Part shown: positions 1-64,000 of the stretch, in pieces
Layout of the letters: every line of letters begins with the position of its first letter
Numbering within the stretch: the first letter of the stretch is position 1
NCBI GenBank assembly: GCA_021372535.1
Contig: JAJFUH010000107.1
Span: 5,768-69,767 of the forward strand
From: a bacterium
GTDB taxonomy: Bacteria > Latescibacterota > Latescibacteria > Latescibacterales > Latescibacteraceae
Length of the DNA: 64,000 bases
Reading direction: 5' to 3'
Position numbers and translations under genes: made by a program
The notes under the pieces: model-generated
Database searches by the model: none
What the model was told of the DNA's origin: nothing
The model's input: the letters and a program-made list of their open reading frames with translations, nothing else

Positions 1-1374
1 GATATCTGTACGGCCGTATTTGTATTTGAGCGCTTCTTCGAGCCCGATACCGAAAACGTACGCATACTCATCGGTGATTCTCGGGATGTCGACGAAAATA
101 AGATGACTGTCCGGTGGGGGATCGGGAGCGATGTCGAGAGTCTGACGAATGATGTTGTCGGCAATAAGTCCCGCTTTCTTCCATGCCTGTATCTGGACAT
201 CCGATCTCCATGCTCCCGCTGTACCCAGCATGAAAATCAGTGCAAGCACGGCTCTGTGCATGAGTGGTGTCCGGACGGCTGCCTGTATGAAAAGACCGGA
301 AAAAAGAGCAAGTCCCACGATCGGTATCAGAGCGTATCTCGCTTCGAGGTGCCTCATGACCTTTTCGAGTGGCATCCATGCATTCGGAGCCGTGGTAGCG
401 AGACCTGCGATAAAAATTGCCGCCGCGATGAAGAAGTACAGGCGGGATATCCGGTTTTTTTCATCGCCCGCGTCATTCCACATGATAACGATCGCAATCA
501 CCATGACCATCACGGATACCACTAAAGTCCATGAGATGACCGATCCGGGCATGCTGTTGAGAAAAGGGAACATGACCGCACAGAAGTAATAAACCGGAAT
601 CTTGAAACTCGGTCCGTACTTTGCGTACAGGTATCCTCCCATGCTGCCGAAAATGCAGTACCGGTATATGGCATATAAACCTGTCATGATTAACAACACA
701 AGGAGACCGGAGAAATAGCGGCCACGCTTTCTTACCCGGATAAGTCCTGCCACTCCTGCAAGCGCGCATGCGATGATAAAAACGATTCCCTGTTCCTTTG
801 AAAGAAGCCCGATCAGCATCATAAAAAGTGCGCCCGCAAGACCTTTACGGCCATAAAGCCCGGCATCCCACCGGAGCCATATCAGGAGTCCGTAAAGCCC
901 GAACGTCACACTCATCACATCAAACCGCGCCGCTATCCACGACACGGAACCCACGGCGAGCGGATGCAGCCCGTAAACTAAACATGCGGTAAACGCGGGA
1001 AGCCCCCCTGTCGCATCTTTCCCGGCGGCAACCGTCCCTGTTTTCATAAACCGGACGAGTGCCCAGATGAGATATACATTGATCACGTGAAAGGCAACGT
1101 TGGTCAGGTGTGGACCCCATGCGGTTCCGGACCAGAGCATATTGTCGAGCCAGAACGAGAACATGGGAACCGGTCGCAGCCAAAGGGATTGCCATTCCGG
1201 CGGAATTATCGATTTGAAAAGATATGCAAGCGTCTGGGCAAACGTATGAGGATAGACAAACACCCAGTCGTCCGCGACCGGAAGATTCCCGAACTCCGCG
1301 CTGTGAAGGAGTCCTGTGGCAATCATCGCTCCTGCCAGCGCGATTCTGTCTCGCTGTCGGGGGTTCAGTTTCAT
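1..1374 (-). CDS. Polytopic integral membrane protein. Its C-terminus runs off the window start. It is possibly a GT39/ArnT-like glycosyltransferase or a related polyprenyl-dependent membrane enzyme.
   Basis: I translated the reverse strand by hand. It gives a continuous ORF of more than 450 aa from the ATG at 1374..1372 (MKLNPRQRDRIALAGAMIATGLL...) down to position 1, with more than 10 hydrophobic helices. It is absent from the ORF track because it touches the window edge. The family assignment rests only on topology and size. Confidence 0.6.
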   Translation of the reverse strand, partial: MKLNPRQRDRIALAGAMIATGLLHSAEFGNLPVADDWVFVYPHTFAQTLAYLFKSIIPPEWQSLWLRPVPMFSFWLDNMLWSGTAWGPHLTNVAFHVINVYLIWALVRFMKTGTVAAGKDATGGLPAFTACLVYGLHPLAVGSVSWIAARFDVMSVTFGLYGLLIWLRWDAGLYGRKGLAGALFMMLIGLLSKEQGIVFIIACALAGVAGLIRVRKRGRYFSGLLVLLIMTGLYAIYRYCIFGSMGGYLYAKYGPSFKIPVYYFCAVMFPFLNSMPGSVISWTLVVSVMVMVIAIVIMWNDAGDEKNRISRLYFFIAAAIFIAGLATTAPNAWMPLEKVMRHLEARYALIPIVGLALFSGLFIQAAVRTPLMHRAVLALIFMLGTAGAWRSDVQIQAWKKAGLIADNIIRQTLDIAPDPPPDSHLIFVDIPRITDEYAYVFGIGLEEALKYKYGRTDI

Positions 1375-1422
1375 GATACTGATGATGTTGCTGCTGACGT
1401 TTTGAGGTGGTCGGTTCTCTTT

Positions 1423-2325
1423 TCACACATAGGTGAGCCATTTCTCGAATTCGGGAACTGATCCCCGGATGATCTCACGGTAGAGTGTACGAAGCCTGAT
1501 GGTGATCTTTCCCGCTTTTCCGCCGCCGATAATATTGTCATCAACCTGTATAATCGGAGTGATTTCTTTTCCCGAGCTGCAGAGAATGACCTCATCCGCT
1601 TTTTTCAGCCTGTCGGCATCGAATTTTTCCTGAATGATGGGAATATCGAGGTTTTCAGAGATTCTGAGTATAGTATCACGGGTAATACCAAGAAGAATGG
1701 TGTCTTCAGGAGCAGTGACAAGGGAGCCGTCCTCCACGATGAATATATTCGAGGTGGTCCCTTCCGCAACGAAACCCTCGCGGTCGAGCAGGAGGGCATC
1801 ATCGTAGCCGGCCTGCCTGGCCTCCGATTTTGCGATCATGGGATTGACATAATTACCCGAGACTTTTGCTTTAACCGGCATGCAGGAAGCATCTATTTTC
1901 CGTAAACGGCCGATAGTCACTTTCAGAGAGTCCGGAGGATCGTGGGCCTCGCCCAGACCGATTGCCACGGTCACGGAGGAATCACCGGGATACACATCCA
2001 TGACCGGATCGGCATAAAACGCCAGCGGTCTGATCGTGCAGGTTTTCTCTCCGCTGTGACGCACCGTATCGATCACCGCCTGCTGCAGTTCGCCGAGGCT
2101 GTAACCGAGCGGAATACCGATGATCCGGGCTGAATTTTCAAAGCGGTTCATATGTTCGACGAGCCTGAATATCGCTCCTCTGCCATTCACCGCCTCATTG
2201 CAGTCGATGCTTTCGAAGAGTACGGAGCCGCGCTGGAGACCATGACAGAAAGGATGCACACAGGCTCTGTCCCATTCGACAAACCTGCCATTCATCCAGA
2301 CATCGGGATTCTTTGTCTCATTCAT
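1423..2325 (-). CDS. ilvE: Branched-chain amino acid aminotransferase (PLP fold type IV)
   Basis: The 300-aa ORF has the typical IlvE length and conserved fold-type IV aminotransferase blocks (GxxxxL...NIFIVEDG...TAP...LLGITR). Confidence 0.85.
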   Translation of the reverse strand: MNETKNPDVWMNGRFVEWDRACVHPFCHGLQRGSVLFESIDCNEAVNGRGAIFRLVEHMNRFENSARIIGIPLGYSLGELQQAVIDTVRHSGEKTCTIRPLAFYADPVMDVYPGDSSVTVAIGLGEAHDPPDSLKVTIGRLRKIDASCMPVKAKVSGNYVNPMIAKSEARQAGYDDALLLDREGFVAEGTTSNIFIVEDGSLVTAPEDTILLGITRDTILRISENLDIPIIQEKFDADRLKKADEVILCSSGKEITPIIQVDDNIIGGGKAGKITIRLRTLYREIIRGSVPEFEKWLTYV

Positions 2326-2568
2326 GTCCTGTATATCCTGAAATAAGTTTACACCGTGTTAGCAGTTAAAGGTGCTGTATTTTTATAATACATGACAAAA
2401 TAGCATATTCTTTATTCGACCGCAAGTATCCACTCGCCCGGAAAGTGTTTTTTCGAGACCGGTTGCTTTATGACAGTACTTGTACCATATTACAAACAAT
2501 AATTAACCGAATGAGAGCCCATTTCTGTAATAATGGTGTTCGTGATGATTACCCTTGTCTGGTAACGG

Positions 2569-4137
2569 GTGTACGAAGTGCTGACCTATGCCGAGATTCA
2601 TTATCGACCGCGATTTGTTCCGAGCCTGATTTTCAGAAAATGGCCGGAGATACTGTGCGATGCACCGGCCCGTATCGACCGTGGCCGCCCTGTTCCGGTA
2701 TTCATCATTATCAGGGATGCCCACAAATACCCTGTCCGTATCGAAATGGTGACCGTCCATCTGGTTTATGAGAGCGGTATGGAACGTGTCGCCCAATTCC
2801 CCTATGGCGGTATCACGGTCAATGAACAGATATGGTGGGACTCTATTAACATCATGCCCGAATACCAGGGGAATGTCAGTATTTCCGTAACTGTTCATGC
2901 CGTACGGGGTAAAAGCCATTCCTATGTGAATGTCGATAATTACAGCGGCACCACACACAGCCCGCTGACCGTGTATGTATCGCCGTATCCGCTGCCGGGC
3001 GATACCGGCTGGTTTCATGGCGATATTCACTGTCACACCTTTTATACCGCCGATCAGGTGGAATTCGGGGCGCCGCTCGAAGTGATGGCATTCGCCGCAT
3101 ACTGCATGGGACTTCACTGGTTGGCCGCAACCGACCATTCATATGATCTCGATGACCGGTATGATGATTATGCAACCGAAGACCCCGATTTGATTAAATG
3201 GCAGTTGATGAAAAAGCAGACACAGCTTCTTTCGCCCACCTTGACGGTGATTCCCGGCGAGGAAGTCACCTGCCGGACATATGCGGGGCTGAACTGCCAT
3301 ATGCTGGCGCTTGTTTCCGAGCGGTTCATCCGGGGATCGGGTGACAGTGGGGAACGCGGGCTCCATAATGAGACGGAACTGGCGGTTTCGGAAGCTGTCC
3401 GGGAGTGCAGCGAATGGAACGGGATCGCATGCGCCGCCCATCCCCTGGAACATAACTCTCTCCTCGAGCGTCTTATACTCTCGCGGGGTGTGTGGACACA
3501 GTCCGATCTTGAACTGCCCGGTCTGACAGCGCTCCAGATTCATAACGGTATCCGTGACAAGGGTTTTTATGAGGGCATGAAAGCTTGGATCAGGCTTCTG
3601 CTCATGGGCAGGAAAGTGTATGCCTTCGGCGGAAGCGATGCCCATGGCGATATGAACCGGCGGCGCCGTACGACTCTGCCTCTTTGTGCGGTCGGTGAGG
3701 ACGGCTTTCATACTTTTGGTGCGGTGCGAACCGTTCTGTATGCCCCCTCGAGCCAGCAGGATCATATTATCGAAGCCCTCCGTAACGGCAGGGCACAGGT
3801 TACCGAGGGTCCCTTTATCCATCTTACCGTTTCATCCGGCGGTACCGTTGCCGGTATCGGCGATTGTTTTTCCGGGTCGGAGGGAATGATACAGGCAGTT
3901 TTCAGGTCTTCTCCCGAATTCGGGTATTTGAAATCGGGATGTCTGATGGCAGGAACTGTTGGCGAATCCTGCGAACGAATACTGGCTCTTCCCGATTTAT
4001 CCTCACCGGGACTCGATGCCCGGATTGAAAAAAATGAGAGTTTAAAGGGATTCAGGTATATCCGAGCCGAGTGTGAGACAGTATCGGGGAAATACTGCTT
4101 TACCAATCCTGTGTGGATAGAAAATAGCTCAGGATAA
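2569..4137 (+). CDS. PHP-domain (polymerase/histidinol-phosphatase family) metal-dependent phosphoesterase
   Basis: It starts with GTG. The motif GDIHCHTFYT is followed by further His/Asp clusters (AATDHSYD, AHPLEH, GGSDAHG), as in the PHP family. It is transcribed divergently from ilvE. Confidence 0.6.
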   Translation: MYEVLTYAEIHYRPRFVPSLIFRKWPEILCDAPARIDRGRPVPVFIIIRDAHKYPVRIEMVTVHLVYESGMERVAQFPYGGITVNEQIWWDSINIMPEYQGNVSISVTVHAVRGKSHSYVNVDNYSGTTHSPLTVYVSPYPLPGDTGWFHGDIHCHTFYTADQVEFGAPLEVMAFAAYCMGLHWLAATDHSYDLDDRYDDYATEDPDLIKWQLMKKQTQLLSPTLTVIPGEEVTCRTYAGLNCHMLALVSERFIRGSGDSGERGLHNETELAVSEAVRECSEWNGIACAAHPLEHNSLLERLILSRGVWTQSDLELPGLTALQIHNGIRDKGFYEGMKAWIRLLLMGRKVYAFGGSDAHGDMNRRRRTTLPLCAVGEDGFHTFGAVRTVLYAPSSQQDHIIEALRNGRAQVTEGPFIHLTVSSGGTVAGIGDCFSGSEGMIQAVFRSSPEFGYLKSGCLMAGTVGESCERILALPDLSSPGLDARIEKNESLKGFRYIRAECETVSGKYCFTNPVWIENSSG

Positions 4138-4482
4138 CCGCCGGTATCGTGGTGTACTTTTTTTTGCTATCAATTCCGATAAAAAAATATTATAATTGTA
4201 GATTCGATAATTATTTTCGGGATTTATCACGACCTGTTCATAAAACTTTAATGAAACGCGGATTTCCAAGGGTCTGACGGATTTCCGCGGATATATTTTT
4301 GTGTCTTTGTGGTTTTCTCATGAATAATCCTCATGACCATACATGAACATAACAAAGGATGAAAAAGTATTTACAGATAAATCCGGGTAACAACATTATT
4401 ATCGGCATTGCCATGTCAGTGAATATCGTGATGAGTTTACGATAACAGGTGATGTCTTGGTTTTTTCCGGTCGGGAGGTATT

Positions 4483-6327
4483 ATGGGTTTTTCAGCCGGA
4501 ATAAAGGGGAGGAAACGAGTGACTGCTCAAAAAAGTCTGTTATGCTGGGTAATTGTACTTCTGGGAATGTTTATGCTTTCGTGTTCGGAGGTTAAACCAC
4601 CGGTGAAAATTACCCAGTATACCGATCCGTCCAATATTGCAGGGCTTGCCGTTGATGGTAATATGGTTTATTGCGCTACTAAAGGCGGTCTTGTCAAATG
4701 GGATAAATCCGCGGGTGAATATACCCTTTTAACAACCGCCGATGGTCTGCCATCCAATATTCTTTCCGATGTGATAATCGACAAAGGGAAGAAGCTGTGG
4801 GTCAGCTCTATCCAGGGAGTTGGTGTATTTGACGGAAAAACATGGAAATGCTATGGAACATCGGAAGGACTTCCTTCCGGCGAAGTCAATGCCTTGAGCC
4901 TCGATAATAAAGGCGGAATATGGGCAGCAACGACAAAAGGCATGGCGAGCTTTGAGCGGGGACGTTTCAGGGTCTTCAAAGACAATGAAGGCCCTGTGGG
5001 GCTCGATATCCAGTGTATTTTCTTCGATAAAGGCGGCAACATCTGGGTCGGCACCGCTGAAAAAGGTGTATACACGAAAACCGACAAGGGCTGGCGCAGA
5101 ACCGGCTCGAAAAATGGCCTCACAACCGATGCGGCAAGCACCATCGCTCAGTCATGGGACAACAGTATCTGGGCTGCATCATGGGCCGGGATGTGTCGGT
5201 GGGACGGTTTTGGCTGGCAGGGCTTCAAGCCCATGTTGTGGCTCGGCACGTTCAAAGCCCGTAAACTTCAGGGTACACAGGAACGTTTATGGTATTTTAC
5301 GGCCAATGGGATTCATGCGGCCAAAGGAAGTGAGTGGCTGCATTATAACGAGGCGGACGGCCTGATTTCCAATGATGTTCTGAGCGGGATTGCGGTAACG
5401 GATGATCTGGTTTATGCCGGTACTTCATATGGCATGAGTGTCATCGAGAATTCTGCCATCGAAAATTATGTAATCCCGAATACCCCGTTCGGATATAACT
5501 GTATTTCTGTTACGGCCGATGACAAAGGTAGAATCTGGCTCGGAACATGGGAAACCGGTCTGAATGTCTATAATTCCGGTTCCTGGAGTCAGATAATGGG
5601 TGATAAACCCGAAACGCTGGCATCTGTACGGAGTATTATATTCGGCCCGGATGGCTCCATGGTGTTCAATACGACAAACGGCGTGGTTTTCAAGGATAAA
5701 CAGGGATGGAACATCCAGACCCGCAACGAGGGTCTGGCGGGTGATGATATACGGTGCGGGATTTATGATTCCGAGGGCAGATACTGGTGTGGAACATCGA
5801 CCGGCATAAGCTGTTTATCGCATGGAAACTGGGATCGGTATCGTGCCATTCACGGTCTGCCGTCCGAGGATATCTGGTCGTGCGCTCTAGATACGGAGGG
5901 TACGATCTGGTTCGGCACCACTGCCGGCATTGTCTCGCTCAAGGATAATGTGATAACCGACAGAACCCCGGAGATCGGTATGGATAGGCCTGATGTACGG
6001 TCGATTGCGGTGATAGGGGACACGGTTTATTTCGGTACGGAGAGCGGGAAAATCGTTACATACTCTAAGGGAATATGGGATGTGTACGGTAACAGGTTTT
6101 TGAATACCGATAAGGGCATTTACTCCATTGCTTCGGATCCTTCCGGCAGGTTATGGCTCGGTACCAACGGTGATGGTGTCATACGCATCGAAAACGATAA
6201 GGCATACAAATACACTCGTGAAGATGGCCTGCCGTCCAATTATGTCCGGTCGGTGATCTTTTCGGACGGCATTCTCTGGACAGCATGTCTCGGTGGAGCC
6301 GGAACAATCGAGCCGGTTGCACATTGA
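4483..6327 (+). CDS. Lipoprotein with two-component-regulator propeller (Reg_prop) beta-propeller repeats. It has no kinase or output domain.
   Basis: The signal peptide ends in the lipobox-like LSCS. Repeated G..W.GT..G.. modules are typical of Reg_prop/Y_Y_Y propellers. The true start may be an internal Met (MFMLSC...). Confidence 0.65.
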   Translation: MGFSAGIKGRKRVTAQKSLLCWVIVLLGMFMLSCSEVKPPVKITQYTDPSNIAGLAVDGNMVYCATKGGLVKWDKSAGEYTLLTTADGLPSNILSDVIIDKGKKLWVSSIQGVGVFDGKTWKCYGTSEGLPSGEVNALSLDNKGGIWAATTKGMASFERGRFRVFKDNEGPVGLDIQCIFFDKGGNIWVGTAEKGVYTKTDKGWRRTGSKNGLTTDAASTIAQSWDNSIWAASWAGMCRWDGFGWQGFKPMLWLGTFKARKLQGTQERLWYFTANGIHAAKGSEWLHYNEADGLISNDVLSGIAVTDDLVYAGTSYGMSVIENSAIENYVIPNTPFGYNCISVTADDKGRIWLGTWETGLNVYNSGSWSQIMGDKPETLASVRSIIFGPDGSMVFNTTNGVVFKDKQGWNIQTRNEGLAGDDIRCGIYDSEGRYWCGTSTGISCLSHGNWDRYRAIHGLPSEDIWSCALDTEGTIWFGTTAGIVSLKDNVITDRTPEIGMDRPDVRSIAVIGDTVYFGTESGKIVTYSKGIWDVYGNRFLNTDKGIYSIASDPSGRLWLGTNGDGVIRIENDKAYKYTREDGLPSNYVRSVIFSDGILWTACLGGAGTIEPVAH

Positions 6328-6367
6328 TGAAAAAACAGAAATTTACCGGGAGTACTGATAGAAATAC

Positions 6368-6397
6368 TTGACTTCGGTAAGATGATTTAATTATTTT
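6368..6397 (+). promoter_or_regulatory. Candidate sigma70-like promoter for tRNA-Gln (TTGACT-18-TATTTT)
   Basis: A -35/-10-like pair lies about 20 nt upstream of the tRNA 5' end. This rests on pattern only. Confidence 0.3.
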
Positions 6398-6419
6398 ACC
6401 CGCGATTAAAATTGAAGGT

Positions 6420-6493
6420 TGCCCCGTCGTCCAATGGCAAGACAGCTGACTCTGGATCAGCCTATCGAGGTTCAAATCCTTGCGGGGCAGCCA
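6420..6493 (+). tRNA. tRNA-Gln (anticodon CUG)
   Basis: I folded it by hand. The acceptor stem is TGCCCCG/CGGGGCA, with the U1:A72 pair typical of bacterial tRNA-Gln. The anticodon stem is GCTGA/TCAGC with loop CTCTGGA, giving anticodon CUG. The T-arm is GAGGTTCAAATCCTT (GAGG/CCTT). G73 and CCA are encoded. Confidence 0.85.
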
Positions 6494-6514
6494 TAATAAA
6501 ACGAGTATTACCAG

Positions 6515-6551
6515 CCACTTACAGGATATTATGTGAGTGGTTTTTTGTTTT
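6515..6551 (+). terminator. Rho-independent terminator downstream of tRNA-Gln
   Basis: The hairpin CCACTTACA...TGTGAGTGG is followed by TTTTTTGTTTTT. Confidence 0.6.
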
Positions 6552-6937
6552 TATATGCGTCTGGTACTACTTATAATACTACTCGGAAATAGGGGTATTT
6601 GTCAATTCTGAAGCTCGTTACATAGGTTACCCAGGATGATCGTTTACGGAAAGGACGTCAACGGACGTTCGTGTGACGTTTGACTGATATATCGATGGTT
6701 CACTTTGACCTTTTTTCACAATAATTTATTATTAATGAATTTATCTAAAATATCAAATGCCAACTTACTACACAAAATACCTATAATAAAGAAAAACTGA
6801 ATTTATTTCAACATAATCCGCAGGATATCGATTTTGTGATGAAACAATGCAAAAACTTTAAGTAATAAGCGAATAAGATGGGATTTTATAACATTGAAGA
6901 AATGACTATAAGGTATTGATTCTATAAGCTGTTTATC

Positions 6938-7010
6938 AATTGATCAATTTTGAGCAGATTTTCCTTGACTTTTAGCAATCAAGAAAGTAATATACACTCA
7001 ATTGATCAAA
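6938..7010 (+). promoter_or_regulatory. Candidate autoregulated promoter/operator of the BlaI-like repressor
   Basis: Palindromic AATTGATCAATT (6938–6949) and AATTGATCAA (7000–7009) boxes flank a TTGACT-17-TAATAT promoter (6965–6993). A TGATCA half-site lies at 7013–7018. Confidence 0.4.
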
Positions 7011-7039
7011 TATGATCAGTTCATTCGGAGAAAATAATT

Positions 7040-7435
7040 ATGAATAATAAAAACTTTCAACATTTTACAAAAGTAGAAATGGAATTCATGCAGATACTGT
7101 GGGATCACGGCGAACAATCACCTGAGGATATCAGGAGAATCTTAAAAGAGAATGGACGTGTACTGACTAACGGAGGAACAAGGAGAATTCTTTCAATTCT
7201 TTGCCGTAAAGGCCACATAACCCGAAGGAAAGAAGGAAGAAGTTACGTTTATAATCCAAACGTAAAGAAACAACAGGCATTCAAAGATATTCTTATTGAT
7301 CTCAGAAAACGGGTATTTGGTGATTCCGGTATAATAATGATTGCTGCGTTTCTTGACAGTTTCCATGCAAGTGATGATGAATTCAAAGAAATAAAACGTC
7401 TACTTGAGAATTATAAGAAGGATCGGGACAAGTGA
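7040..7435 (+). CDS. BlaI/MecI/CopY-family winged-helix transcriptional repressor
   Basis: The 131-aa protein has the penicillinase-repressor architecture. Its stop overlaps the start of a downstream M56-peptidase sensor, which is the canonical blaI–blaR1 pairing. The gene order is reversed relative to staphylococcal bla. Confidence 0.75.
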   Translation: MNNKNFQHFTKVEMEFMQILWDHGEQSPEDIRRILKENGRVLTNGGTRRILSILCRKGHITRRKEGRSYVYNPNVKKQQAFKDILIDLRKRVFGDSGIIMIAAFLDSFHASDDEFKEIKRLLENYKKDRDK

Positions 7436-10311
7436 CTTTATTTGAGATAGTGAATACTTTTAACAGGCTTGGTTTTTTAATATTCCGATATCTGGTGTCG
7501 TTTTTTTGGCAGTCTACTCTGTTTTTTGGAGCCGTACTTCTTGTTTTTATATTGTTTCGGAGGTTAAGCTCTTCAATAAAGCAGAGAATACTGTTTGTAT
7601 CTCTGTGCGCGATACCCCTTATTCCTTTAGTTTCGAAAACCGTCATAGATATAGGGGTGCCATATATAAGAATACCCGTGATACCCACATATTTTCCCCA
7701 GTCTGTGGTTTTTGACCGGATTATTCAGCCAACAGTAACTGAAAACCCTCTTGTTATCGGCGAATCAACCCGCCAGATCAATCCTGTTTACAAAAATACC
7801 ACTCTATCGAAATCAAACAGCCTCACATATGGCAGAATTATACTGTCTCACCCATGGATGTTCGTACTGTTAATATATATGGCAGTTCTGATATTGTTTC
7901 TTAAAAGAATAACGGCCAAATGGGTGGCTTTAAGGGCCTTGGCAGATTCCAGTACATATGATCTTGATCCGGAAACCAATCATATAGTACAGGAGGCATC
8001 TTCAAAAATAAAATGCAACCAGTCTTTCAGGGTTGTTGAGAACGAAGACATCGTATCTCCCATGGTTTTTGGCATTATAAAACCTGTTATCGTTATACCA
8101 AAAAGTGAAAAGTGGAATTTCTCAAGGTCTGATATGTATTTGATGTTTCTCCATGAGATTACTCATATAAAGAGAAAGGATCAACTTGTTTTCCTGATTG
8201 TCTCGATAATCAGAGCATTCTTCTTTTTCCATCCAGTCATCTGGATTGTTGCATGGCAACTTTTATTGTTGGCAGAGAAGTCTTGCGATGATTCGGTTCT
8301 CGATATACAGGAAAACCCCATCTCATACGCGTCGTTGTTGATTAAAATCATGGAAAATGCCAGAAATCAATCATTTAGTTTAAATGTCGCAGCAAATCTT
8401 GGTTTCCCGAAAAGTATGTTTTATAAAAGGATTATTTCTCTGCTCCTTGAGCACAAACACCATCAAAGAAAATATTCAATATTTGCAATAACTGCCTTTT
8501 TCGCCCTGCTGATCTCATCATATATCGTCACTGCCGCAATCCCACTGTCAGAATCGTTAAAAACATTGATCAACTCTAACAATTTAATGTCGAGATTTCT
8601 GATTTCGGAAAACATTGGTGTGAGAAATCAAATCCAGTATAATGCAACGGCTTATGCTGTCCCCCTTTATGGAATAACAATTGACGGTCGACTTGAAGAT
8701 TGGCCCCCAAACATGACACGGTATCCGATTCTGAATTATGGCAAAACATATGGCCCTACTGATATTGATTACGAAGATTTGAGTAAAAGCAGTGACCTGA
8801 GCCCACATTTCATGGTTGGCTACAATCCCGATAAAAACCTGCTCTACCTGGCTGTCATCGTTCGAGACGATATCATGTTTTCATTCAGTGAACATGCCAC
8901 CCTTTCGTTATTCGACTATCCCGATGCATGTGAAATCTATCTTTCGGGTAAGAAAAAGAACTCGATAATATCCATGAATGAAACCTTGACTGCAAATGAA
9001 TTGCCTGTTTTACAGTATGTAATGACCGCTTCAGGAATAATCTATAATAAAAATGTACCGAATACCGACATATCGAGGAACCCGATTCTTGTTATGGGTG
9101 ATATTACAAAGACAAAAACGCACGCGGTCAGCTCCAGGACTGGCGATGTCACCGTATATGAGTGGGAACTGGAGGTCTTTGATAAATACCCGGATAACAA
9201 AACACAGCTTATACCGGGTAAAACCATCGGCTTCGATGTTGCCGTTGTCGACAGGGATCATGAAGATGAATTCTCGGCATGGGGATGTTGGGGACCCTCC
9301 GGATATTTGAAAGTTGCAAATACATATCTGATAGGAGATATAGTCCTTTTAAGAGACAACAACAATTTTGGTTCTGTCACCGGCACCGTGGTCAATTCTC
9401 AAACCGGTCAGGGGATTTTCAAACAGATTATCGATGTTTACCGGCAGGGGAAACCAATTACCTGGACCATGAGTGATTCTGATGGAAAGTTTGGGATGCA
9501 GTTACCGGAAGGTCAATATGTCTTGAAACCACGCTATCATGATAAAGGGCATGAAATTGCCTTAACGGTAAAATCCGGCGAGTCGACGACAACGGACGTC
9601 ATGCTGGATATTACGAAAATTCCCGAAAAACTGCTGGAAACCATTAAACTGTATTCAAATCTATCCAGTTATTCCGATGTCACAGAAGTTAACGCTGTTA
9701 TGGGAATCCAGAATACAAAGATTGAATTCGCATTTAAAAATCCAAATTTTATGTATCAGAGTTATACAAGGATTGAAAACGGAGATAAATGTATAATATC
9801 ATGTGATGGAAGTAAAATGAGGGTAAATCGCGAGAATTCAGAAGAGTTCCTGGAAAAGAAAGCTCCCGGCGAACTCAGCGTATTTACAATCAGCTCGCTG
9901 ACAAACCAGCCTAGTGGCGGTTTTGTGCACCAGCTGATGCTATGCAGGGAACCGCTCAAACAACTGAATGAAGATCTCATCAGTGTTCGGTACCTCAGTT
10001 CCGACAGAATCGATGGTGTTGAATCTGACATTTTTGAGATAAACATGCGGGCGGGGACATTCACTACCTCGACTCGCTGGACACCGGATTATACAATCGT
10101 GTACCGTCTCTGGATAGGGAAACGGGATAAGGTAATCCGCAAAGTTGTGACAGAAATGGAGGAACGGCTGGATATTGCAAAAGCATCGGAAGATAATATG
10201 GTAACGAAAGTGAGACACTACTCCGTAACACATCGTCACCGCAAAATCAAACTCAATCCGAAGCTTATGGATACGTTATTCAAAGATAATCACAACCGTG
10301 TGGCAATATAG
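7432..10311 (+). CDS. BlaR1-like M56 peptidase signal transducer with a large C-terminal extracytoplasmic sensor region (CBM9/DOMON-like, carboxypeptidase-regulatory-like and LolA-like modules)
   Basis: N-terminal TM helices are followed by the HExxH motif FLHEITHIKRKD, typical of M56 BlaR1. A further ~650 aa follow. The DDSVEI/EFSAWG-type motifs resemble CBM9-like sugar-binding domains. There is no penicillin-binding domain. Confidence 0.7.
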   Translation: MTLFEIVNTFNRLGFLIFRYLVSFFWQSTLFFGAVLLVFILFRRLSSSIKQRILFVSLCAIPLIPLVSKTVIDIGVPYIRIPVIPTYFPQSVVFDRIIQPTVTENPLVIGESTRQINPVYKNTTLSKSNSLTYGRIILSHPWMFVLLIYMAVLILFLKRITAKWVALRALADSSTYDLDPETNHIVQEASSKIKCNQSFRVVENEDIVSPMVFGIIKPVIVIPKSEKWNFSRSDMYLMFLHEITHIKRKDQLVFLIVSIIRAFFFFHPVIWIVAWQLLLLAEKSCDDSVLDIQENPISYASLLIKIMENARNQSFSLNVAANLGFPKSMFYKRIISLLLEHKHHQRKYSIFAITAFFALLISSYIVTAAIPLSESLKTLINSNNLMSRFLISENIGVRNQIQYNATAYAVPLYGITIDGRLEDWPPNMTRYPILNYGKTYGPTDIDYEDLSKSSDLSPHFMVGYNPDKNLLYLAVIVRDDIMFSFSEHATLSLFDYPDACEIYLSGKKKNSIISMNETLTANELPVLQYVMTASGIIYNKNVPNTDISRNPILVMGDITKTKTHAVSSRTGDVTVYEWELEVFDKYPDNKTQLIPGKTIGFDVAVVDRDHEDEFSAWGCWGPSGYLKVANTYLIGDIVLLRDNNNFGSVTGTVVNSQTGQGIFKQIIDVYRQGKPITWTMSDSDGKFGMQLPEGQYVLKPRYHDKGHEIALTVKSGESTTTDVMLDITKIPEKLLETIKLYSNLSSYSDVTEVNAVMGIQNTKIEFAFKNPNFMYQSYTRIENGDKCIISCDGSKMRVNRENSEEFLEKKAPGELSVFTISSLTNQPSGGFVHQLMLCREPLKQLNEDLISVRYLSSDRIDGVESDIFEINMRAGTFTTSTRWTPDYTIVYRLWIGKRDKVIRKVVTEMEERLDIAKASEDNMVTKVRHYSVTHRHRKIKLNPKLMDTLFKDNHNRVAI

Positions 10312-10873
10312 TCATAAAAAACAAATATATATTGTTTTTTATGTTCTTATGGCAGTCTTGCTGTTTGCATGCAATAATATCATGATTTTATAATTCGGCA
10401 GAAAACAGGCTTCATACATCATTCTCAGGATTCGATGTAACAAATCGCTGTAATGTTTCATCAAAGTGGTGAAATTGTATGTAATCGGTATTAAATACGC
10501 CCCAAAGTGATCAATATTGATCATTTCAAAAGAAACTATTATAAGGATTAAAAAAGTTCCATTCAATCATCTTTAAAGAGGCTTTATCACCTCATGAAAG
10601 AATGGAGAGTCAGCTTGTTCCGTATGAACGTACATAGTGAAAAATCATTCTTTAGCAATCTTGTTGAATTCTGGAGACACGTATTTCGAGATTCAGATTC
10701 GTTGACGGGCGACAATTACTTGGTCAGCAAAGACGAATACGAAGAAATTGAACTGTTGTTTCGCAGCCCCGGTAAAGAACGTACGAGTGGTATAGAGAAT
10801 GAATAACCTGGATTTAAACATTGAAAAGAATTCCGGGCCATAAAATGTATAATGAAAAAAGGAGGTATCTGCC

Positions 10874-11965
10874 GTGAAAAAAAATCTGAAAATGGAATTT
10901 CTGCTCTTATTAGTTATTCTCCTCGTTTTTGCGTGTCTGTCCTTGCCGGTTTCCGGCGAAAATCATGATTATCAGAACGGTGTAAATCCTCAACGTAACG
11001 TACTTGTGGAAGCATTCACGGGTTCATGGTGTAGAAATTGCACAGTAGATATATTGACTGTTGAAAGGTATGTAAGAACGCATAGTAATATCTTTATGCT
11101 GGCGTATCATTTCAATGATCAGATGGCCACAGAAGATATCGAGGTGGTTATTTTCAGATTTACTGACGCATTTCCAGGTTTTGCTGTGGACAGGACTGTT
11201 TATAAAGACCTTAATTCCCTTGTTGCGAGAATGAACAACTGTGCTCAAAAAATTGAGGAGAGGTTATTGATTCCGCCCCGAATGACAATCGATCTGAGTT
11301 ATACGTATTCTCCTGAATCAAGACTGATCGATCTCGATGTCGCTCTTCATACCCTTGAGACAATCGATGCGAATTGTTATCTCCATATCGTTGTTGCTGA
11401 GGACAGCCTTAAATATCCGCAGCAAGGGGGAGCCGATCCATTCTACCACATGCATACCGTGCGCGACTTTATAACGGGAACAGACGGCGAACGGCTTAAC
11501 GATTCTGTACTCGCGGAGGGAACCGATATTCACAGGAATTATGCATACACACTGCAAAGCAAATTCAAACCTGAGAAAATCCGCATCGTTGTATTTGTCA
11601 GCGAAGGAATCGTGGGACCGGTGTGCCAGGCCGAGGAGCTGGTTCTCGTCGAGAACATCGTGACCAGGGTCGATGAATTGACCCCGGATACGTTCCGGGT
11701 GCACGCACCCTATCCTAATCCTTTCAATCCCGTAACAACGATCGAGTTTACTCTTCCCTCGGAATCGCATGTCAGCCTTGTAATGTATGATGTGCTGGGA
11801 AGAGTCGTCGATATTCCCGTTGATCGAACCTTGAGTACCGGGACACACCGGATCGTATGGGACGGCCGCGACAGAAAGGGTATCACGCTTGCTGATGGAC
11901 TGTATCTGTTCCGGCTTACTGCCGGAAATCATATAGCTCATGGGAAAGTGACACTTCTCAGATGA
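10874..11965 (+). CDS. Secreted T9SS cargo protein with an N-terminal CxxC thioredoxin-like (Omp28-related) domain and a C-terminal Por secretion sorting domain
   Basis: It has a signal peptide and the motif EAFTGSWCRNC. The C-terminus (YPNPFNPVTTIEF...GLYLFRLTAG...KVTLLR) matches the T9SS type-A CTD (TIGR04183-like). It is a paralog of 14323..16074 (shared YHMHxVRxxITGTxGERLN). Confidence 0.7.
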   Translation: MKKNLKMEFLLLLVILLVFACLSLPVSGENHDYQNGVNPQRNVLVEAFTGSWCRNCTVDILTVERYVRTHSNIFMLAYHFNDQMATEDIEVVIFRFTDAFPGFAVDRTVYKDLNSLVARMNNCAQKIEERLLIPPRMTIDLSYTYSPESRLIDLDVALHTLETIDANCYLHIVVAEDSLKYPQQGGADPFYHMHTVRDFITGTDGERLNDSVLAEGTDIHRNYAYTLQSKFKPEKIRIVVFVSEGIVGPVCQAEELVLVENIVTRVDELTPDTFRVHAPYPNPFNPVTTIEFTLPSESHVSLVMYDVLGRVVDIPVDRTLSTGTHRIVWDGRDRKGITLADGLYLFRLTAGNHIAHGKVTLLR

Positions 11966-12066
11966 TTGGTAAAAAAAACTTTTCGATTATGGTTTATGAA
12001 TACCATGAGATATTCCGGAATAAATCCATCAATCGGCATAGACAATTTCCACCAAAGGAGAGAGAG

Positions 12067-14238
12067 ATGAGAACTTCAAGGCTGATTTTTATGGCGATCA
12101 TGATTATAACTGTATCACAAGCTCTGGCGCAGGGAACGTGGACGCAATACCCGATAAGAATTGAAAAAATACAAGATATTGTGGTAAAAGACGGCGAATT
12201 ATGGTGTTCTTCGGAACGTAGAGTTTTTACGGTAAATCCATCGACAATGGAGTATAATGAGATTTTTAATGCTGGTTCTGATTATACAGGTGAAATTGAA
12301 AAGAGCACTACAGGTGATGTTTTAGTTGGCCTTGCCACAAAACAGTTCGTGTTTAAAAACGGTACATGGAAAAAAATCCAATATTCAGAACCCAATTCCG
12401 ATATCAGATATCCTGGAGCAGAATACTATGTACCATTTTGTTATGACCCTGACGGGATATGCTGGATGGCGGGCCATGGGATCGGGTTGATTCGTTTTGA
12501 CGGAGAGAAATATTCCAAAGTACCGGATGTTGAGTTTCTCCCGGATGATCGGGTAAAATCAATATTTGCCGGAAGTGATGGCAGAATATGGATCGGTACT
12601 AAAATAGGATTATATTGCTACGACAGAGAATCCGTGGAAAAACTGAGTTATAGCAAGGATAATCCTGAATATCGTGTTAAATGCATAGCGGAGGGATCGG
12701 ATGGTTCAATCTGGATAGGTACTCTGGATGATGGTATATTTAATTACAAAGACGGCTCGTGGAGCCACTATATTCCGGAGAGCAACGGAATTAAATATTT
12801 TGGCACCGGCTCATTACTCGTGGATGATACAGGGAACCTCTGGGCTTCATTAGTTCCTGTGAACTTTGAATGTAATAATCCTAATTCAACGCTTTTTAAG
12901 TTCGACGGTGAAACCTGGTATTCCTACCCCGATCCTGTTACCGCTAAATTAGTGGTGAAGTCATTAACACTCGCTCCTGACGGCACTATATGGGCAGGGA
13001 CGTACAATCAGATTTCTGATAAAGATGCCGGTATACTGCAATTTGACGGCAAAAAGTGGACAAATCACTTCTACAGTGAATTCATACCTCGTAACTTATA
13101 TATATATGGTCTCTTATACCACGATGGTTCATTACTACTGGCAACTGAAAACGAAGGATTATACCAGTATGATGGTACATCGTGGTCACACATCGTAAGC
13201 CCGTTTACCGATGCCAGGTCTGTCGCTGTTTCATCCGATAACAAAATATGGGTAGCAACAAAAGAAAAGCTTTACCGAAATGATGATTCATCATGGAAAC
13301 CTTTTACTTCAAACATGCTGACCGATAATAATATAATAAATCAAATCGCTGTCGGTTCCGATGGAATCGTATGGTGTATGACAAAGAACGGCCTTGTGCG
13401 TTTTGATGGTTCCGTCTGGAAATTGCAGGGTGAGAGCGACGGTATTCCCGATGGGGTCCTTTCAACTATTGCGGCTGATCCTTCCGGCCATATCTGGTTA
13501 GCCTGGTATACTTTTATATCCGATGAATTAATAAGTGGTATTACTGTTTATGATGGTGAAAAATGGACGGAAACGGGAATACCGGATAATTCGAAAGCGT
13601 CCACGGCTATCAATAAAATCATTTTCGGTCCCGAAGGTGAACCCTGGGCCGTCAGCTATAATGAACTTTTCAGATATGACGGTGCAAAATGGGTGAAAGA
13701 ACCGTATGAGTACCGGCAAATAATGGATATCACCTGTGATTCGGAAGGATATCTCTATATAAGAAATGAGATGGGAGTTGACTGTTATAATGGTGAAAGT
13801 AGAATGACCTATATCACTGGCATAGATGTCCCGAATTTGTCCTTTCTGGCAGCAGGTGATAAAGGTATGGTTTTTGGCGTGATGAGAGACGGTGTTTTCG
13901 CGCGGTTCGATCCTTACCGGATTCCAACGGTCGTCGATGAACCATATATAACAACTCCCGGTACATTCCCGATTGTTGGCAATTATCCGAATCCGTTCAA
14001 TATGTCGACAACCGTCTATTTCGAGCTGCCGTCGGAAACGCTGGTCGATCTTGCGATATTCTCAGTTACGGGACAGAAGATACGGACGCTGGTTTCCGAA
14101 CGGAAGAATCCCGGCAGGCATGTAATCGTATGGGACGGTCGCGATGATTTTGGCCGGAACGTATCTTCCGGCATCTATATAAGCCGTCTGCTCGGGGGAG
14201 AACTTACCGCATCATCACGCATGATGTTGTTAAAGTAG
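12067..14238 (+). CDS. Secreted Reg_prop beta-propeller repeat protein with a T9SS C-terminal sorting domain
   Basis: The ORF track gives 11962..14238. The likely start is the Met at 12067 (MRTSRLIFMAIMII..., signal peptide). It has many DG.IW.GT..GL repeats. The CTD is YPNPFNMSTTVYFELP...GIYISRL. Confidence 0.7.
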   Translation: MRTSRLIFMAIMIITVSQALAQGTWTQYPIRIEKIQDIVVKDGELWCSSERRVFTVNPSTMEYNEIFNAGSDYTGEIEKSTTGDVLVGLATKQFVFKNGTWKKIQYSEPNSDIRYPGAEYYVPFCYDPDGICWMAGHGIGLIRFDGEKYSKVPDVEFLPDDRVKSIFAGSDGRIWIGTKIGLYCYDRESVEKLSYSKDNPEYRVKCIAEGSDGSIWIGTLDDGIFNYKDGSWSHYIPESNGIKYFGTGSLLVDDTGNLWASLVPVNFECNNPNSTLFKFDGETWYSYPDPVTAKLVVKSLTLAPDGTIWAGTYNQISDKDAGILQFDGKKWTNHFYSEFIPRNLYIYGLLYHDGSLLLATENEGLYQYDGTSWSHIVSPFTDARSVAVSSDNKIWVATKEKLYRNDDSSWKPFTSNMLTDNNIINQIAVGSDGIVWCMTKNGLVRFDGSVWKLQGESDGIPDGVLSTIAADPSGHIWLAWYTFISDELISGITVYDGEKWTETGIPDNSKASTAINKIIFGPEGEPWAVSYNELFRYDGAKWVKEPYEYRQIMDITCDSEGYLYIRNEMGVDCYNGESRMTYITGIDVPNLSFLAAGDKGMVFGVMRDGVFARFDPYRIPTVVDEPYITTPGTFPIVGNYPNPFNMSTTVYFELPSETLVDLAIFSVTGQKIRTLVSERKNPGRHVIVWDGRDDFGRNVSSGIYISRLLGGELTASSRMMLLK

Positions 14239-14322
14239 ATTGATACGTATGAAATAACAACCGTTCGTCTTTGCAGGATGGACGGTTGTTGATTTTCAGC
14301 CGCGAAGTGACCGTAAAGAGAT

Positions 14323-16074
14323 ATGAACCTTATCGAAAAGGCATCTGTCGTGAAATCAGAGTCGTATACCATGTTTTTCATATATACGCTGGTGTTTTTA
14401 ATAGCTTTGTTTCATGCCGGGACAGCGGTTTCGGGCGATAACTACGAACCGAATGATTCGAGAGAAACGGCATACGAAATATCTTTTTCCGATGGTGTAT
14501 GGAAATCCGAAACGGCAACGATCGACACCCGGGAAGATGCCGACTGGTATTCGTTTTACGGGGAAAGCGATAGTTTCATTTCTATTTCATCCGATCCCAT
14601 TACAAAGTTCGACATTGCTTTTTCTCTCTATTACGGCGATTCAAGACTCACCTGCGCCGACAATTATTTCAGCGGTATGGCTGAAAAAATCGTAAAATAT
14701 CCGCTTGGTAAGGACGGGATATACTATATATGTGTCGGAACTCCCGAATCGACAAAAAAGAGAACCACTACCGATACGGATTCGTTCGGCTCGTATTCAC
14801 TCGAAATAACACTGTATAAAAGTCATACCATTTCCGGAAAAGTAACTGATTCACAAACGGGAAACGCGATATCGTCGGCACGGATCACTGTCGAACATGA
14901 TACCTCATATACAGCCGAGACAGATGTCGATGGAATGTTTGAAGTTATCCTGAAAGGAGCCCTCTCAGGCGAACCATTTGCCATACAGGTTCAAAAAACC
15001 GGCTATATTGCCGAGATTGCCAAAGGGATTGTATCAAATGCAAAGGAAACTGCCGTATCGATAGAACTCGCCCCACTTCCGGACAATTCCCGCAATGTCC
15101 TCCTTGAAGAATTCACCGCAACCTGGTGCACGTGGTGCCCGTATGCTACCGATATACTTGAAGAGATAATCCGCAGCCAGGGCAATGTTATCTCCATTGC
15201 GTACCACATTGAAGATGAAATGAGCACACCCGAAGGAGATCAGCTTGACGATATGTTAAGTCCGGCGCTTCCTCAGGCATTGATCGACAGGACACAATTC
15301 ACTGGAAGCAGTTCCATCCTGGTCAATCGTCAGGAATGGACAAAGCGATGCATCGAACGCTCACAGGTGCCGGCTCCTCTTTCGATCCATATTTCATGCG
15401 ATTATACAGGCTCGTCACGAAATGCTGATGTGACCGTTGACATGCTTTCCCTTTCCGATATGAAGGGAGCGTACAGGATCAATGTGGTTGTCTGCGAAGA
15501 CAGCCTTGATTATGAGCAGCATATCACCGGAAAAGACTATAAAACGATTTCTCCTTACTACCATATGCATGTCGTTCGCCGGATGATTACGGGAACATAT
15601 GGCGAACGGTTAAATACCGATCCGATTCAGGCGCAGACAAATATCCGGAAATACTATTCGTTCACGCTCGATGATTCGATTAATGAAAACTACGCTCGTC
15701 TTGTGGTATTCGTCAATGAAGATTTAAAAAACGGCCTGGGACCAGTGCAGCAGGCTGCACAGTGTACTATTATGGAAGACACGATAACGGAAGTCGAAAT
15801 CGACGAGCGAATCGCCTTTCAGATTCATCCGGCATTCCCGAATCCATTCAATACTACAACGATGATTCCATTCACTCTGACACAGGATAAACACATAGTG
15901 CTGACTGTTTATAACATTGTTGGAGAAAAAGTAACGACACTGACCGACCGTATCTGGCCACCGGGTAAGCATTCCATAATTTGGGATGCTCATGGATTTT
16001 CCAGCGGAATATATTTTTACCGGCTACAGGCGGGTGCGTCGATAGGCACGGGGAAAATGCTGCTGATCAAGTGA
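14323..16074 (+). CDS. Secreted multidomain T9SS cargo protein with PPC-like, carboxypeptidase-regulatory-like and CxxC thioredoxin-like (Omp28-related) domains plus the T9SS CTD
   Basis: It has the EPNDSRETAYEI PPC-type motif, a CxxC motif (EEFTATWCTWCPYA), and the CTD FPNPFNTTTMIPFTL...GIYFYRLQAG. The start may be the Met at 14371. Confidence 0.65.
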   Translation: MNLIEKASVVKSESYTMFFIYTLVFLIALFHAGTAVSGDNYEPNDSRETAYEISFSDGVWKSETATIDTREDADWYSFYGESDSFISISSDPITKFDIAFSLYYGDSRLTCADNYFSGMAEKIVKYPLGKDGIYYICVGTPESTKKRTTTDTDSFGSYSLEITLYKSHTISGKVTDSQTGNAISSARITVEHDTSYTAETDVDGMFEVILKGALSGEPFAIQVQKTGYIAEIAKGIVSNAKETAVSIELAPLPDNSRNVLLEEFTATWCTWCPYATDILEEIIRSQGNVISIAYHIEDEMSTPEGDQLDDMLSPALPQALIDRTQFTGSSSILVNRQEWTKRCIERSQVPAPLSIHISCDYTGSSRNADVTVDMLSLSDMKGAYRINVVVCEDSLDYEQHITGKDYKTISPYYHMHVVRRMITGTYGERLNTDPIQAQTNIRKYYSFTLDDSINENYARLVVFVNEDLKNGLGPVQQAAQCTIMEDTITEVEIDERIAFQIHPAFPNPFNTTTMIPFTLTQDKHIVLTVYNIVGEKVTTLTDRIWPPGKHSIIWDAHGFSSGIYFYRLQAGASIGTGKMLLIK

Positions 16075-16089
16075 AAGCATGGAGAAACA

Positions 16090-16611
16090 GTGATGAACAA
16101 GTATAAATCGTTTGCAACGGTATTCGTTATCTCGTTTTGTTTTTTTGTTCTGCCATATTCTCGATCGTATGCCCGGTCACCTGTCATACCTTTCTCATTC
16201 AAAACGTTGACAAACGAAATCATGCCTGTTGATTCCCTTCTTCAGAAAGGACCGGTACTGATAACATTCTGGGCAATGTGGTGCAAACCGTGCAAGGAAG
16301 AACTGCATGCGCTCAGCAAGGTACATTCCGAGTATCCTTTTGATTCCATTACGATAGTATCCGTGACAATCGATACTCCGCGAAGCATAGACCGTGTCAA
16401 ATCCTATGTTAAAACTCACAATTTCCCTTTTATATGCAGTACCGATCCCGGTAAAGAAATACTGAGAATCTTCAACGTTTCAGGGATTCCCTTTACGGTG
16501 ATTCTCAATAAAAAGCGGGAAGTGATCATGATGCATTCCGGATATGTCCCCGGTGATCTGGACGAATATGGAAAAAAAATCGAAAGCTGTCTGAAAACAG
16601 GAAAAGAATGA
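16090..16611 (+). CDS. TlpA/ResA-like periplasmic thiol:disulfide oxidoreductase (thioredoxin fold)
   Basis: It has a signal peptide and the WAMWCKPC active-site motif, with the size of TlpA-like thioredoxins. Its stop overlaps the start of the next gene. Confidence 0.75.
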   Translation: MMNKYKSFATVFVISFCFFVLPYSRSYARSPVIPFSFKTLTNEIMPVDSLLQKGPVLITFWAMWCKPCKEELHALSKVHSEYPFDSITIVSVTIDTPRSIDRVKSYVKTHNFPFICSTDPGKEILRIFNVSGIPFTVILNKKREVIMMHSGYVPGDLDEYGKKIESCLKTGKE

Positions 16612-18215
16612 ACAATATCGAGAAATACATAATAACGCTTCTTCTTTTTACAATCATACCGGTTCGTGCGTTCGCTTCACTGCCTTCCGTATCCGTCTCG
16701 AACTATTTCCGCTACGGTTTTGGCAACGAGATCATGAATTATAGAAATGAGGACAAGAAATATCTTGAAGAAAAAATCGCTGTTAATATTCACTGGAACC
16801 GTTTTCTGCTCGGCGGACGATATGATTATGACAATCCACCGGAATTTGGTTTTGAACATAGAAAACTGAGAAAATGGTATCTTGAATACAGGAAGGGACA
16901 ATGGAAACTCAGGGGAGGCACGTTCGCGGCCCTTTTTTCAAGGGGTCTGGTTTTAAACGCATACGAAGAGGAAATGATCGGTCATGACAGCGAAATTACC
17001 GGCGTAAACGCGCTGTATGAAAACGAACGCACAACGGTAAATATACTTGCCGGAAGCATGGATTATGAGATGATTCCGGATTTCAGGGATATCGTAACCT
17101 ATAACCTGCGCGGCGGTTCGATACGGAAAAAACTCATCGATTGGTACGCTGTCGGAGGCAGTTTCATACGGAGCGACCTGACCCAGAAAATCGGATATTA
17201 TAAGGTTAAGGACAAATTTTACGTAAATACAGCGGAGTTATGGTCGGAGATTGAAACAGACAATTTCAAGTTGTATGGCGGTATGGCATCAAACTCCCAT
17301 GAAAACAGAGGTCTTTTCACAGAGGGTGAAAACAGCGTATATGTTTCGCTCAACATGAATCTGCCCTCCACAAATGTCAACATTGAGTTCAAAAACTATA
17401 AATTCGGATTGACAACTCCTGAATATTGGGATTACACCCTGTATCGTCACCGGATGCTCGCATTTCAGAATCCTCCCACAGTAGTAAGAGAACACAGCTG
17501 GGTGCTGCTTTCACGACGCACACACAGTGTCAGTTTCAATGATGAGGTCGGTATGCAGTTCGACCTCTATCACAGACTATACCCTGAAACTACGCTCAAC
17601 CTTAACGGATCCGTTGCCGGAAAGCATTACCGGTATGATATGAATGAGTTCGGGGATTTTTCACGCAGAAAAAAGAATTTATCGTGGATACCGTCGCTCG
17701 ATCCCGAATATTCTCCGTTCTGGCAGGTATATGGTGAAGTTGAACACTACTTCCCGAATGGCAGTTCCATTACTGGTGGATTAGCCTATACGTTTGAGAG
17801 GATTTACAACTACTATATACCGGATGTCAGGGAGGAAAACAGGTCGTGTATCATACCCGTCCGGTTTATCTTTCAGCTGCCCGACTTGTATTCGTTACAG
17901 GGCACGGTAGAATATCAGAAATTTAAGGAAACCCTTCACGGCGACCAGTATTTTACCAACAGTTACTTTTCGTTTGGGATAGGCAAATCGCCTTACCTGA
18001 CAGCGGCAGTCGATGCTGAATATGTCACGAAAGGGTACGAGTATGATGATAAAACGCTGTGGTTGATTGGTACAATTCGTTATTGTTTCCGTTCGAGCCA
18101 GATTTTTGAAATAGGATATGGCGAGACACGAGGTGGACTTGTCTGCACGAACGGACGGTGCCGTTATGTTCCGGAATACAAGGGTTGGCGCTTTTCCGCC
18201 GAGATTCACTTCTGA
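16608..18215 (+). CDS. Putative outer-membrane beta-barrel protein of unknown function
   Basis: It has a signal peptide, alternating amphipathic segments rich in Y/G/F, and a C-terminal Phe (…AEIHF), as is typical of OMP barrels. It is the last gene of the T9SS-cargo/thioredoxin operon. Confidence 0.5.
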   Translation: MNNIEKYIITLLLFTIIPVRAFASLPSVSVSNYFRYGFGNEIMNYRNEDKKYLEEKIAVNIHWNRFLLGGRYDYDNPPEFGFEHRKLRKWYLEYRKGQWKLRGGTFAALFSRGLVLNAYEEEMIGHDSEITGVNALYENERTTVNILAGSMDYEMIPDFRDIVTYNLRGGSIRKKLIDWYAVGGSFIRSDLTQKIGYYKVKDKFYVNTAELWSEIETDNFKLYGGMASNSHENRGLFTEGENSVYVSLNMNLPSTNVNIEFKNYKFGLTTPEYWDYTLYRHRMLAFQNPPTVVREHSWVLLSRRTHSVSFNDEVGMQFDLYHRLYPETTLNLNGSVAGKHYRYDMNEFGDFSRRKKNLSWIPSLDPEYSPFWQVYGEVEHYFPNGSSITGGLAYTFERIYNYYIPDVREENRSCIIPVRFIFQLPDLYSLQGTVEYQKFKETLHGDQYFTNSYFSFGIGKSPYLTAAVDAEYVTKGYEYDDKTLWLIGTIRYCFRSSQIFEIGYGETRGGLVCTNGRCRYVPEYKGWRFSAEIHF

Positions 18216-18270
18216 ACCGAAATGAATTCGAATAAGAGAATAAATAGTTATCTTTATTATTGTGTCAGTT

Positions 18271-18405
18271 TGTGTTAGAAATGGTAGAATATAAAGGCAA
18301 TGGTGTGAATAGTAAACTTAGATATAATTTTTATAAGTGCAGAGGCCATGTAGCATTAGATTGTTTATTAATGATTTACGATTATTTATTGAATCCCCTT
18401 AAAAT
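18271..18405 (+). repeat. Conserved AT-rich island-end sequence, copy A. It is homologous to 59012..59167.
   Basis: I aligned it by hand to the segment preceding the partial tRNA-Ala. The identity is about 75–80% (by eye) over roughly 135–150 bp (tgtgtcagtttgtgttagaaatggt...ataagtgcagaggccatgtagcattag... versus gtgtgccagtttgtgccagaaatggtg...ataaatgcagaggccatgacgtattag...). Confidence 0.8.
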
Positions 18406-18406
18406 G

Positions 18407-18453
18407 TGACTCTGGATCAGCCTATCGAGGTTCAAATCCTTGCGGGGCAGCCA
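18407..18453 (+). repeat. Direct repeat of the tRNA-Gln 3' half (from the anticodon stem to CCA). It is a candidate attR.
   Basis: Its 47 nt are identical to 6447..6493. The downstream ~60 bp, including a terminator hairpin, are about 85% identical to the sequence downstream of the intact tRNA-Gln. Confidence 0.9.
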
Positions 18454-18474
18454 TAATAAAACAAATATTATCTG

Positions 18475-18507
18475 CCGCTTGCAGGGTGTTTTGCAAGTGG
18501 TTTTTTT
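18475..18507 (+). terminator. Rho-independent terminator (a repeat-associated copy)
   Basis: The hairpin CCGCTTGCA...TGCAAGTGG is followed by TTTTTTT. It is homologous to the terminator at 6515..6551. Confidence 0.6.
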
Positions 18508-18945
18508 ATACTATTCCTTATTTCTTTTTATTAATTTCAGTAGTACTATCTGATTGTACATTAATTAGTAGAATCAAAAAGAATAAAAGCATACATCTGG
18601 CCTGAACTGTTTATACCTTTTTAGGTCCTTAAAGTCCGCTGCATTTGTATCTCTGTGTTCCCCGAAAAGATTCCCTTCATGAATCTGATAGAATGTCCTT
18701 CATAATCTCATGGTAGATATCTGTTTATCTTTTTTGCTGCCGCCGGAACATCCCATTTAAATTTTTTATTTTTTCCTCAATATTTTAAACGATAAATAAT
18801 AAAAATGCTTGACAATATATATTAAAGTGGTAGATTTGTTACCAATGTGGTGATGTAGCTACTTATATGGTATTCAACTAATAAAATTTGTAGAATTTCT
18901 GATATTAATAAATTAAATTCAACATTTATAAGGAGTTGAAAAGAT

Positions 18946-19620
18946 ATGAATTCATGTGTGCGAGTTTTTTTATTTCTGACCATCATGTGTAGTGTATTGA
19001 TTGTATCTGTCCATGCAGATGATCAACCTATTATAAATTTACAAGAAGGTAGAAATGAGATTTCCTTTTCAATCAAGAACGGATGGGATTATGATCTCAG
19101 TGGCCTTAAATTGGAGGTTAATGAGGAAAAGATTCCTTCATGGCTGAAGATAACAGTGTTGAAAAATGAAATAAATATTCCGCAGAAAATGAGTGGGAAT
19201 ATAACATTGAACTTCAACATCAGTCATGCTCCGGATGGTTCCATAGCTGAGATTCCTTTTATTATAGTCGATAGTAATAATAACCAATGGAGTTATTACC
19301 TTAAAATTGGTGTAAGTTCAAATGAAAATTCAGCGCCTCACCCCATAGATATTCTCTATGGTAACTTTCCCAATCCATTTAATCCATCTACGACTATCAC
19401 GTATTCGCTTGCAGAAACAAGATTGACGAAGCTTGTAATCTATAATTCACTCGGCCAAAAAGTTAAAACGTTACTTAATGAATCACAGGAAGCAGGAATA
19501 CATACCATTCAATGGGACGGACGGAATGAGTTCGGGCAGAAAGTTTCGAGCGGTATCTACCTCTATCAATTAATATCGGGTTCATTTATTGAAAGCAATC
19601 GCATGATTCTATTGGAATAA
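18946..19620 (+). CDS. Small secreted protein with a T9SS C-terminal sorting domain
   Basis: It has a signal peptide and the CTD FPNPFNPSTTITYSL...GIYLYQLISG...MILLE. Confidence 0.65.
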   Translation: MNSCVRVFLFLTIMCSVLIVSVHADDQPIINLQEGRNEISFSIKNGWDYDLSGLKLEVNEEKIPSWLKITVLKNEINIPQKMSGNITLNFNISHAPDGSIAEIPFIIVDSNNNQWSYYLKIGVSSNENSAPHPIDILYGNFPNPFNPSTTITYSLAETRLTKLVIYNSLGQKVKTLLNESQEAGIHTIQWDGRNEFGQKVSSGIYLYQLISGSFIESNRMILLE

Positions 19621-19636
19621 CAATAAGAGGGAGAAC

Positions 19637-21109
19637 ATGAAAAAGATTATAGGTTTTATGTGTCTGGCATGTATTTGTTTTATGCCCCGAGCCGGGTATG
19701 GTATAGATTTTTATAATACCGTATTTGTTGATGGCAAGGCTTCGATTAACGTGGATGGGGATTTATCCGACTGGGATGTTGTGAGTTTGCAACTGATACC
19801 GTTAGGCTATTATGAAAACTTGTCACAATCCCTTCCTCTGCCACAAAAAGATGATCTTTCGGCTTCTTTTAAATGCTTTGCAGATGAAGATTATGTATAT
19901 GTTGGAGTAATTGTTAATGATGATAAAGTATTTCTTGGTAATCACCCGTTTGGTGAAGGTTGGAATGATGACTCAGTAGAAATCTGTTTTGACAGTGATT
20001 TGAGCAATGTTTCAAAACCATATTTTGATAATAATGACGGACAGGTTCGGGTTATTGGCAATTATGATGGAAGTTCATACCTGGAAGGCGTTGTACCATA
20101 TCTTTACATTTCACAGCTGCCATACTATTGGGAAGCCCGAGGTATTCGAGGGGGCTTTAAACTCAACGACAGGGGCTATTCAGTTGAAGTGGCAATTCCA
20201 CTTGAAGTTCTGGAGTTGAACAAGATTACGCCACAACGTGGTCTCGGGGTAAATATCAGAGTGCTTGAAGATGATCATGAAGAAAACAATGATGAGAATG
20301 AGGGTGTTCTTTCATGGTCTTTTGATCCTGACAAAACGAGCTGGTGGAAGACAGATCGCTACAACAGAGTTGTTTTTGTTAAGGCTGTGACTTTGCCCGG
20401 TGTTGTACAGGAAAAATCACAAGCTTCAGTAAAAGGTATTAAAAATAATGCGTGGGAAGTCGAGTTAGGACTCAATGCCCCCGATAAGATAGGTTTTAAC
20501 AACATTCTGATATCCGCCTTTTCGGACATCGCAAACAGCAACTGGAAAATGGCTGAAGAAAAACTCAAACCCTTGCAAGACAGGCTATGGGCACAACTTA
20601 TAGTGGGTGTAGTTCAGTTTCATGATGAAAGGTATGCGGAAGCTATTACTCAGTTGAATGATTTTGCAAAGAAGTGTCCTGATGATTATGCAGCGACATG
20701 GGCATATGATTTTTCATACAATTTTGCGAGAGAATTGATGTTGTCGAAAGAACTGTTTGAACGTTTTCAAAAAAGGGAAAATGGCAAAGGAGCCCTCATA
20801 CTCCATGAATATTTAAAACAAAATCCGGGCGATCCAAAATCGTGTGAGCTTCTTTCATTTGCATTGAGCAAAACAAAGGGAAGTGATGTTGACTTCATAG
20901 CGATTCAAAAGGTCATTAGCGAGCCGGTCAACCAGGAAATCACTAAACAAGCTCAGATAGCTCTTGCCCGTTACTATTTTATAAATAACAAATTTGACAA
21001 TGCTCAGGCTATTTGTACAAATTTACTGAGCTCTGAGCTCAATTCGACGGAAGCGCTGAATACAAAAATGATTCTCCTTTCGATCGAGAGAAAATTAAGC
21101 CAAAAATAG
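19637..21109 (+). CDS. Secreted protein with an N-terminal CBM9/DOMON-like sugar-binding domain and a C-terminal helical (TPR-like) region
   Basis: It has a signal peptide. The DGDLSDWD...DDSVEICFD motifs resemble family-9 carbohydrate-binding modules. Confidence 0.45.
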   Translation: MKKIIGFMCLACICFMPRAGYGIDFYNTVFVDGKASINVDGDLSDWDVVSLQLIPLGYYENLSQSLPLPQKDDLSASFKCFADEDYVYVGVIVNDDKVFLGNHPFGEGWNDDSVEICFDSDLSNVSKPYFDNNDGQVRVIGNYDGSSYLEGVVPYLYISQLPYYWEARGIRGGFKLNDRGYSVEVAIPLEVLELNKITPQRGLGVNIRVLEDDHEENNDENEGVLSWSFDPDKTSWWKTDRYNRVVFVKAVTLPGVVQEKSQASVKGIKNNAWEVELGLNAPDKIGFNNILISAFSDIANSNWKMAEEKLKPLQDRLWAQLIVGVVQFHDERYAEAITQLNDFAKKCPDDYAATWAYDFSYNFARELMLSKELFERFQKRENGKGALILHEYLKQNPGDPKSCELLSFALSKTKGSDVDFIAIQKVISEPVNQEITKQAQIALARYYFINNKFDNAQAICTNLLSSELNSTEALNTKMILLSIERKLSQK

Positions 21110-21151
21110 CTGGAATAAATTTAATTTTCGAAAACATAAAGGATTTCACCT

Positions 21152-22561
21152 TTGCAGGTATTTAATTTTATAAGAATATTATGGTTTATTATTGTCCTGA
21201 TGGCAGTTGACGCGTATGCTGCTGATAAAGTAGTTGATCCGCTCTGCGGGCCGAAAAGTCTCCTGAAAATCTGTGAAATGAAAAATATTACGAGCGATCT
21301 CAAGAAAATCTGTGATTTATCAAGCTACAATGAAAATTCAGGAACAACAATGCTCGGACTTTATAACGCTGCATGTAAATTAGGACTTCCTGTCGTACCG
21401 GTACGCATTAATATTGAAGAGCTTTCGAATATTAATGAGCCATCAATTGCTTTTGTGGACGGGAACCATTTTCTTGTTCTTCATGCACTCAAAGGGAACA
21501 AGGTATTAATTCAGAATCCTCCGGCCCCGGCATATATGCAATCAAAAGAAGTTTTTAAATCTCGATGGAATGGAGAAGTTCTCGTTTTTTCGGATAAACT
21601 GAAGAAGCAGATGAAATCCCAGTTGAAATCATTGTCAGTGCCTCTCAAAGAACCATGTGTAAAATTTTCCCAAACAAGCCATAATTTTAGTACGGTGAAC
21701 GAAGGTGAGAAACTTTCGAATATTTTTTCTTTTACAAATATCGGTTCTGAACCTTTGGAAGTGTATGCCCGTTCAACGTGTACATGTGCTGTTGCTGTTA
21801 CATCGAAAAATAGAATTCTTTCGGGCGACAAGGGGGAAATTAAAGTAGAGTTTGACACAAACGGTAAAAAAGGACAGGTAAAGCAAACAGTATTTGTAAA
21901 AACCAACGATCCTAATAACAAGTATGTTACTTTAACAATTTCAGCTGATGTTAAGCAAAGTATAAAAGTTGTGCCTGACAGAATTCTGGTTGAGGAAATG
22001 ACAGTTGGCGAGGTTATCGAACGTGAAATCCAGATAATAGATTCAGGTAATGGTACCTTAAAGGTAATGAGTGTAGATACACCCGAAGGTGTCAGGGTAA
22101 AGAATCTTCCTGAAGAAAATATGAGTACAAAAACAATTCCGATGCAGTTGATAATTGAAAGTGGTAAAGTTCTTGGTGATTTTGAGAAAAAAATCATAAT
22201 TCATACAAATGATTCAAAACGGTCTATAATTACCGTTCCCGTTACAGGTAAAGTAATCGGGAATGTTAAAGCATTTCCTGCTGCTTTTTATTTTGGAGAG
22301 ATAAAACCGGATACAACAATTATTAAAGAGATAACATTATCATCAGATAAGCATGCTATTAAACAACTTTCAGCAAAATCGAAATCTTCGTTTGTGAAAA
22401 TTGAAGTTGTATCAATTGATGGGGGGCATAAGTATCAGTTAAAAGCCGTTTTAACCTCCCCGCACAAAGAGTCTTTGATTCGAGATACAATAGCTGTTTA
22501 TCTGACAGATAAAGACGATCCGGTTTTGGAAATTCCTTTATATGCCTTGGTTACTAAATAA
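21152..22561 (+). CDS. Secreted peptidase C39-like domain protein followed by DUF1573-like beta-sandwich repeats
   Basis: It starts with TTG and has a signal peptide. It carries the PLCGPKSL...NAACKLG Cys motif and a downstream GNHFLVLH His motif, as in C39 bacteriocin-processing peptidases. There is no ABC transporter domain. The C-terminal two-thirds resemble DUF1573 repeats. Confidence 0.55.
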   Translation: MQVFNFIRILWFIIVLMAVDAYAADKVVDPLCGPKSLLKICEMKNITSDLKKICDLSSYNENSGTTMLGLYNAACKLGLPVVPVRINIEELSNINEPSIAFVDGNHFLVLHALKGNKVLIQNPPAPAYMQSKEVFKSRWNGEVLVFSDKLKKQMKSQLKSLSVPLKEPCVKFSQTSHNFSTVNEGEKLSNIFSFTNIGSEPLEVYARSTCTCAVAVTSKNRILSGDKGEIKVEFDTNGKKGQVKQTVFVKTNDPNNKYVTLTISADVKQSIKVVPDRILVEEMTVGEVIEREIQIIDSGNGTLKVMSVDTPEGVRVKNLPEENMSTKTIPMQLIIESGKVLGDFEKKIIIHTNDSKRSIITVPVTGKVIGNVKAFPAAFYFGEIKPDTTIIKEITLSSDKHAIKQLSAKSKSSFVKIEVVSIDGGHKYQLKAVLTSPHKESLIRDTIAVYLTDKDDPVLEIPLYALVTK

Positions 22562-22578
22562 TTTGGAATGATATATTC

Positions 22579-22740
22579 ATGGTACAGATGAATAATGATT
22601 TTTTCCCGCTAAACTTCGAAGATCGATCATTTGAAACGCAAAACCTTAGAAATAGAGTTATGGAAATTGTTAAAGATCTTTCTGAAGAAGATTTATACTA
22701 TCTTATGGAAATACTTAAACTTACAATAAGAACTGAATAA
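22579..22740 (+). CDS. Possible small acidic protein (53 aa) lying between the C39-like gene and blaI-2
   Basis: It is an ATG-initiated ORF, MVQMNNDFFPLNFEDRSFETQNLRNRVMEIVKDLSEEDLYYLMEILKLTIRTE. It falls below the ORF-track threshold and I see no homology. Confidence 0.2.
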   Translation: MVQMNNDFFPLNFEDRSFETQNLRNRVMEIVKDLSEEDLYYLMEILKLTIRTE

Positions 22741-22834
22741 GTTTGAAAGTTGGATTGTAAGCGGATGCATAATAGTGTTAATTTAATATGGTATTTTGTA
22801 TAATATAACTTAAAACATAAATATAGGAGCAATC

Positions 22835-23215
22835 ATGAAAGTAGGTGTCGGTTTACTTGGCGAACTTGAATGGGCAGTTATGAAAACGTGTTGGGATAAA
22901 GGCAAAACAACCGCGCGAATAATCTTCGAGGAAATAAAAAAAACAAGAAATATACAATACCAAACGATAAAGACAACCCTCGACAGATTAGTCCAAAAAG
23001 GGTATCTCGTACGAGAGAAGTTTGGTCCTATTTGGCTTTATTCTTCCACGGTTACTGAAACGACATTGACATCAAAAGCAATTGAAAGCTTTGCTCAGAC
23101 TGTTTTTGGTAATGCTATTGCGCCGGTTTTTATTCACCTTTTAAAGAAAAAAAAGTATACCCATGAAATCGAAGAACTGAAAAAGATTATCAATGAAATT
23201 GAAGAGGAGGACTGA
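22835..23215 (+). CDS. BlaI/MecI/CopY-family transcriptional repressor (second copy)
   Basis: The 126-aa winged-helix protein is followed immediately by an M56 peptidase gene. Confidence 0.7.
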   Translation: MKVGVGLLGELEWAVMKTCWDKGKTTARIIFEEIKKTRNIQYQTIKTTLDRLVQKGYLVREKFGPIWLYSSTVTETTLTSKAIESFAQTVFGNAIAPVFIHLLKKKKYTHEIEELKKIINEIEEED

Positions 23216-23266
23216 GCCATAGAATCAATCATTTCGACAATAGTTTCGGCCAGCCGGATTGTATGG

Positions 23267-24601
23267 ATGTTGAGTTGGCAGGTTTCTGTCCTTATAATGG
23301 CAATCTGGATATTTTCTGTGGTTTTCAGAAAAATTCAGCCAATTTTTCACTATTGGCTATGGAGTATTGTCGTTTTGCGGTTAATTCTTCCATTCAATAT
23401 ATCAATGCCAACTGGTGTCAGCCAATATTTACGCTCCCCCATGGAGATGAAAATCACCGAAATCACCAGAAACAATCGTTTTTCAGAAGTCATAAATAAA
23501 ACTACCATGCCTTTTAAATCATCAATGGTACAAAAAATCGAAAAGCTGGACTTTGATAAAAATAAACCTGTCTCATTGAATGTAAATGACATTGTTGTTT
23601 TCACATGGCTTGGGATAATGCTGCTTCTTGGCTCAGGGACAATTATCTGGACATTGCATGTTCGTAAACTTGTAAAAAGTTTTCCGGTTGTCAGCCGACG
23701 TGATATACGGGAACTCTTTCTGAGAAAATGCAGGGAATTGGGAATAAAGCAGAACTGTGAAATCTATACCATGCACAGCACCATGCCAATGGGACCAACA
23801 GTGACCGGTGTCTTTTATCCTAAAATTCTTCTGCCATATAGAGTCATTGAGGACTGGTCGATTAAAGAGATTGAACCTCTAGTGATTCACGAGCTTGTTC
23901 ATATACAACGTCATGATCTGATCATGAACTGGATTCAAATTGCGGCCCAGATTGTGTATTTCTTTCATCCGCTGGTATGGTTTGCGAACTGGAAGATCCG
24001 TGAAACACGTGAAGAGATATGCGATGACCTCACAATAAGAAGTATTGAAAATAAGCGTAAACGATATTCACAAAGTATTCTCAATGTTATAGAGGGGATA
24101 GTGTATGAACCGATCTGGGGAGTTGTTGATATTGGCTTTTCAGAACGGAAGAGTTCTCTGGCGAAAAGAATTATCAGAATCGCGAATAAACGGTATAAAT
24201 TTTATAAACCTCTCGATATCATTACCACCGGAATATTGATAATCGTTTCATTGATCAGCATATCGTTGTCATGTGATTATTCGCCTAGGAAAATTATTGG
24301 TAATGAAGTCTATAATGAAGAACAAAGCACAGTTATAGATATTGCTTTAGAGAATTCGAATACTATCGCAATAAAAATTGATTCCAGTGGTGAGTATGAA
24401 GTTGATGGGATCAGAGTGGCTCCTGAAAATCTGGAGGGATTTTTAAAGAAACTCTCGGAGGAAAGCGGCAAAAAAAATATCACAATATTTCCTGATCCGA
24501 AATCTTCTCAAGTACTTTTTATCAATGCAGTAAATGTTTCACAAAATATCGTTGGAATGAAAAAAATAAAAATTAAAAAAACTGATTTTCAAAAGGAGTG
24601 A
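23267..24601 (+). CDS. BlaR1-like M56 peptidase signal transducer with a C-terminal ExbD/TolR-like periplasmic domain
   Basis: It has TM helices and the HExxH motif VIHELVHIQRHD. The C-terminal ~100 aa (VIDIALENSNTIAIKIDSSGEYEVDG...ITIFPDPKSSQVLFINAVNV) resemble ExbD/TolR. Confidence 0.65.
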   Translation: MLSWQVSVLIMAIWIFSVVFRKIQPIFHYWLWSIVVLRLILPFNISMPTGVSQYLRSPMEMKITEITRNNRFSEVINKTTMPFKSSMVQKIEKLDFDKNKPVSLNVNDIVVFTWLGIMLLLGSGTIIWTLHVRKLVKSFPVVSRRDIRELFLRKCRELGIKQNCEIYTMHSTMPMGPTVTGVFYPKILLPYRVIEDWSIKEIEPLVIHELVHIQRHDLIMNWIQIAAQIVYFFHPLVWFANWKIRETREEICDDLTIRSIENKRKRYSQSILNVIEGIVYEPIWGVVDIGFSERKSSLAKRIIRIANKRYKFYKPLDIITTGILIIVSLISISLSCDYSPRKIIGNEVYNEEQSTVIDIALENSNTIAIKIDSSGEYEVDGIRVAPENLEGFLKKLSEESGKKNITIFPDPKSSQVLFINAVNVSQNIVGMKKIKIKKTDFQKE

Positions 24602-24604
24602 ACT

Positions 24605-24958
24605 ATGAGGGTATCAAAACTAATACTTTTGCCTTTAATTTTTCTTTTCATGACATTATTATCCGAAAATAACATTGTTTATTTGTCGAAGGGAAATGCA
24701 AACTATCAAAAAGAGTTTTCATATATTGAAAACACTTTGAATACAGAGAATATACAAGTGATCTCCATGGAAGATATGTCCATGACTATTGGAGGTTGCA
24801 GTGGTGGTACATGCAGCAATAATTCACATTCATGTCCATCAGGATGCACACATTATGATGCCGATAAATGTAGCGGAATCATTGGAAGCTGCGTAAATGA
24901 TTGTTGGTCAATTCTATGCAGCTGCCCAGGTTACTATACAATGGATAATGGATGTTAA
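24605..24958 (+). CDS. Small secreted Cys-rich protein (117 aa) with an internal double-glycine-leader-like motif
   Basis: The ATG lies 4 nt after the blaR1-2 stop. It has an N-terminal signal/TM segment. The motif ISMEDMSMTIGG matches the LSxxELxxIxGG pattern. It is followed by a 53-aa core with 11 Cys and abundant Ser/Thr. Confidence 0.5.
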   Translation: MRVSKLILLPLIFLFMTLLSENNIVYLSKGNANYQKEFSYIENTLNTENIQVISMEDMSMTIGGCSGGTCSNNSHSCPSGCTHYDADKCSGIIGSCVNDCWSILCSCPGYYTMDNGC

Positions 24959-24993
24959 TAATTATATTAATAAATTACAGGAGGTTATATTCT

Positions 24994-25959
24994 ATGACAA
25001 TATATATAAGACGAGTATTTTTACCTTTAATATTTTTGTTATGCGGTTTTAATCCTGTTTTCGCTCAAGAGTCTTTGGAATTGAAGGCAATAATCGATGG
25101 AGCTGATATTGGCGATATGATGATTACGAGTGGAAACGGGAATCTTGTATATGAATATACCCGTGTGGATTCAATGAGCTCAAGAGCCCTTGAACTTGAC
25201 CAGGAGCATATTGCTTCGGCAGATACGGATACTAAAACAATTATTCGCAATTACGAAAAATTAAACATTACATTTTCTTTCAGCGGTTCAAAAGTGCGAT
25301 GCAATGAAAGCTCATATAATCGTCTGCCCAACGGAAAATGGTACCCTCAGGACTGGCAGTGGGCATATAATGGCGAGAAACTTGACCTTCTCCGTCTTGA
25401 CGGATTAGATGAGAATGGGCTTATAGTTCCCAGAGGTTCTGTAAGAACCGAATATGTATCACGACTTAACAGGTTTGACCCAAGATACAACGGTATGAAA
25501 ATAATGGGTACATCGGTAGGTACTTTCCTCAGGGGATCAATAGGTGACAAGAATGTTGAAAATATAAAACTGATGCCAGAAGAAACCATTGACAGTATCC
25601 CTTGTAAAGTTGTTCGTGGCTATGTCCCAAACACAACAGAAACAATTACAGTCTGGCTTGCTCCCGGTATCATGAATCACCCCAAACGTATCGAATATCT
25701 TTCCGGTGATGAATTAACTGTTGTCAACAATAATTTCAAAGAGTTCAAGGGAGGCATCTGGTTCCCGGAGTCTGTTGCGAAAGAATTGTTCTATCGTGGT
25801 CCTGCCGGCAAATGGATTCTCTATGTAAAAGAAAAAATCACGATTCAGAATGATTTTGATATCAATATTGATTTGCCCGCCTCTCTTTTTGAAATACAAT
25901 TCCCGGCCGGTCTCTGGGTATACGATTACCGTCTTGGTGAAAAGATTGAAAGTAAATAA
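24994..25959 (+). CDS. Secreted protein of unknown function, possibly with a LolA-like/DUF4292-like fold
   Basis: There is an AGGAGG RBS at 24978–24983, 10 nt before the ATG, and a signal peptide. The ORF track extends it to 24952. The fold is suggested only weakly. Confidence 0.4.
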   Translation: MTIYIRRVFLPLIFLLCGFNPVFAQESLELKAIIDGADIGDMMITSGNGNLVYEYTRVDSMSSRALELDQEHIASADTDTKTIIRNYEKLNITFSFSGSKVRCNESSYNRLPNGKWYPQDWQWAYNGEKLDLLRLDGLDENGLIVPRGSVRTEYVSRLNRFDPRYNGMKIMGTSVGTFLRGSIGDKNVENIKLMPEETIDSIPCKVVRGYVPNTTETITVWLAPGIMNHPKRIEYLSGDELTVVNNNFKEFKGGIWFPESVAKELFYRGPAGKWILYVKEKITIQNDFDINIDLPASLFEIQFPAGLWVYDYRLGEKIESK

Positions 25960-25969
25960 ATTCTTAAAT

Positions 25970-26716
25970 ATGGGTAATATTATGTGTAATCTGATGATTG
26001 AAAAAAAAATTGATGAGAAAAATTATCTTATTAATAAGATAAATTCAAATAATATTCTGTCACAAGGTATTGTCCATGACCTGAATAATGTTTTAACAAT
26101 GCTGCAGGGTAATCTTACCCTGGCAAAAATGGAGATAAACAGGAGTGATAAAGCTATTGAAATACTGAACAATGCTCAGCAAGTATGTGAACGATCAAAA
26201 GGTCTTATACGTCAATTGTCGGTTTTATATGATGATAACTCGAACAAAAAAGTGAAATTATCTGTTTCTGAAATAATCAGATATACTGCAAAATTTTGTG
26301 TTATGAGCACCAAAATATATTGTGAGTTTTCATTACCCAAAAACTTATGGTTCATTAATGCCAATGAAGGACAAATTAATCAGGTTTTTACAAATTTAAT
26401 TCTCAATTCAATCCAGGCGATGCCGAAAAGCGGAGTTATTAAGATTAAAGCTAAAAATACTATTGTTGATAATAATAACGATATACCGCTTAACGGTAAC
26501 TTTGTGAAAGTTACCGTTAAAGATAATGGGTATGGTATATCTGAAGATATTCTGCCAAAAATCTTTGATCCGTACTATACCACAAAGAAAAATGGTAAAG
26601 GATTGGGGCTGTCGATAGTTAATTTCATTATTCAAAAACATAATGGCTATATCAGCGTAGACTCGAAAGTTGGTGAAGGTACGTCGTTTGATGTATATTT
26701 ACCGGCAATTATTTAA
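25970..26716 (+). CDS. Cytoplasmic orphan histidine kinase (HisKA + HATPase_c only)
   Basis: It has an H-box (IVHDLNNVLTMLQGN) and N/G1/G2 boxes (NLILNSIQAM, VKDNGYGI, GKGLGLSIV). The start is placed at the internal Met at 25970, because the longer ORF overlaps the upstream gene. Confidence 0.65.
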   Translation: MGNIMCNLMIEKKIDEKNYLINKINSNNILSQGIVHDLNNVLTMLQGNLTLAKMEINRSDKAIEILNNAQQVCERSKGLIRQLSVLYDDNSNKKVKLSVSEIIRYTAKFCVMSTKIYCEFSLPKNLWFINANEGQINQVFTNLILNSIQAMPKSGVIKIKAKNTIVDNNNDIPLNGNFVKVTVKDNGYGISEDILPKIFDPYYTTKKNGKGLGLSIVNFIIQKHNGYISVDSKVGEGTSFDVYLPAII

Positions 26717-27053
26717 GGGTAACGCTTTTCAAGGATGTTTACGCTATAAATCAAAATTTCTTTTCGAAAACTTATTTATGAATAGTAGTATCTTGTTATG
26801 CTGTAATAATAAAGAACAAAAAATCTTGTATATAGGACTTAACAGGCGTTATAATTTTATCCCTTTTCTTTACCCTGACTCACCCCTCGATTCCCTCTAT
26901 ATGACATAGTAACTCTTGACCAAAGAGAGAGGAGAAGCGCCCGATAAAATATTTTTATCAAGGTATTATGCGCGAAGTGAGTTTCCACGGTTAACGTCGG
27001 AAATTATTATATTCTTCTGCTAATAAATGATGCGCACTACTTTTTCCCCCCTC

Positions 27054-28523
27054 TTACTTCAGTTCGAGGAACGTTACATCCTTGTCCAGGAAATACCGCG
27101 GCAGGCGCAGGTCGCCGATGTTGCAGCGCCGGACCTCCCACCACACGTCCTTTTCATCGGGATATCCATACCCGTGCTGGTCAAACACGATGGGTCTGCC
27201 CTCGTACTCGCCGATGTAGAGCTGGCAGTGTCCCCCGCAGCTCTGGATAGTGACGAACGGTTCCCTTTCCATGACATTTTTGTAATACACATCCTTTCCC
27301 ATGGAGGGATGGAGCACCGTGGTGACGTTACTATTGAAAAAGGTGAACAGCGAGCCGTGATAGGGCAGATCGAATCCGAAACACGCGAAGATATCGCGGT
27401 AGATCGTCTCGTGCTGACGGCCGAACCAGGCGCCGCTCCAGTCATAGGGGGTGCCGAGGAGCTTGAATGCCGTGAGGACGATGTTACGGCGCGTGTAGGG
27501 GAGATATCCCGCGTGGACGTCGTCGTTCCGGGCAACCCAAGCCGTTTCGGTGGCGAACTGCCCGTTCATCCTCCGGACGGGCACTTTAATCTGACGGGGG
27601 TTCGCTTTCGATGCGAGAGGGAGCCGTGTCCCCAGCCCGAACCACCCCGAGGCGCAGGTGCAGCTCTCATCGGTATAGAACTGCACGCGGTCGTTGGTTG
27701 CCACGAGAAAATCCGGAGCGTTGACGAAATCTCCGATCTCTTTCGCTGTGCCGAACGCCACATCCTCGCACCTGACCCATCCGTACCCGACCTCGCACAG
27801 CACGAACATGTACTCCCCTGACCGTGAGAAATGGAGCACCTGTACGGGAATCCCGATTTTCATCACGCCGATGTTCCACAAATCCCAGCGGGTTTTTCTC
27901 GACTGCGTCAACCCGAGCTGCTGGGGGAAAAACGAGGGAACATTACGCAGGCGCGCGGGACGGACAGCGATGCCGTCACGGACAGTCACTGTCTTACCCA
28001 CTCGGTCGAGCGCCATCTCGTTTTCAAAGGCGTCGATTTCCTTCACGGAGTAGGTAATCGCGAGCGCGTTGCCGTAGTCCTGTTTATGGAGGTAGGCTAT
28101 CTCGGCTTTTATCCTGTCCCTGACCGTATCGGCCGCAGCCGCGGCAGGCATGGTTTTGAGGTCGGGTACCCTCATTGCCCAGCCGGGCCACCACTGAACG
28201 AGAAACGGTTTCCGTTCCTCGGGGACATCCTTCAATGGATCGGGGGCGCTGATCCACCGCCTGTAGGCTTCGTTCATCCGGCTGATAGCGACCGGGGTGA
28301 GAATGATTTCGTCGGGATTTTTCATCCGCGCAATCCAGAAGCCGGGATCGAGCAGTTCGGCAGGAATCCATGGCAGGGGTTCAGGCGCCCTGATATAGAG
28401 GACATCGTCCGGCTCGGGAAGGACATCGTGTGTCACGGGATCGATTTTTTCGGATAAAACTCCCGTGGAAAACAGGAAAAACAGAGCGGCAAAAAACAAG
28501 ACAATCGAAACAGGATATTTCAT
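27054..28523 (-). CDS. Secreted SH3-like plus NlpC/P60-like (C40-family-like) domain protein. The function is uncertain.
   Basis: It has a signal peptide. The block LLGTPYDWSGAWFG resembles the NlpC/P60 GTPYVWGG block. The catalytic residues are not confirmed. Confidence 0.4.
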   Translation of the reverse strand: MKYPVSIVLFFAALFFLFSTGVLSEKIDPVTHDVLPEPDDVLYIRAPEPLPWIPAELLDPGFWIARMKNPDEIILTPVAISRMNEAYRRWISAPDPLKDVPEERKPFLVQWWPGWAMRVPDLKTMPAAAAADTVRDRIKAEIAYLHKQDYGNALAITYSVKEIDAFENEMALDRVGKTVTVRDGIAVRPARLRNVPSFFPQQLGLTQSRKTRWDLWNIGVMKIGIPVQVLHFSRSGEYMFVLCEVGYGWVRCEDVAFGTAKEIGDFVNAPDFLVATNDRVQFYTDESCTCASGWFGLGTRLPLASKANPRQIKVPVRRMNGQFATETAWVARNDDVHAGYLPYTRRNIVLTAFKLLGTPYDWSGAWFGRQHETIYRDIFACFGFDLPYHGSLFTFFNSNVTTVLHPSMGKDVYYKNVMEREPFVTIQSCGGHCQLYIGEYEGRPIVFDQHGYGYPDEKDVWWEVRRCNIGDLRLPRYFLDKDVTFLELK

Positions 28524-28788
28524 GATGCACCTCCCGGAGATGTAATGCTATTACATGAGATTTACACAGATTTCAATCGTTTATAAAATAGCTGAATACT
28601 CAATCACAATAATATTTTGTATCGTATTTCATTGTGCTTCTTTCCGGAAAAAGATGCCAAAACGAGTTCGGCATGACCGTCACCCTGAACTTGTTTCAGA
28701 GTCATATTCCGTATACCATATGCAATTACGGAAGCGCCATGTATATCCGGCCGCATATGAACCCGGTATAAGAACTGCACTCTATATG

Positions 28789-29406
28789 TTACCGAGGCTC
28801 ACGGATCATTGCCCAGAAGGGCGGCACACCATCGGGTATGAACACCTTTTCTGATACGGTGAAGCCATGCTTTTCGTAAAAACGGACGGATCGCTCGGTC
28901 AGGGTTTCGAGATAGCATGGCTGGCCGGCCGCATCGGCGCGTTCCAGCACAGGCTCGATCAGCCGTCCGCCGATTCCTCTGCCCTGACACGCCGGTTCCA
29001 CCGCAAGCTCGATGAGGTACCAGTGGTCACCCGTCACCGACTCCGCATGTTTCCTGACCGCGTACTTCATGAATTCGTTGAACCGGCCGAACGCTTTCCT
29101 GCCCATACGCATGACTTTCAGGAACACGCCGGTTCTCACCATACCCCACAGTTTCATATCCGGGTGCTCGGGAACGAGCCAGACAGCCACACCATCGGTT
29201 TCCGTCGTCGTATACACCTCTCCGAAGGCAAGGCTGTACTGAAAGCCTATATCGAAAAAGTGTATGATCTTCCGCGCCCGTTCGTTTTCGTCGGGGTATA
29301 TATACCGGCTGAGCGGGTCATCCCATAGTGCCCGGACGATTATGTCGAGCGCCTGTATTTTCTGCGCATGTTCGAGGCGGATCACCCGGCTGTCACCATC
29401 AGTCAT
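28789..29406 (-). CDS. GNAT-family N-acetyltransferase
   Basis: It has the acetyl-CoA binding motif QGRGIGGRLIE and the size of a GNAT. Confidence 0.7.
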   Translation of the reverse strand: MTDGDSRVIRLEHAQKIQALDIIVRALWDDPLSRYIYPDENERARKIIHFFDIGFQYSLAFGEVYTTTETDGVAVWLVPEHPDMKLWGMVRTGVFLKVMRMGRKAFGRFNEFMKYAVRKHAESVTGDHWYLIELAVEPACQGRGIGGRLIEPVLERADAAGQPCYLETLTERSVRFYEKHGFTVSEKVFIPDGVPPFWAMIREPR

Positions 29407-29475
29407 GGCGCGGTCCTTCTTTGTTCCGTTTACGGCGATGACCGATATCGGGCGTACAGCCGCATCACAGAGTCT

Positions 29476-31020
29476 TTACTTTTTCCCCACAGTGATTCCC
29501 GGCCAGTCATCCGTCCTGAAGGGTGCAATGGGAAGATTATCCCTGTTGTACAGGTTGACCTCGGGATTCCAGCCCCAGGCATACCTGACCGCGACCGGCT
29601 CGGGGACGGCATCACTCCGCACGACAACCTCTTCGCCCTCGATACGGGCTTCAGCCCAGACGAATACACGATCGGTGCCCGCAATGGAGAATCCCTTGGG
29701 CGGTGCGCCGTCTTTTGTGACGAGTCCTCCGGCAGTAAAGTCGAATCGGAGACGGATTTCGCCGTTCTCGCTGCTCATCGACCGGTAAACCGGGCCGGAG
29801 TAAGCGACATTGTTGTAGTCATAGGCTGCCTTGAGCGCAGACAGGGCGAGCCGTCTGCCCGCCTCCTGCTTGTTACGGTAATGGACATCCTCCTCGCCCA
29901 GATCGATGGTGACCGCCATACCGGTATTCGGGAGGCTCATGGCCATGGATTGCGCCTCACGGAGCTCCGCCGCAGTGCTGTCACCCGGCTTCTCCTCACG
30001 TTTATTCCAGTTGGCGAGCTGCACGACAAGGAAGGGAATATCGCCGCGCCCCCAGCGCTTTCTCCAGTCCTCGATCAGAAGTGTGAGCTGCCTGCGGTAG
30101 AGGAAGGCATTTCCGCAGTCCGATTCTCCCTGATACCATGTCCAGCCTTTGATGGGATACCATGAAAGCGGCGCAATCATGCCGTTGTAGAGCCATGATG
30201 GCGTTCCTCCCATGTTTTTCCATTCCTCCGGCGGCTGCGGTATGGGATTGTACGACCATTTGAGGTGCATCTGGACGAAACAGTATTCAAACCATCCTCC
30301 GAGGCCGTCATAATAGTCCTCCATCGCCCGCGGTTTCTGGTCGAGCACCAGCCGGAACGGTTCAAGGATGGAGCTGACTTCCGGATCAGACTCCAAAGCA
30401 TCGAGGCTCGTCCACTGCCTGATCGCCGTCCCGCCCCATGCGCTCTGGATGAGCCCTATCGGCACATCGAGCCGCTCCGTGAGCTCACGGCAGAAGAAGT
30501 ACCCGACACCGGTTATGTCGCCGACCGTGTGGGGAGTGCATTCCTGCCAGTGTCCCTCGAGGTCCTCCTGCGGGCTGCCTCTGCCTGTCTTTTTGACCTC
30601 GAAAAGACGGAGCTTCGGGTGGGTTCCCGCGGTAATTTCTTTTTCCGCATCGGTGCAGTATTTCACCGGCCATTCCATGTTCGACTGACCGGAACATACC
30701 CACACATCACCGATAAGGATATTGTAGAGCACGATAGTATTAGCGCCCGATATGGTCATTTCAAACGGGCCGCCCGCATTCATCGGTTCGAGCCCGACTC
30801 TCCAGCGCCCGTCGCTCCCGGTGACAGCGAAAGAGCTTTTCCCGTGGAAGCTCACCTTAACACGCTCGCCGGGTTCGGCCCATCCCCATATCGGTATGTT
30901 CGCGCCGCGCTGGAGCACCATGTGGTGGTCTATGAGCGCCGGAAGCCGGACATCGCCCCAAACAGGCCCGGAATTACAGTAGAGAAGAACAATCATTATA
31001 CATAATGATTTTCTATACAT
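29476..31020 (-). CDS. Sialate O-acetylesterase family (SASA/DUF303, SGNH-type carbohydrate esterase)
   Basis: It has a signal peptide, the nucleophile block GDVWVCSGQSNMEW, the downstream AWGGT block, and a C-terminal beta-sandwich, as in 9-O-acetylesterases. Confidence 0.75.
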   Translation of the reverse strand: MYRKSLCIMIVLLYCNSGPVWGDVRLPALIDHHMVLQRGANIPIWGWAEPGERVKVSFHGKSSFAVTGSDGRWRVGLEPMNAGGPFEMTISGANTIVLYNILIGDVWVCSGQSNMEWPVKYCTDAEKEITAGTHPKLRLFEVKKTGRGSPQEDLEGHWQECTPHTVGDITGVGYFFCRELTERLDVPIGLIQSAWGGTAIRQWTSLDALESDPEVSSILEPFRLVLDQKPRAMEDYYDGLGGWFEYCFVQMHLKWSYNPIPQPPEEWKNMGGTPSWLYNGMIAPLSWYPIKGWTWYQGESDCGNAFLYRRQLTLLIEDWRKRWGRGDIPFLVVQLANWNKREEKPGDSTAAELREAQSMAMSLPNTGMAVTIDLGEEDVHYRNKQEAGRRLALSALKAAYDYNNVAYSGPVYRSMSSENGEIRLRFDFTAGGLVTKDGAPPKGFSIAGTDRVFVWAEARIEGEEVVVRSDAVPEPVAVRYAWGWNPEVNLYNRDNLPIAPFRTDDWPGITVGKK

Positions 31021-31098
31021 TGACAGCAGGTTTCCCTTCTTTTTTAGGTATACTCGGTTTTACATATCCGTTCCGTTCAATACTCGCTTGCCTCATTT

Positions 31099-32466
31099 TC
31101 ATGATGCCTGGCTTTCCTTCATCTTCTTGTATTCGATCGGATTATCGACAAATATCAGGAAGTACAGCGCCGTGATGACCATGAGTACCATTGACAGCTT
31201 GAACGCCAATGTAAAGGACATGATGTTGCGCCCGATGAGAGCCCCCACGATCATGGGAACAACCACGGCGAACGGGAATACCGCAAAATTCACAAGCCCG
31301 ATGTAGGACGATTTATCCTGTATGGTGCAACTCAGGAGCGTCATGTTCGAGTACCCGATGTTGTTGCATATCTGGGCGAATCCGGCAAAAACCCATACGG
31401 CATAAAACGCATAGATGTTATGGGCGATAAGGGCGAGCAGCACTCCGATAAACGCCACGACCTGGAAGACAATGAGCGTGTGCTTGGGCCCGAAACGGTC
31501 GGCAATCCAGCCGGCGCTGAAAATATTGGGAGCGACCTTGAGCTCCGAGCCGAAAAGCTTCATGAGCAGGCCCAGCGGATATAGAATCACGAAAATCGGC
31601 CCGAGGCTCGCCAGTATCCAGCCGAGGAAATTCATGGTGACAAACAGACCTGTCTGTGCCTTGTCGATACCGAATTCGCCGGTTGTCATGTAAGTCGAAT
31701 AGAAGGTAAGGGCTATGTAGTGTCCGACGGCTATCCACATGCCGATAAAGAACCGGACGAGATTTTTATCTTCACGGATGATGGTGATGATATGCTTTAT
31801 GTACACCCCGAAATTTTCCATGCGGGGAGCAAGTTCGCCCTCCGGCTCATCGACAAGCCAGACCGCTACCGCCATGGCGATTGAAAAACCGAACGCACAG
31901 GCGAAGAGAATTTCGAACGCCACAGGATATCCGTATTCGAGGATTCGCTTGACAACACCACCGCCGAGGAGACCGCCGATAGAAGCGAGCATGAAATAGA
32001 TACCAAGCCAGCTTCCCAGTTTGTTCTGGGGGATAATCTTGAAAAGAAAAGTGAAAACGAGCGGTGCCGATGCTCCCCATGTGATGGTCGTCCCGGCATA
32101 ACATATAATAAAAAGGACAAGCATGAGTGTGAAGTTTCCACCGCCGGTGAACATGAGCACCATGCAGTAAACAAGCAGAAATAAACCGGAACAGATAAAA
32201 ATAATCCCCATCGCCCACTTTTTAATACGCAGGCGCTCTGAAAAATACGCGGCGGGAACCTGGGTGAGGATGAATCCCAGCCAGAACAGAGCATTCACCA
32301 CACCGTTATAAAACGACGAAGCCTGAAGAAATCCGAGCAGCGCCATCAAGGGACCATAATAGGCGGCAAAGGCTCCCCATACCGGTCCGCCGAATCCGTT
32401 GAGGAAATTGTAGATATTCGCCTTTGCGAAGTTGATCTCGGGACTGACCCGCTTGTGTTCGTTCAT
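31099..32466 (-). CDS. MFS-family transporter (12 TM helices)
   Basis: The 455-aa protein is highly hydrophobic and has the MFS-like organisation. Confidence 0.65.
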   Translation of the reverse strand: MNEHKRVSPEINFAKANIYNFLNGFGGPVWGAFAAYYGPLMALLGFLQASSFYNGVVNALFWLGFILTQVPAAYFSERLRIKKWAMGIIFICSGLFLLVYCMVLMFTGGGNFTLMLVLFIICYAGTTITWGASAPLVFTFLFKIIPQNKLGSWLGIYFMLASIGGLLGGGVVKRILEYGYPVAFEILFACAFGFSIAMAVAVWLVDEPEGELAPRMENFGVYIKHIITIIREDKNLVRFFIGMWIAVGHYIALTFYSTYMTTGEFGIDKAQTGLFVTMNFLGWILASLGPIFVILYPLGLLMKLFGSELKVAPNIFSAGWIADRFGPKHTLIVFQVVAFIGVLLALIAHNIYAFYAVWVFAGFAQICNNIGYSNMTLLSCTIQDKSSYIGLVNFAVFPFAVVVPMIVGALIGRNIMSFTLAFKLSMVLMVITALYFLIFVDNPIEYKKMKESQAS

Positions 32467-32566
32467 CGTTCCCCTCTTCGTTGATGGTGGTTATTGAACC
32501 GGTACTCTATACAGGCAACAGTAAAGAACAGGAAACTATGTTCATCAAGCAGAATGTACAAAAACA

Positions 32567-34675
32567 TTACAATAAATCAACAACATTATCTGGATTAACA
32601 GACGAACGGAACAAAAGATTGCGGTCGCAGCCGATTCCTCCGGCCTGTGCCCGGTACCATGCACTGTCGAATGTCGGTCCCGGATTGAACAGGATGAGCG
32701 GCTTGTTCACGAGCAGAAGCGTCGCAGTCCGAAAATCCCCGACACGCTTGATTGCGCCGTACGGCATGAGCCTGGCCAGCTCGCCGTCATATGCCGGATC
32801 GCTCCCGTTCATGTCGGCCAGAATCTTGTCGGTACCGCCGTGCGTCGCGCATGCGAACATGGCCGGTATACCGCACGATCCGAATCCGAGCACAGTCAGC
32901 CGGTCTTTTTTCCAAGTGTCCTTGCAGTACTGCATGGCAGTGATGATGTCCTGAATGCCGTTGAGGCCGTTGTCACGGTTGTAGGCGGAAGGCCACATGA
33001 ACGTATCCCATGTCTTCAGCGGAATCGCAAGCTGTCCCGATGCATACCCCCTGACACGGGCGATGCGATATCCTTTCGACAGGATATTCGCGATCCACGG
33101 CTGTATCGTGCCGGTGTCGAGCGAGATGAAATCTCCCCATGAATCGGGGCAGATAACGAGGATGGTTCCCGATGCGGTCGTTTTCGCGGATATGATTTCA
33201 CACTCGAAGCAGTCGCCTTTTCCTTTTCTGCCGAGGAAGTGTGTCTGGCTGGTATATGCTCCGATAGTTTTTACATCACCCTTTTGTGCGGTGAGGTCAT
33301 CGGGATCGGGAACAACGGCTGCAAGGACATCGCCGAGTTTTCGGTGAAATGTGATGCGAAATTCATTGTACTGGTCGGCGGAGTGCGGGAGAAGCGCGGA
33401 GAACGTCTGTTCCGAAGATGTTTTCCAGTTTTTGATGACATCCCATCCCGACACGGCGTTTTCTGGCAGAACTCTGTCAGGGAACACCCGCAGGTCGCCA
33501 AGCGCCTTCAGCTCGGGCGAGACCGGAGCCGGATTCTTTATGGCGGGGAACTGGCTCTTGAGGTGCATACAGAACCAGTCATATACGGCAGCCCGCGTCT
33601 CGGCGTTGTAATTATGGCCCGCGCTGATGTGAACGTTTTTGATCTTGTCATTGGCCCCGTAAAACGCGTAGTACTTCTGTATCATCGGGTATTCACGGGT
33701 CGGGGTGCTGTTTGTCCAGGGGTCCTCGGTCGCCGACATGAGGAGCAGCGGACGTGGCGCAAAAGCCGCTGCCATCTCCACGGTCGAAGTATCGAGCCAC
33801 AGGCCCGGTATATTCTCGCACAGGCATCCCGGATGTTTTTTCGCTCCGATGATGTTCACCGGCGCCGCGACCTTGACACGGTCATCGGCAATCATGAGAA
33901 ACAGAGTCTGCGTCGCTCCGCCCGATGCGCCGGTCACTCCGATTCTCGAAGGATCGACATCGGGGAGACTGCAAAGGAAATCCACTGCGCGGATGCCGTT
34001 CCAGAGCTGAACTCCGCCGAGGTTGAATCCGTACAGGTCCGCCCCGGAGAAACTGAAATCGGGCCGCATTTCGCGGGATTCATACGGCAGGGGCTCGTCA
34101 GCCTTGAGCTGTGCGCGGCTCTTGAACGGGTCATGGGGAAGCTGGAACGAATCGTTGTATCCTACCATGTCGATGCTGAACACCACGAATCCCATACGGG
34201 CGAAGTCGATACACCGACCCGGTATGGAGCCGGCTTCCGAGTTCTGGAGCCGCCCATACTGCCAGTGCCCGTGGGGGCAGACAACTGCCGGATAGGGCGG
34301 TTTCCCTTTTGCGGGACGGTACAGGTTCCCCGTGGCAAAAAACCCCGGCAGACTCTCGAAATACACCTTAGCAACCGTGAAGCCGTCGCCCTTCTTCTCA
34401 TCGAAGATGCGCGCATTCAGCGGTGTCCGCTCGGGTTCCGGCCAGAGGCCCGCCCGCAGGAGAAGCAGGTCGCGGATTTCCGCTCTCCGCTTTTCCCACT
34501 CGGCGCGGTTCTTCACATCCGCCATCCGTATCTCGAAATGGTCTGCATCCCGGAGCGTTTTGTCACGGGTATCGGTATTTGGTGCCTGTGAATATACCGG
34601 TATAACGTTAAAAGTGACTTGAAGCACGAGAAATACAATAATCATCGTTTTTAAAGCATGAGCACGGCGATTCAT
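32567..34675 (-). CDS. Secreted alpha/beta-hydrolase-fold esterase of the acetyl-xylan-esterase / dienelactone-hydrolase-like type
   Basis: It has a signal peptide and the nucleophile elbow GVTGASGG (GxSxG), and it is 702 aa long. Confidence 0.55.
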   Translation of the reverse strand: MNRRAHALKTMIIVFLVLQVTFNVIPVYSQAPNTDTRDKTLRDADHFEIRMADVKNRAEWEKRRAEIRDLLLLRAGLWPEPERTPLNARIFDEKKGDGFTVAKVYFESLPGFFATGNLYRPAKGKPPYPAVVCPHGHWQYGRLQNSEAGSIPGRCIDFARMGFVVFSIDMVGYNDSFQLPHDPFKSRAQLKADEPLPYESREMRPDFSFSGADLYGFNLGGVQLWNGIRAVDFLCSLPDVDPSRIGVTGASGGATQTLFLMIADDRVKVAAPVNIIGAKKHPGCLCENIPGLWLDTSTVEMAAAFAPRPLLLMSATEDPWTNSTPTREYPMIQKYYAFYGANDKIKNVHISAGHNYNAETRAAVYDWFCMHLKSQFPAIKNPAPVSPELKALGDLRVFPDRVLPENAVSGWDVIKNWKTSSEQTFSALLPHSADQYNEFRITFHRKLGDVLAAVVPDPDDLTAQKGDVKTIGAYTSQTHFLGRKGKGDCFECEIISAKTTASGTILVICPDSWGDFISLDTGTIQPWIANILSKGYRIARVRGYASGQLAIPLKTWDTFMWPSAYNRDNGLNGIQDIITAMQYCKDTWKKDRLTVLGFGSCGIPAMFACATHGGTDKILADMNGSDPAYDGELARLMPYGAIKRVGDFRTATLLLVNKPLILFNPGPTFDSAWYRAQAGGIGCDRNLLFRSSVNPDNVVDLL

Positions 34676-34691
34676 CTCACTACCTCCCGTA

Positions 34692-35414
34692 TCACAGATT
34701 CCCGTATTTCCGGTACATATCGTCCACCGACATTCCGCTCTCTATCTCCTTGCGCTGTGCTATTTCCTTGTCGAGTATCTCCTCGCAGCGGAGCATGACC
34801 TCGTCCGTCACTTCCTTCGGTATCACCTGTACACCGTCCGTATCGCCGAAAAGGAAATCACCCGGATATACCTTCACCGAATGCTTGAGATGGCCGGGCA
34901 TGTAAATGATTTCGTTTATTTCGTTGACAATCCAGCCCGTACGGGCGTTTGCGGTAGTTCCCATGGTGAATATTGGAAAGTCGTTCATCTGGAGGATGAT
35001 GCGGGTATCGCGGGCGTTTCCCGCCAGAACAATCCCGGTCGCGCCCTTGTTCTGTGCGAGGTGACAGCTCATCTCTCCCCACTGGGCGCAGAGGGAATTG
35101 GGGCCGGTGTCGATGCAGATGACACAGCCGGGAGTGACCGCCTCCATGACCAGCCGCTGCCTCGGCCCGCCGCCCCAGCCACGGTTTCCACGCTCGCGGA
35201 TAACCTCTTCGTCCTCGGCATGGGAATGCATCTTCACCGTGAGCGCATGACCGGCAAGCACCATGTCGGTGCGAAGCGGATGAATCGCGGGCGAAAGCAT
35301 GGTCTCGCGGATTCCGAGCGCCCAGAGCGCATCGAATACGAGTCCGCCATAAAACCGCTTGTAGCGTCTCACTCGCTCCAAGGGGTCAATATCGAGGTGT
35401 CGGTACTGTGTCAT
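34692..35414 (-). CDS. RraA-family protein (4-hydroxy-4-methyl-2-oxoglutarate aldolase / RNase E regulator-like fold)
   Basis: The 240-aa protein has RraA-like blocks (GDFLFGDTDGVQVIP; ...GIVLAGNARD...). Confidence 0.6.
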   Translation of the reverse strand: MTQYRHLDIDPLERVRRYKRFYGGLVFDALWALGIRETMLSPAIHPLRTDMVLAGHALTVKMHSHAEDEEVIRERGNRGWGGGPRQRLVMEAVTPGCVICIDTGPNSLCAQWGEMSCHLAQNKGATGIVLAGNARDTRIILQMNDFPIFTMGTTANARTGWIVNEINEIIYMPGHLKHSVKVYPGDFLFGDTDGVQVIPKEVTDEVMLRCEEILDKEIAQRKEIESGMSVDDMYRKYGNL

Positions 35415-35524
35415 GATTATTCCCTCCGGAAGGCATATATGAAATTGAGTTTCGATGCCGTATTCACATCATGGCGGTACATTTACATGACATCGATAGA
35501 AAAATCCTCATATATACGACAGGC

Positions 35525-36346
35525 TTATTGCGGTTCATGCCAGCGCGCCAGAAACAGGAACAACGCAAGCCGGTCCGATGTATTGATGGTTGCATGAGGA
35601 GTCTGCCCGTCCGGCGGGGTCATGAACGCCGTTCCCGCCGGCTGATGAAAGAGCCGTATACCGAGCTGCAGGTACGCGTCGCCGGAAACCAGGAACCAGA
35701 TTTCCTCAGTACCCTCAACGTGCGGATGCGGTTCGGCAATATTCATACCGTCCACTCCGACCAGCGCGAAACCCTCTTCCTGATAGAGCCCGTCGCTCCG
35801 GCCGATACTGCCGTAACCGACATGGTTCCAGTGCGCGCCGGGAGAAGCGTTTCCTTCAAGCAGGTTGCGGACGAGGATGTCGGTGCGGGCCTTGAAATTC
35901 TTCGGAACCGGTTCGGCTGCAATCACCATGAGGAGCGGCTCCTCGGTCTCGTTGGTGATGACGTGTTCAAGCGATGGTGGAATGAGAATCGCATCACCCT
36001 GTCTCAGGGGTAACTTTTTCCCTCCCCCTTCGATCCGTCCTTTTCCGGACATGATGTAAATCATCTCGTTTTCACCGTCATGCTTGACCGGCTTCGTTGA
36101 AACCATGCCGTTCAGCTCCCCGCGCGACAACCGTGAGAGATATTTCAGCACAGCACCCTGGGCGGGAGGATTCAGGGGGTCTCCCGGAGTGAGAATTGCG
36201 CGTTCCACGATGTTTCCGTGCGATGAGGTGGTAGGTGATGTCTCCCAGCTTTTTATCCAGCGGGACAGGTCACGTTCGGGTGGGGCGGCAAGCGAAGTAA
36301 AAGCGGCGAACAGGAACAGGACACATGCTAACGATAAGGACTTCAT
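35525..36346 (-). CDS. Secreted bicupin-domain protein
   Basis: It has a signal peptide and two cupin motifs (G..H.H...E.IYIMSG; EIWFLVSGDA). Confidence 0.55.
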   Translation of the reverse strand: MKSLSLACVLFLFAAFTSLAAPPERDLSRWIKSWETSPTTSSHGNIVERAILTPGDPLNPPAQGAVLKYLSRLSRGELNGMVSTKPVKHDGENEMIYIMSGKGRIEGGGKKLPLRQGDAILIPPSLEHVITNETEEPLLMVIAAEPVPKNFKARTDILVRNLLEGNASPGAHWNHVGYGSIGRSDGLYQEEGFALVGVDGMNIAEPHPHVEGTEEIWFLVSGDAYLQLGIRLFHQPAGTAFMTPPDGQTPHATINTSDRLALFLFLARWHEPQ

Positions 36347-36606
36347 AAGAACCTCCCCGATTGTTGATCAAACATGTGGCAAAAAGAGATGAACTCGTGT
36401 ACAAGAGGAAATGCATTGTTGTCTATAATAGCCAAAAAATGAGTTACATGGCAAGTTGTATTCCATATTCTTGACAAAGTGGTTACAGGCGTATATTTTC
36501 AGAATTACCCATGAAAGGGTAATTGTTAGAGTACGTATATAGTAGATGTATTCTTAATATTTTGATATTTCATAATTTATTACGGGTCAATGAAAGGAGT
36601 ATCACC

Positions 36607-37929
36607 ATGAATTTCAGTCAACAATCCCGCCGGTCGTTTTTAAAATCCGCATCGGTTGTGACCGCAGCCGCAGCGTTCGGAAGCTTTATCCCCTCGACAG
36701 CGCTCGGCGCCAACGACCGTGTCCGGTTCGGCGTTATCGGAAACGGCGGCATGGGAAGAGGCCATCTGACCAACCTGACGAAGAACAGCGCCGACTGGAA
36801 CATCGAGGTACCCGCGGTGTGCGATGTGTATCGCCGGAGGCTCGTTATGGCGCAGAAAATCTGCGAGGACAAGGGTTACAAGGCGGAAGGATATCTCGAT
36901 TACCGCAAAGTGCTCGAGCGGAAGGACATCGACGCCGTTCTCATCGCGACACCCGACCACTGGCATTCGAAGATAGCGATAGACGCTATGGATGCGGGAA
37001 AGCATGTCTATGTGGAAAAACCCATGACCCTGACAGCCGAACAGGCCATCGAGGTCCGCAACGCGGTGAAAAAATACAACAAGGTACTCCAGGTGGGACC
37101 GCAATATACCTCCCAGGACCAGTTCTGGAGCGCGCAGAAGGCGATACGTGAAAACCGCCTCGGTAAGGTTACCTGGGCGCACGGCAGTTTCAACCGAAAC
37201 ATCCGCGGCTGCGGATTCAACACCTGGTTCAAGATCGACGAGACCGCGGGGCCCAAAATGGAAGGCGAGGATTTCGTCGACTGGGATATGTGGCTTGGCT
37301 GGCAGTGGGGGCTTGCTCCGAGAATTCCCTGGAATCCGGAGCACTTCTTCCGTTTCCGCAAATATTTCCAGTATAACGGCGGTGTGGCGACCGACCTTCT
37401 CTACCATGTTCTCGCGCCGCTGCTTCTCGCCATCGCGGGCGAAAACGGCGAATATCCCCGCCGTGTCAACGCGAACGGCGGCCTTTACATCGAAAAGGAC
37501 GGCAGGGATATACCCGATGTATTCATGATGGCGGTGGATTACCCGAGCGAGTTCACCGTATACCTCGAAAGCGTGCTCACCAATGACACCTCGCTCCCGA
37601 CCAAAATCTACGGGCGGTACGGCACCATGGAAGTTCCCATCGCGGCGCAGGGTAACGATGTCATGACCGGCAACGGGGATTTCGTCAAGGAATTCAGGGA
37701 CATGAACAACGGCTACGACAAGGTGGAGCTCCACGCCGAGAACACCGGCGGCAACCACGAGGCGATGGAGAAGAACTTCATCGATGTCATCCGTCAGGGC
37801 GGAAAGCTCTTCTGCAATGTCGATCTCGGCTGCGCCACCATGGTGGCCATCAAGATGGGCGTCGAATCCTACCGTCAGAGCAAAACCATGGTGTGGGACG
37901 CGAAGAACGAGAAGGTAGTGGTGTCGTAG
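36607..37929 (+). CDS. TAT-secreted Gfo/Idh/MocA-family NAD-binding oxidoreductase (GH109-like)
   Basis: It has the twin-arginine motif SRRSFLK, the Rossmann motif GVIGNGGMG, and the EKP motif. The ORF track start at 36523 lies in frame upstream. Confidence 0.75.
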   Translation: MNFSQQSRRSFLKSASVVTAAAAFGSFIPSTALGANDRVRFGVIGNGGMGRGHLTNLTKNSADWNIEVPAVCDVYRRRLVMAQKICEDKGYKAEGYLDYRKVLERKDIDAVLIATPDHWHSKIAIDAMDAGKHVYVEKPMTLTAEQAIEVRNAVKKYNKVLQVGPQYTSQDQFWSAQKAIRENRLGKVTWAHGSFNRNIRGCGFNTWFKIDETAGPKMEGEDFVDWDMWLGWQWGLAPRIPWNPEHFFRFRKYFQYNGGVATDLLYHVLAPLLLAIAGENGEYPRRVNANGGLYIEKDGRDIPDVFMMAVDYPSEFTVYLESVLTNDTSLPTKIYGRYGTMEVPIAAQGNDVMTGNGDFVKEFRDMNNGYDKVELHAENTGGNHEAMEKNFIDVIRQGGKLFCNVDLGCATMVAIKMGVESYRQSKTMVWDAKNEKVVVS

Positions 37930-38259
37930 GTGAAAATTATTGACATTACACAATCTACAGTTTCAATAAATCAATCGTTGTATCCGGGGAAGGGCTTTAT
38001 TTATTATATGTGATGAAACACGAAGCCCTTCTCTCGACGGTGTTATGAACAGAATGGTACCCGTAAAGCCTCTCAGGATATTGTTCTGAGAATGAGTCCG
38101 CACTTGACTTTTCCATTCGTATTTCCCTATCTTTAAAAGTCCTCAACTATGCACTATGATCGTCGGCTCAAGTGATCAGAATACCAATGTCTGAAATCCA
38201 AGCCTATTGATATTCTCAGCGACATACATGTTATTTTCGATTAACGAAAGGAGCTTTCC

Positions 38260-39558
38260 ATGGAATCGAAAAAACCCTCGCGCCGTACATTCATCAAAAC
38301 CGGGGCCGCCGTAACCGGTGCGTTGTCCCTCGGAGGTATGACACCGTCCACGGTGCTCGGGGCGAACGACCGTGTCACATTCGGCGTTATCGGTGTGGGC
38401 GGCATGGGTTCCGGTCATCTGCGGAGCCTCGTCGACCACGGCGAGGAGAGGAACACCAAGGTGCTTGCGGTATGCGATGTCTACCAGCGCAGGCTCAACA
38501 AGGCAAAGGCTGTGTGCAACGGCGATGCATATCTCGACTATCGCAAACTTCTCGAACGTAAGGACATCGATGCGGTGCTCATCGCCACACCCGATCACTG
38601 GCATTCGAAGATATCGATCGAAGCGCTCGAAGCGGGCAAGCATGTCTATTGCGAAAAACCGATGACACTGACAGCGGAGCAGGCTATCGAAGTCCGTAAC
38701 GCGGTCAGACGGTATAACAAGAAATTCCAGGTCGGTCCCCAGCGCACTTCGGAGGATCAGTACTGGAACGCCCAGAAAGCGATCAAGGATAACAGGGTGG
38801 GTAAAGTGACCTGGGCACAGGGAAGCTATAACCGTAACGTCCGCGGCTGCGCCTTCAATGTTTGGTTCAAGATCGATGAAACCGCAGGCCCCAAAATGCC
38901 CGGCGATGACTACATCGACTGGGATATGTGGCTCGGCTGGCAGTGGGGGCTTGCACCGAAAATCCCCTGGAATCCCGAACATTTCTTCCGGTTCCGCAAG
39001 TACTTCCAGTATAACGGCGGAGTGGCGACCGATCTGCTCTATCATTTCCTTGCACCGCTTCTCCTCGCGATTGTCGGCGAAAACGGCGAGTTTCCCACAC
39101 GGGTCAATGGCGGCGGCGGTCTCTACCTTTTGAAGGACGGCCGTGATATCCCCGATGTATTCCTGATGACTGTCGACTACCCGAGCGAATTCACCGTTCT
39201 TCTGGGAAGCGTGCTCAATAATGATACGCAGATGCCGACCCGTATTTACGGGCAGTACGGCACCATCGAAATGACCGGGAACGCCGATATGAGCGCCAAC
39301 GGTGATTTCAAAAAGGAGTTCAGGGATAAAAACGAGGGATACGATGAGGTTTCGCTCCATTCCGAATCCATTACGAGCGGTTCCCCGACCGACATGGAAG
39401 GCAATCTGATCGATGCCATCCGTAAGGATACTAAATTGTTCTGCAATGTCGATCTCGGCTGCTCCACAATGGTAGCGATCAAGATGGGTGAGGAATCGTA
39501 CCGTCAGAATAAAACCATGCTCTGGGACGCGAAAAACGAAAAGGTCGTAACAGGCTGA
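38260..39558 (+). CDS. TAT-secreted Gfo/Idh/MocA-family oxidoreductase (a tandem paralog)
   Basis: It has SRRTFIK and GVIGVGGMG. It is colinear with the upstream paralog at about 75% identity. Confidence 0.75.
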   Translation: MESKKPSRRTFIKTGAAVTGALSLGGMTPSTVLGANDRVTFGVIGVGGMGSGHLRSLVDHGEERNTKVLAVCDVYQRRLNKAKAVCNGDAYLDYRKLLERKDIDAVLIATPDHWHSKISIEALEAGKHVYCEKPMTLTAEQAIEVRNAVRRYNKKFQVGPQRTSEDQYWNAQKAIKDNRVGKVTWAQGSYNRNVRGCAFNVWFKIDETAGPKMPGDDYIDWDMWLGWQWGLAPKIPWNPEHFFRFRKYFQYNGGVATDLLYHFLAPLLLAIVGENGEFPTRVNGGGGLYLLKDGRDIPDVFLMTVDYPSEFTVLLGSVLNNDTQMPTRIYGQYGTIEMTGNADMSANGDFKKEFRDKNEGYDEVSLHSESITSGSPTDMEGNLIDAIRKDTKLFCNVDLGCSTMVAIKMGEESYRQNKTMLWDAKNEKVVTG

Positions 39559-39626
39559 AACGGAACTGTTTTGTTCTATTGACGCAATTGAGTTTTCAAA
39601 CAGCAGGCGCGTCCGGTAATCACAGA

Positions 39627-39683
39627 AAACCCGGGTCATCGGTTTTGGTTTATTTGTACGAACCGGTAAGCCCGGGTTTTTTT
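39627..39683 (+). terminator. Rho-independent terminator after the Gfo/Idh/MocA pair
   Basis: An extended hairpin AAACCCGGG...CCCGGGTTT with inner CGGTT/AACCG pairing is followed by TTTTTTT. Confidence 0.55.
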
Positions 39684-39973
39684 ATGTGCGCTGAATCTCC
39701 TTGCTTATATAAGCACAGGTTTTTTTCAGGTAAATTTACCTGATAAAATGATAGAACAAATAGCACTGTTTATAGTTCAAGAAATCTTTTGGACAATGTT
39801 AATCATGCTATTGTCAATGAACTGATACATTTTTAACTTATAGAATAAACATATATACACCAATAACTTAAATAAATATTTTTCTGGCTTTTTGGCGGGG
39901 GATGTCATATTATTTTCTATATAAAAAAGTACGGTTTACCATCTCTTAACAAGAAATCTTTAATACAGCTGCC

Positions 39974-42433
39974 ATGAAAAAAAATGGTAAAACAAAACAG
40001 CAGCTCTCAGAGGAAATTGAATATCTGCGGCGCAGAATTATAGAACTCGAAACCGGAAAAATCCACACTGAAAGCACCGGTCAACCGCTTCCGGAAGGCA
40101 GGAAGCTTTCCGGTGACTCCCAGGATGGCGTTCGAACACATCCGGGTGACCATAAAGATATTCATGCCGGAATCACGCTTGATTCTGCCTGTAATGGCAT
40201 CCCCGAAGGCGAAGGGATTTCCGGATTACGGGAAATCATTGCCCGCCCTCAGGAATTCCATAAAAAAAACAGAAATCCTGATACATCACGCGGTATTGAA
40301 TCCCCTCAATATTATTCTCCGTACAGCCTGAATTCAGAGAACGAAGGATTGAAATGGTTTCTCCCTGATGGTGTAGTTACGGAGCGCGATAATAACGGTA
40401 ATCCCGTCCGTGTCAGGGGCATCATGGATATTTCGAAGCTCTCGGAAGCCGAAGAAGTACTCCGTGAGAGCGAGGAACAATACCGGATTTTATTTGAAAC
40501 GTCTCTTGATCCGATCGGTATTACAACACAGGGAACAACCGTACGCGATGTTAATCAGGCATGGCTCGATCTTTTTGGATATACACGGGAAGATGTCAGA
40601 GAGATGAATCTGGGCTGTTTATATCTCCGCGACAAAGACCGTCAGAAATATCTTGATGAAATTGACAGAAATGGGAAAGTCCGTGATTATGAAATCAAAC
40701 TCCTGCGAAAAGACGGCATGGTGCTGGACTGTCTTGTTTCGACGACTTTACGCTCTGCGGCCAATGGAGACGGGAAAATATACCAGACCATAATTCGTGA
40801 TATCACCGAAAGGAAACGGCTCCTCGATCGTCTTTCCGTTCTCAACGACTGCTTTCTGAAATTCGGGACCGATCCTCTTGATAATATAAATCAGCTCGTG
40901 GAGACATGCGGGAGGCTGCTAGGTGCCGAATGCGCTTTTTATCATCGCATTTACGATCGGAATCTGTGTGCATGGAACTCATGGCATACTCCTCCCGAGC
41001 TGGAAAATATCAAAAAACCGCTTGGTCACGTGCTCCATGACGCTATCATGAATTCTGAACGCGGTCTCTTTGTCATCCGGGATGTACCGGAATCGGAATA
41101 TCATTTCGATGACCCTGAGCTGAAGAAGTTCGGGTTTAAAACTTATATTGCCAGGATTCTGAAAATCGGGAATGGCCAGATAGGGGCTCTCTGCGTTTTA
41201 TATAAAAAAGATTATAAGCCCACGAATGATGACGAATGGTTGATGGGAGTCATCGCTTCGGCAATTGTTGCCGAAGAGAAACGAAAACTGGCGGAGGATG
41301 CCCTCCGTAAAAGTGAAGAACGTCTGCGTCAGGTTATCGATCTTGTTCCCCACTATATATTCGCGCGGGACACAAAAGGTAAAATTGTCCTTGCAAACAA
41401 GGCTTTCTCGCAAGTGTTCGGAAAAAGCGTCGAACAGGTGACAGGTTCTCATTATTATAATTTGTCCCCTGATAATAATGGTGGAGAAGAAATGTTCAAA
41501 ACCGACCAGGAAACCATTCGGAGTGGCAAACCGAAATACTATCCCATTCAATCGATTACCTTTCCCGATGGCGCAGTTCATATCCTTCAAACGACAAAAA
41601 TTCCGTTTACTATCGCTGACTCCGGTGAACCGGCAATACTCTTCATTTCAGCGGATATAACAGAACAAAAAAAGGCGGAAGAAGCGCTCCGGACATCAGA
41701 AGCTCACTATCGAGAGCTGATCGAGAGCATTAATGATGTTATTTTTGTCATCGATACAACCGGGATATTAACCTATATAAACATGCTTGTTGAGCCGGTC
41801 TTTGGATATTTGCCTTCCGAGGTAATCGGCCAGCATTATACCCGTTTTTTCCTGAAGGAAGACCTCCAGAAGGCATGCAGGTTTTTCCGGAAAAATCTTC
41901 TCGGCCAGCATGACACTGAAGAATTCAGAATTCTCGATAAATCCGGAAAACCCAGGTATATCCGTGCTTCAGCCAGAATATTGAAAAATAATAAAGGGAC
42001 AATCATAGGATTACGAGGTCTTATGATTGATATCACCGAACGAAAAAAAATTGAAAAGAAAATAAGGAAAAGCGGATATCTGGATTCCAGTATATTTGAT
42101 ATACCGTTAAATCCTTTTACGGTAACCACCCATGAAGGCAAAATATTGGATATAAGCCAGTCATGTCTTGACCTTTTCGGCTATACCCGACAGGAGATAA
42201 TGAACATCGATCTGAAAAAAACATATGTCAATCCCGATGACTCTAAAAAGTTATTGCATATGCTGAAAATGAACGGATATGTGAAGGATTTTCCGGTAAA
42301 TTTCCGTAAAAAAGACGGCTCTGTCATCTCCTGTCTTCTGACCGCAAATATGCTGTATATCAACGGAGACTCGCTCCTGGGATACCTTTCATTTATCCGT
42401 GAAGTCCCCGCCCGGAAATCATTCCTTATATAA
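39974..42433 (+). CDS. Multi-PAS/GAF sensor protein with no recognisable output domain
   Basis: The 819-aa protein has several PAS/PAC modules and a GAF-like segment. There is no HisKA/HATPase, GGDEF, EAL or HTH domain. Confidence 0.6.
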   Translation: MKKNGKTKQQLSEEIEYLRRRIIELETGKIHTESTGQPLPEGRKLSGDSQDGVRTHPGDHKDIHAGITLDSACNGIPEGEGISGLREIIARPQEFHKKNRNPDTSRGIESPQYYSPYSLNSENEGLKWFLPDGVVTERDNNGNPVRVRGIMDISKLSEAEEVLRESEEQYRILFETSLDPIGITTQGTTVRDVNQAWLDLFGYTREDVREMNLGCLYLRDKDRQKYLDEIDRNGKVRDYEIKLLRKDGMVLDCLVSTTLRSAANGDGKIYQTIIRDITERKRLLDRLSVLNDCFLKFGTDPLDNINQLVETCGRLLGAECAFYHRIYDRNLCAWNSWHTPPELENIKKPLGHVLHDAIMNSERGLFVIRDVPESEYHFDDPELKKFGFKTYIARILKIGNGQIGALCVLYKKDYKPTNDDEWLMGVIASAIVAEEKRKLAEDALRKSEERLRQVIDLVPHYIFARDTKGKIVLANKAFSQVFGKSVEQVTGSHYYNLSPDNNGGEEMFKTDQETIRSGKPKYYPIQSITFPDGAVHILQTTKIPFTIADSGEPAILFISADITEQKKAEEALRTSEAHYRELIESINDVIFVIDTTGILTYINMLVEPVFGYLPSEVIGQHYTRFFLKEDLQKACRFFRKNLLGQHDTEEFRILDKSGKPRYIRASARILKNNKGTIIGLRGLMIDITERKKIEKKIRKSGYLDSSIFDIPLNPFTVTTHEGKILDISQSCLDLFGYTRQEIMNIDLKKTYVNPDDSKKLLHMLKMNGYVKDFPVNFRKKDGSVISCLLTANMLYINGDSLLGYLSFIREVPARKSFLI

Positions 42434-42639
42434 TTCCCCCGATAGTCTCTTGTAAAAATAGTATGGCTGAAACCCGATAAAGCATGTAAATAGACCGGCT
42501 GAACGTCTGTGGTTAATCAGGGAGAATCACCGTTTTTCTCAATCGTTAAAACCCGTTTTATTTTCACCGTGATTTGTCATATCTTACATTTCACTTATAA
42601 AGACAACCATTCAGTGTGAGAACATACTTGGAGGTAATT

Positions 42640-45495
42640 ATGTGTAAAAAAAGATCCTGCAGCTCCTTGATACTGTCTTTTACAGCGTTTACAATGCTGC
42701 TTGTTTTTCCATTTACCGCATCACCGGAAAACAGAACGGTTATACGGCATCATGGTTTCGAAGACTTCAGTAAGGGCACTTTCGGAGACAGTGGCGCGAA
42801 TATCTATGTGTCTAAAGCAGGCGGGATTCAACTGATCAACCGATGGGATTTAAACAATGACGGCTTTCTCGATCTGCTCATCAACCAGGATCATAATTCA
42901 TTTGAAACAGTCGATGCATTCATTTATCATGGCACAAAGAACGGCTTCCATTCCCTTTTCCCGTCCGCATGGAAACAACTTCCCGCCTACAAACTTTTCA
43001 CCAAGGTCAACGAAACGAAGCAATACATGGATTTTTTACCGACATTCGGAGGCGGGCCATGCAAAGTCGGGGATTTCAATCATGACGGCTATACTGACAT
43101 CGTGTTTGTCAATATCATCCATAATTATACCTATAACACGTCAGCTTATCTTTACCTGGGCAGCCCGGAAGGTTTTTCCGTTGTACACCGTCAGGAGATT
43201 CCCACGTATTATGCCCAGGATGTTGAAGCTGCCGACCTGAATCGCGACGGATATCCTGATCTCGTTTTTGCCAATTATGGCTATGAATGGGGGAAACAGC
43301 GGGGATACCGTCATCATCTCGAGTCGTACGTTTACTGGGGCAGCCCCGAGCTGTATTCGAAAGATCGCCGTATCTCACTGCCCACGGTGAGTGCAACGAG
43401 CTGCACTGCGGGGGATTTCGACGGCGACGGATGGACCGACCTTGCATTTGCCAATGCCGATCCGCAGCCCGGTGTGTATGTTTATTTGAACAAAAACGGC
43501 AGTTTTTCCGCCGATAATCGTCTGGAAATTCAGGGAGACAGACCTTTGGTGGTCCGTTCCGGAGATGTGAACGCAGACGGCATCGATGATCTTATGGTCT
43601 GTTCGTCCGGAAAGGGGATCGATCTTTATCCCGGGTGTTCCCCGTTCCGCCTGGAAAAAGCTTATACTGTTCCGGCGCAGCGTGTCCGTGATATCAAGGT
43701 GAAGGATGTGAACCGTGACGGGAATGTTGATCTCATCTGTGCAAGCAGCATAACCGTATCGGATACCCTCATGTTCGGGCACAGCGAAAACAGCTATGCG
43801 GTTTCATCTTCCGCCTCTCAGGTCACTCCGACCGTATCCGAGATATTCTGGGGTTCGAAGAAAGGCTTTTCCCCTGACCGGTGCCTCCTGCTGCCCTCGA
43901 ACTATCCACAGGCGGTGGATGTCGCCGATCTCAACGGCGACTCGTACGACGATATTGTTTTTGCCAATTTCGGCTTTGGGAACAATAATGATGTTCCTTC
44001 CTTCATATACTGGGGATCGGAGGATGGTTACGATCCTTCCTGCCGCACTCATATTCAGGGTTTCGGCGCCGATGGAGTGGCATCCGCCGATTTTGACCGT
44101 GACGGTATGACAGATGTTCTTCTCATGAATCAGATCAGCCAGACCAGCCCCGTACCCTCAGTTGTATACTGGGGGAATCCCGCTCATTACTATTCCGAGG
44201 CTGCCTCCACGTTTATCCCCTGTAACGATCCCTATTATTCGAAGGTGGCCGATCTCAACGATGACGGATACGTCGACATCGTATTCGGCGGATTTCTCTC
44301 GATCGCGTGGGGCAGCGCGTCGGGTTTCCGAGAACATACCGATTTTAATTTCCATACGCTCGGTGTGACAGTGCAGGATTTCAACAGGGACGGATTTCTC
44401 GACATCGGAGTCAACGCATACGAGAACGGCGCGAAAGGGTATATTATATGGGGATCACCGCAGGGATACTCTCTCGACAAAAAGACCCTCGTAACGGATA
44501 AAAACACCGCGAATCCCTGGGGCGTAACCACTGCCGATCTCAACAGGGACGGCTGCCTGGATATTGTGTATGCATCGGGAGACAACCCAAAACGTTCTAC
44601 GGAGATCGTATGGGGCACCCCGCAAGGTTATGAAAATACGACATCAACGTTTCTGAATACCAACAGGGTGGAAAGCCCGGCTATTGCCGACCTTGACGGG
44701 AACGGCTGGCTCGATCTGATATTCCCGGGCGGAGTCAATCTCGATACCCTCGATTATCACAGCCCGAGCCTCATATACTGGGGCAGCGCGACAGGGTATT
44801 CCGAAGACCGGAGAAGCGAGCTGGAAGCCTATGCATCGTTCGAAGTCAGCGTTGACGATCTCAACCGTGACGGTTTCCTCGACATCGTTGCCAGCAATTA
44901 TCAGGCGGAATCGACGAGACATGTGCCCATCTATATCTACTGGGGAAATGCTCAACACACCTACGGTAACCAGAACAGGACTGAGCTCCCGGGGCAGTCT
45001 TCGGCCGGTATCGAGCTGCTCGATCTCAATTCCGACGATTTTCCTGATATTATTGTGACCAATCATATTGAGCACGGCGATCACAGCATCGAATCGTATA
45101 TTTACTGGGGAAGTCCCGATGGTTATTCGGTCGGACGCAGAACCTCGCTTCCGACAATCGGTCCCCATTTTCTTAAAAATATCGATAAGGGCAACATATA
45201 TAACCGCAGTCCTTTTTTCGATTATATCTCTCCCCCGATAATCCTTCCCGACAAGGTGAAACGGGTAACGGTGGAGTGGACAGGGGAAACACCCCATAAT
45301 ACGGATATCCGTTTCGAATACCGTAGCGCTGCAGACGAAGCGGGGCTCGCAAAGGCCAAATGGTTGACCGTTACGTCCGGCAAACCCTTTTCTCCGGGAC
45401 GGGGGGCACAGTTCATTCAATACAGGGCAGTATTCATATCGCCTGATGGTGGCAGCAGTCCGGTTCTGAAGGAAGTGGTATTGACATGTGAGTGA
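42640..45495 (+). CDS. Secreted FG-GAP/VCBS-repeat beta-propeller protein
   Basis: There is a GGAGG RBS 6 nt upstream and a signal peptide. The motif D.N.DG..D(L/I)(V/A)(F/V)(A/G)N recurs at least 10 times. Confidence 0.65.
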   Translation: MCKKRSCSSLILSFTAFTMLLVFPFTASPENRTVIRHHGFEDFSKGTFGDSGANIYVSKAGGIQLINRWDLNNDGFLDLLINQDHNSFETVDAFIYHGTKNGFHSLFPSAWKQLPAYKLFTKVNETKQYMDFLPTFGGGPCKVGDFNHDGYTDIVFVNIIHNYTYNTSAYLYLGSPEGFSVVHRQEIPTYYAQDVEAADLNRDGYPDLVFANYGYEWGKQRGYRHHLESYVYWGSPELYSKDRRISLPTVSATSCTAGDFDGDGWTDLAFANADPQPGVYVYLNKNGSFSADNRLEIQGDRPLVVRSGDVNADGIDDLMVCSSGKGIDLYPGCSPFRLEKAYTVPAQRVRDIKVKDVNRDGNVDLICASSITVSDTLMFGHSENSYAVSSSASQVTPTVSEIFWGSKKGFSPDRCLLLPSNYPQAVDVADLNGDSYDDIVFANFGFGNNNDVPSFIYWGSEDGYDPSCRTHIQGFGADGVASADFDRDGMTDVLLMNQISQTSPVPSVVYWGNPAHYYSEAASTFIPCNDPYYSKVADLNDDGYVDIVFGGFLSIAWGSASGFREHTDFNFHTLGVTVQDFNRDGFLDIGVNAYENGAKGYIIWGSPQGYSLDKKTLVTDKNTANPWGVTTADLNRDGCLDIVYASGDNPKRSTEIVWGTPQGYENTTSTFLNTNRVESPAIADLDGNGWLDLIFPGGVNLDTLDYHSPSLIYWGSATGYSEDRRSELEAYASFEVSVDDLNRDGFLDIVASNYQAESTRHVPIYIYWGNAQHTYGNQNRTELPGQSSAGIELLDLNSDDFPDIIVTNHIEHGDHSIESYIYWGSPDGYSVGRRTSLPTIGPHFLKNIDKGNIYNRSPFFDYISPPIILPDKVKRVTVEWTGETPHNTDIRFEYRSAADEAGLAKAKWLTVTSGKPFSPGRGAQFIQYRAVFISPDGGSSPVLKEVVLTCE

Positions 45496-45530
45496 TGTGG
45501 TTTTCGGCGGGTTCGGACAAAGAACGCATC

Positions 45531-45559
45531 TTGACAATGATGAACGAATAATGTATATT
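45531..45559 (+). promoter_or_regulatory. Near-consensus sigma70-like promoter for tRNA-Ala (TTGACA-17-TATATT)
   Basis: The -10 element ends 11 nt before the tRNA 5' end. Confidence 0.45.
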
Positions 45560-45570
45560 TGCAATTCGGT

Positions 45571-45647
45571 GGGGCTATAGCTCAGCTGGGATGAGCGCCT
45601 GACTGGCAGTCAGGAGGTCGTCGGTTCAATCCCGACTAGCTCCACCA
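45571..45647 (+). tRNA. tRNA-Ala (anticodon GGC)
   Basis: I folded it by hand. The acceptor stem GGGGCTA/TAGCTCC has the G3:U70 alanine identity pair. The anticodon stem is CCTGA/TCAGG with loop CTGGCAG, giving anticodon GGC. The T-arm is GTCGGTTCAATCCCGAC. CCA is encoded. Confidence 0.85.
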
Positions 45648-46522
45648 ATATTTTCGATTTGTTTATTTTAAATTGGAGACATATCCCCACGAGGTTCCTT
45701 TTAGTCCGGAATTCCCTATATCAAAATCATAAGCAGTAAAATTTCTTTTCATATTCTTATTTTAAACGATTACTATCCTATTAATAATCTTATGCAAGTA
45801 TTTTCTTCACGTTGATTTGGATGTAGCCCTCCGGTTTTCTCACTGGCAGATAAATGAATTTTTCCTCGAATCAATCCCGTCTGATGCAGTAGAAAGAGAG
45901 AATAAAAACTTCTCATAGAGAAACATATAATGAAAACGAAAGCAGCCATAATAACAATCGGATTTGTCTGGTCAACAACCGTGTATGTCATGCTTTTCGC
46001 ATCAGTTTGAAGTCTGCTGATAACCATCGTCTGAATTTATCCTTTTCCTTCAAATTAATAAGGCGCCTTTAATGGGTGCCTTTTTTGTTGGGGAAAGTGA
46101 TGGCCTGGTAAATGGTAATTACATATAAGGCGAAAAAAGCGTGTATCAAACCGTATGAGAAAAACAGAGGACTTATTATGTGATAAGTATAAAAATATAG
46201 GGGAAGTGGGTGTTTTACCATGATACTATCGTCGAGAAATTCTTTTATTCAAGCTTCCACAAAATAGCAATACACCCTCTAAAAAACTTCACTAACACAC
46301 CGACTGTTCCAGATTACGAACATTGTTCGGATTTCGGAACATTCCGTTGAGCCGATGAATGATATCGAATCGGAATCGACGTTTCTCATTCCGTTATTTA
46401 ATAAAATAAAAATCAATTAACATCAATAATAACAAATAAATGAATTCTGCACAGTTTTTAAAATGTATGAATGGTATTGTTTTTGCTCTTCTCATGGAAT
46501 AAAAAAACGAAAGGAGAATTAC

Positions 46523-48112
46523 ATGAAAAGAGCAGTTATGATTTCTTGTTTTTCGTTTCTGTCTGTACTTGTCTGTACATATTCGGTTCCGGCTCAGACG
46601 TTGAATACTATTCTGGCCAAGCTCCAGACGGTAGAAGAACGTCTCAACGAGCACGAAAAAAACTCCGGAGCTGAAATATCGAAGCAGATCGATAAAGCTC
46701 TTGCAGTCAGACTCGCATCAATCGAGTCTGACCGAAAAAGCGAGCAGGTGCAGGTGAAGTCGAATTTTGCGAAGGTGGACAGCCTTGCCATCAATACCCA
46801 GATCGATTCTACGATAGCCTCTCTCAGGTCTCAAATCGACCTCCTGCAGGAAAGCGTTAAGGAAATGAAAAATACCATAGAAAATCAGGCTGATGACGAG
46901 AGCAAAGCTGTCGCAATGGCACCACAAAATAATCCTCTCATGACGGCTGCAGGCATGATAAACCACGGAGATCAGGCAATTACAACTACCAGTTCTATCG
47001 AATCGGTTACACCAGTAAACAATTCGACAATGGTCGAAATTGATTATACCCGGTCTCCTTTGGAAATCGAGCATGTTTATTCCGGTGAGTATTTTTCCAA
47101 AATTCACGGGGGTATGGAAAAAAAGAACCGGGGAGATTATCGGGGTAACTTTGATCTGACTGTTTCGGCAAGCAGCGAAGCGCTGGGACTTTGGAAAGGT
47201 ACAACATTCAGCGTTGACTTTCAGAACGGCAATGGCAGAGGTATAAGCGAATCGTATGTTGGTGACTACCAGGTTCTCAGTAATATCGATGCGGGTAACT
47301 TTACCCAGATAAGCGAATACACTCTCTGTCATTCTTTTGCCGGTAACCGGTTCATGATAAAACTCGGCAAACAGGATGCGAATGAGGATTTCAATGTCGC
47401 TGACAACGCGGGCGATTTTATCAATTCTTCATTTGGTATCATGCCGAATGTCCCCCTTCCGACTTTCCCCGATCCCGGGCTTGGAATATCGGTATTCTAC
47501 ACTCTTTCTGACAACATACAAATTAAAGCGGGACTCTTCGACGGCCTTAGTCATGGAGGTTCGTGGGGATTTAACACCGCTTTCAGTTCCCACGGGGAAA
47601 GCAGTTCGGTCATGGAATTATCATATGGTTCGAGCCTTCTGCCGTTCTTTAAAAAACGGGGCACATTCAAAATTGGACTCTGGCGTCACGGCGGTCTGTA
47701 TGCACCTGTTGCAGGAACTGGAAGCAAATCGGAGAACCTTGGCGGATATTGTATCTATGAACAGGGGATTTTGGGTTATGCTGAATCTGATCATCACCAT
47801 GTAGATATGTTTTTGCAGTATGGATATGCTGACAGGGAAATAAGCGCCATACCAAATTATGCAGGAATCGGATTCAAAGCAGACGGTCTCATTACGGGAC
47901 GTCCTGATGACAGTATGGGTATCGGAGCAGCATGTGCGCTTGTTAACCCTGAAATGAAAGACATGAAAGGAGAAACAGCATTTGAATACTATTACCAGAC
48001 AACCATAATGGGTAAACTGACATTACAGCCCGATGTACAATATATTATTAATCCCGGAGGTATGTATGACAATGCACTCGTAACCGGTATGCGGGTATAT
48101 ATTAATTTTTAA
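46523..48112 (+). CDS. Outer-membrane porin with an N-terminal coiled-coil segment (OprB-like or phosphate-selective-like; family uncertain)
   Basis: It has an AAGGAG RBS, a signal peptide, a ~100-aa coiled coil and a beta-barrel-like C-terminus ending in ...YINF. The ORF track start is 46463. Confidence 0.5.
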   Translation: MKRAVMISCFSFLSVLVCTYSVPAQTLNTILAKLQTVEERLNEHEKNSGAEISKQIDKALAVRLASIESDRKSEQVQVKSNFAKVDSLAINTQIDSTIASLRSQIDLLQESVKEMKNTIENQADDESKAVAMAPQNNPLMTAAGMINHGDQAITTTSSIESVTPVNNSTMVEIDYTRSPLEIEHVYSGEYFSKIHGGMEKKNRGDYRGNFDLTVSASSEALGLWKGTTFSVDFQNGNGRGISESYVGDYQVLSNIDAGNFTQISEYTLCHSFAGNRFMIKLGKQDANEDFNVADNAGDFINSSFGIMPNVPLPTFPDPGLGISVFYTLSDNIQIKAGLFDGLSHGGSWGFNTAFSSHGESSSVMELSYGSSLLPFFKKRGTFKIGLWRHGGLYAPVAGTGSKSENLGGYCIYEQGILGYAESDHHHVDMFLQYGYADREISAIPNYAGIGFKADGLITGRPDDSMGIGAACALVNPEMKDMKGETAFEYYYQTTIMGKLTLQPDVQYIINPGGMYDNALVTGMRVYINF

Positions 48113-48178
48113 ACAGATGAAGTAACGTTAGCTTCATGTATCATTTAATCACTCACTCTTGGAAAAGGAAATGTCTCG

Positions 48179-49828
48179 ATGTTCACAAACATGAAACTTT
48201 CAGCGAAAATGACCCTGATGGGCGCAGGCATTGTCTTTGCTCTCGGGATACTCGGATTTATCGTGTACCATTCCAATTCGACCATCAAGGCAACAATGGA
48301 AATCAGCGACGAGATGACCAGTGAAAACAATATCGTCCAGGATACCAGAGAAAGCGAACTCCGTATGATCAGCCTTGTGAGAGCGGCGCTTCTTGACAGG
48401 GAAGATGGTGAAATTGAATCAGGAAGAATGAATACTATTACCCAGTCCGTGGAAACGATAAAAAAGAATCTCGCCGAAATAGAAAAATTAGCGGATAATG
48501 ACGTGGAAAAAGTAAATCTTAAAATAGCCAGCGATAATCTCGATCTCCTGACGAAGATAATTCAGGAAGATTTGGTTAAACTTATTGCACTCTACAAAAA
48601 CAAGGATACCGACCTTGCGAAACTTGAACAGCAGGTGCAGGTTCTCGATTCCCAAATTGAGGAATATGGCAATAAAACAGAAGAGAGTCTTGGTAAAATC
48701 GAAGAATACACGTCCGGGGAGATGAATAAGGCCTCCACAGGTCTTGACAATGCGATTGCGACATCCTCCACGCTGGCACTCATCACGTTCGTGCTCTCTG
48801 TCGTCGGCATTATCCTCGTATTCACCCTCTTTGCGCGTGGTATTATTAAATCACTCAACAACGTTATCGAGGGTTTGACGGCGGGAGCAGAACAAGTTGC
48901 ATCAGCATCACGTCAGGTTTCCGCATCAAGCCAGCAGCTTGCCGAGGGCGCCAGCGAACAGGCGTCGAGTCTCGAAGAAACCTCATCGTCCATTGAGGAA
49001 ATAGCCTCCATGGGCCGTCAGAATGCGGAGAATTCCAACCAGGCCAAGACTATGATGAATGAGGCGCGGAAGATAGTTGAGAAGGTGGATAACCAGATAC
49101 GCGGCCTGGTCGAAGCTACTGAAAAGATCGAAAAGTCGAGTGTGGAAACCGGTAAAATCATTAAAACCATTGATGAAATTGCCTTCCAGACTAACCTGCT
49201 GGCGCTTAATGCTGCGGTCGAGGCCGCACGCGCTGGAGAGGCCGGTGCCGGATTCGCAGTTGTTGCTGACGAGGTGAGGAACCTGGCTATGAGAGCCTCA
49301 GAAGCGGCAAAAAACACCTCCGTCCTGATCGAAAACACCATCAACGCTGTCAAGACCGGAAGCGAGCTCACCAGCTCGACCATGGAAGCGTTTAAAGAAA
49401 ACTCAGAGATATCGGAGAAGATAGGGAAACTAGTCGACGAAATCGCAGCCGCTTCAAACGAACAGGCGCAGGGGCTTGTACAGATTAACACGGCTATTTC
49501 ACAGATGGACCAGGTGACGCAAACAACCGCTGCCAATTCCGAGGAATCGGCTTCTGCCAGCGAAGAGCTCACTTCTCAGGCCTCAGAGCTCAATTCCATG
49601 GTCGAGATGCTTGTTGTTATTGTCGGAGGGAGCAACGGTAACGGTAACGGGCGTGGAGCCATTGCACGGGACGATCATCCGAAAAAGCACTCAGCCGTAA
49701 GTACCAAACTGAATACGCATAATCCGGCTCCGCGGGCGTTGCTTAAAACGAAGTTGAAAACCCATGCGAAGGTTGTCAAGGCCAATGATGTAATTCCGTT
49801 GGATGAAGAAGAGTTTGAAGCGTTCTAA
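48179..49828 (+). CDS. Methyl-accepting chemotaxis protein
   Basis: It has two TM helices and a HAMP-like region. The highly conserved MCP signalling-domain core is present ([36 protein letters not shown]). Confidence 0.8.
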
Positions 49829-49866
49829 TAACGGGAGTTAATTCACGTAAGATAACCTGATGCAAT

Positions 49867-49900
49867 GAAGCGGGGGGTACATTGTGCCCCCCGTTATTTA
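49867..49900 (+). terminator. Rho-independent terminator after the MCP gene
   Basis: A GC-rich hairpin CGGGGGGTACA...TGTGCCCCCCG is followed by TTATTT. Confidence 0.5.
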
Positions 49901-50305
49901 GTCGGTTTGAAAGACTAATTAAACCATATACTTTATTCTTTACAGATATTAAATATCATATAATTGGTATTATATAAGAATTTCACTCTATCTGTTGCGC
50001 GGGGATAACTCTGTCAAGTTAAATTCTTCCAATTCCACTCTCACACTGACTCGCTCTAATGTGCAGAATAATAACGAGTCATCGACAAGGCCTTTCGTGA
50101 GTCCCGCTATGAGATCAAACGAAGGGAAATCCACAGGTTGACAATCAGTATTGAAGCTATCAGCATACAAAGTCTTGTACACCTCGGGCGTGTCACCGTA
50201 ATAGTATGCGTTTTAAATAGCAATTGCTTTGGGCGATACTACTATGCAACATTTTCTCAGGCGATTAGTTTAAAGGGATAATATGAGCTTATAGAGGAAT
50301 AAATC

Positions 50306-53300
50306 ATGACTGCAAAAAAACAAGGCAAAGCGAAAAAATTCGAAACTGCGCTCGCTTCCATGTTCACCGACATCACCGATGGCAGGCTGGCCAAAGAAAC
50401 ACTGCGGGAGAGCGTGGAAATCTATCGATCCATTCTCAAAGCCTCTCCCGATGCCATAACGACCACCGATCTTGATGGTCACATCCTCATGGTTTCGCCC
50501 GCGGCATTGACTATGTTCGGTTACGAACGAGAGGATGAGCTGGCAGGGCATTTGGTTACCGATTTTATCTTCCCCGAGGATCGGGATAAAGCATTATCAA
50601 ATATTGCCCTTATGTTACAGGGTATCATGACGGGGCCGGGTGAATACCGTGGATTGCGTGCTGATGGAAGCACCTTTGAAATAGAGGCAAACGGAGAGTT
50701 AATCCGGGGCGCTGACGGGCAACCTACCAACATAATTTTCGTTATCCGTGACATCACCGGCCGTAAACGTGCAGAAAAGGAGTTGCGGAAGAGCGAGGAA
50801 TTGTTTAAGTCGATGGTGCACAATAGTGATGACTTGACGATTCTGACTGACGATAAAGGCATCGTGATCTATCTCAGTCCTCAGTGTGAAAGCATTCTCG
50901 GATACCCGAGCGACAAATTCATTGGGCAAACCATGCCGGACATTATTTATCCTGACGATTTCGCCAAATGTCAACTTGCATGGGAACAAGTTTTCCACCA
51001 CGGGCAAGAACTGCGCGATTTTGAATATCGTATTATTGATGGTAAACAAGAAGTGCGGTGGATTTCTCATTCAGCAAGACTGGTCAAGGTGGATGGCAAG
51101 GTTTTGGGCATGCAGAACACCATCCGCAACATCACCAAACGTAAACAGGGGATGAGAGCGCTCAGGGAAAGTGAGGAGCGGCACCGGACCATACTCCAGA
51201 CGGCCATGGACGGTTTCTGGCTGGTAGACATGCAGGGACGCCTGCTGGAAGTTAATGATGCCTATTGCCGGATGAGCGGCTATAGCGAGCAGGAACTGCT
51301 GGCCATGAGCATTCCCGATCTTGAAGTCACTGAATCGGCCGCCGACACAGCCGCCCACATCCAAAAGATCATAGCACAGGGCGAGGATCGTTTTGAGTCC
51401 CGGCACCGCCGCAAGGACAGGAGCATTTTTACCGTCGAGATAAGCGTCAAGTACCGACCTGTCAAAGGGGGGTTGTTTGCGGGTTTTATGCGCGACATCA
51501 CCGAGCGCAAGCGCTTAGAGGATGTGCTGCGGATGAGCGAGGAGAAATACCGCAGCCTGGTAGACAACTCCAACGAATCCATACTGGTGGCTCAGGACGG
51601 TCTGCTCAAATTTGTCAATAACAGAACTTCAGAGCTGACCGGCTATTCGGAGCAAGAACTAACTGCTATGCCGTTTTCTGAATTCATCCACCCGGATGAT
51701 CGGGACATGGTGGTTGGAAATTACTTAAGTAGAATCAAAGGAGAAGCCCTTCAGCCCAAGTATGAGTTCAGAATTACTACTCGTGATGGTGTTGTCAAAT
51801 GGGTAGAGATCAACGCCGTCATGATTGAGTGGGAAAGTAAACCGGCTACACTGAATTTTATCAGCGATGTCTCCGAACGCAAACGAACCGAGGAGGCGCT
51901 GCGTGAAAGTGAAGATAAATATCGTACCATTGTGGAACAGTCGGTTATGGGGATAGGGATATCGAAAGGAAATCAGATCATATTTGCCAATAAGGCTTTA
52001 TTACGAATGTTAAATTACGATGATCTTGAGGAATTTAAAAAAATACCTTTATTAGACCACGTTGCCCCATCTTCGCGTCAATTAATCACTGAACGGATGA
52101 CGATGATAGCTGAAGGGGAAATCCCTCCACCGGAATATGAATACGATATAATATCTAAGGGAGGGCTGATCAGGACGTTTCTCGCTTCCAACATTCGTTT
52201 ATCATTAGGAAAAGAGTTTTATATTCAATCAACTTTCCAGGACATTACAGAGCGCAAGCGAGCGGAGGAGGCTCGTGAACGTACCCATAATGAAATGGAG
52301 AATCTCCTTAACAATTTAACCGATGCTATTTTTTCGGTGGATGCTGTTAAAAATACAATGATGATTGTTTCACCCGCACACCAGACAGTGTTTGGCTACC
52401 CGCCATCAGAATTTTTTAAAAATCCGCAATTATGGTACGAACAAGTTATCCCGGAAGATAAACCAATCATAGATGCGGGTTATCCGGTTTTATTTGCAGG
52501 TAATAATCTTCAGCATCAGGTCAGGATAGTTCATCCCGATGGGCAAATACGATGGATTGAAGCAAGATTGAGACCGACACTGGATATTGAAGGAAAACTT
52601 GTTCGGGTAGATGGGATTGTTGCCGACATTACCGAGCGCAAACGGATAGAGGAGGCGCTGCGGGCGAGCGAAGAACGCTTCAGAAAAGTCTTTGAAAGGG
52701 CTCACCTGGGCATTGTCATCACCTCGCCATCATTTAAATTTGAGAAAGTTAATCCGGCTTTTTGCCGCTTAATGGGATACTCGGCGGATGAACTCATTTC
52801 CATGACATTCGCAGATATAACACACCCGGATTACCTCAAGAAGGATATGGAGAATGTAAAGAAAGTCGGACGGGGCGAAATACCCTTCTATCAAACCGAG
52901 AAGCGATATATCAAAAAGAACGGCGATGTACTATGGGGTAACCTTATCGTTTCGAGTATCCGCGATGAGCACGGCGCGTTGCAATATTATCTTTCCATGG
53001 TAAATGACATTACCGAACGCAAGATAGCGGAAGAGGCGCTGCGCGAAGTGAATCAACGCTTTGAAGCCCATATATCCAACTCCCCCCTCGCTGTTATCGA
53101 GTTCGACCCCCAATTTCGTGTCGTCAAGTGGTCTGGCGCGGCAGAACGAATATTCGGCTGGAGTCAGGATGAAATCCTCGGCAAAGCAATTACTGAAATG
53201 CCCTGGGTCTTCGAGGAGGACATGGAATCAGTACAACAAGTGTCTGAAGACATGCTTACCGCCCGGCGTCCAAGTAACCTGAACATCAACCGCAATTACA

Positions 53301-56300
53301 CAAAAAACGGATCGATTATTCAATGCGAATGGTATAACTCTGCTATCTATGATGAGCAGGGACAAATGAGATCAATCTTATCACTCGTACTGGACATCAC
53401 CGAACGAAAATGGGCAGAACGTCGTCAATTACTTTCGGCTGAAATCCTGGGGATTCTTAATGAGGATATTGCCTTCTCTGATGCTGTTAAAAATATTCTC
53501 ATCGCAATCAAACAGGAAACGGGATTCGATGCGGTTGGGATTCGCCTTCGAACCGGCGATGACTTTCCGTATTTTGTCCAGAACGGTTTTTCCGAGGATT
53601 TTCTGCGCACGGAGAATACACTCATTGTCCGTGAAAAAGGTGGCGATGTCTGCAGGGATGAAAACGGCAACATTTCCCTCGAATGCACCTGCGGGCTGGT
53701 ACTTTCCGGGAAAACCGATCCGTCAAATCCTCTTTGTACACCGGGGGGAAGTTTCTGGACAAACGATTCGATTCCTCTCTTAGACCTTATGGCCGACCAG
53801 GATCCGAGGCTTCATCCGCGGAACCGCTGCATACATGAAGGCTTCCAGTCCGTTGCGCTGATTCCCATCCGCGTGAAAGAGGAGATTGTTGGTCTGCTGC
53901 AGCTCAATGATCGTAAAAAAGGGCGCTTAACGCTCGACAGGATTCGCTTTTTTGAGGGGATCAGCGAAAGCATTGGCATAGCGATTATGCGCAAACAGTC
54001 TGAAGATGCGCTGCGGGAGAGCGAGGAGCGATTAAGGCTGGCGCAGAAAGCCACCAACGATGTGATATGGGATTGGAATATTGTCAATGATCAACAGATG
54101 TGGAATGAATCGGGTGCTGTCGTTTTCGGCTGGACAGATATAGTAACAGTTCCGCAAACCGCTGCCTGGTGGGTTGAGAAAGTGCATCCAGAAGATCGTC
54201 AGCGAGTCGATGATGGATTTTTCACCGTAATAAATAATCCAACCGAATCCCGCTGGCAAGATGAATACCGGTTTTTAAAGTCCGATGGAAGCTACGCCCA
54301 TGTGGTGGACAGAGGGTATGTTATTCGGGATACTCAAGGCAAGGCTGTCCGCATGATCGGCGCCATGCTTGACATCACCGAGCGGAAGAAAGCTGAAGAG
54401 TTGCTTTTTCTTTCAAAGCAAAAGTTGGAACAACACGTTAAGCAGACACTGTTCGCTGTCATCGAATGGGACATCGATTTCAGAGTCAGAGAATGGAATA
54501 CCGCAGCCCAACAGATTTTCGGTTATACAAAAGAAGAAGCTCTGGGACAGCATGCCAGCTTCATTATTTCCGAATCCGCAAGAGAACATGTGGATGCTGT
54601 ATGGCAGGCACTTCTGGTTCAAAAGGGCGGTCGCAGGTCGATGAACATGAACATCCGAAAAGACAGCCAGATTATTTCCTGCGATTGGTTCAATACTCCT
54701 TTGACGGATACTCAGGGAAAGACTACAGGTGTAATTTCACTCGCCATGGATGTTACCGCAAAAATACAAGCTGAGGATGCGTTGAAAAAGAGTGAGATAC
54801 GATATCATGAACTGTTTAGCAATATAAGCAGCGGAGTTGCTATATATGAAGCGCGAGATAATGGGAACGATTTTATTTTCAAGGACATGAACAAAGCCGG
54901 CGAACGAATAGATAACGACCGGAGGGAAAATGTTTTAGATAAGAGCGTTTTAGAGGTACGGCCGGGGATTAATGAATTTGGGCTGCTCGATGTATTTAAA
55001 CGAGTATGGAAAACCGGTATTCCCGAATATTTACCCGTGAGTCTATACCATGATGAGCGGTTGACAAAATGGTATGAAAATTTTGTCTATAAGCTTCCTA
55101 CCGGTGAAATAGTAGCAGTCTACGATGATGTGACCGAGCGTAAAAAGTCTGAAGATGCGCTGCGGGAGAGCGAGGAGCGCTTTCAGCAGCTGTTCGATCA
55201 TATGGCAGATGGAGTTGCCGTCTATCAGGCGGTGGATGAGGGTCAGGATTTTGTCATTGTGGACATCAACAAAACGGGACAATCCCTCAGCCATGTTCGC
55301 CTGGACGAGGCGGTTGGCCGACGGGTCACCGAGGTCTTTCCGGGAGTGGAGCGGATAGGGCTTCTGGACGTATTCCGTCGCGTCTGGCGAACCGGCAGGC
55401 CAGAGCATCATCCGCTCACGGAGTACAAGGATGGCCGCATCAAGGAGTGGGTGGAGAACTATGTATATAAGCTTCCTTCGGGATTGATCGTCGCGATTTA
55501 TGAAGACACTTCCGAGAAGCATCGGGCGGAGGAGTTACTCAGGGAAAGCGAGGAACGGCTTGATTCGATAGTGCGTACAATCCCTGACATCATTTATCGA
55601 CTCGATTCTGAAGGGAAAATTGTATTTGTAAATAGTGCAGTAGAACAGTACGGTTATACAACTGATGAGTTAATCGGCAGAGATATACTTGATTTTGTAT
55701 GTCCCCGTGATAGGGAAAAGGCTTCATACAGACTTAATGAGAGAAGAACTGGTGACAGGCATACGAAATCTTTCGAGATACGGTTGATGCGTAAGGATCA
55801 GGTCTGTATAGAATTTGATATAAAATCAGATATAGTTTCCAGCATGCCGGTATTTAGTGTTGATGCCGAAGGGATCTATATAGCCCAGGGGACCAAAAAT
55901 CAGGTGTTTTTGGGTACACAGGGAATCGCCCGCGACATCACCGACCGTAAGCATTACGAGGAGGAAAAGGCTAAACTCGAAGCCCAACTCGCCCATGCCC
56001 AGAAGATGGAGTCGATTGGCTTGCTGGCCGGCGGTATCGCCCACGACTTCAACAATATTCTCTCGATCATTCTCGGATTCGCCCAGATCGCAAAAGAGGA
56101 CACTATACCTCCCGGCAGTTCCATCATCGAATCTCTCGATGAAATCGAAAAGGCGGGATTACGGGCAAGCGATCTTGTCAAACAGATACTGGCTTTCAGC
56201 CGGAAATCCCAGACCGAGCGTCAGCCGTTCAAGGTCGGCCTCGTTATCAAGGAATGCATAAAAATGCTCAGGGCTTCCCTGCCTTCTACCATCGATATCA

Positions 56301-57127
56301 AGTACACAGATACATCATCGTCCGATCTGATTCTCGCCGGGCCCGCTCAGATAGAACAGATCGTCATGAATCTCAGTACAAACGCCAGCCATGCAATGCG
56401 CGATAAAGGTGGAGTGTTAAAGGTTACCCTGGAAGACGTTGTCTTCGATACCAATAACATAACATTGTATCCCGGCCTTGTCCCCGGTGAATATTCAAAA
56501 ATCACGTTCTCGGATACCGGATACGGTATGGACCCCCAAATACTGCCCCATGTGTTCGAGCCGTACTTCACAACGAAGAAAAAAGGCGAAGGAACCGGTT
56601 TGGGACTGTCGGTGGTTTATGGAATCGTGAAAAGCCTGGGAGGGAATATCAGCGTATCGAGCACGATTGGCGTCGGAACAACATTCGAGATTCTGATTCC
56701 GAAGTACCTGAAGAAAGAAATTACGACAGAGGAAAAGCCTGCCTTGTTCAAAGGAGGAAGGGAAAGTATACTAGTGGTTGATGATGAATCGCAGATTGTC
56801 GATATTGAAATGAAGATGTTGAAAAATCTCGGGTATTACGTCACCGGATTTACGAAAAGCGAAGATGCGCTCGGTTTCTTCACCGCCAATTCCGGTTCAT
56901 TCGATGTTGTGATCACCGACCAGACGATGCCGATGATGACGGGTGACGAATTAGCCGCAGAGCTGTTAACGATTTGTCCTGATCTTCCAATAATTCTTTG
57001 TACGGGGCACAGCGATCGTATCGATGAAAAATATATCAGTAAAATCGGTATAAAGGCGCTGTTGTTCAAGCCGGTTACCGTCGCCAATCTGGCTAAGACC
57101 ATCAGAAAGGTTCTGGATGATGAATAA
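50306..57127 (+). CDS. Giant (2273 aa) multi-PAS/GAF hybrid sensor histidine kinase with a C-terminal receiver domain
   Basis: At least 12 PAS/PAC modules are separated by conserved ITERK(R/K)AEEALRESEER linkers, and there is a GAF-like segment. The HisKA H-box (GIAHDFNNILSII) is followed by HATPase_c boxes (GTGLGLSVVYGIV) and a C-terminal REC domain (ILVVDDE...DQTMPMMTGDE). Confidence 0.85.
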   Translation: MTAKKQGKAKKFETALASMFTDITDGRLAKETLRESVEIYRSILKASPDAITTTDLDGHILMVSPAALTMFGYEREDELAGHLVTDFIFPEDRDKALSNIALMLQGIMTGPGEYRGLRADGSTFEIEANGELIRGADGQPTNIIFVIRDITGRKRAEKELRKSEELFKSMVHNSDDLTILTDDKGIVIYLSPQCESILGYPSDKFIGQTMPDIIYPDDFAKCQLAWEQVFHHGQELRDFEYRIIDGKQEVRWISHSARLVKVDGKVLGMQNTIRNITKRKQGMRALRESEERHRTILQTAMDGFWLVDMQGRLLEVNDAYCRMSGYSEQELLAMSIPDLEVTESAADTAAHIQKIIAQGEDRFESRHRRKDRSIFTVEISVKYRPVKGGLFAGFMRDITERKRLEDVLRMSEEKYRSLVDNSNESILVAQDGLLKFVNNRTSELTGYSEQELTAMPFSEFIHPDDRDMVVGNYLSRIKGEALQPKYEFRITTRDGVVKWVEINAVMIEWESKPATLNFISDVSERKRTEEALRESEDKYRTIVEQSVMGIGISKGNQIIFANKALLRMLNYDDLEEFKKIPLLDHVAPSSRQLITERMTMIAEGEIPPPEYEYDIISKGGLIRTFLASNIRLSLGKEFYIQSTFQDITERKRAEEARERTHNEMENLLNNLTDAIFSVDAVKNTMMIVSPAHQTVFGYPPSEFFKNPQLWYEQVIPEDKPIIDAGYPVLFAGNNLQHQVRIVHPDGQIRWIEARLRPTLDIEGKLVRVDGIVADITERKRIEEALRASEERFRKVFERAHLGIVITSPSFKFEKVNPAFCRLMGYSADELISMTFADITHPDYLKKDMENVKKVGRGEIPFYQTEKRYIKKNGDVLWGNLIVSSIRDEHGALQYYLSMVNDITERKIAEEALREVNQRFEAHISNSPLAVIEFDPQFRVVKWSGAAERIFGWSQDEILGKAITEMPWVFEEDMESVQQVSEDMLTARRPSNLNINRNYTKNGSIIQCEWYNSAIYDEQGQMRSILSLVLDITERKWAERRQLLSAEILGILNEDIAFSDAVKNILIAIKQETGFDAVGIRLRTGDDFPYFVQNGFSEDFLRTENTLIVREKGGDVCRDENGNISLECTCGLVLSGKTDPSNPLCTPGGSFWTNDSIPLLDLMADQDPRLHPRNRCIHEGFQSVALIPIRVKEEIVGLLQLNDRKKGRLTLDRIRFFEGISESIGIAIMRKQSEDALRESEERLRLAQKATNDVIWDWNIVNDQQMWNESGAVVFGWTDIVTVPQTAAWWVEKVHPEDRQRVDDGFFTVINNPTESRWQDEYRFLKSDGSYAHVVDRGYVIRDTQGKAVRMIGAMLDITERKKAEELLFLSKQKLEQHVKQTLFAVIEWDIDFRVREWNTAAQQIFGYTKEEALGQHASFIISESAREHVDAVWQALLVQKGGRRSMNMNIRKDSQIISCDWFNTPLTDTQGKTTGVISLAMDVTAKIQAEDALKKSEIRYHELFSNISSGVAIYEARDNGNDFIFKDMNKAGERIDNDRRENVLDKSVLEVRPGINEFGLLDVFKRVWKTGIPEYLPVSLYHDERLTKWYENFVYKLPTGEIVAVYDDVTERKKSEDALRESEERFQQLFDHMADGVAVYQAVDEGQDFVIVDINKTGQSLSHVRLDEAVGRRVTEVFPGVERIGLLDVFRRVWRTGRPEHHPLTEYKDGRIKEWVENYVYKLPSGLIVAIYEDTSEKHRAEELLRESEERLDSIVRTIPDIIYRLDSEGKIVFVNSAVEQYGYTTDELIGRDILDFVCPRDREKASYRLNERRTGDRHTKSFEIRLMRKDQVCIEFDIKSDIVSSMPVFSVDAEGIYIAQGTKNQVFLGTQGIARDITDRKHYEEEKAKLEAQLAHAQKMESIGLLAGGIAHDFNNILSIILGFAQIAKEDTIPPGSSIIESLDEIEKAGLRASDLVKQILAFSRKSQTERQPFKVGLVIKECIKMLRASLPSTIDIKYTDTSSSDLILAGPAQIEQIVMNLSTNASHAMRDKGGVLKVTLEDVVFDTNNITLYPGLVPGEYSKITFSDTGYGMDPQILPHVFEPYFTTKKKGEGTGLGLSVVYGIVKSLGGNISVSSTIGVGTTFEILIPKYLKKEITTEEKPALFKGGRESILVVDDESQIVDIEMKMLKNLGYYVTGFTKSEDALGFFTANSGSFDVVITDQTMPMMTGDELAAELLTICPDLPIILCTGHSDRIDEKYISKIGIKALLFKPVTVANLAKTIRKVLDDE

Positions 57128-58529
57128 AGCAGTGAAAAACGATATTCCAAAAGCCGGTATATTGATTATCGACGATGACAAGGCTTTCTGCAAGATGCTG
57201 TCGGTGAAGCTGAAATCGTCAGGGTATGGTACAGTTTCCGTTCAAACTATCGCGGAAGGGCTGCGGACTGTTACAGAAGGTGCGTTCGATGTCGTGTATC
57301 TCGACGTCAATCTTCCCGACGGGAACGGACTCGATCTGCTGCCCCGATTGCGGAGCATCGAATCATCGCCCGAGGTTATCATTATCACGGGAGCGGGAAA
57401 ACCCGATGGCGCGGAGCTGGCCATAAAGTGCGGCGCGTGGGATTATATCCAGAAAGGTTCCACACTGAACTCGATGATACTTCCCCTCATCCGTGCACTC
57501 GATTACAGGAAAGAAAAGAAAAAGTCATCGATTCCAATCTGCCTTGAGCGTTCCCATATTATCGGAGACAGTGAAGCGATCAATGTCAGCCTCGACAGGA
57601 TTGCGAAAGCGGCGAACAGCGATACCAATGTCCTGATAACCGGCGAGACAGGCGTGGGGAAAGAACTCTTCGCTCAGGCCATTCACAAGAACAGCCGTCG
57701 CAGCGAAAATAATTTCGTTGTAGTCGACTGCGCATCGCTTCCTGAAACCCTTATAGAGAGCATCCTTTTCGGACATAAAAAAGGCGCATTCACCGGAGCG
57801 CACGAGAATCAGAGCGGACTTGTCAAACAAGCCGATGGCGGTACTCTGTTTCTCGATGAAATAGGCGAACTTCCCCTCTCTATTCAGAAAAGTTTTCTCA
57901 GAGTCCTTGAAGACCATTCGTTCATGCCGATAGGCAGCAGCAATCATATAATAAGTGACTTCAGGCTTATCGCGGCTACGAACCGGAACCTCGAAGAAAT
58001 GGTAAGGAGCGACATGTTCAGAGAGGATCTGCTTTACCGGATCAGAGCGTTCGTTATTGAAATCCCGCCACTGAGAGAGAGAAAAAGCGATATTATCAAT
58101 ATATGCTTTCACTATACCCGAAAGATTTGTGAACAATCAGGGATCGATATAAAAGGTTTTTCCCCCGAGTTTTTCGAGATTCTCATGTCATACGACTGGC
58201 CGGGCAATGTCCGCGAGCTGGTCCATATGATCGAAACGGCTATCACCGCCGCCCAGACCGAACCGATACTCCATACCTGGCACCTTCCAGTTGCCCTGCG
58301 GGCACAAATCGCCAGCGATTCCATGAAACATTCCGGAAAAACGGTATCACCTGAAACGTCTGTATCCGGGGATTTCCCGCCCATGAGAGAAGTTCTCGAA
58401 TTAACCGAAAAACAGTATATCCAGAATCTTCTTCGATTTACCCGGGGGAACAGGACGGTGGCATGCAGAATATCGGGTCTTTCACGAACCAGCCTTTTTA
58501 TCCGTATGAAGCACCACAATATCACCTGA
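57117..58529 (+). CDS. Sigma54-dependent NtrC-family response regulator (REC + AAA+ sigma54-activation + Fis-type HTH)
   Basis: It has the REC motif (ILIIDDD...DVNLPDGNG), the Walker A motif GETGVGKE, the sigma54-interaction signature ESILFGHKKGAFTGA and a C-terminal HTH. It overlaps the kinase stop by 11 nt. Confidence 0.85.
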   Translation: MMNKAVKNDIPKAGILIIDDDKAFCKMLSVKLKSSGYGTVSVQTIAEGLRTVTEGAFDVVYLDVNLPDGNGLDLLPRLRSIESSPEVIIITGAGKPDGAELAIKCGAWDYIQKGSTLNSMILPLIRALDYRKEKKKSSIPICLERSHIIGDSEAINVSLDRIAKAANSDTNVLITGETGVGKELFAQAIHKNSRRSENNFVVVDCASLPETLIESILFGHKKGAFTGAHENQSGLVKQADGGTLFLDEIGELPLSIQKSFLRVLEDHSFMPIGSSNHIISDFRLIAATNRNLEEMVRSDMFREDLLYRIRAFVIEIPPLRERKSDIINICFHYTRKICEQSGIDIKGFSPEFFEILMSYDWPGNVRELVHMIETAITAAQTEPILHTWHLPVALRAQIASDSMKHSGKTVSPETSVSGDFPPMREVLELTEKQYIQNLLRFTRGNRTVACRISGLSRTSLFIRMKHHNIT

Positions 58530-58927
58530 TCTTCCCGATAACCATCTCTTCATTTTTTTTAAAATACTCCCCGGTATTACGTATTGTGAACAGTGTTCCG
58601 AATACAGAACATGTCCGCCCTCCTGAATACGAACAGACCCAACATCGATATAACTTCTTGTTATACCGTATTTTACTTTGCCAGTTGTATTGATCCGATA
58701 TGGGTTCATTAGCACACATTTTTAAGGACCTTTATGACAGTTTATGTCAGAAATGTTTTGGTAAAAAATCGTTATATATTATTTTATCATAAATTTATGT
58801 TTGTACTGATTTTCAGACTATTTGTTACTATTTTTCGATGAATTGTAGAATTTGTGTAAATAATGGGAATGCATATGGTTACGCTGATTTTATTAAAAAA
58901 GAATAACTTATGAATATTTTAGTGTTT

Positions 58928-58972
58928 CTGCTTGACATACAGGAGGTCACTGGTTCAATTCCAACAGGTAAT
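58928..58972 (+). repeat. Degenerate tRNA 3'-half-like fragment (a decayed additional att copy?)
   Basis: The sequence TTGACATACAGGAGGTCACTGGTTCAATTCCAACAGG resembles the TGAC...AGGAGGTC...GGTTCAAT(C/T)CC... 3' half of tRNA-Ala. Its T-stem complementarity is broken. Confidence 0.35.
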
Positions 58973-59011
58973 AACTCAGGAGTATTAAGAGATTGCGATA
59001 TATTTTAATCT

Positions 59012-59167
59012 CTCTTCGAGTGTGCCAGTTTGTGCCAGAAATGGTGTGAAATAGAAGAAATTGTGGGAATGGTGAACTTTTTAAGGAATTTTTATAAATG
59101 CAGAGGCCATGACGTATTAGGTTTATTATTAGTGATTTGCGATGGTTGCTGAATCATTGCTCAATTG
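59012..59167 (+). repeat. Conserved AT-rich island-end sequence, copy B. It is homologous to 18271..18405.
   Basis: See copy A. It shares the conserved cores cagtttgtg..agaaatggt and ttataa(g/a)tgcagaggccatg. Both copies end ...tg immediately before the tRNA-derived TGACT. Confidence 0.8.
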
Positions 59168-59215
59168 TGACTGGCAGTCAGGAGGTCGCGAGTTCGATCC
59201 TCGCTAGCTCCACCA
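59168..59215 (+). repeat. Direct repeat of the tRNA-Ala 3' half (from the anticodon stem to CCA), with T-arm compensatory differences. It is a candidate attR.
   Basis: TGACTGGCAGTCAGGAGGTCGCGAGTTCGATCCTCGCTAGCTCCACCA compares with intact 45600–45647 TGACTGGCAGTCAGGAGGTCGTCGGTTCAATCCCGACTAGCTCCACCA. It starts at the same anticodon-stem position as the tRNA-Gln repeat. Confidence 0.85.
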
Positions 59216-59821
59216 AATTTCGTTTTTCACGGAAATCGTCTTTTCGCTGTATCTTCTTTTAATCCCCTGCCTCCCGATATTTCTAATAATATTAAAGGAT
59301 TCCTTGAGTTTATAAATAAACTCCCCATCTTTCCAGATCAGGTTCGAAAATACGATCTTTATTATTGCTTCGGTGGTTAAACAGTGACATAAGATTGTGT
59401 CATGTCGAACTTGTTTCGGCATCTATTCCAAATATCAGTATCATTATTTATTCGCCGGAGCAGTAATTTGCGTTTTTCTTCAGCATTCCGGCTCCAATGC
59501 GAGGGGATCAATCTCATTTTCCCGGAATATTTGATATTATGTATCGTGAACCATCCCTTTACATACCGGCATTATGCCTCACCAATTTTCCCGGTGATTT
59601 CCATCCGTGGACTCCTATAAAGGGGGAATATCGAAAGCTTGTTTAAATCAAGGAAGGGAGCGTAGAAAAGGATACGGAGTAGGCAACCGGAAAGCCAACA
59701 AATCTGATTATCTATCTATGGGATGTATAATGGGTATTTCGGTATTCAGGCAACAGCAGATCAAATCATATAAAAAAATAAACACATCCAAAGCTCTTAA
59801 GCCGCACACTTTTTCTGATTC

Positions 59822-60898
59822 TTAACTGTATATCTTCACACCGACCTTTTCGGCAGTTCTTTCAATAAATGCCTTGGCCTCGGGATATTCCTCATCCTTT
59901 CCAAACTCCAGCATGAGTACCCGTGTCCTTTTCATCCGGCTCATCCTCACGAGGTATGTTTCATAATCCTGGACACCCTTGCCTGCGACTATCATATCGA
60001 GGTGAACAAGCATCCCCCGACCCATTACGGTGTCTTTGGCGTGACAGTTGGCAATATTCTCGCCAAGCATGTCAAAACACCGGTTGAGCATCTCGGTGGA
60101 ATGGAAATAGTTCGCGACCGTAAACATGTTCGCGCTGTCGAGCGCAACCTGACAGCGGGGGTCGCCAACATCTTCTATGAGCCGTAAGTGGGCTTCCGGG
60201 CCGTCGAGAGGCGTAGTGACCACAGCCTCCATACCAAGCACCGACTTATAACCGGCGGTGTCTTTCAGTATCTGTTTAACGCCTTCGACGCCGAGTTTCC
60301 ATGTCTCTGCTGTCCAGTTATCCGGATGCATACCCAGCCCGTTGTCTGGATCACGGCTCCCCAGCCCGGCGCAGACAGCGCCTCCACCGCACCGTTCGGC
60401 AGCCTCGACGTTTTCGGTAACATGTCTGATGACTTTTTTTCGTATGGTGCTGTCCGGATGGATCAAGTTATCGGCAGTCATGTGGTCGAAAAAATCGACA
60501 TCGTACTCTTTAAGAGCCGCTTTGAGCTCTGCGATCTCCGAATCTGAAGCGTCGAGCCATTTATTATGGCTGCCCAGATGGTTTGAGACACCGGCCGCGG
60601 TATATCCCTGATCCCGGATGCTCTTGACAGCTTCCGTTATGCTCTTGTCTGTCGGGTACCAGAGGCGTGTGGCTCTCGAGCTGCAGGCAAGACGGATGGG
60701 TGTCGGTCCGGGTTTCAGGTCCCGCACAAGGTTTCTATCCGGTCCGCGGGACCACAGGTTCCCTTCCCATGCTTTACTTCGTGAAAGCGCCGGTCCCTTT
60801 TTCGTATTTTGATTAAAAGCCGGTCCTGCTCCCGCAAATAATCCGGTCGACACCGCTCCAGCCGTCAGAGCCTTACGCCGCGTCATCCCGTGCGTCAT
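59822..60898 (-). CDS. TAT-secreted sugar-phosphate isomerase/epimerase (xylose-isomerase-like TIM barrel)
   Basis: It has the twin-arginine signal MTRRKALTAGAV and the metal-binding His/Asp/Glu pattern of the AP-endonuclease-2/xylose-isomerase-like family. Confidence 0.6.
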   Translation of the reverse strand: MTHGMTRRKALTAGAVSTGLFAGAGPAFNQNTKKGPALSRSKAWEGNLWSRGPDRNLVRDLKPGPTPIRLACSSRATRLWYPTDKSITEAVKSIRDQGYTAAGVSNHLGSHNKWLDASDSEIAELKAALKEYDVDFFDHMTADNLIHPDSTIRKKVIRHVTENVEAAERCGGGAVCAGLGSRDPDNGLGMHPDNWTAETWKLGVEGVKQILKDTAGYKSVLGMEAVVTTPLDGPEAHLRLIEDVGDPRCQVALDSANMFTVANYFHSTEMLNRCFDMLGENIANCHAKDTVMGRGMLVHLDMIVAGKGVQDYETYLVRMSRMKRTRVLMLEFGKDEEYPEAKAFIERTAEKVGVKIYS

Positions 60899-60908
60899 GT
60901 GATTACTC

Positions 60909-61808
60909 CTACTTTTTCTTCTGTTCTTCCCAGAGTTGATGGTAGCTGACCAGCTTTATTCCCTTTTTGAGAATGATGGATTTCACCTCGATACTGCAAA
61001 GAGCATCCAGTTCTGCCGCCCTGTGCTTGCCGACGCCTCCTCCGGGGAATATATCCGGGGGATCTGCATGGATGAGCGCATCATCTTCCGGGGAATCTAT
61101 CGCTATGTGATCGACAATTATATATAAACCCGGTTCTTTGATTGCGTCAAGCTGCTTAACCAGTGTTTGTGTCTTCTCGTTTTCCGGTGTCAAATATATT
61201 CCAGGGATACGCTTTTCTCCAAATCCCATTGAAACAGGAAGATTATATTCACTTGCCAATTTTTCCTTAATTTTCTGGTCAACTCCGCTGTAATGGCTGT
61301 CGAGATACTGTACATTTATTCCTCTTTTGAGTGCCAGCTCGATCTGAGCGCGCAGTTCTGCTTCCATTTCATCAAGTTTAGGATTGTTTGCCGCAAGCGC
61401 TCCAGGGGTCTGGAAAAGAAATCCGTCCTCATCCACCAGGGAAGAAACCTTATCCCACGGAAGCACAGGTCTCCACCGGTATCCCATCCATTCTCCCATG
61501 AGGCAGAGGTGAACCCCTACACACCACCCGGGATTCTTTTTGGCGAGTTCTGCAGCAGCCTCAAACCATGGTGCAGGCACTTGTATTGCACCGCTTGTCA
61601 ATATACCATGGTTAAAAGCCCTCTCAAATGCCACCAGTGAGCCCTGGGTCATGCCCATATCATCTCCTCGAACAATGAGCCGTATTTCCCCTGCAGGTTT
61701 AGTCTGAGTGGCTTTTGCCTGAGAAAATGCATAACCCGGCATCATAATCACCATCATGCACAAAAAAACAAAAACAGCGAGCGCTTTGTCAGTAACTTTT
61801 TTCATCAT
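60909..61808 (-). CDS. YdjC/ChbG-family carbohydrate deacetylase (secreted)
   Basis: It has the motif LIVRGDDMGMTQG (hADDfG) and downstream His blocks. The start is taken at the MMKK Met doublet (61808), which gives a signal peptide. The ORF track extends it to 61907. Confidence 0.6.
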   Translation of the reverse strand: MMKKVTDKALAVFVFLCMMVIMMPGYAFSQAKATQTKPAGEIRLIVRGDDMGMTQGSLVAFERAFNHGILTSGAIQVPAPWFEAAAELAKKNPGWCVGVHLCLMGEWMGYRWRPVLPWDKVSSLVDEDGFLFQTPGALAANNPKLDEMEAELRAQIELALKRGINVQYLDSHYSGVDQKIKEKLASEYNLPVSMGFGEKRIPGIYLTPENEKTQTLVKQLDAIKEPGLYIIVDHIAIDSPEDDALIHADPPDIFPGGGVGKHRAAELDALCSIEVKSIILKKGIKLVSYHQLWEEQKKK

Positions 61809-62709
61809 ACACCCCTTTTTTAAATGGATATTTCGATAAACAGTAGTGCCCGCAAACTGGGTAGAAATTCTTTGCATATAATAACTTCTTTCTATTATAG
61901 ATGTCAATACTTTTATAGTTTAATGTTTTTAATTCAAGCAAATGACGATGTATTCTCCTGATGTAACAATATCTGGATACAGATGACTATAGAGCGTCGG
62001 GCCGAAAATGGCGAGAATATACCGGTCAGGACCTCCTGCACAAAAGTGGCTTTCGACTGGAACAACGATGCTTATTGTGTGAGACTATCTGACGATTCAA
62101 CGGTACTGCTGCATTCACGGGATCGTGGCGCGACTTTTACTGCATGGACGATACTGGGCACAGGCAGTTTCGACATTGAATAGTTTACCGACCACAAGCA
62201 AACGGACGGGCTGCCGTTATGAGCGCGATTCGTGAGTTACAACTGATTTCATTACTCTGTTACAGGTACAGCCCGGTTTCATCGTTTCACGTTTGATCAC
62301 ATTGTCTACAGTTAAACTTCCCGTATCTTTCCTGGTCAGGTGCACAAATATAGAATACAGATTAAGCAGCCAGAAAGCCAACAAATTCTTCAGAAAAATT
62401 ACTCGTATTTGGTTTAATGTATGCAAGACACTGACTCACAATTTCTGCATCTGAAGTCTTAGCAAAATCATAGATTAATTCCAGATTCCTTCTTGAGCCT
62501 GGCAAATTTGAATTATCAGGTAAGAAATCTGTTGCATACAGGATTTTCTCTTCTTGCTTCTTATGCGCGAAGCATCTTTTTAACATTTATGATAATAGAT
62601 TCAGCATGTATTCTTTTTTACGCCGAAGGTTTCCGTATGATGGCCTGTGTCACGGGCGGTATGGTACTTGTTTTCCCGTGAAGACATAGGATATGTAGGT
62701 TCTTTATTA

Positions 62710-63000
62710 TCAGTCATTTTCGATAAAGAAAGCTCTCGATTTGGTGCTGTTTTCTCTGAAATGTTTAATTTTTTCATATTCTTCCGAAAAAAAACATTTT
62801 TTGGCTTCTTCCATTGATTCAAATGCTATGATTATAGACCTTTCTGGCTTGTTGCCAATAAATGGTACTATCTTATTGCTTCGTGCAATATACTCACCAT
62901 TATGTGCGTGAATTATTCTTACAACCTGTTTGATATAATTATCATACATTTCATGATCAAAGATTTCTTCAATAATTACGACAAATACTGTCTTCTTCAT
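62710..63000 (-). CDS. DUF1330-family small protein
   Basis: The 96-aa protein has the N-terminus MKKTVFVV and a length typical of DUF1330. Confidence 0.5.
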   Translation of the reverse strand: MKKTVFVVIIEEIFDHEMYDNYIKQVVRIIHAHNGEYIARSNKIVPFIGNKPERSIIIAFESMEEAKKCFFSEEYEKIKHFRENSTKSRAFFIEND

Positions 63001-63189
63001 TTTTTATGCTCCTTAAAAAAGTGTTGTGATAAACACCATTTACATGTCCTTGACAGCAACAATACAACAAATTTCGTCATGGCGCGTGAAAAAGACACTT
63101 TTTCACCGCCCTCCTAAAATGCTTTATCAATAATAAAGGGAACCTGTAATAATTATTTTTGTGGTGAACGAATTATAAAAGTTGTATTT

Positions 63190-63340
63190 ATTTCTCAAAC
63201 CCCCATTCCTGCCCTTCGGGCATTCTTCCCCCGACCGGGGGCTGGATACCACTGTGGCGCACGACTTCCCTTGCCCCTGAGGGACACGAAACGAAGCGTA
63301 GAGCCGCGAAGCGCAAGGGAATGAGGGAAAGGGGGCTGTA
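63190..63340 (+). other. GC-rich, palindrome-dense noncoding element upstream of the TonB-dependent receptor gene. It is a candidate structured RNA or regulatory element.
   Basis: An approximately 150-nt GC-rich island lies in otherwise AT-rich intergenic DNA. It has paired segments cttcccttgc/gcaagggaa and gcccttcgggc hairpins. There is no ORF. Confidence 0.3.
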
Positions 63341-63835
63341 GTATAAACCAGAATGCCTTGTCAAATACCTTTCTTGATAAATAGAGAAGCCCTTAGTTCT
63401 TTAATAAATAAATATTCTTTTTAAAACAACTGTTTTTGACGCACGCTATTTCAATCCCTGAAAACACTGAATTTTTCAGAGATTCTTTGTTGCCGTTTGG
63501 GAAAGGTTTTTGATGTAGCGGTTTTTCTGCGATATGGTGATAGAATAAAACACGCTCGCTCCAACTTCTGACAAATCGTTACACCGGGCCGATAGTTGTG
63601 TTTACGGTCGCTATACGTACCTGCATGTATTAAAATAATCCGGAACCACATTTAAACCGCCGGACGAGATGCAGGTCTTTTTTTAAATCCCGGTATATTT
63701 ATAAAGAAAAAATCGTTTTTTTATTGACAAGTGAGAATTGGAATAATATTTTCTTTGTTTGTAGCATGATAATTATATTAGTAGCACACAATCATCACAC
63801 TATTATTATTCGTAACACCGAAGGGAGCGGGAAGA

Positions 63836-64000
63836 TGTCGTCCACTGTTTTGCTGGTTTTGGGTACGTTATTGCACACTTCCATCTGTTCTGCACAGACG
63901 GATTCCACAAAGACCTATATTCTTGATGAAATTGTTGTCACTGCAACGAAAACGGAAGCGAAAGCCTCCGACCAGCCGTTCGATGTTGGTGTAGTGACCG
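63836..64000 (+). CDS. TonB-dependent receptor, 5' end. It runs off the window end.
   Basis: The sequence MSSTVLLVLGTLLHTSICSAQTDSTKTYILDEIVVTATKTEAKASDQPFDVGVVT gives a signal peptide followed by a TonB-box/plug-type DEIVVTATK motif. Confidence 0.7.

What the first reader, a model, noticed from the sequence alone, without database searches (positions are those of the whole stretch)
21152..26716. BlaI/BlaR1-like pair co-located with a periplasmic C39-like peptidase and a secreted Cys-rich peptide carrying a GG-leader-like motif
The cluster contains the following genes:
- a secreted C39-like peptidase–DUF1573 protein (C39 normally cleaves double-glycine leaders);
- a BlaI-like repressor;
- an M56 BlaR1-like sensor whose C-terminus is ExbD/TolR-like rather than a beta-lactam sensor;
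- a 117-aa Sec-signal protein in which ISMEDMSMTIGG closely matches the LSxxELxxIxGG double-glycine consensus, followed by a 53-aa core with 11 Cys and many Ser/Thr;
- a secreted LolA-like protein;
- an orphan cytoplasmic histidine kinase.

This could be a peptide-signal-sensing variant of BlaR1/BlaI proteolytic signalling, or a novel Cys-rich secreted peptide processed in the periplasm. The alternative TTG start at 24749 would give a canonical 20-aa leader, MNTENIQVISMEDMSMTIGG.
Basis: partly seen in the sequence, partly recalled or inferred. Interest (0 to 1): 0.7.

Follow-up and report, generated by a model that had tools for sequence, protein, structure and literature searches.

The report
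Sec-exported GG-leader peptide with periplasmic C39
This is a conserved, undescribed gene cassette in which a small cysteine-rich peptide carries both a normal export signal and a bacteriocin-type "double-glycine" leader, and sits with a free-standing exported C39 protease and a LolA-fold partner, so the leader is probably cut off outside the cytoplasm; here a BlaI/BlaR1-type switch has been inserted into the cassette.

Summary
Corrections are minor: the core has 10 Cys, not 11; the alternative TTG is at 24737, not 24749; the ExbD match is sub-threshold; and LolA-likeness shows only at fold level.

Comparative genomics shows a conserved trio in Latescibacterota, Poribacteria and other uncultured lineages:
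- a precursor of Sec-type signal, 17-59 aa spacer, L-S-x-x-E-M-x-x-x-x-G-G, then a Cys-rich variable core;
- a ~320-aa LolA/LolB-fold protein;
- a signal-peptide C39-DUF1573 peptidase with Cys/His/Asp(Asn) intact.

A strict peptide filter hit 17 of 19 adequately flanked loci, against 1 of 1305 control ORFs. In several Poribacteria the LolA-like domain is fused to the peptidase. A scan of 1.84 billion proteins found 21 peptide homologs. All complete ones have the signal, 20 have GG, and the Cys framework is conserved.

BlaI/M56 occurs only in one gene order (window and five other distinct loci), directly upstream of peptide and LolA-like genes, so it is an accessory regulator. The internal TTG start is not supported.

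Most likely mechanism: Sec export, then periplasmic GG cleavage. The final function is unknown. I rate it a new variant of the GG-leader/C39 paradigm; the nearest precedent is periplasmic FapD.

The parts
18474..18501 (+). Terminator-like hairpin (12-bp stem followed by a T-run) that closes the upstream DUF6029 operon
18809..18836 (+). Promoter-like site (TTGACA, 16 nt, TAGATT, with TG) in front of the operon. A TTGACA element lies at an equivalent place upstream of the first gene in 7 related loci.
18946..19620 (+). 224-aa secreted protein with a T9SS C-terminal sorting domain (FlgD_ig / Por_Secre_tail). It is the first gene of the module in Latescibacterota-type loci.
19637..21109 (+). 490-aa secreted CBM9_1 + TPR protein, a conserved companion. 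TPR proteins also precede the peptide gene in L042 and L046.
21152..22561 (+). Exported stand-alone C39 peptidase fused to DUF1573 / Ig-like domains (469 aa; TTG start with AAGGA upstream). C32, H106 and N122 are the catalytic positions.
22579..22740 (+). 53-aa conserved small ORF (..EEDLYYL.EILK..) lying between the peptidase gene and BlaI. It is also present in L004, L005 and L034. Function unknown.
22835..23215 (+). BlaI/MecI/CopY-family winged-helix repressor (126 aa)
23267..24601 (+). BlaR1-type M56 membrane metalloprotease (HELVH) with an ExbD/TolR-like extracytoplasmic C-terminal domain of about 100 aa (residues ~345-444)
24605..24958 (+). 117-aa precursor. Sec-type signal is residues 1-20 (nt 24605-24664). 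Spacer is residues 21-52. GG-leader motif ISMEDMSMTIGG is residues 53-64 (nt 24761-24796). The 53-aa core with 10 Cys is residues 65-117 (nt 24797-24955).
24994..25959 (+). 321-aa secreted LolA/LolB-fold protein (p320), the obligate partner of the peptide and the peptidase. It is fused to the peptidase in some lineages.
25970..26716 (+). Sensor-less cytoplasmic histidine kinase (DHp + HATPase_c). It occupies the same position in the closest related locus, L114, at 50% identity.

Best explanation
The operon (about 18.8-26.7 kb) carries a conserved three-gene cassette. One gene encodes a small precursor with two export or processing signals in series. The second encodes a LolA/LolB-fold periplasmic protein. 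The third encodes an exported stand-alone C39 cysteine peptidase with DUF1573 / Ig-like domains.

Proposed steps; all are inferred, and none is demonstrated biochemically:
1. The precursor is exported by Sec through its N-terminal signal.
2. In the periplasm, the L-S-x-x-E/D-M-x-x-x-x-G-G segment is recognised by the C39 domain. This segment matches the leader that ComA/PCAT-type C39 domains recognise.
3. The C39 domain cleaves after GG and releases a core of about 53 aa. In this window the core would begin CSGGTCSNN and is probably disulfide-bonded.
4. The LolA-fold protein acts together with the peptidase. Most likely it binds or holds the precursor or its hydrophobic or leader part, because in several Poribacteria it is one polypeptide with the peptidase.
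5. In the gene order found in the window, BlaI and an M56 sensor-protease with an ExbD-like periplasmic domain sit directly upstream of the peptide and LolA-like genes. This probably makes substrate production inducible by an unknown envelope or external cue, while the peptidase is transcribed from the operon's first promoter.

The final role of the mature peptide is not established. Conserved leaders joined to lineage-variable cores favour a secreted effector (antagonistic or signalling) over a housekeeping protein.
For: Peptidase:
- Pfam C39 scores 62 bits and DUF1573 79 bits.
- The closest solved relatives are the ComA peptidase domain (E 2e-7) and PCAT1. The LCGP, NHF and IQ[N/D]P segments align to their catalytic Cys, His and Asp.
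- In 20 homologs Cys is 20/20, His 20/20 and Asn/Asp 19/20, and all have a hydrophobic N-terminus.

Substrate:
- All 34 full-length family members have 1-3 Lys/Arg, an uncharged run of 12-22 residues, a 17-59-aa spacer, and then the GG motif and a Cys-rich core.
- The motif fits LSxxELxxIxGG.
- 5 of 22 peptides hit the GG-leader model TIGR04149 (best E 3.8e-4). Others hit lantibiotic or bacteriocin leader models. All these hits are below the curated cut-offs.
- AlphaFold places a short helix on the leader motif and an all-beta core.

Linkage:
- Synteny holds in Latescibacterota, Poribacteria and other metagenomic lineages.
- The strict filter hit 17 of 19 loci, against 1 of 1305 control ORFs.
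- LolA-like + C39-DUF1573 fusions exist: P0023 and P0024 by BLASTP (E 3e-5 and 6e-5), and L011, L012, L014, L015 and L045.
- An independent phmmer scan of 1.84 billion proteins found 21 homologs, all with the same layout.

Operon structure: intergenic gaps are 3-94 nt, with an upstream terminator and promoter.

BlaI/M56: both are immediately upstream of the peptide and p320 genes in the window, L004, L005, L006, L034 and L038. L114 also holds M56, peptide, p320 and HK in that order.

Precedent: FapD is a Sec-exported C39 protease shown to be active in the periplasm (PMC5557850).
Against: - No biochemical or proteomic evidence for cleavage exists.
- The canonical oxyanion Gln, 6 residues before the catalytic Cys, is present in only 5 of 20 homologs. 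Here that stretch is replaced by the signal peptide.
- Signal-peptide status rests on composition rules, not on a dedicated predictor. The hydrophobic runs of 12-22 residues could in some members be uncleaved anchors.
- A few members have GA, GQ, GK or GS in place of GG.
- The role of the LolA-like protein is inferred only from synteny and fusion.
- No shared BlaI operator could be defined, so BlaI control of the peptide genes is inferred from gene order alone.
- The peptide core matches no known fold.
Confidence: 0.62

Rival explanations
1. Autoinduction loop. The mature Cys-rich peptide is the ligand of the M56 sensor's ExbD-like domain. Binding triggers BlaI cleavage and more peptide synthesis, giving a peptide-sensing BlaR1/BlaI circuit.
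For: - BlaI-M56 lies directly upstream of the peptide gene, with a 3-nt gap, in the window. The same order is seen in five other loci.
- The sensor domain is not a penicillin-binding domain.
- GG-leader peptides serve as autoinducers in class II bacteriocin systems (general knowledge).
Against: - The cassette exists without BlaI/M56 in L001, L003, L008, L039 and L041, and in all Poribacteria-type loci. The peptide's primary role therefore cannot be to signal to M56.
- No binding evidence exists.
- The window carries a second BlaI/M56 pair with a different sensor at 7040-10311. This suggests such pairs are generic regulators in this lineage.
Confidence: 0.12
2. The peptide is a subunit or primer of a surface or extracellular structure. 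The periplasmic C39 would then be needed for its secretion or assembly, as in the Fap amyloid or Fil pilus systems, together with the T9SS-tailed protein and the CBM9/TPR protein.
For: - There are weak NCBIfam matches of the peptidase to C39_FapD (E 0.0018) and FilB (E 0.078).
- FapD is a periplasmic C39 needed for fibre secretion.
- The T9SS-tail and CBM9/TPR genes are conserved companions in Latescibacterota-type loci.
- BamD/Slam-like TPR matches occur in the L046 companion.
Against: - The cores are short, Cys-rich and lineage-variable, with no amyloid-type repeats.
- No outer-membrane channel gene belongs to the conserved core.
- The T9SS-tail and CBM9 genes are missing from the Poribacteria-type loci.
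Confidence: 0.13
3. The GG motif is not a cleavage site. The small protein is simply a Sec-secreted Cys-rich protein, and the C39-DUF1573 protein acts on another substrate or is a non-catalytic adaptor.
For: - The oxyanion Gln is not conserved.
- Non-catalytic C39-like domains exist in HlyB-type transporters (mentioned in PMC5557850).
Against: - Cys, His and Asn/Asp are retained in 19-20 of 20 homologs.
- The motif matches the full 12-residue GG-leader consensus, not just GG, and it is the most conserved part of an otherwise variable protein.
- Co-occurrence of the two genes is near-universal.
Confidence: 0.08
4. A classical cytoplasmic GG-leader precursor translated from the internal TTG, or an rSAM-modified TIGR04149-type RiPP.
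For: - There is a weak TIGR04149 hit (E 0.027, 14.4 bits against a cut-off of 25).
- An in-frame TTG lies at 24737.
Against: - The TTG has no Shine-Dalgarno, whereas ATG 24605 has AAGGAG.
- The N-terminal hydrophobic region is conserved in all full-length homologs.
- The operon has no ABC/PCAT transporter and no radical-SAM gene.
- Classical short precursors without a signal were found only beside loci where only a C39 domain, not the C39-DUF1573 architecture, matched (L086, L105, L106, L033).
Confidence: 0.03
5. An ordinary lipoprotein, in which I-G-G-C is a lipobox processed by Lgt and Lsp and the product is carried by the LolA-like protein.
For: - The residue after GG is Cys in 23 of 34 members.
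- A LolA-fold partner is present.
Against: - The Cys lies 17-59 residues beyond the hydrophobic region, with charged residues in between.
- 11 of 34 members have no Cys after GG.
- Position -3 is often K, R, N or Y.
Confidence: 0.02

Closest known systems
Double-glycine (GG) leader peptides processed by C39 domains of peptidase-containing ABC transporters (ComA, LagD, PCAT1, CvaB)
   Same: - The leader consensus L-S-x-x-E-L/M-x-x-I/V-x-G-G is shared.
- The C39 domain is most similar in sequence to the ComA peptidase domain and PCAT1, and the catalytic Cys, His and Asp/Asn align.
- Leaders are conserved while cores vary.
   Different: - Here the leader is internal, preceded by a Sec-type signal and a 17-59-aa spacer.
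- The peptidase is not part of an ABC transporter. It has its own signal peptide and carries DUF1573 / Ig-like domains.
- Cleavage would therefore happen outside the cytoplasm and be uncoupled from export.
- The oxyanion Gln is not conserved.
FapD, the periplasmic C39 peptidase of the Pseudomonas Fap amyloid system (and the NCBIfam FilB pilus-system C39)
   Same: It is a Sec-exported, stand-alone C39 peptidase that acts in the periplasm on Sec-exported partners (PMC5557850). The window's peptidase gives a weak NCBIfam match to it.
   Different: - Fap proteins lack a canonical GG leader, and FapD's substrate is still unclear.
- In this cassette the presumed substrate carries a textbook GG leader.
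- There are no Fap genes, no FapF-type channel, and different accessory domains (DUF1573, LolA-like).
- The score is far below the FapD model cut-off (17.6 against 330 bits).
BlaR1/BlaI (MecR1/MecI) proteolytic signalling
   Same: A winged-helix BlaI-family repressor gene lies next to an M56 membrane zinc-protease gene with HEXXH and an extracytoplasmic C-terminal sensor domain.
   Different: - The sensor is an ExbD/TolR-like domain of about 100 aa, not a class-D beta-lactamase-like penicillin-binding domain.
- No beta-lactamase or PBP2a gene is present. The downstream genes are the peptide and the LolA-like protein.
- M56 proteins with other C-terminal modules, such as TonB, are known in Bacteroides but are uncharacterised (PMC10350073).
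LolA/LolB/RseB superfamily
   Different: - No sequence-model match exists for the window protein.
- It is longer, with extra N-terminal helices.
- It is genetically tied, and in some lineages fused, to a C39 peptidase rather than to lipoprotein sorting or sigma-E control.
TIGR04149 GG-leader RiPP precursors of Bacteroidota
   Same: The leader sequence style is similar: 5 of 22 family members hit the model, with best E 3.8e-4.
   Different: - All hits fall below the model cut-off.
- No radical-SAM maturase is present.
- An N-terminal Sec signal precedes the leader.

Membership tests
Peptidase C39 (bacteriocin-processing cysteine peptidase) | Match to PF03412 above the gathering score | tested here: met
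   62.0 bits against a cut-off of 22. 22 of 28 retrieved homologs carry PF03412 together with PF07610.
Peptidase C39 (bacteriocin-processing cysteine peptidase) | Catalytic Cys, His and Asp/Asn | tested here: met
   C32 is 20/20, H106 is 20/20 and N/D122 is 19/20. These residues align to ComA's catalytic positions.
Peptidase C39 (bacteriocin-processing cysteine peptidase) | Oxyanion-hole Gln about 6 residues before the Cys | tested here: not met
   Gln occurs at that column in 5 of 20 homologs, and it is K in the window. Profile positions 1-12 are not matched, and the signal peptide occupies that stretch.
Peptidase-containing ABC transporter (PCAT) | C39 domain fused to an ABC transporter with transmembrane and nucleotide-binding domains, acting on the cytoplasmic face | tested here: not met
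   There are no ABC domains. The protein has a signal peptide and DUF1573 domains. NCBIfam PCAT models score 20-36 bits against cut-offs of 700-850.
Double-glycine leader peptide | Consensus LSxxELxxIxGG immediately before the core | tested here: met
   ISMEDMSMTIGG in the window. G63 is invariant, and M58 and G64 are at least 90% conserved across 22-24 homologs.
Double-glycine leader peptide | Leader is the N-terminus of the precursor (15-30 aa, no Sec signal) | tested here: not met
   The leader ends at residue 64 and is preceded by a Sec-type signal and a spacer in all 34 full-length members.
Double-glycine leader peptide | Cleavage after GG by the cognate C39 peptidase | not testable with these tools
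   This needs biochemistry or N-terminomics.
TIGR04149 rSAM-modified GG RiPP | Score above the model cut-off and an adjacent radical-SAM maturase | tested here: not met
   14.4 bits against a cut-off of 25. There is no radical-SAM gene in the operon.
BlaI/MecI repressor | Match to PF03965 above the cut-off | tested here: met
   91.6 bits against 22.6.
BlaR1/MecR1 sensor-transducer | M56 zinc-protease domain with HEXXH, encoded next to blaI | tested here: met
   155 bits against 31. HELVH is present. The gene starts 51 nt after BlaI.
BlaR1/MecR1 sensor-transducer | C-terminal penicillin-binding (class D beta-lactamase-like) sensor domain | tested here: not met
   No transpeptidase or beta-lactamase hit. 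blaR1_generic scores 119.8 bits against a cut-off of 400, and only over the M56 part.
ExbD/TolR periplasmic domain | Match to PF02472 above the gathering score | tested here: inconclusive
   19.8-23 bits against 25.4. The hit is reproduced in 4 of 4 orthologous domains, with best E 3.7e-5. The profile search against PDB ExbD chains gives E 0.46-0.89.
LolA/LolB superfamily | Characteristic open beta-barrel fold | tested here: met
LolA/LolB superfamily | Sequence-model match (PF17131 / PF03548 etc.) | tested here: not met
   The window protein has no Pfam or NCBIfam hit. The fused Poribacteria version scores 24.5 bits against 30 for LolA_like.
LolA/LolB superfamily | Lipoprotein carrier or receptor function | not testable with these tools
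   No assay for this function is possible with these tools.
Bacterial lipoprotein (lipobox) | [LVI][ASTVI][GAS]C directly after the hydrophobic region of the signal peptide | tested here: not met
   The Cys lies 17-59 residues after the hydrophobic region. The residue after GG is Cys in only 23 of 34 members, and position -3 is variable.
FapD-type periplasmic C39 | NCBIfam C39_FapD equivalog score and fap operon context | tested here: not met
   17.6 bits against a cut-off of 330. No fap genes are present.
Two-component histidine kinase | HATPase_c plus a DHp domain with phospho-acceptor His, and a partner response regulator | tested here: inconclusive
   HATPase_c scores 86.8 bits. HisKA scores 17.2 against 26.9, but an HDLNN box is present. 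No response-regulator gene is adjacent.

The most novel reading that the evidence does not exclude
This could be a previously unrecognised class of bacterial secreted peptides matured by a 'two-signal' route. A Sec signal takes the precursor across the inner membrane. A bacteriocin-type GG leader is then removed in the periplasm by a dedicated exported C39-Ig peptidase working with a LolA-fold partner. The class would be widespread in Latescibacterota, Poribacteria and other uncultured phyla, with lineage-variable disulfide-rich cores. In one branch it would be wired to a non-beta-lactam BlaR1/BlaI switch.
Probability: 0.45. Interest if true: 0.8.

Novelty: new variant of a known kind. Interest (0 to 1): 0.66.

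Why it matters
GG leaders are normally treated as cytoplasmic export tags that an ABC-transporter-borne C39 domain removes during export. Three consequences would follow if this cassette works as proposed.
- A family in which the same leader follows a Sec signal, and the peptidase is itself exported, would show that leader recognition by C39 has been re-used as a periplasmic maturation step.
- It would supply the first obvious substrate for the poorly understood class of periplasmic C39 peptidases. FapD's target is still unknown.
- It would define a searchable signature (signal + spacer + LSxxEMxxxxGG + Cys-rich core, next to C39-DUF1573 and a LolA-fold gene) for mining disulfide-rich peptides from uncultured phyla, including sponge symbionts.

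The BlaI/M56-ExbD-like insertion also offers a concrete case for asking what non-beta-lactam BlaR1 homologs sense.

Tried and rejected
- Exact-sequence look-ups of the window's own M56 and peptide found no contig on record.
- The word-index homolog search found the peptide only as itself. The full HMMER scan was needed to find relatives.
- BlaI operator search: inverted-repeat and TACA/TGTA-type motif scans of the regions upstream of BlaI and of the first operon gene gave no motif shared between loci or between the two positions. L005, L006 and L038 each have a TTGACA promoter with a palindrome upstream of BlaI, but the palindromes differ. BlaI's regulon is therefore undefined.
- Island borders: no direct repeat of 10 nt or more links the tRNA-Gln region to the right edge.
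- Profile comparison of the LolA-like family with the C-terminus of the second M56 protein found no relationship. CBM9-type similarity between that protein and the CBM9/TPR protein is weak (E 2e-4).
- The profile of the M56 C-terminal domains against PDB sequences did not significantly recover ExbD.
- The afdb50 fold library was unavailable.
- The two 959-aa ORFs in the window (7432-10311 and 42616-45495) are unrelated.
- Rejected readings: internal TTG start, ordinary lipoprotein, rSAM RiPP, and PCAT-exported bacteriocin. Reasons are given under the rival explanations.

Full report
**What is in the window**

Nine same-strand ORFs run from 18946 to 26716 with gaps of 3-94 nt. A terminator-like hairpin (18474-18501) and the best promoter-like site of the region (18809-18836) precede them. 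In order:
- 18946-19620: a 224-aa protein with a T9SS sorting tail.
- 19637-21109: a 490-aa CBM9_1/TPR protein.
- 21152-22561: the C39-DUF1573 protein (C39 62 bits, DUF1573 79 bits).
- 22579-22740: a 53-aa ORF.
- 22835-23215: BlaI (Penicillinase_R, 92 bits).
- 23267-24601: an M56 protein (155 bits, HELVH motif).
- 24605-24958: the 117-aa Cys-rich ORF.
- 24994-25959: a 321-aa protein with no Pfam hit.
- 25970-26716: a sensor-less histidine kinase (HATPase_c, 87 bits).

- The core has 10 Cys, not 11.
- The in-frame TTG is at 24737, not 24749.
- The ExbD match is below Pfam's cut-off at 19.8-23 bits against 25.4. It recurs in 4 of 4 orthologous C-terminal domains.

**Which start codon the peptide uses**

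- ATG 24605 follows AAGGAG by about 6 nt and lies 3 nt after the M56 stop. The TTG at 24737 has no Shine-Dalgarno.
- NCBI's gene call is the same 117-aa protein.
- Every full-length homolog keeps an N-terminal segment with 1-3 Lys/Arg followed by an uncharged run of 12-22 residues.

The long, signal-bearing form is therefore the real product.

**Relatives of the peptidase and their neighbourhoods**

The C39-DUF1573 architecture recurs in 22 of the 28 database proteins retrieved. The named sources are Latescibacterota and Omnitrophica.

In an alignment of 20 homologs, the LCGP cysteine and the NHF histidine are invariant, and the IQ[N/D]P position is Asn or Asp in 19 of 20. The Gln usually found six residues before the Cys is present in only 5 of 20. 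Against solved structures, the domain is closest to the ComA peptidase domain (E 2e-7) and to PCAT1, and the catalytic residues align.

Contexts were fetched by exact look-up and by scans of GTDB genomes and JGI metagenomes. They show two gene orders:
- Type A: T9SS-tail, CBM9/TPR, small peptide, ~320-aa protein, C39-DUF1573. Found in L001, L003/L040, L008/L044, L039 and L041.
- Type B: T9SS-tail, CBM9/TPR, C39-DUF1573, (53-aa ORF), BlaI, M56, small peptide, ~320-aa protein. Found in the window, L004, L005, L006/L035, L034 and L038.

A further JGI contig, returned as a gene list without DNA, shows the same type B order. L114, the closest relative, holds M56, peptide, the ~320-aa protein and a histidine kinase 50% identical to the window's.

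**The peptide family**

In every locus with enough flank, the small gene encodes the same layout. A hydrophobic N-terminus is followed by a variable spacer, then L-S-x-x-E/D-M-x-x-x-x-G-G, then a Cys-rich core.

- Poribacteria chromosomes carry the same arrangement with quite different, longer cores (L009-L016, L030, L045).
- So do other metagenomic lineages (L042/L043, L046/L047, L048).
- A few members have GA, GQ, GK or GS at the site.

A strict filter required an ORF of 70-200 aa, a charge-free hydrophobic N-terminus, the motif at least 18 residues in, and at least 5 Cys after the motif.
- It hit 17 of 19 distinct full-architecture loci with adequate flanks. The other two, L007 and L013, have candidates visible by eye.
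- It hit 1 of 1305 ORFs in 636 kb of control DNA. That one hit, in L048, lies next to another C39-DUF1573 gene.

Independently of synteny, a full phmmer scan of 1.84 billion representative proteins found 21 homologs of the window peptide, 10 of them at E up to 1e-10.
- All complete sequences have the signal.
- 20 of 21 have GG; one has GS.
- The cores share the framework C-x-G-G-x-C-x3-H-x-C-x3-C-x7-C-x-G-x2-G-x-C-x8-C-x-C-x8-G-C.

The homologs keep both, so the finding survives that test.

The GG site lies 17-59 residues (median 33.5) past the hydrophobic run. Only 23 of 34 members have Cys directly after GG, which excludes an ordinary lipobox.

GG-leader models give weak but consistent matches, all below cut-off:
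- TIGR04149 in 5 of 22 peptides (best E 3.8e-4).
- The lichenicidin A2 leader model in 2 of 22.
- The bacteriocin_sig model in 1 of 22.

Classical short precursors that start directly with the leader were seen only beside loci where just a C39 domain, not the C39-DUF1573 architecture, matched (L086, L105/L106, L033).

**The LolA-fold partner**

Homologs of the ~320-aa protein accompany the peptide and the peptidase in all Latescibacterota-type loci. A profile built from them also detects the gene upstream of the peptidase in L009, L010, L016, L030 and L042.

In other Poribacteria loci the profile instead matches the N-terminal 300 residues of peptidases of 760-830 aa, significantly in L011, L012 and L015. 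L014 and L045 encode C39-DUF1573 ORFs of the same length directly after the peptide gene, but gave no significant profile match. For L011, Pfam reports LolA_like 24.5 bits, C39 63 bits and DUF1573 74 bits on one chain. Two database proteins, P0023 and P0024, show the same fusion by BLASTP (E 3e-5 and 6e-5).

A fusion that starts with a signal peptide and a LolA-like domain also places the C39 domain outside the cytoplasm.

**Mechanism**

Shown here:
- the domain identities;
- retention of the catalytic residues;
- the export-type N-termini of all three proteins;
- the canonical leader motif;
- near-obligate synteny and gene fusion.

Inferred:
- The precursor is exported by Sec.
- The exported C39 domain recognises the internal GG leader and cuts after Gly64, releasing a disulfide-rich 53-aa core.
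- The LolA-fold protein assists the peptidase, most plausibly by holding the precursor.

The precedent for a Sec-exported, catalytically required periplasmic C39 is FapD, whose own substrate remains unknown (PMC5557850).

The peptide model has a short helix on the leader motif and an all-beta core of moderate confidence. It matches no known fold.

**BlaI/M56**

This pair occurs only in type B loci, always between the peptidase gene and the peptide gene. It is therefore an accessory regulator captured by one branch. Its position suggests that it controls the peptide and LolA-like genes.

The M56 protein has the zinc motif and a C-terminal, presumably periplasmic, ExbD/TolR-like domain in place of a penicillin-binding sensor. 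M56 proteins with other non-PBP modules, such as TonB, are known but uncharacterised (PMC10350073).

I could not define a BlaI operator, and nothing identifies the signal. The idea that the mature peptide is that signal remains possible but unsupported.

**Known or new**

- NCBI annotates the peptide and the LolA-like protein as hypothetical.
- No NCBIfam or Pfam model covers either protein.
- Full-text searches found no paper combining C39 with DUF1573, or with a LolA-like partner and periplasmic leader processing.

I classify it as a new variant of the GG-leader/C39 kind. It differs from the known kind in topology (Sec signal plus internal leader, exported stand-alone peptidase), in partner (a LolA-fold protein, sometimes fused to the peptidase) and, here, in regulation (a BlaI/BlaR1-type switch).

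**Context caveat**

The operon lies in a 6.5-27 kb stretch of 32-45% GC. The flanks are 50-59% GC, and a tRNA-Gln gene sits at the left edge. Most related loci have 35-41% GC, though L004, L011, L014 and L042 have 47-56%. Horizontal acquisition is likely. A chimeric metagenome assembly cannot be excluded.

Noticed in passing
window 6420-27000: A low-GC block (32-45% GC) lies between flanks of 50-59% GC, with tRNA-Gln (6420-6493) exactly at its left edge. This looks like a genomic island or an assembly chimera. No flanking direct repeat of 10 nt or more was found. Most related loci elsewhere have 35-41% GC.
   Followed up: partly
window 7040-10311: A second BlaI-like gene (7040-7435, 131 aa) overlaps the start of a 959-aa M56 protein (7432-10311). 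The long extracytoplasmic part of that protein gives weak CBM9_1 and DUF2092 (LolA-superfamily) hits. It has no detectable homology to the ~320-aa LolA-like protein.
   Followed up: partly
window 10874-18215: A run of T9SS-tailed secreted proteins (Omp28-domain 363 aa; Reg_prop beta-propeller 758 aa; PPC/CarboxypepD_reg/Omp28 583 aa) is followed by a TlpA-like thioredoxin (16090-16611). The thioredoxin gene overlaps a DUF6029 gene (16608-18215) by 4 nt. A periplasmic thiol-disulfide oxidoreductase this close to a Cys-rich peptide operon may be relevant.
   Followed up: no
window 22579-22740; L004 3752-4018; L005 ~8280-8445; L034 3717-3842: A small ORF without a signal peptide has a conserved C-terminal motif (..EEDLYYL.EILK..). 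It sits between the peptidase and BlaI in 4 of 6 type B loci. The L034 copy has an in-frame stop. It has no family match.
   Followed up: partly
window 24260-24280 (M56 residues ~332-338) and orthologs in L004, L006, L034: All four M56 orthologs have a conserved [SA]-C-D directly after the last transmembrane helix (SLSCDYSP, AIACDSP, MISCDN). This resembles a lipobox at an internal position.
   Followed up: no
L011 4801-5583 and L015 9360-11780 (also L012, L014, L030, L045): In Poribacteria the cassette is flanked by an FGE-sulfatase (SUMF1-like) gene (184 bits) and an STT3-like oligosaccharyltransferase-type membrane protein. These hint at periplasmic modification of the peptide in that lineage.
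   Followed up: partly
L042 907-2592; L046 1962-3077: TPR proteins lie directly upstream of the precursor gene in two unrelated lineages. The L046 protein has BamD/YfiO-like and Slam-TPR-like matches. This echoes the TPR half of the window's CBM9/TPR protein.
   Followed up: no
L105 2518-3010 and L106 2348-3010: Three to four tandem identical 50-aa genes encode classical N-terminal GG-leader precursors (..EEELEAVLGG..CHVNSW..FTCC) near a C39-domain match. This is a conventional lanthipeptide-like array, useful as a contrast.
   Followed up: no
L005 ~7600-7670: A 14-nt-arm inverted repeat (TTAACATATGTTGT..ACAACACATGTTAA) sits behind a TTGACA promoter, downstream of the peptidase gene and in front of an extra ORF not present in the window.
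   Followed up: no
L046 3640-5762: Two tandem ~350-aa genes lie between the precursor and the peptidase, where other loci have one LolA-like gene. Neither scored with the p320 profile.
   Followed up: no

Follow-up and report, generated by a model that had tools for sequence, protein, structure and literature searches.

The tRNA-Ala(GGC) locus and its cargo

The window, i.e. the whole 64-kb stretch of Latescibacterota DNA that was analysed, contains an intact tRNA-Ala(GGC) gene which, together with a displaced 3′ half, brackets a 13.6-kb block of sensory genes. The features of the region are as follows:

45531–45559, + strand: sigma70-like promoter (TTGACA-17-TATATT, 11/12), 12 nt 5′ of the intact tRNA-Ala
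45571–45647, + strand: intact tRNA-Ala(GGC), called as a tRNA by both ARAGORN and Rfam, taken as attL
45600–45620, + strand: 21-nt core, TGACTGGCAGTCAGGAGGTCG, the same in attL and attR (sequence comparison)
45648–46462, no strand assigned: left island end, 815 nt without an annotated gene; related loci have an integrase gene here
46463–48112, + strand: OprB-family porin (Pfam)
48179–49828, + strand: methyl-accepting chemotaxis protein, MCP (Pfam)
50306–57127, + strand: 2273-aa multi-PAS/GAF hybrid histidine kinase (PAS/GAF/HisKA/HATPase/REC; Pfam)
57117–58529, + strand: NtrC-type sigma54 activator (REC, AAA+, HTH_8; Pfam)
58927–58977, + strand: decayed second tRNA-like 3′ part (local score 36 versus a null of 17.4±2.7, maximum 28)
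58986–59167, + strand: right-end arm of the Ala island, putative attP P-arm, by homology to 18233–18406 (aligned homology 58986–59143)
59168–59215, + strand: displaced tRNA-Ala 3′ half with T-stem GCGAG/CTCGC, taken as attR (sequence comparison)
59209–59364, + strand: flank block outside the island, 88% identical to contig L018

The displaced fragment reads TGACTGGCAGTCAGGAGGTCGCGAGTTCGATCCTCGCTAGCTCCACCA. An earlier note on this DNA had described it as a 48-nt copy of the tRNA-Ala 3′ half with compensatory T-arm changes, and this was confirmed: 41 of 48 nucleotides are identical to tRNA positions 45600–45647, including the first 21, and of the seven differences one lies in the T-loop, while the other six make up three compensatory T-stem pairs (GTCGG/CCGAC to GCGAG/CTCGC). 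The T-arm of the fragment is still foldable, and the intact tRNA retains its G3:U70 pair. A 20-mer from this region, TGACTGGCAGTCAGGAGGTC, occurs twice on the + strand, as against no matches in 100 shuffles. The 21-nt core holds the anticodon stem-loop and is, on this comparison, the probable crossover region. Directly 5′ of the distal fragment no sigma70-like site comparable to that at 45531–45559 was found. The cognate fragment shares both orientation and replicon with the intact tDNA, and its boundary falls at a sublocation recognised for tRNA islands (the recognised ones being anticodon loop, T loop and T/acceptor junction; PMC4383910).

Pfam bore out the gene content given in the earlier note, and the start of the sigma54 activator was found to overlap the kinase stop by 11 nt. 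Together the porin, the MCP, the giant PAS kinase and the sigma54 regulator form a cargo of accessory signalling genes. The "self-contained sensory module" that had been proposed is not supported, since sigma54-promoter-like sites were not enriched (36 found, 45.8 expected) and none was convincingly placed inside the island, which moreover contains neither a target gene for the regulator nor chemotaxis partners. Structural, packaging and replication genes of a prophage or phage satellite are likewise lacking in the island, where only the porin, MCP, kinase and regulator were found. Homologues of the sigma54 regulator comprised one at 64% followed by a flat plateau near 55% across phyla, whereas those of the downstream flank gene formed a graded series from 76 to 68% within Latescibacterota, a difference that we counted in favour of an island. 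Three other leads were set aside. The kinase is only 22–24% identical to the neighbouring PAS protein outside the island and was not taken as its paralogue; singletons in 90% clustering could not be read as a lack of close relatives because all other window genes tested, housekeeping genes included, were also singletons; and the sole apparent 90%-cluster partner of the MCP was spurious.

The right-end arm and the probable sister island at tRNA-Gln

A second tRNA in the same window is flanked in a comparable manner:

6420–6493, + strand: intact tRNA-Gln(CTG), attL of the sister island (ARAGORN and Rfam; sequence)
18233–18406, + strand: right-end arm of the sister island, homologous to 58986–59167 (aligned homology 18233–18382)
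18407–18506, + strand: displaced tRNA-Gln 3′ half with ~53 nt of downstream sequence, attR (sequence comparison)

Positions 6447–6546 and 18407–18506 are identical at 89 of 100 nucleotides, the first 56 without a difference. The ~53 nt after the Gln fragment hold, as read by eye and not by a program, a hairpin and a T-run. Both displaced fragments begin at base 3 of the 5′ anticodon-stem strand (CC|TGACT in Ala, GC|TGACT in Gln) and both are immediately preceded by TG, as the earlier note had stated. We do not regard this shared start as something special, because anticodon-centred attP sites form the majority class among tRNA islands, with 2083 of the 3919 in Islander (PMC4383910).

The ~180 nt just inside the two displaced fragments proved to be homologous. 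The alignment contains 119 identities in 160 positions (74%) and scores 106, as against 19±2.5 for shuffles and a maximum of 29 across 156 AT-rich control windows. In each arm a 13-mer block, TTTTTATAARTGCAGAGGCCATG, and TGTGACT are exactly 54 nt apart; in the final 24 nt of the 58986–59167 arm the register is fixed and conservation is poor. The Ala arm also carries a tandem TGTGCCAG repeat at 59021 and 59031. Read on the opposite strand, these repeats were considered as a sigma54 promoter and rejected, as they are without the −12 TTGC and the Gln copy is without the GG. The shared arm is what an attP arm common to two sister elements would look like. The view that the Ala island is built like the Gln island was hence strengthened at the right, where comparison of the boundaries revealed homologous arms; at the left the two ends showed no homology.

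The right end of the Ala island has an additional feature. The decayed tRNA-like relic at 58927–58977, which ends 9 nt before the arm, likewise starts at the anticodon stem, with a Val(GAC)-like loop (TTGACAT). Its presence raises the possibility of a composite right end. In the Gln island the arm comes directly after the cargo gene, with no relic tRNA piece.

Scans for the arm motif returned no match in the viral collection and none in the genome collection, and the five matches in the metagenome collection were all due to chance, lacking both a tRNA fragment and arm homology; hence these collections yielded no known integrase-bearing relative with the arm. Nor did the viral collection contain free attP forms of either tRNA half.

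Integrase, flanks and related loci in Latescibacterota

The lack of an integrase that the earlier note had reported holds for either island and for the whole 64 kb: none of the window's open reading frames of 110 aa or more matched a recombinase family in Pfam, and when two Latescibacterota integrases encoded next to tRNA-Ala copies were run against the window by tblastn, no hit had an E value below 1. The segment 45648–46462 contains neither an integrase nor a remnant of one.

A scan of the genome collection yielded seven loci, six titled Latescibacterota and one "uncultured bacterium", comprising three intact tRNAs and four fragments. All four fragments, which come from three other genomes, begin at TGAC and have the identical boundary. 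Two of the seven loci carry a tyrosine integrase, in L009 (Zod_Metabat.481) 95 nt 3′ of an intact tRNA-Ala and in L006 (SI047_bin62) 116 nt 3′ of the tRNA copy. The L006 copy matches the window's intact 3′ half at 52 of 52 positions, including 4 nt beyond the CCA (ATAT); its neighbour gene encodes a terminase small subunit, pointing to a phage or satellite, and its arm is unrelated to that of the window. SI047_bin62 pairs its alleles as the window does, with GTCGG in the intact tRNA (L008) and GCGAG in the fragment (L011). The fragments of L010 and L011 are identical to 59168–59215, and their arms have positioned blocks in common with those of the window. The tRNA-Ala(GGC) gene is hence a recurrent integration site in Latescibacterota.

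We sought an empty site through both flanks, and no clean one was found. On the downstream side, relatives of the flank gene at 90% or more (L018–L021) and at 68–76% (L001–L005) were compared. Homology between the right flank and L018 stops within the final 7 nt of the tRNA fragment, at the CCA end; L019 and L021 diverge from the window earlier than L018 does. L018 lacks an intact tRNA as well as island genes within 10 kb. Its junction, which bears an inverted decayed tRNA-Ala, is different and puzzling. L018 and L019 match at 99.9% up to a point 51 nt past the TIM gene, where they part. None of L001–L005 has a tRNA nearby, and synteny is therefore lost at that distance. On the left (FG-GAP) side, the closest relative's contig ends 45 nt past the gene and is too short.

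Base composition was rejected as an island marker, since GC3 of the island genes (0.44–0.55) lies within the range of the immediate flanks (0.44–0.59), and horizontal acquisition is not evident from it. The 64-kb window as a whole is a compositional mosaic.

Probable origin of the island and alternative explanations

The locus is probably a 13.6-kb genomic island that entered tRNA-Ala(GGC) through an anticodon-centred tyrosine integrase, for which it no longer has the gene. The tRNA-anchored island of the earlier note is supported in this by the arm homology and the recurring boundary, together with the integrases at two loci. In the model that we favour, the element would have been circular, and its attP would have combined the ~180-nt arm with the core of the anticodon stem-loop (TGACT-N5-TCAG) and with the element's own copy of the tRNA 3′ half. 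Strand exchange at or beside the anticodon loop would have joined the 5′ part of the host gene to this 3′ half, giving the working tRNA at 45571–45647 (attL), and the host's original 3′ half with the downstream flank would have been displaced by 13.6 kb to 59168–59215 (attR), with the element's arm directly before it. A sister element with a homologous arm would have made the tRNA-Gln island, the target tRNA having the same TGACT...TCAG anticodon arm. The integrase would either have been deleted from both islands or never have been carried, recombination in the latter case having been provided in trans as for cis-mobilisable elements (CIMEs).

This model reverses the direction of allele exchange given in the earlier note, which had the distal fragment as the attP-borne allele. 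Since the distal fragment has the shared arm on its inner flank, the attR sequence 3′ of the crossover should come from attB; the GCGAG/CTCGC fragment is then most readily taken as the displaced host end, and the GTCGG/CCGAC half in the working tRNA as the attP-borne copy. This agrees with L006, where the integrase-adjacent copy is the one that equals the window's intact 3′ half, and with L018, whose decayed tRNA-Ala has the CCTCGC T-stem strand of the fragment allele. For annotation, it means that the working tRNA is probably a chimera with a 3′ half from the element (T-stem GTCGG/CCGAC) and a 5′ part from the host, and that the partial tRNA is probably the host's old end and not a pseudogene of unknown origin.

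An account that we hold to be unlikely, though it deserves a hearing, is that of a composite or tandem scar, in which the right-hand 240 nt (relic, arm and fragment) are the remains of a separate, largely deleted element, and the 13-kb sensory genes are an older island or native DNA brought between the sites by later rearrangement at a hot spot. The relic ending 9 nt before the arm would fit such a history, as would the restriction of homology between the two islands to the right end, an island composition equal to that of the flanks, the plasticity of the neighbourhood seen in the divergence of L018 from L019, and the inverted tRNA-Ala at the L018 junction; tandem arrays at tDNAs are documented (PMC4383910). 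Against this, the loop of the relic is Val-like and not Ala-like, so that it is no older attR of the same site, the deletion must have ended precisely at the fragment and at the arm start, and the Gln island has the same arm after its cargo gene without any relic. By topology, moreover, whatever lies between attL and attR belongs to the element, and additional events must be invoked to have it otherwise. The absence of any mobile element, with an old duplication of part of the tRNA or a misassembly joining strains at a repeated tRNA in its place, is extremely improbable and has been largely refuted. It is true that the contig belongs to a metagenome-assembled genome, that the search for an empty site found none and that the composition is not distinctive, but at 21 nt the exact repeat falls short of the long k-mers on which assemblers normally finish, and a duplication leaves unexplained the 180-nt arm shared with a different tRNA's fragment, the identical fragment boundaries in four other loci of three other genomes, and the integrases beside the tRNA copy in L009 and L006.

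A variant of our preferred reading, with a different history and a different mobility today, has the island as a cis- or trans-mobilisable cassette that was without an integrase from the outset and whose functional att sites would be moved by one encoded elsewhere in the genome. We think this very unlikely. Both islands lack an integrase and yet have an intact core and a conserved arm at fixed spacing, neither left end contains an integrase remnant, and CIMEs are defined as retaining attL and attR without integration and transfer genes (PMC6323972). However, arms that are only 74% identical fit old diverged copies as well as they fit constraint, and neither excised nor empty forms turned up in the scans of the viral, genome and metagenome collections.

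Anticodon-centred tRNA islands and integrase-less, att-flanked islands are both well known, and current understanding of how tRNA islands work is unchanged by our finding. The Ala island resembles the class A (anticodon-centred) islands of Islander (Williams 2002; Hudson et al. 2015, PMC4383910) in having a regenerated tDNA and a direct-orientation displaced 3′ fragment at its ends, a fragment that begins in the anticodon stem, and a functional replacement 3′ half that the element would have supplied. It differs from them in the lack of the integrase that is required inside such islands, and its host phylum is uncultured and poorly sampled. With CIMEs such as L3catR3 of Streptococcus thermophilus (ICEberg 2.0, PMC6323972) it has in common the attL/attR flanks, here retained at the sequence level only (the 21-nt core at either end, and the right arm, which is conserved in the sister), the absence of integration and conjugation genes, and a sister element with a related att sequence, the Gln island, in the same genome. 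Unlike L3catR3, it targets a tRNA anticodon loop in a different phylum and its mobilisation is putative; unlike CIMEs, it has no partner ICE/IME or cognate integrase within the 64 kb, and no remnant marks descent from an ICE or IME. Close parallels also come from the elements of L009 and L006 in Latescibacterota metagenome-assembled genomes, with the same target tRNA-Ala(GGC) and a fragment start at TGAC; in contrast to the Ala island, these have a tyrosine integrase gene immediately behind the tRNA copy, and the arm of L006 is unrelated.

It is conceivable, if distinctly improbable, that the ~180-nt arm and tRNA 3′ half constitute a portable, CIME-like docking module for integrase-less cassettes at multiple tRNA targets. 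One trans-acting integrase encoded elsewhere in the genome would then recognise the shared TGACT-N5-TCAG anticodon arm of Gln-CTG, Ala-GGC and perhaps formerly Val-GAC, and cargo such as sensory modules and BlaI/BlaR pairs would be moved between Latescibacterota tRNA sites. To our knowledge, no member of this phylum has been cultured, and hardly any mobile elements have been described from it. The Ala locus provides a precisely bounded case of site-specific island integration within it, and the sister islands, with one arm and two tRNAs of the same anticodon-arm sequence, form a small natural experiment on target change in an integrase family.

tRNA genes, displaced 3' halves and the conserved arm

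Two tRNA genes were identified in the window by ARAGORN and both were confirmed by Rfam. The features on which the analysis rests are as follows:

6420-6493, intact tRNA-Gln(CTG), attL of the sister island
18233-18406, arm just inside the displaced Gln fragment
18407-18506, displaced tRNA-Gln 3' half (attR), a copy of 6447-6546
45571-45647, intact tRNA-Ala(GGC), taken as attL of the Ala island
58986-59167, arm just inside the displaced Ala fragment
59168-59215, displaced tRNA-Ala 3' half (taken as attR), a copy of 45600-45647

The partial tRNA-Ala copy that the earlier note had placed 13.5 kb downstream was confirmed: it is identical at 41/48 positions, its initial 21 nt are without mismatch, and the differences comprise three compensatory T-stem pairs and one T-loop base. 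A 20-mer common to gene and fragment occurs twice on the + strand and was absent from 100 shuffles. The Gln repeat is 89/100 identical, with the initial 56 nt free of mismatches, and extends ~53 nt beyond the tRNA end over what was read by eye as a hairpin and a T-run. Both fragments do begin at one relative nucleotide, as had been claimed, namely the third base of the anticodon stem (TGACT...); since anticodon-centred attP sites form the larger class in Islander (2083 of 3919; PMC4383910), this common start is expected rather than surprising. The working tRNA-Ala retains its G3:U70 pair and is preceded, 12 nt upstream, by a strong promoter-like site (TTGACA-17-TATATT); no comparable site was observed in front of the displaced fragment.

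Immediately internal to their displaced fragments, the two islands have homologous DNA. This homology first surfaced in a repeat search and was then quantified against shuffles and AT-rich control windows. Positions 58986-59143 align with 18233-18382 at 119/160 identities with a local score of 106, as compared with 19±2.5 for shuffles and a best score of 29 among 156 other AT-rich 200-nt windows of the same sequence. The overall pattern, TGTGYCAGTTTGTG ... TTTTTATAARTGCAGAGGCCATG-N54-TGTGACT, contains two elements conserved in both arms, the second separated from TGTGACT by exactly 54 nt in each:

TGTG(C/T)CAG (TGTGCCAG repeats), tandem repeat ~140-150 nt before the core
TTTTTATAARTGCAGAGGCCATG, conserved block

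The left ends of the two islands have no sequence in common, nor do their outer flanks. A conserved arm inside two different displaced tRNA halves is hard to explain in any way other than as the leftover of what would be two sister elements whose attP arms are related. That the Ala island was inserted by site-specific integration into tRNA-Ala is, in our assessment, probable. A composite scar, in which the right end was built from more than one element, seems unlikely, and is kept in view mainly on the ground of a decayed tRNA-like 3' part at 58927-58977 (score 36 vs 17.4±2.7), which begins at the anticodon stem, carries a Val(GAC)-type loop, TTGACAT, and stops 9 nt short of the arm. This relic may record an earlier target, or else such a composite right end.

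With integration into tRNA-Ala as the preferred reading, the block is a genuine tRNA-Ala island that has clear boundaries, lacks an integrase and has a sister at tRNA-Gln. Pairing a regenerated tDNA with its displaced fragment is a routine means of mapping islands (PMC4383910), and the Ala island has the structure of such an Islander tRNA island, integrase excepted. In CIMEs, of which 235 have been catalogued, attL and attR are kept while integration and transfer genes are lost (PMC6323972); judged by its sequence, the Ala island would also be placed among these. It belongs, then, to a known kind of element, in a host phylum that is under-studied.

The tRNA-Ala(GGC) site and flanks in other genomes

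Relatives of the downstream flank gene place the window in Latescibacterota. When one genome per species was scanned for the tRNA-Ala 3' half in its two alleles, seven loci were obtained, of which six bear the title Latescibacterota and one that of an uncultured bacterium. Three of the loci are intact genes (L007, L008 and L009) and the other four are fragments (L006, L010, L011 and L012), each of which begins at the same TGAC. At L009 (Zod_Metabat.481), 95 nt separate the intact tRNA from a tyrosine-integrase catalytic ORF downstream. At L006 (SI047_bin62), the tRNA copy is followed after 116 nt by the gene for a 399-aa tyrosine integrase and is flanked on its other side by one for a terminase small subunit, a layout resembling an attP or a tandem junction. 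Given the seven loci, the single fragment start and these integrases, tRNA-Ala(GGC) is a recurrent integration site in Latescibacterota, entered via the anticodon loop, and elements at this site in the phylum normally carry a tyrosine integrase adjoining the tRNA. The MAG SI047_bin62 pairs its alleles as the window does, with GTCGG/CCGAC in the intact tRNA (L008) and GCGAG/CTCGC in one fragment (L011). The arms of L010 and L011 are alike and have positioned blocks in common with the window arms:

(G/A)TTTGTG, near -150
GC(C)ATG, near -65
TTATTA, near -45

The gene order at L006 (1094-3234 of contig JABHYP010000387.1, 11,243 bp), terminase small subunit, tRNA-Ala 3' half and tyrosine integrase, recalls a small phage or phage satellite with attP between terS and int. 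An NtrC-type sigma54 regulator is encoded at L009 (6683-7837), ~3.3 kb past the tRNA on its downstream side; its 56% identity to the window regulator is no more than is generic for the family, and the resemblance may be coincidental.

On the right flank, homologues of the downstream gene at 68-76% identity were found in other contexts with no tRNA, and four relatives were at or above 90% (L018-L021). In one of these, L018 (ERZ23486233 scaffold_1720), the YdjC-TIM pair is 88% identical to the window's at the DNA level and is followed by a 156-nt block corresponding to 59209-59364 of the window; homology ends inside the final 7 nt of the tRNA fragment (GCTCCACCA before AATTTCG in the window, GTCTACCA before AATTTCG in L018). 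Past this point, no arm, island genes or intact tRNA were present within 10 kb. A decayed tRNA-Ala-like sequence (L018 11665-11722, + strand, tRNA positions 20-77; score 46 vs 20±2.2) lies ~145 nt past the block, in the orientation opposite to that of the window fragment. L018 and L019 are 99.9% identical over 9.5 kb and diverge completely once 51 nt past the TIM-barrel gene, which marks an insertion or replacement polymorphism; the neighbourhood is polymorphic even among near-identical strains. On the left flank, the closest relative (76%) lies on a contig that extends 45 nt past the gene and stops there. On the right, the island boundary coincides with a synteny breakpoint, and no clean with/without comparison was found.

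Proposed direction of the allele exchange

The earlier note had regarded the distal fragment as an attP-borne copy; the reverse direction is favoured here by the placement of the arm, by L006 and by the L018 T-stem. The arm would be element DNA lying internal to the distal fragment, and by attP x attB topology the attR sequence 3' of the crossover would be host-derived. Because of this topology and the arm inside it, the GCGAG/CTCGC fragment would represent the host's original 3' end, and the GTCGG/CCGAC half of the working tRNA would have come from the element. The integrase-adjacent copy at L006 matches the intact 3' half of the window at 52/52 positions, including four bases past CCA. In L018, the contig with the right flank in common, the T-stem strand of the decayed tRNA-Ala reads CCTCGC, as in the fragment's allele. 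These two observations agree, independently, with the proposed direction. Two junctions are predicted:

...GAGCGCCTGACTGGCAGTCAGGAGGTCGCGAGTTCGATCCTCGCTAGCTCCACCAAATTTCGTTTTTCACGG, predicted empty attB junction
...GCTCAATTGTGACTGGCAGTCAGGAGGTCGTCGGTTCAATCCCGACTAGCTCCACCAATATTTTCGATTTG, predicted circular attP junction

Gene content of the island and other features of the window

The gene content matches its earlier description (OprB porin, MCP, 2273-aa PAS hybrid kinase and sigma54 activator), and the reported lack of an integrase was borne out: none of the ORFs of 110 aa or longer in the 64 kb matched a recombinase family, and tblastn with the L006 and L009 integrases gave nothing better than E = 1. 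GenBank protein numbers are consecutive from the PAS protein through the TIM-barrel protein, leaving no room for a further annotated gene, and the 815 nt after tRNA-Ala, the integrase position in related elements, contain no recognisable remnant. The description of the sensory module as "self-contained" was unsupported, as sigma54-promoter-like sites were not enriched (36 found vs 45.8 expected) and no target gene was found inside the island.

Two candidate marks of foreign origin were rejected. The lack of relatives at 90% or more for the island kinase and regulator, against four for the flank gene, is not distinctive, since all other window genes tested, including an aminotransferase, likewise had none at 90% protein identity; what the contrast shows is no more than an unusual degree of conservation in the YdjC-TIM pair. 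Composition does not set the island apart (GC3 0.44-0.55 vs 0.44-0.59 in the immediate flanks). A weaker contrast remains between the regulator, with a best homologue at 64% and then a flat plateau near 55% across several phyla, and the flank gene, with a graded series from 76 to 68% within Latescibacterota.

The 8.5 kb after the displaced Gln fragment (18507-27000) has the lowest GC of the window (GC3 0.30-0.37) and looks like a further island in tandem; it encodes a second BlaI/BlaR pair, T9SS-tail and CBM9 proteins and a C39 peptidase. A further Gln fragment was sought close to its end and not found, local scores there being at the null level. In the tRNA-Ala island at L011, a BlaI/BlaR pair with 44-49% aa identity to this one adjoins the arm. 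The YdjC-TIM-barrel gene pair, which shows 87-88% DNA identity in L018-L021, is flanked by a 35-nt direct repeat (59669-59703 / 62352-62386, 83% identical), a copy of which also adjoins the pair in L018 and L021; this two-gene cassette may itself move between genomes. Finally, collinear direct repeats at 36879-37178/38517-38816 and 37765-37919/39394-39548 (77-79% identical, ~1.63 kb apart) indicate a putative tandem duplication around a GFO/IDH/MocA oxidoreductase gene.

Follow-up and report, generated by a model that had tools for sequence, protein, structure and literature searches.

A proposed sigma-54 sensing circuit on a probable tRNA-Ala island in a bacterium probably of the Latescibacterota

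The DNA stretch analysed here (64,000 nt, hereafter the window) carries a complete but ordinary sensing circuit in 13.5 kb of DNA inserted at a tRNA-Ala gene. The circuit comprises a giant multi-sensor kinase and its activator, with a porin/chemoreceptor pair as the likely targets, and is a two-component sigma-54 regulon inside a tRNA island, both of kinds already known. We think it reasonably likely that positions 45,649-59,216 are an old, integrase-less insertion at the 3' half of tRNA-Ala(GGC), whose cargo is a self-contained sigma-54 regulon operating by direct phosphotransfer and in which an exact repeat within the kinase gene is a conversion tract. The locus overturns nothing in current understanding; it offers a worked example of sensing-circuit packaging in a poorly studied lineage, probably Latescibacterota, and since sensor, activator, candidate sites, promoter and outputs all lie within ~12 kb, each link is directly testable. 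ORF calls returned the four genes listed for this module in a first-pass annotation, those for the porin, the methyl-accepting chemotaxis protein (MCP), the kinase and the activator, at the same positions, and the domains listed there agree with Pfam enumeration of the four proteins.

The insertion at tRNA-Ala(GGC)

An intact tRNA-Ala(GGC) gene at 45571..45647 (+ strand; ARAGORN; Rfam tRNA, 63 bits) marks the attL side as the regenerated target, and the left copy of a direct repeat (45600-45648) corresponds to its 3' 49 nt. The other copy, the attR core, is a displaced tRNA-Ala 3' fragment at 59168..59216 (+) that starts in the anticodon stem and extends as far as the CCA end. It matches the intact gene at 42/49 nt (86%); three T-stem pairs have changed in a compensatory way, and one base of the T-loop differs. 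This displaced fragment is identical at 49/49 nt to the 3' end of the intact tRNA-Ala(GGC) genes of contigs L096 and L100, which share their 5' half with the window tRNA, and isolated att-type fragments in L085, L087, L093, L094, L095 and L097 agree with the 3' half of the window tRNA at every position (100%) over 51-53 nt. The module does therefore lie, as first annotated, between tRNA-Ala att-like repeats, with a regenerated tRNA on one side and a displaced 3' fragment on the other. An intact tRNA with a direct repeat of its 3' part, here 45600-45648 and 59168-59216, defines a tRNA island, and the combination of intact tRNA and displaced fragment is the signature that Islander describes (PMC4383910). 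An Rfam scan returned nothing beyond the two tRNAs.

The left end of the insertion (45649..46298) is gene-poor, with no ORF longer than 86 aa and no match in six-frame Pfam searches, and contains a 26-aa hydrophobic ORF (45930-46010) and a hairpin terminator (46060..46082; -15.8 kcal/mol, z = -2.9). Towards the right end, a degraded fragment resembling a tRNA 3' half (58929..58977, +; 61% to the tRNA-Ala 3' half), which has a homologue in the same layout in contig L104, is a putative older att remnant. Next to it lies a conserved, P-arm-like sequence (59020..59167, +) with the direct repeats GTGTGCCAG and TTGTGCCAG; this arm has 36/38 nt in common with L104, a contig that bears an integrase, and its part at 59050-59167 is ~72% identical to L102 sequence just upstream of the tRNA fragment.

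Integrases of the PF00589 family adjoin tRNA-Ala or its fragments in L088, L103, L104 and L105, and the metagenome scan shows tRNA-Ala(GGC) to be a recurrent target of tyrosine integrases; as a recurrent site with several integrase variants, it could help to delimit islands in such genomes. Whereas these four contigs have integrases at the equivalent position, no integrase, excisionase or remnant was found in the window among the ORFs or by six-frame Pfam searches of 45648-46522 and 58530-59821, so the island looks decayed and not currently mobile. The earlier description of the pathway as horizontally mobile was an overstatement on this count, and also because the nearest named porin homologues come from the probable phylum of the host. 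The window island resembles the tRNA islands that Islander catalogues (PMC4383910) in that a regenerated tRNA bounds it on one side and a displaced 3' fragment on the other, in a crossover region that starts in the anticodon stem and in the use of the same tRNA by integrases in related contigs, but differs in having no integrase and in the presence of a second degraded fragment and conserved arms. These last two features suggest successive events followed by decay. Scans of viral contigs with the att core and the conserved arm sequence gave no match, and an empty site in a syntenic position was not encountered: the genes most closely related to the flanking TIM-barrel gene (76% identity) have no tRNA nearby, and the reconstructed unsplit tRNA was found in metagenomes in non-syntenic contexts.

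The missing integrase is also what would be expected if the sensory genes were not element-borne, the tRNA fragments being relics of small lost elements and the module having been placed there by chromosomal rearrangement within the lineage. Porin relatives from Latescibacterota are in keeping with such an origin, as is the GC3 of the module (0.44-0.55), which is similar to that of its immediate neighbours (0.44-0.59; 0.65-0.73 in the 27-38 kb block). Moreover, in L102 the tRNA/arm/fragment frame holds just a YdjC remnant and an MscS gene, and a frame around other content may predate the present content. We nevertheless judge this origin rather unlikely, because by the integration mechanism DNA between a regenerated tRNA and a displaced fragment is inserted DNA (PMC4383910); because a scan of GTDB species representatives placed the closest relatives of the activator and the kinase core in Desulfuromonadales (45-53%), those from other phyla, Latescibacterota included, reaching 35-39%; and because an orthologous module, in contig L110, has unrelated surroundings, with tRNA-Thr and an IS4 transposase next to it. 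Capture of the L102 YdjC and MscS genes from a window-like neighbourhood by imprecise excision was considered and rejected, since the gene orientations do not fit.

Porin and chemoreceptor genes and their candidate control elements

The porin gene (46523..48112, +) encodes an OprB-family protein (Pfam PF04966, E = 2e-40). Its longest ORF begins at 46463, and a ribosome-binding site and the signal peptide favour the start at 46523. In the 549-aa ORF from 46463, the PF04966 match spans profile positions 2-372 of 372 at residues 222-549, and the single hydrophobic segment at the N-terminus is read as a signal peptide. The protein thus shares with OprB carbohydrate-selective porins a full-length PF04966 match and a signal peptide, the defining features of that family, but differs from them in an N-terminal extension of ~200 aa, rich in charged and polar residues and outside the OprB match, and in belonging to an operon with an MCP gene that is probably sigma-54 dependent. 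Its homologues are 60% and 50% identical, with Latescibacterota-named ones at 46-47%; those in L111 (the closest, 60%), L106 and L108 were considered as relatives of the module and set aside, as they do not lie in such modules.

The MCP gene (48179..49828, +; Pfam PF00015, MCPsignal, E = 4e-43) lies 66 nt 3' of the porin gene in the same orientation. Its product has the signalling domain and transmembrane sensor topology of the class, with TM segments at residues 7-25 and 191-209 and a periplasmic region of ~165 aa between them, and its entire length aligns with the 549-aa MCP of L110 at 60% identity. The porin-MCP operon ends at a hairpin terminator (49869..49895, +; folding energy of -22.8 kcal/mol, z = -4.4, then UUAUUU).

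Upstream of the porin gene, two tandem 18-bp palindromes, TGTTCCAGATTACGAACA and TGTTCGGATTTCGGAACA (46305..46341), which are also components of a 24-nt inverted repeat, are candidate activator sites (UAS). Exact matches to TGTTC-N8-GAACA number three in the 64 kb, all of them flanking the module, against a background of three per 1.2 Mb of unrelated loci. A sigma-54-type promoter, TGGTATTGTTTTTGCT (46472..46487, +; -24 GG, -12 GC), is located 130-170 nt downstream of the tandem palindromes and 36 nt before the porin start codon. With two mismatches (TGGTAT-N5-TTGCT) it is not significant alone (16 hits vs 25 expected), and the palindrome spacing together with a perfect counterpart in L110 appears to support it. 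In L110, a single metagenomic contig, an orthologous activator-porin-MCP-kinase set occurs in a gene order that is circularly permuted relative to the window, and a tandem pair of exact 19-nt repeats stands ahead of g130-porin-MCP together with a perfect TGGCACCAATATTGCT, the promoter (TGGCAC-N5-TTGCT) having a place equivalent to that of the 46472 promoter. No remnant of the L110 130-aa gene or of the L110 transposase was found in the window. Phosphorylated activator would bind the tandem TGTTC-N8-GAACA at 46305-46341 and open the sigma-54 promoter at 46472, leading to transcription of the porin and chemoreceptor genes, whose expression would adjust outer-membrane uptake and taxis together. 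In 80 genome loci with ~50%-identical activators, conservation of the palindrome was looked for and not seen, and the palindrome can hence be assigned to the window activator only and not to the family.

The third TGTTC-N8-GAACA (58594..58611) is an orphan located 65 nt past the activator stop codon. No GG-N10-GC occurs on either strand of 58500-59250; the palindrome is therefore left with no promoter to serve, which counts against the proposed circuit. Separately, a duplicated promoter-like motif is present at 59683-59697; in contig L081 the interval from the TIM-barrel gene to the second YdjC gene lacks a sigma-54 promoter, so the motif is unsupported by that relative.

Kinase, activator and phosphotransfer

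The kinase gene (50306..57127, +), analysed by Pfam, linker periodicity and motif search, encodes a soluble hybrid histidine kinase of 2273 aa with no TM segment, in which eight PAS units, a GAF domain and five more PAS units precede HisKA, HATPase_c and REC. The earlier count of at least 12 PAS/PAC units, along with GAF, HisKA/HATPase and REC, is borne out by the 13 PAS-sized units delimited from linker periodicity. Ten of the 13 match Pfam PAS families in single-unit scans, and the divergent PAS11 and PAS12 match an HMM of the other eleven units (E = 6e-8 and 2e-14 respectively). The core has the make-up of a HisKA-type hybrid kinase: PF00512, PF02518 and PF00072 with an H-box (HDFNN at 1913), G-boxes (at 2070 and 2096) and a fused receiver with the motif DQTMPMM at 2205. 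Its best NCBIfam match is a VirA-like model, and CckA-type models match as well, all with scores far below the cut-offs. Like VirA/VirG and CckA-type systems, the kinase has HisKA, HATPase and a C-terminal receiver but no fused Hpt; unlike them, it is partnered with a sigma-54 activator and not with an OmpR- or CtrA-type regulator, and its sensor part is unrelated.

The activator gene (57117..58529, +) overlaps the kinase gene by 11 nt, as first annotated, and is translationally coupled to it. Pfam and motifs identify its product as an NtrC-class sigma-54 activator (REC, AAA+, HTH_8), with matches to Response_reg (PF00072 at 15-120, YLDVNLPD at 61), Sigma54_activat (PF00158, E = 6e-66), AAA_lid_14 and HTH_8 (PF02954 at 427-465). 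The reported GAFTGA was located at residues 223-228 of the sigma-54 interaction domain, which also has the Walker A and B motifs, as GETGVGK at 176 and LFLDEIGE at 244. In NCBIfam the best matches are AtoC and NtrC, all under the equivalog cut-offs. The pair resembles AtoS/AtoC, ZraS/ZraR and NtrB/NtrC in the REC, GAFTGA-bearing AAA+ and Fis-type HTH domains of the activator, in a kinase gene immediately 5' and in palindromes ahead of a -24/-12 promoter, sites and promoter both being candidates here. It departs from that class in its kinase, a soluble hybrid with 13 PAS units and a receiver of its own, and in not reaching any NCBIfam equivalog cut-off. The probable output here is a porin and a chemoreceptor, whereas kinase-activator relatives elsewhere control genes for multihaem cytochromes and cytochrome b, or for MCPs.

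No Hpt domain (PF01627) was found by Pfam in any of the four module proteins, as noted previously, and the kinase and activator genes adjoin each other both here and in relatives. The absence had seemed to leave a gap in a hybrid-kinase-to-NtrC relay, but it is no real puzzle, because at more than 10 independent loci a REC-bearing kinase gene lies directly 5' of that of an activator relative, with a gap of 0-30 nt and no intervening gene; the absence is a family trait. Residues 1746-2271 of the window kinase show 36-40% identity to the ~770-aa kinases that precede activator relatives. The cytoplasmic kinase would integrate intracellular signals through its 13 PAS units and one GAF domain and autophosphorylate at the HisKA histidine, and the phosphate would pass directly to the activator receiver, the C-terminal kinase receiver serving as a modulator or phosphate sink with no obligatory relay step. 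Direct transfer is favoured by the 11-nt overlap, the more than 10 adjacent kinase-activator loci, the VirA-like best match and the intact catalytic motifs.

A limited but real chance is left for a four-step phosphorelay, in which the phosphate of the kinase histidine would move first to the kinase receiver, next to an unlinked Hpt protein and finally to the activator. Against such a relay, the kinase core matches a VirA-like model best, and the receiver of VirA is regulatory; the kinase and activator genes are tightly coupled, as is typical of direct partners; and there is no Hpt in or beside the module or in the kinase-activator pairs of relatives. On the other hand, the C-terminal kinase receiver is intact, its aspartate motif included, and the kinase resembles CckA-type cores, which work with a separate protein, ChpT (PMC9430884). 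Relays of this type are known for sigma-54 activators, an example being LuxN/LuxQ-LuxU-LuxO, in which the phosphate goes from hybrid kinase to Hpt to sigma-54 activator (PMC5394107). The window pair is like the Vibrio system in having a sigma-54 activator under a hybrid kinase, but the latter requires the Hpt protein LuxU (PMC5394107), whereas the window module has no linked Hpt and its kinase gene overlaps the activator gene.

The PAS array and its exact repeat

A 32-nt repeat noted earlier in the kinase gene occurs exactly twice, at 53999 and 55148, and is part of a full exact match of 34 nt (53997..54030 and 55146..55179, both +); shuffled windows had zero copies of the 32-mer in any shuffle, even at 3 mismatches. 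The copies are spaced by 1149 nt (383 codons), in frame. Both encode SEDALRESEER, as had been proposed, but their assignment to inter-PAS linkers holds strictly for copy 2 (the PAS11-to-PAS12 linker), copy 1 being at the GAF-to-PAS9 junction. With the peptide taken as fixed, codon choice would coincide by chance with a probability of ~8e-6 under the codon usage of the kinase gene itself. Nucleotide identity around the two copies collapses beyond ~45 nt, and the units that follow them, PAS9 and PAS12, are 29% identical with the shared linker included. The repeat does not mark a duplicated module and is probably a short gene-conversion tract, of at most ~45 nt, between two helical linkers of the PAS array, given where the identity ends and how little the units behind the copies resemble each other.

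The repeat had instead been taken to indicate a recent tandem duplication of PAS modules in a gene now expanding and recombination-prone, which we consider quite improbable. The repeat is indeed exact and in frame, its copies fall on unit boundaries separated by 383 codons, RecA-mediated deletion across 34 nt of repeat is possible in principle, and PAS11 and PAS12 are paralogous at 48%, the highest value in an array whose unit pairs are otherwise 1-33% identical except for PAS8/10 (38%). However, the PAS11/12 duplication must be old, since PAS11 has a 60% identical orthologue in a PAS of L110, and the segments 5' of the two copies are a GAF and a PAS. A genuine case, in L023, has a 32-nt exact linker repeat within units that are 65-70% identical in amino acids and ~85% in nucleotides throughout, in contrast to PAS9/PAS12, where similarity does not extend across the whole units. 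Exact repetition within a multi-PAS gene thus does not necessarily signal recent duplication.

That the repeats are an assembly artefact fusing parts of different PAS genes is still less probable. In its favour, the source is a metagenome-assembled genome and GC3 varies strongly along the kinase gene, but frame and unit phase run on through both copies, an identical 2273-aa protein is deposited at NCBI, and the L110 kinase is colinear with that of the window from PAS11 up to the kinase core. Moreover, the assemblers commonly used for metagenomes finish with k-mers longer than 34 nt.

A conversion tract stays our preferred origin for the repeat, and the kinase gene as a whole appears to be an old mosaic of PAS cassettes, given that GC3 differs strongly among its 125-codon blocks (0.36 to 0.68; chi2/df = 4.25, p = 9e-9). 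For the other window genes the corresponding heterogeneity is mostly 0.4-2.8, with Reg_prop614 at 4.72 on just four blocks. A bolder and doubtful extension is that multi-PAS arrays are rebuilt by short-tract recombination templated on the conserved DNA of helical linkers, and that the whole kinase/activator/promoter/target set travels as a circular cassette. If this were so, the 34-nt patch and the GC3 mosaic would be footprints of PAS cassettes swapped between genes or genomes, and travel as a circle would explain the permuted gene order among the window, L110 and the Desulfuromonadales relatives.

The module and its predicted sigma-54 circuit

The module comprises genes for a porin (46523-48112; Pfam OprB), an MCP (48179-49828; MCPsignal), a 2273-aa hybrid kinase (50306-57127; many PAS families, GAF, HisKA, HATPase_c and Response_reg) and an activator (57117-58529; Response_reg, Sigma54_activat, AAA_lid_14 and HTH_8). 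ORF calls, Pfam and a motif check confirmed the four ORFs, the 11-nt overlap of kinase and activator genes and the GAFTGA motif described in the first-pass annotation, whose observation is sound overall and whose interpretation is half right. Catalytic motifs, GAFTGA among them, are intact in kinase and activator, and no transmembrane segment was found in the kinase. The longest porin ORF begins at 46463, but an AGGAG box and a signal peptide favour the start at 46523. The nearest NCBIfam models are AtoC and NtrC for the activator and VirA-like and CckA for the kinase core, with scores well below the equivalog cut-offs.

Exact TGTTC-N8-GAACA palindromes occur three times in the 64 kb, as a tandem pair at 46305 and 46324 and singly at 58594, against a background of three in 1.2 Mb of unrelated loci. 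A candidate sigma-54-type promoter, TGGTATTGTTTTTGCT at 46472, not significant alone, lies 130-170 nt past the tandem pair and 36 nt before the porin start. Porin and MCP genes are 66 nt apart, and their operon ends in a hairpin (-22.8 kcal/mol). Such a porin and chemoreceptor output is consistent with the view, argued by Francke et al. (PMC3162934), that sigma-54 mainly controls the cell exterior. The regulon is a well-delimited predicted sigma-54 two-component set in a decayed tRNA island, with some instructive details: a linker conversion tract, mosaic GC3, a permuted gene order and an integration hot spot.

A search with the porin led to L110, a metagenomic contig with the order tRNA-Thr, PAS/GerE regulator, activator (46% to that of the window), two exact 19-nt tandem repeats, perfect TGGCACCAATATTGCT promoter, 130-aa gene, porin (50% identical), 549-aa MCP (60% identical), terminator, 1345-aa hybrid kinase (dCache, five PAS, HisKA, HATPase and REC) and IS4-type transposase. 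This set gives independent support for the predicted circuit. In the Desulfuromonadales relatives, the activator gene is closely followed by sigma-54 promoters, which precede multihaem cytochrome and cytochrome b genes, or MCP genes in two loci (L014 and L017). This promoter placement and the L110 order indicate that window, L110 and Desulfuromonadales have kept one cyclic order (kinase, activator, sites/promoter, targets) with different cut points. The orphan palindrome 65 nt past the window's activator gene, with its counterpart in the L110 tandem repeats 22-67 nt past that activator, is most simply a relic of an L110-like order; a putative circular intermediate, or tandem duplication followed by loss, would each yield such a permutation. 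In the Desulfuromonadales loci L001-L016, the genes that follow the kinase-activator pair code for a multihaem c-type cytochrome of ~360-370 aa with several CxxCH motifs and for a b-type cytochrome of ~220-230 aa, except in L001 and L002, where the pair is followed instead by another AAA+ activator-like gene that has no receiver.

The reported lack of an Hpt domain holds for the module, where none is linked, but is not an anomaly. In more than 10 loci the activator gene is preceded at 0-30 nt, or overlapped, by the gene for a kinase of ~730-1300 aa (mostly ~770 aa); over its last PAS, HisKA, HATPase and REC domains this kinase aligns at 31-40% to window-kinase residues 1746-2271. No gene separates kinase and activator in any of these loci, and absence of a linked Hpt is therefore a family property. 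The kinase histidine would pass its phosphate straight to the activator, and the fused receiver would serve as a modulator, like that of VirA. Such direct transfer is the more economical model; a relay through an unlinked Hpt, resembling that of LuxU and LuxO (PMC5394107), is possible.

The PAS array and its exact linker repeat

The domain architecture agrees with the earlier count of at least 12 PAS units plus GAF, HisKA/HATPase and REC. Split at its periodic DIT-ERK...ALRESEE linkers, the kinase has 13 PAS-sized units, with the GAF domain between the eighth and the ninth; ten match Pfam PAS families when scanned singly, and the two most divergent, PAS11 and PAS12, both match an HMM made from the other eleven. 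A search against 5.8 billion proteins recovered the kinase itself (its NCBI record) and more than 7000 multi-PAS proteins at E < 1e-50, many of them 2000-3700 aa long, and among them all no relative more than ~33% identical across a large part of its length. In size and number of PAS units the kinase is ordinary for environmental bacteria; no close relative of this particular array is on record.

The exact 32-mer noted previously occurs exactly twice in the window and in no shuffle of it. The repeat is really 34 nt long (53997-54030 and 55146-55179) and is part of a family of ten linker copies, otherwise 60-78% alike. With the kinase gene's own codon usage, identical codons for the same 11-residue peptide would arise by chance at ~8e-6, and the two copies thus share recent DNA ancestry. 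This had been taken for recent PAS duplication, wrongly: nucleotide identity stops after ~45 nt; what follows the two copies is PAS9 in one case and PAS12 in the other, 29% identical with the shared linker counted, and what precedes them is a GAF domain and a PAS domain, respectively. In contrast, a multi-PAS kinase in L023, which likewise has a 32-nt exact linker repeat, has neighbouring units 65-70% identical in protein, with nucleotide similarity running through. Unit pairs of the window kinase are all 1-33% identical, save PAS11/12 (48%) and PAS8/10 (38%). The repeat is most simply read as gene conversion over a short tract from one linker to another. Its copies are 1149 nt (383 codons) apart and in frame; recombination between them, a possibility and not an observation, would remove PAS9-11 cleanly.

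Kinase GC3 ranges from 0.36 to 0.68 over successive 125-codon blocks (chi2/df = 4.25, p = 9e-9), the same statistic being 0.4-2.8 in most other window genes (Reg_prop614 reaches 4.72, on four blocks only). Such variation suggests an array of old, mosaic make-up. PAS11 is 60% and PAS12 50% identical to the L110 kinase's second PAS, which dates the PAS11/12 duplication as old and identifies the conserved sensor unit.

At the kinase start (50306-50430), a linker remnant (FTDITDGRLAKETLRESVE) lies only 19 residues past the start codon, as if the array were cut within a former unit, and the 410 nt upstream contain many stop codons in the frame of the remnant. Two genes upstream of tRNA-Ala, an 819-aa protein (39974-42433) has at least four PAS domains and no recognisable output domain.

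The tRNA-Ala integration site

The insertion is bounded by tRNA-Ala(GGC) (45571-45647) and a displaced copy of its last 49 nt, from anticodon stem to CCA (59168-59216; 42/49 match), with a more degraded tRNA fragment at 58929-58977. The seven differences form three compensatory T-stem pairs and one T-loop base, from which it follows that the fragment comes from a different but functional tRNA-Ala. A metagenome scan with the tRNA-Ala 3' half as query, variable positions left open, returned 21 loci. Both T-stem variants occur in intact tRNA-Ala genes whose 5' half is exactly that of the window's tRNA, and the intact tRNA-Ala in L096 and L100 matches the window's fragment at 49/49. Nine contigs have an isolated 3' fragment with no 5' half; several of these fragments show 100% identity to the window tRNA's regenerated 3' half. 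Tyrosine integrases (PF00589) directly adjoin the tRNA or fragment in L088, L103, L104 and L105, as does a frameshifted one in L090. The window's right end (degraded fragment, GTGTGCCAGTTTGTGCCAGAAATGGTGTGAAATAG, ~110 nt, fragment) has the same layout in L104, and its last 110 nt and fragment also recur in L102. Regenerated tRNA and displaced fragment are the endpoints by which islands are delimited in the Islander account consulted (PMC4383910), and the window has the same signature. tRNA-Ala(GGC) is evidently an integration hot spot in the lineage.

The att-like repeats proposed earlier are real, and better supported by the metagenome fragments and neighbouring integrases. The insertion at tRNA-Ala stands, but its present mobility is unproven: neither insertion end has an ORF suitable for an integrase, and six-frame translations of both gave no Pfam match. 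We call the insertion old and decayed.

The otherwise empty left end has a 26-aa hydrophobic ORF (MKTKAAIITIGFVWSTTVYVMLFASV) followed by a hairpin terminator (45930-46082). In L102 (JABUBP010000294.1, ~2868-4626, tRNA-forward orientation), ligA, tRNA-Ala, the remaining C-terminal part of a YdjC gene (64% to its counterpart in the window) and MscS precede 110 nt homologous to window 59050-59167 and a tRNA fragment broken by 23 nt; L103 has the reverse complement of this insert next to a group II intron reverse transcriptase. In L094/L095 (Ga0233430_1006221, Ga0233431_1007953), an isolated tRNA-Ala att fragment precedes a weak Replic_Relax match (E = 1e-4, under the curated cut-off), a gene for a 652-aa repeat protein and one resembling type IV pilin genes. 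The contig has no integrase, and an element of another type may be using this site.

Host, origin and other features of the window

Relatives of the flanking TIM-barrel gene occur at 76% identity, those named Latescibacteria or Latescibacterota being at 64-70%, and the T9SS sorting tails in other parts of the window are consistent with a Latescibacterota-like general group. Evidence on the module's origin is mixed. Among GTDB species representatives, the activator is closest to Desulfuromusa, Geobacteraceae and other Desulfuromonadales (45-53%, versus 35-39% for other phyla, Latescibacterota included); the porin's closest named relatives are Latescibacterota. Module GC3 (0.44-0.55) is below that of the 27-38 kb block (0.65-0.73) and close to that of its immediate neighbours. 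A syntenic empty site was sought in relatives and not found. The module, not necessarily as a single piece, is foreign to this position.

Sigma-54-like motifs TGGCTTTCCGGTTGC and TGGCTTTCTGGCTGC (59683-59697 and 62366-62380, both on the minus strand) lie within a 35-nt repeat, 83% identical. The first is directed into a gene-less stretch of ~470 nt towards the island end; there, the 76%-identity relatives carry a second copy of YdjC alongside MscS, and no sigma-54-like promoter. The last 28 nt of tRNA-Gln(CTG) (6420-6493) are repeated exactly 12 kb downstream (18426-18453), a second att-like pair in the window. It bounds part of a low-GC region (GC3 0.30-0.50) encoding BlaR1-like M56 peptidases and proteins with T9SS sorting tails; in L085 a BlaR1/BlaI pair also adjoins a tRNA-Ala att fragment.
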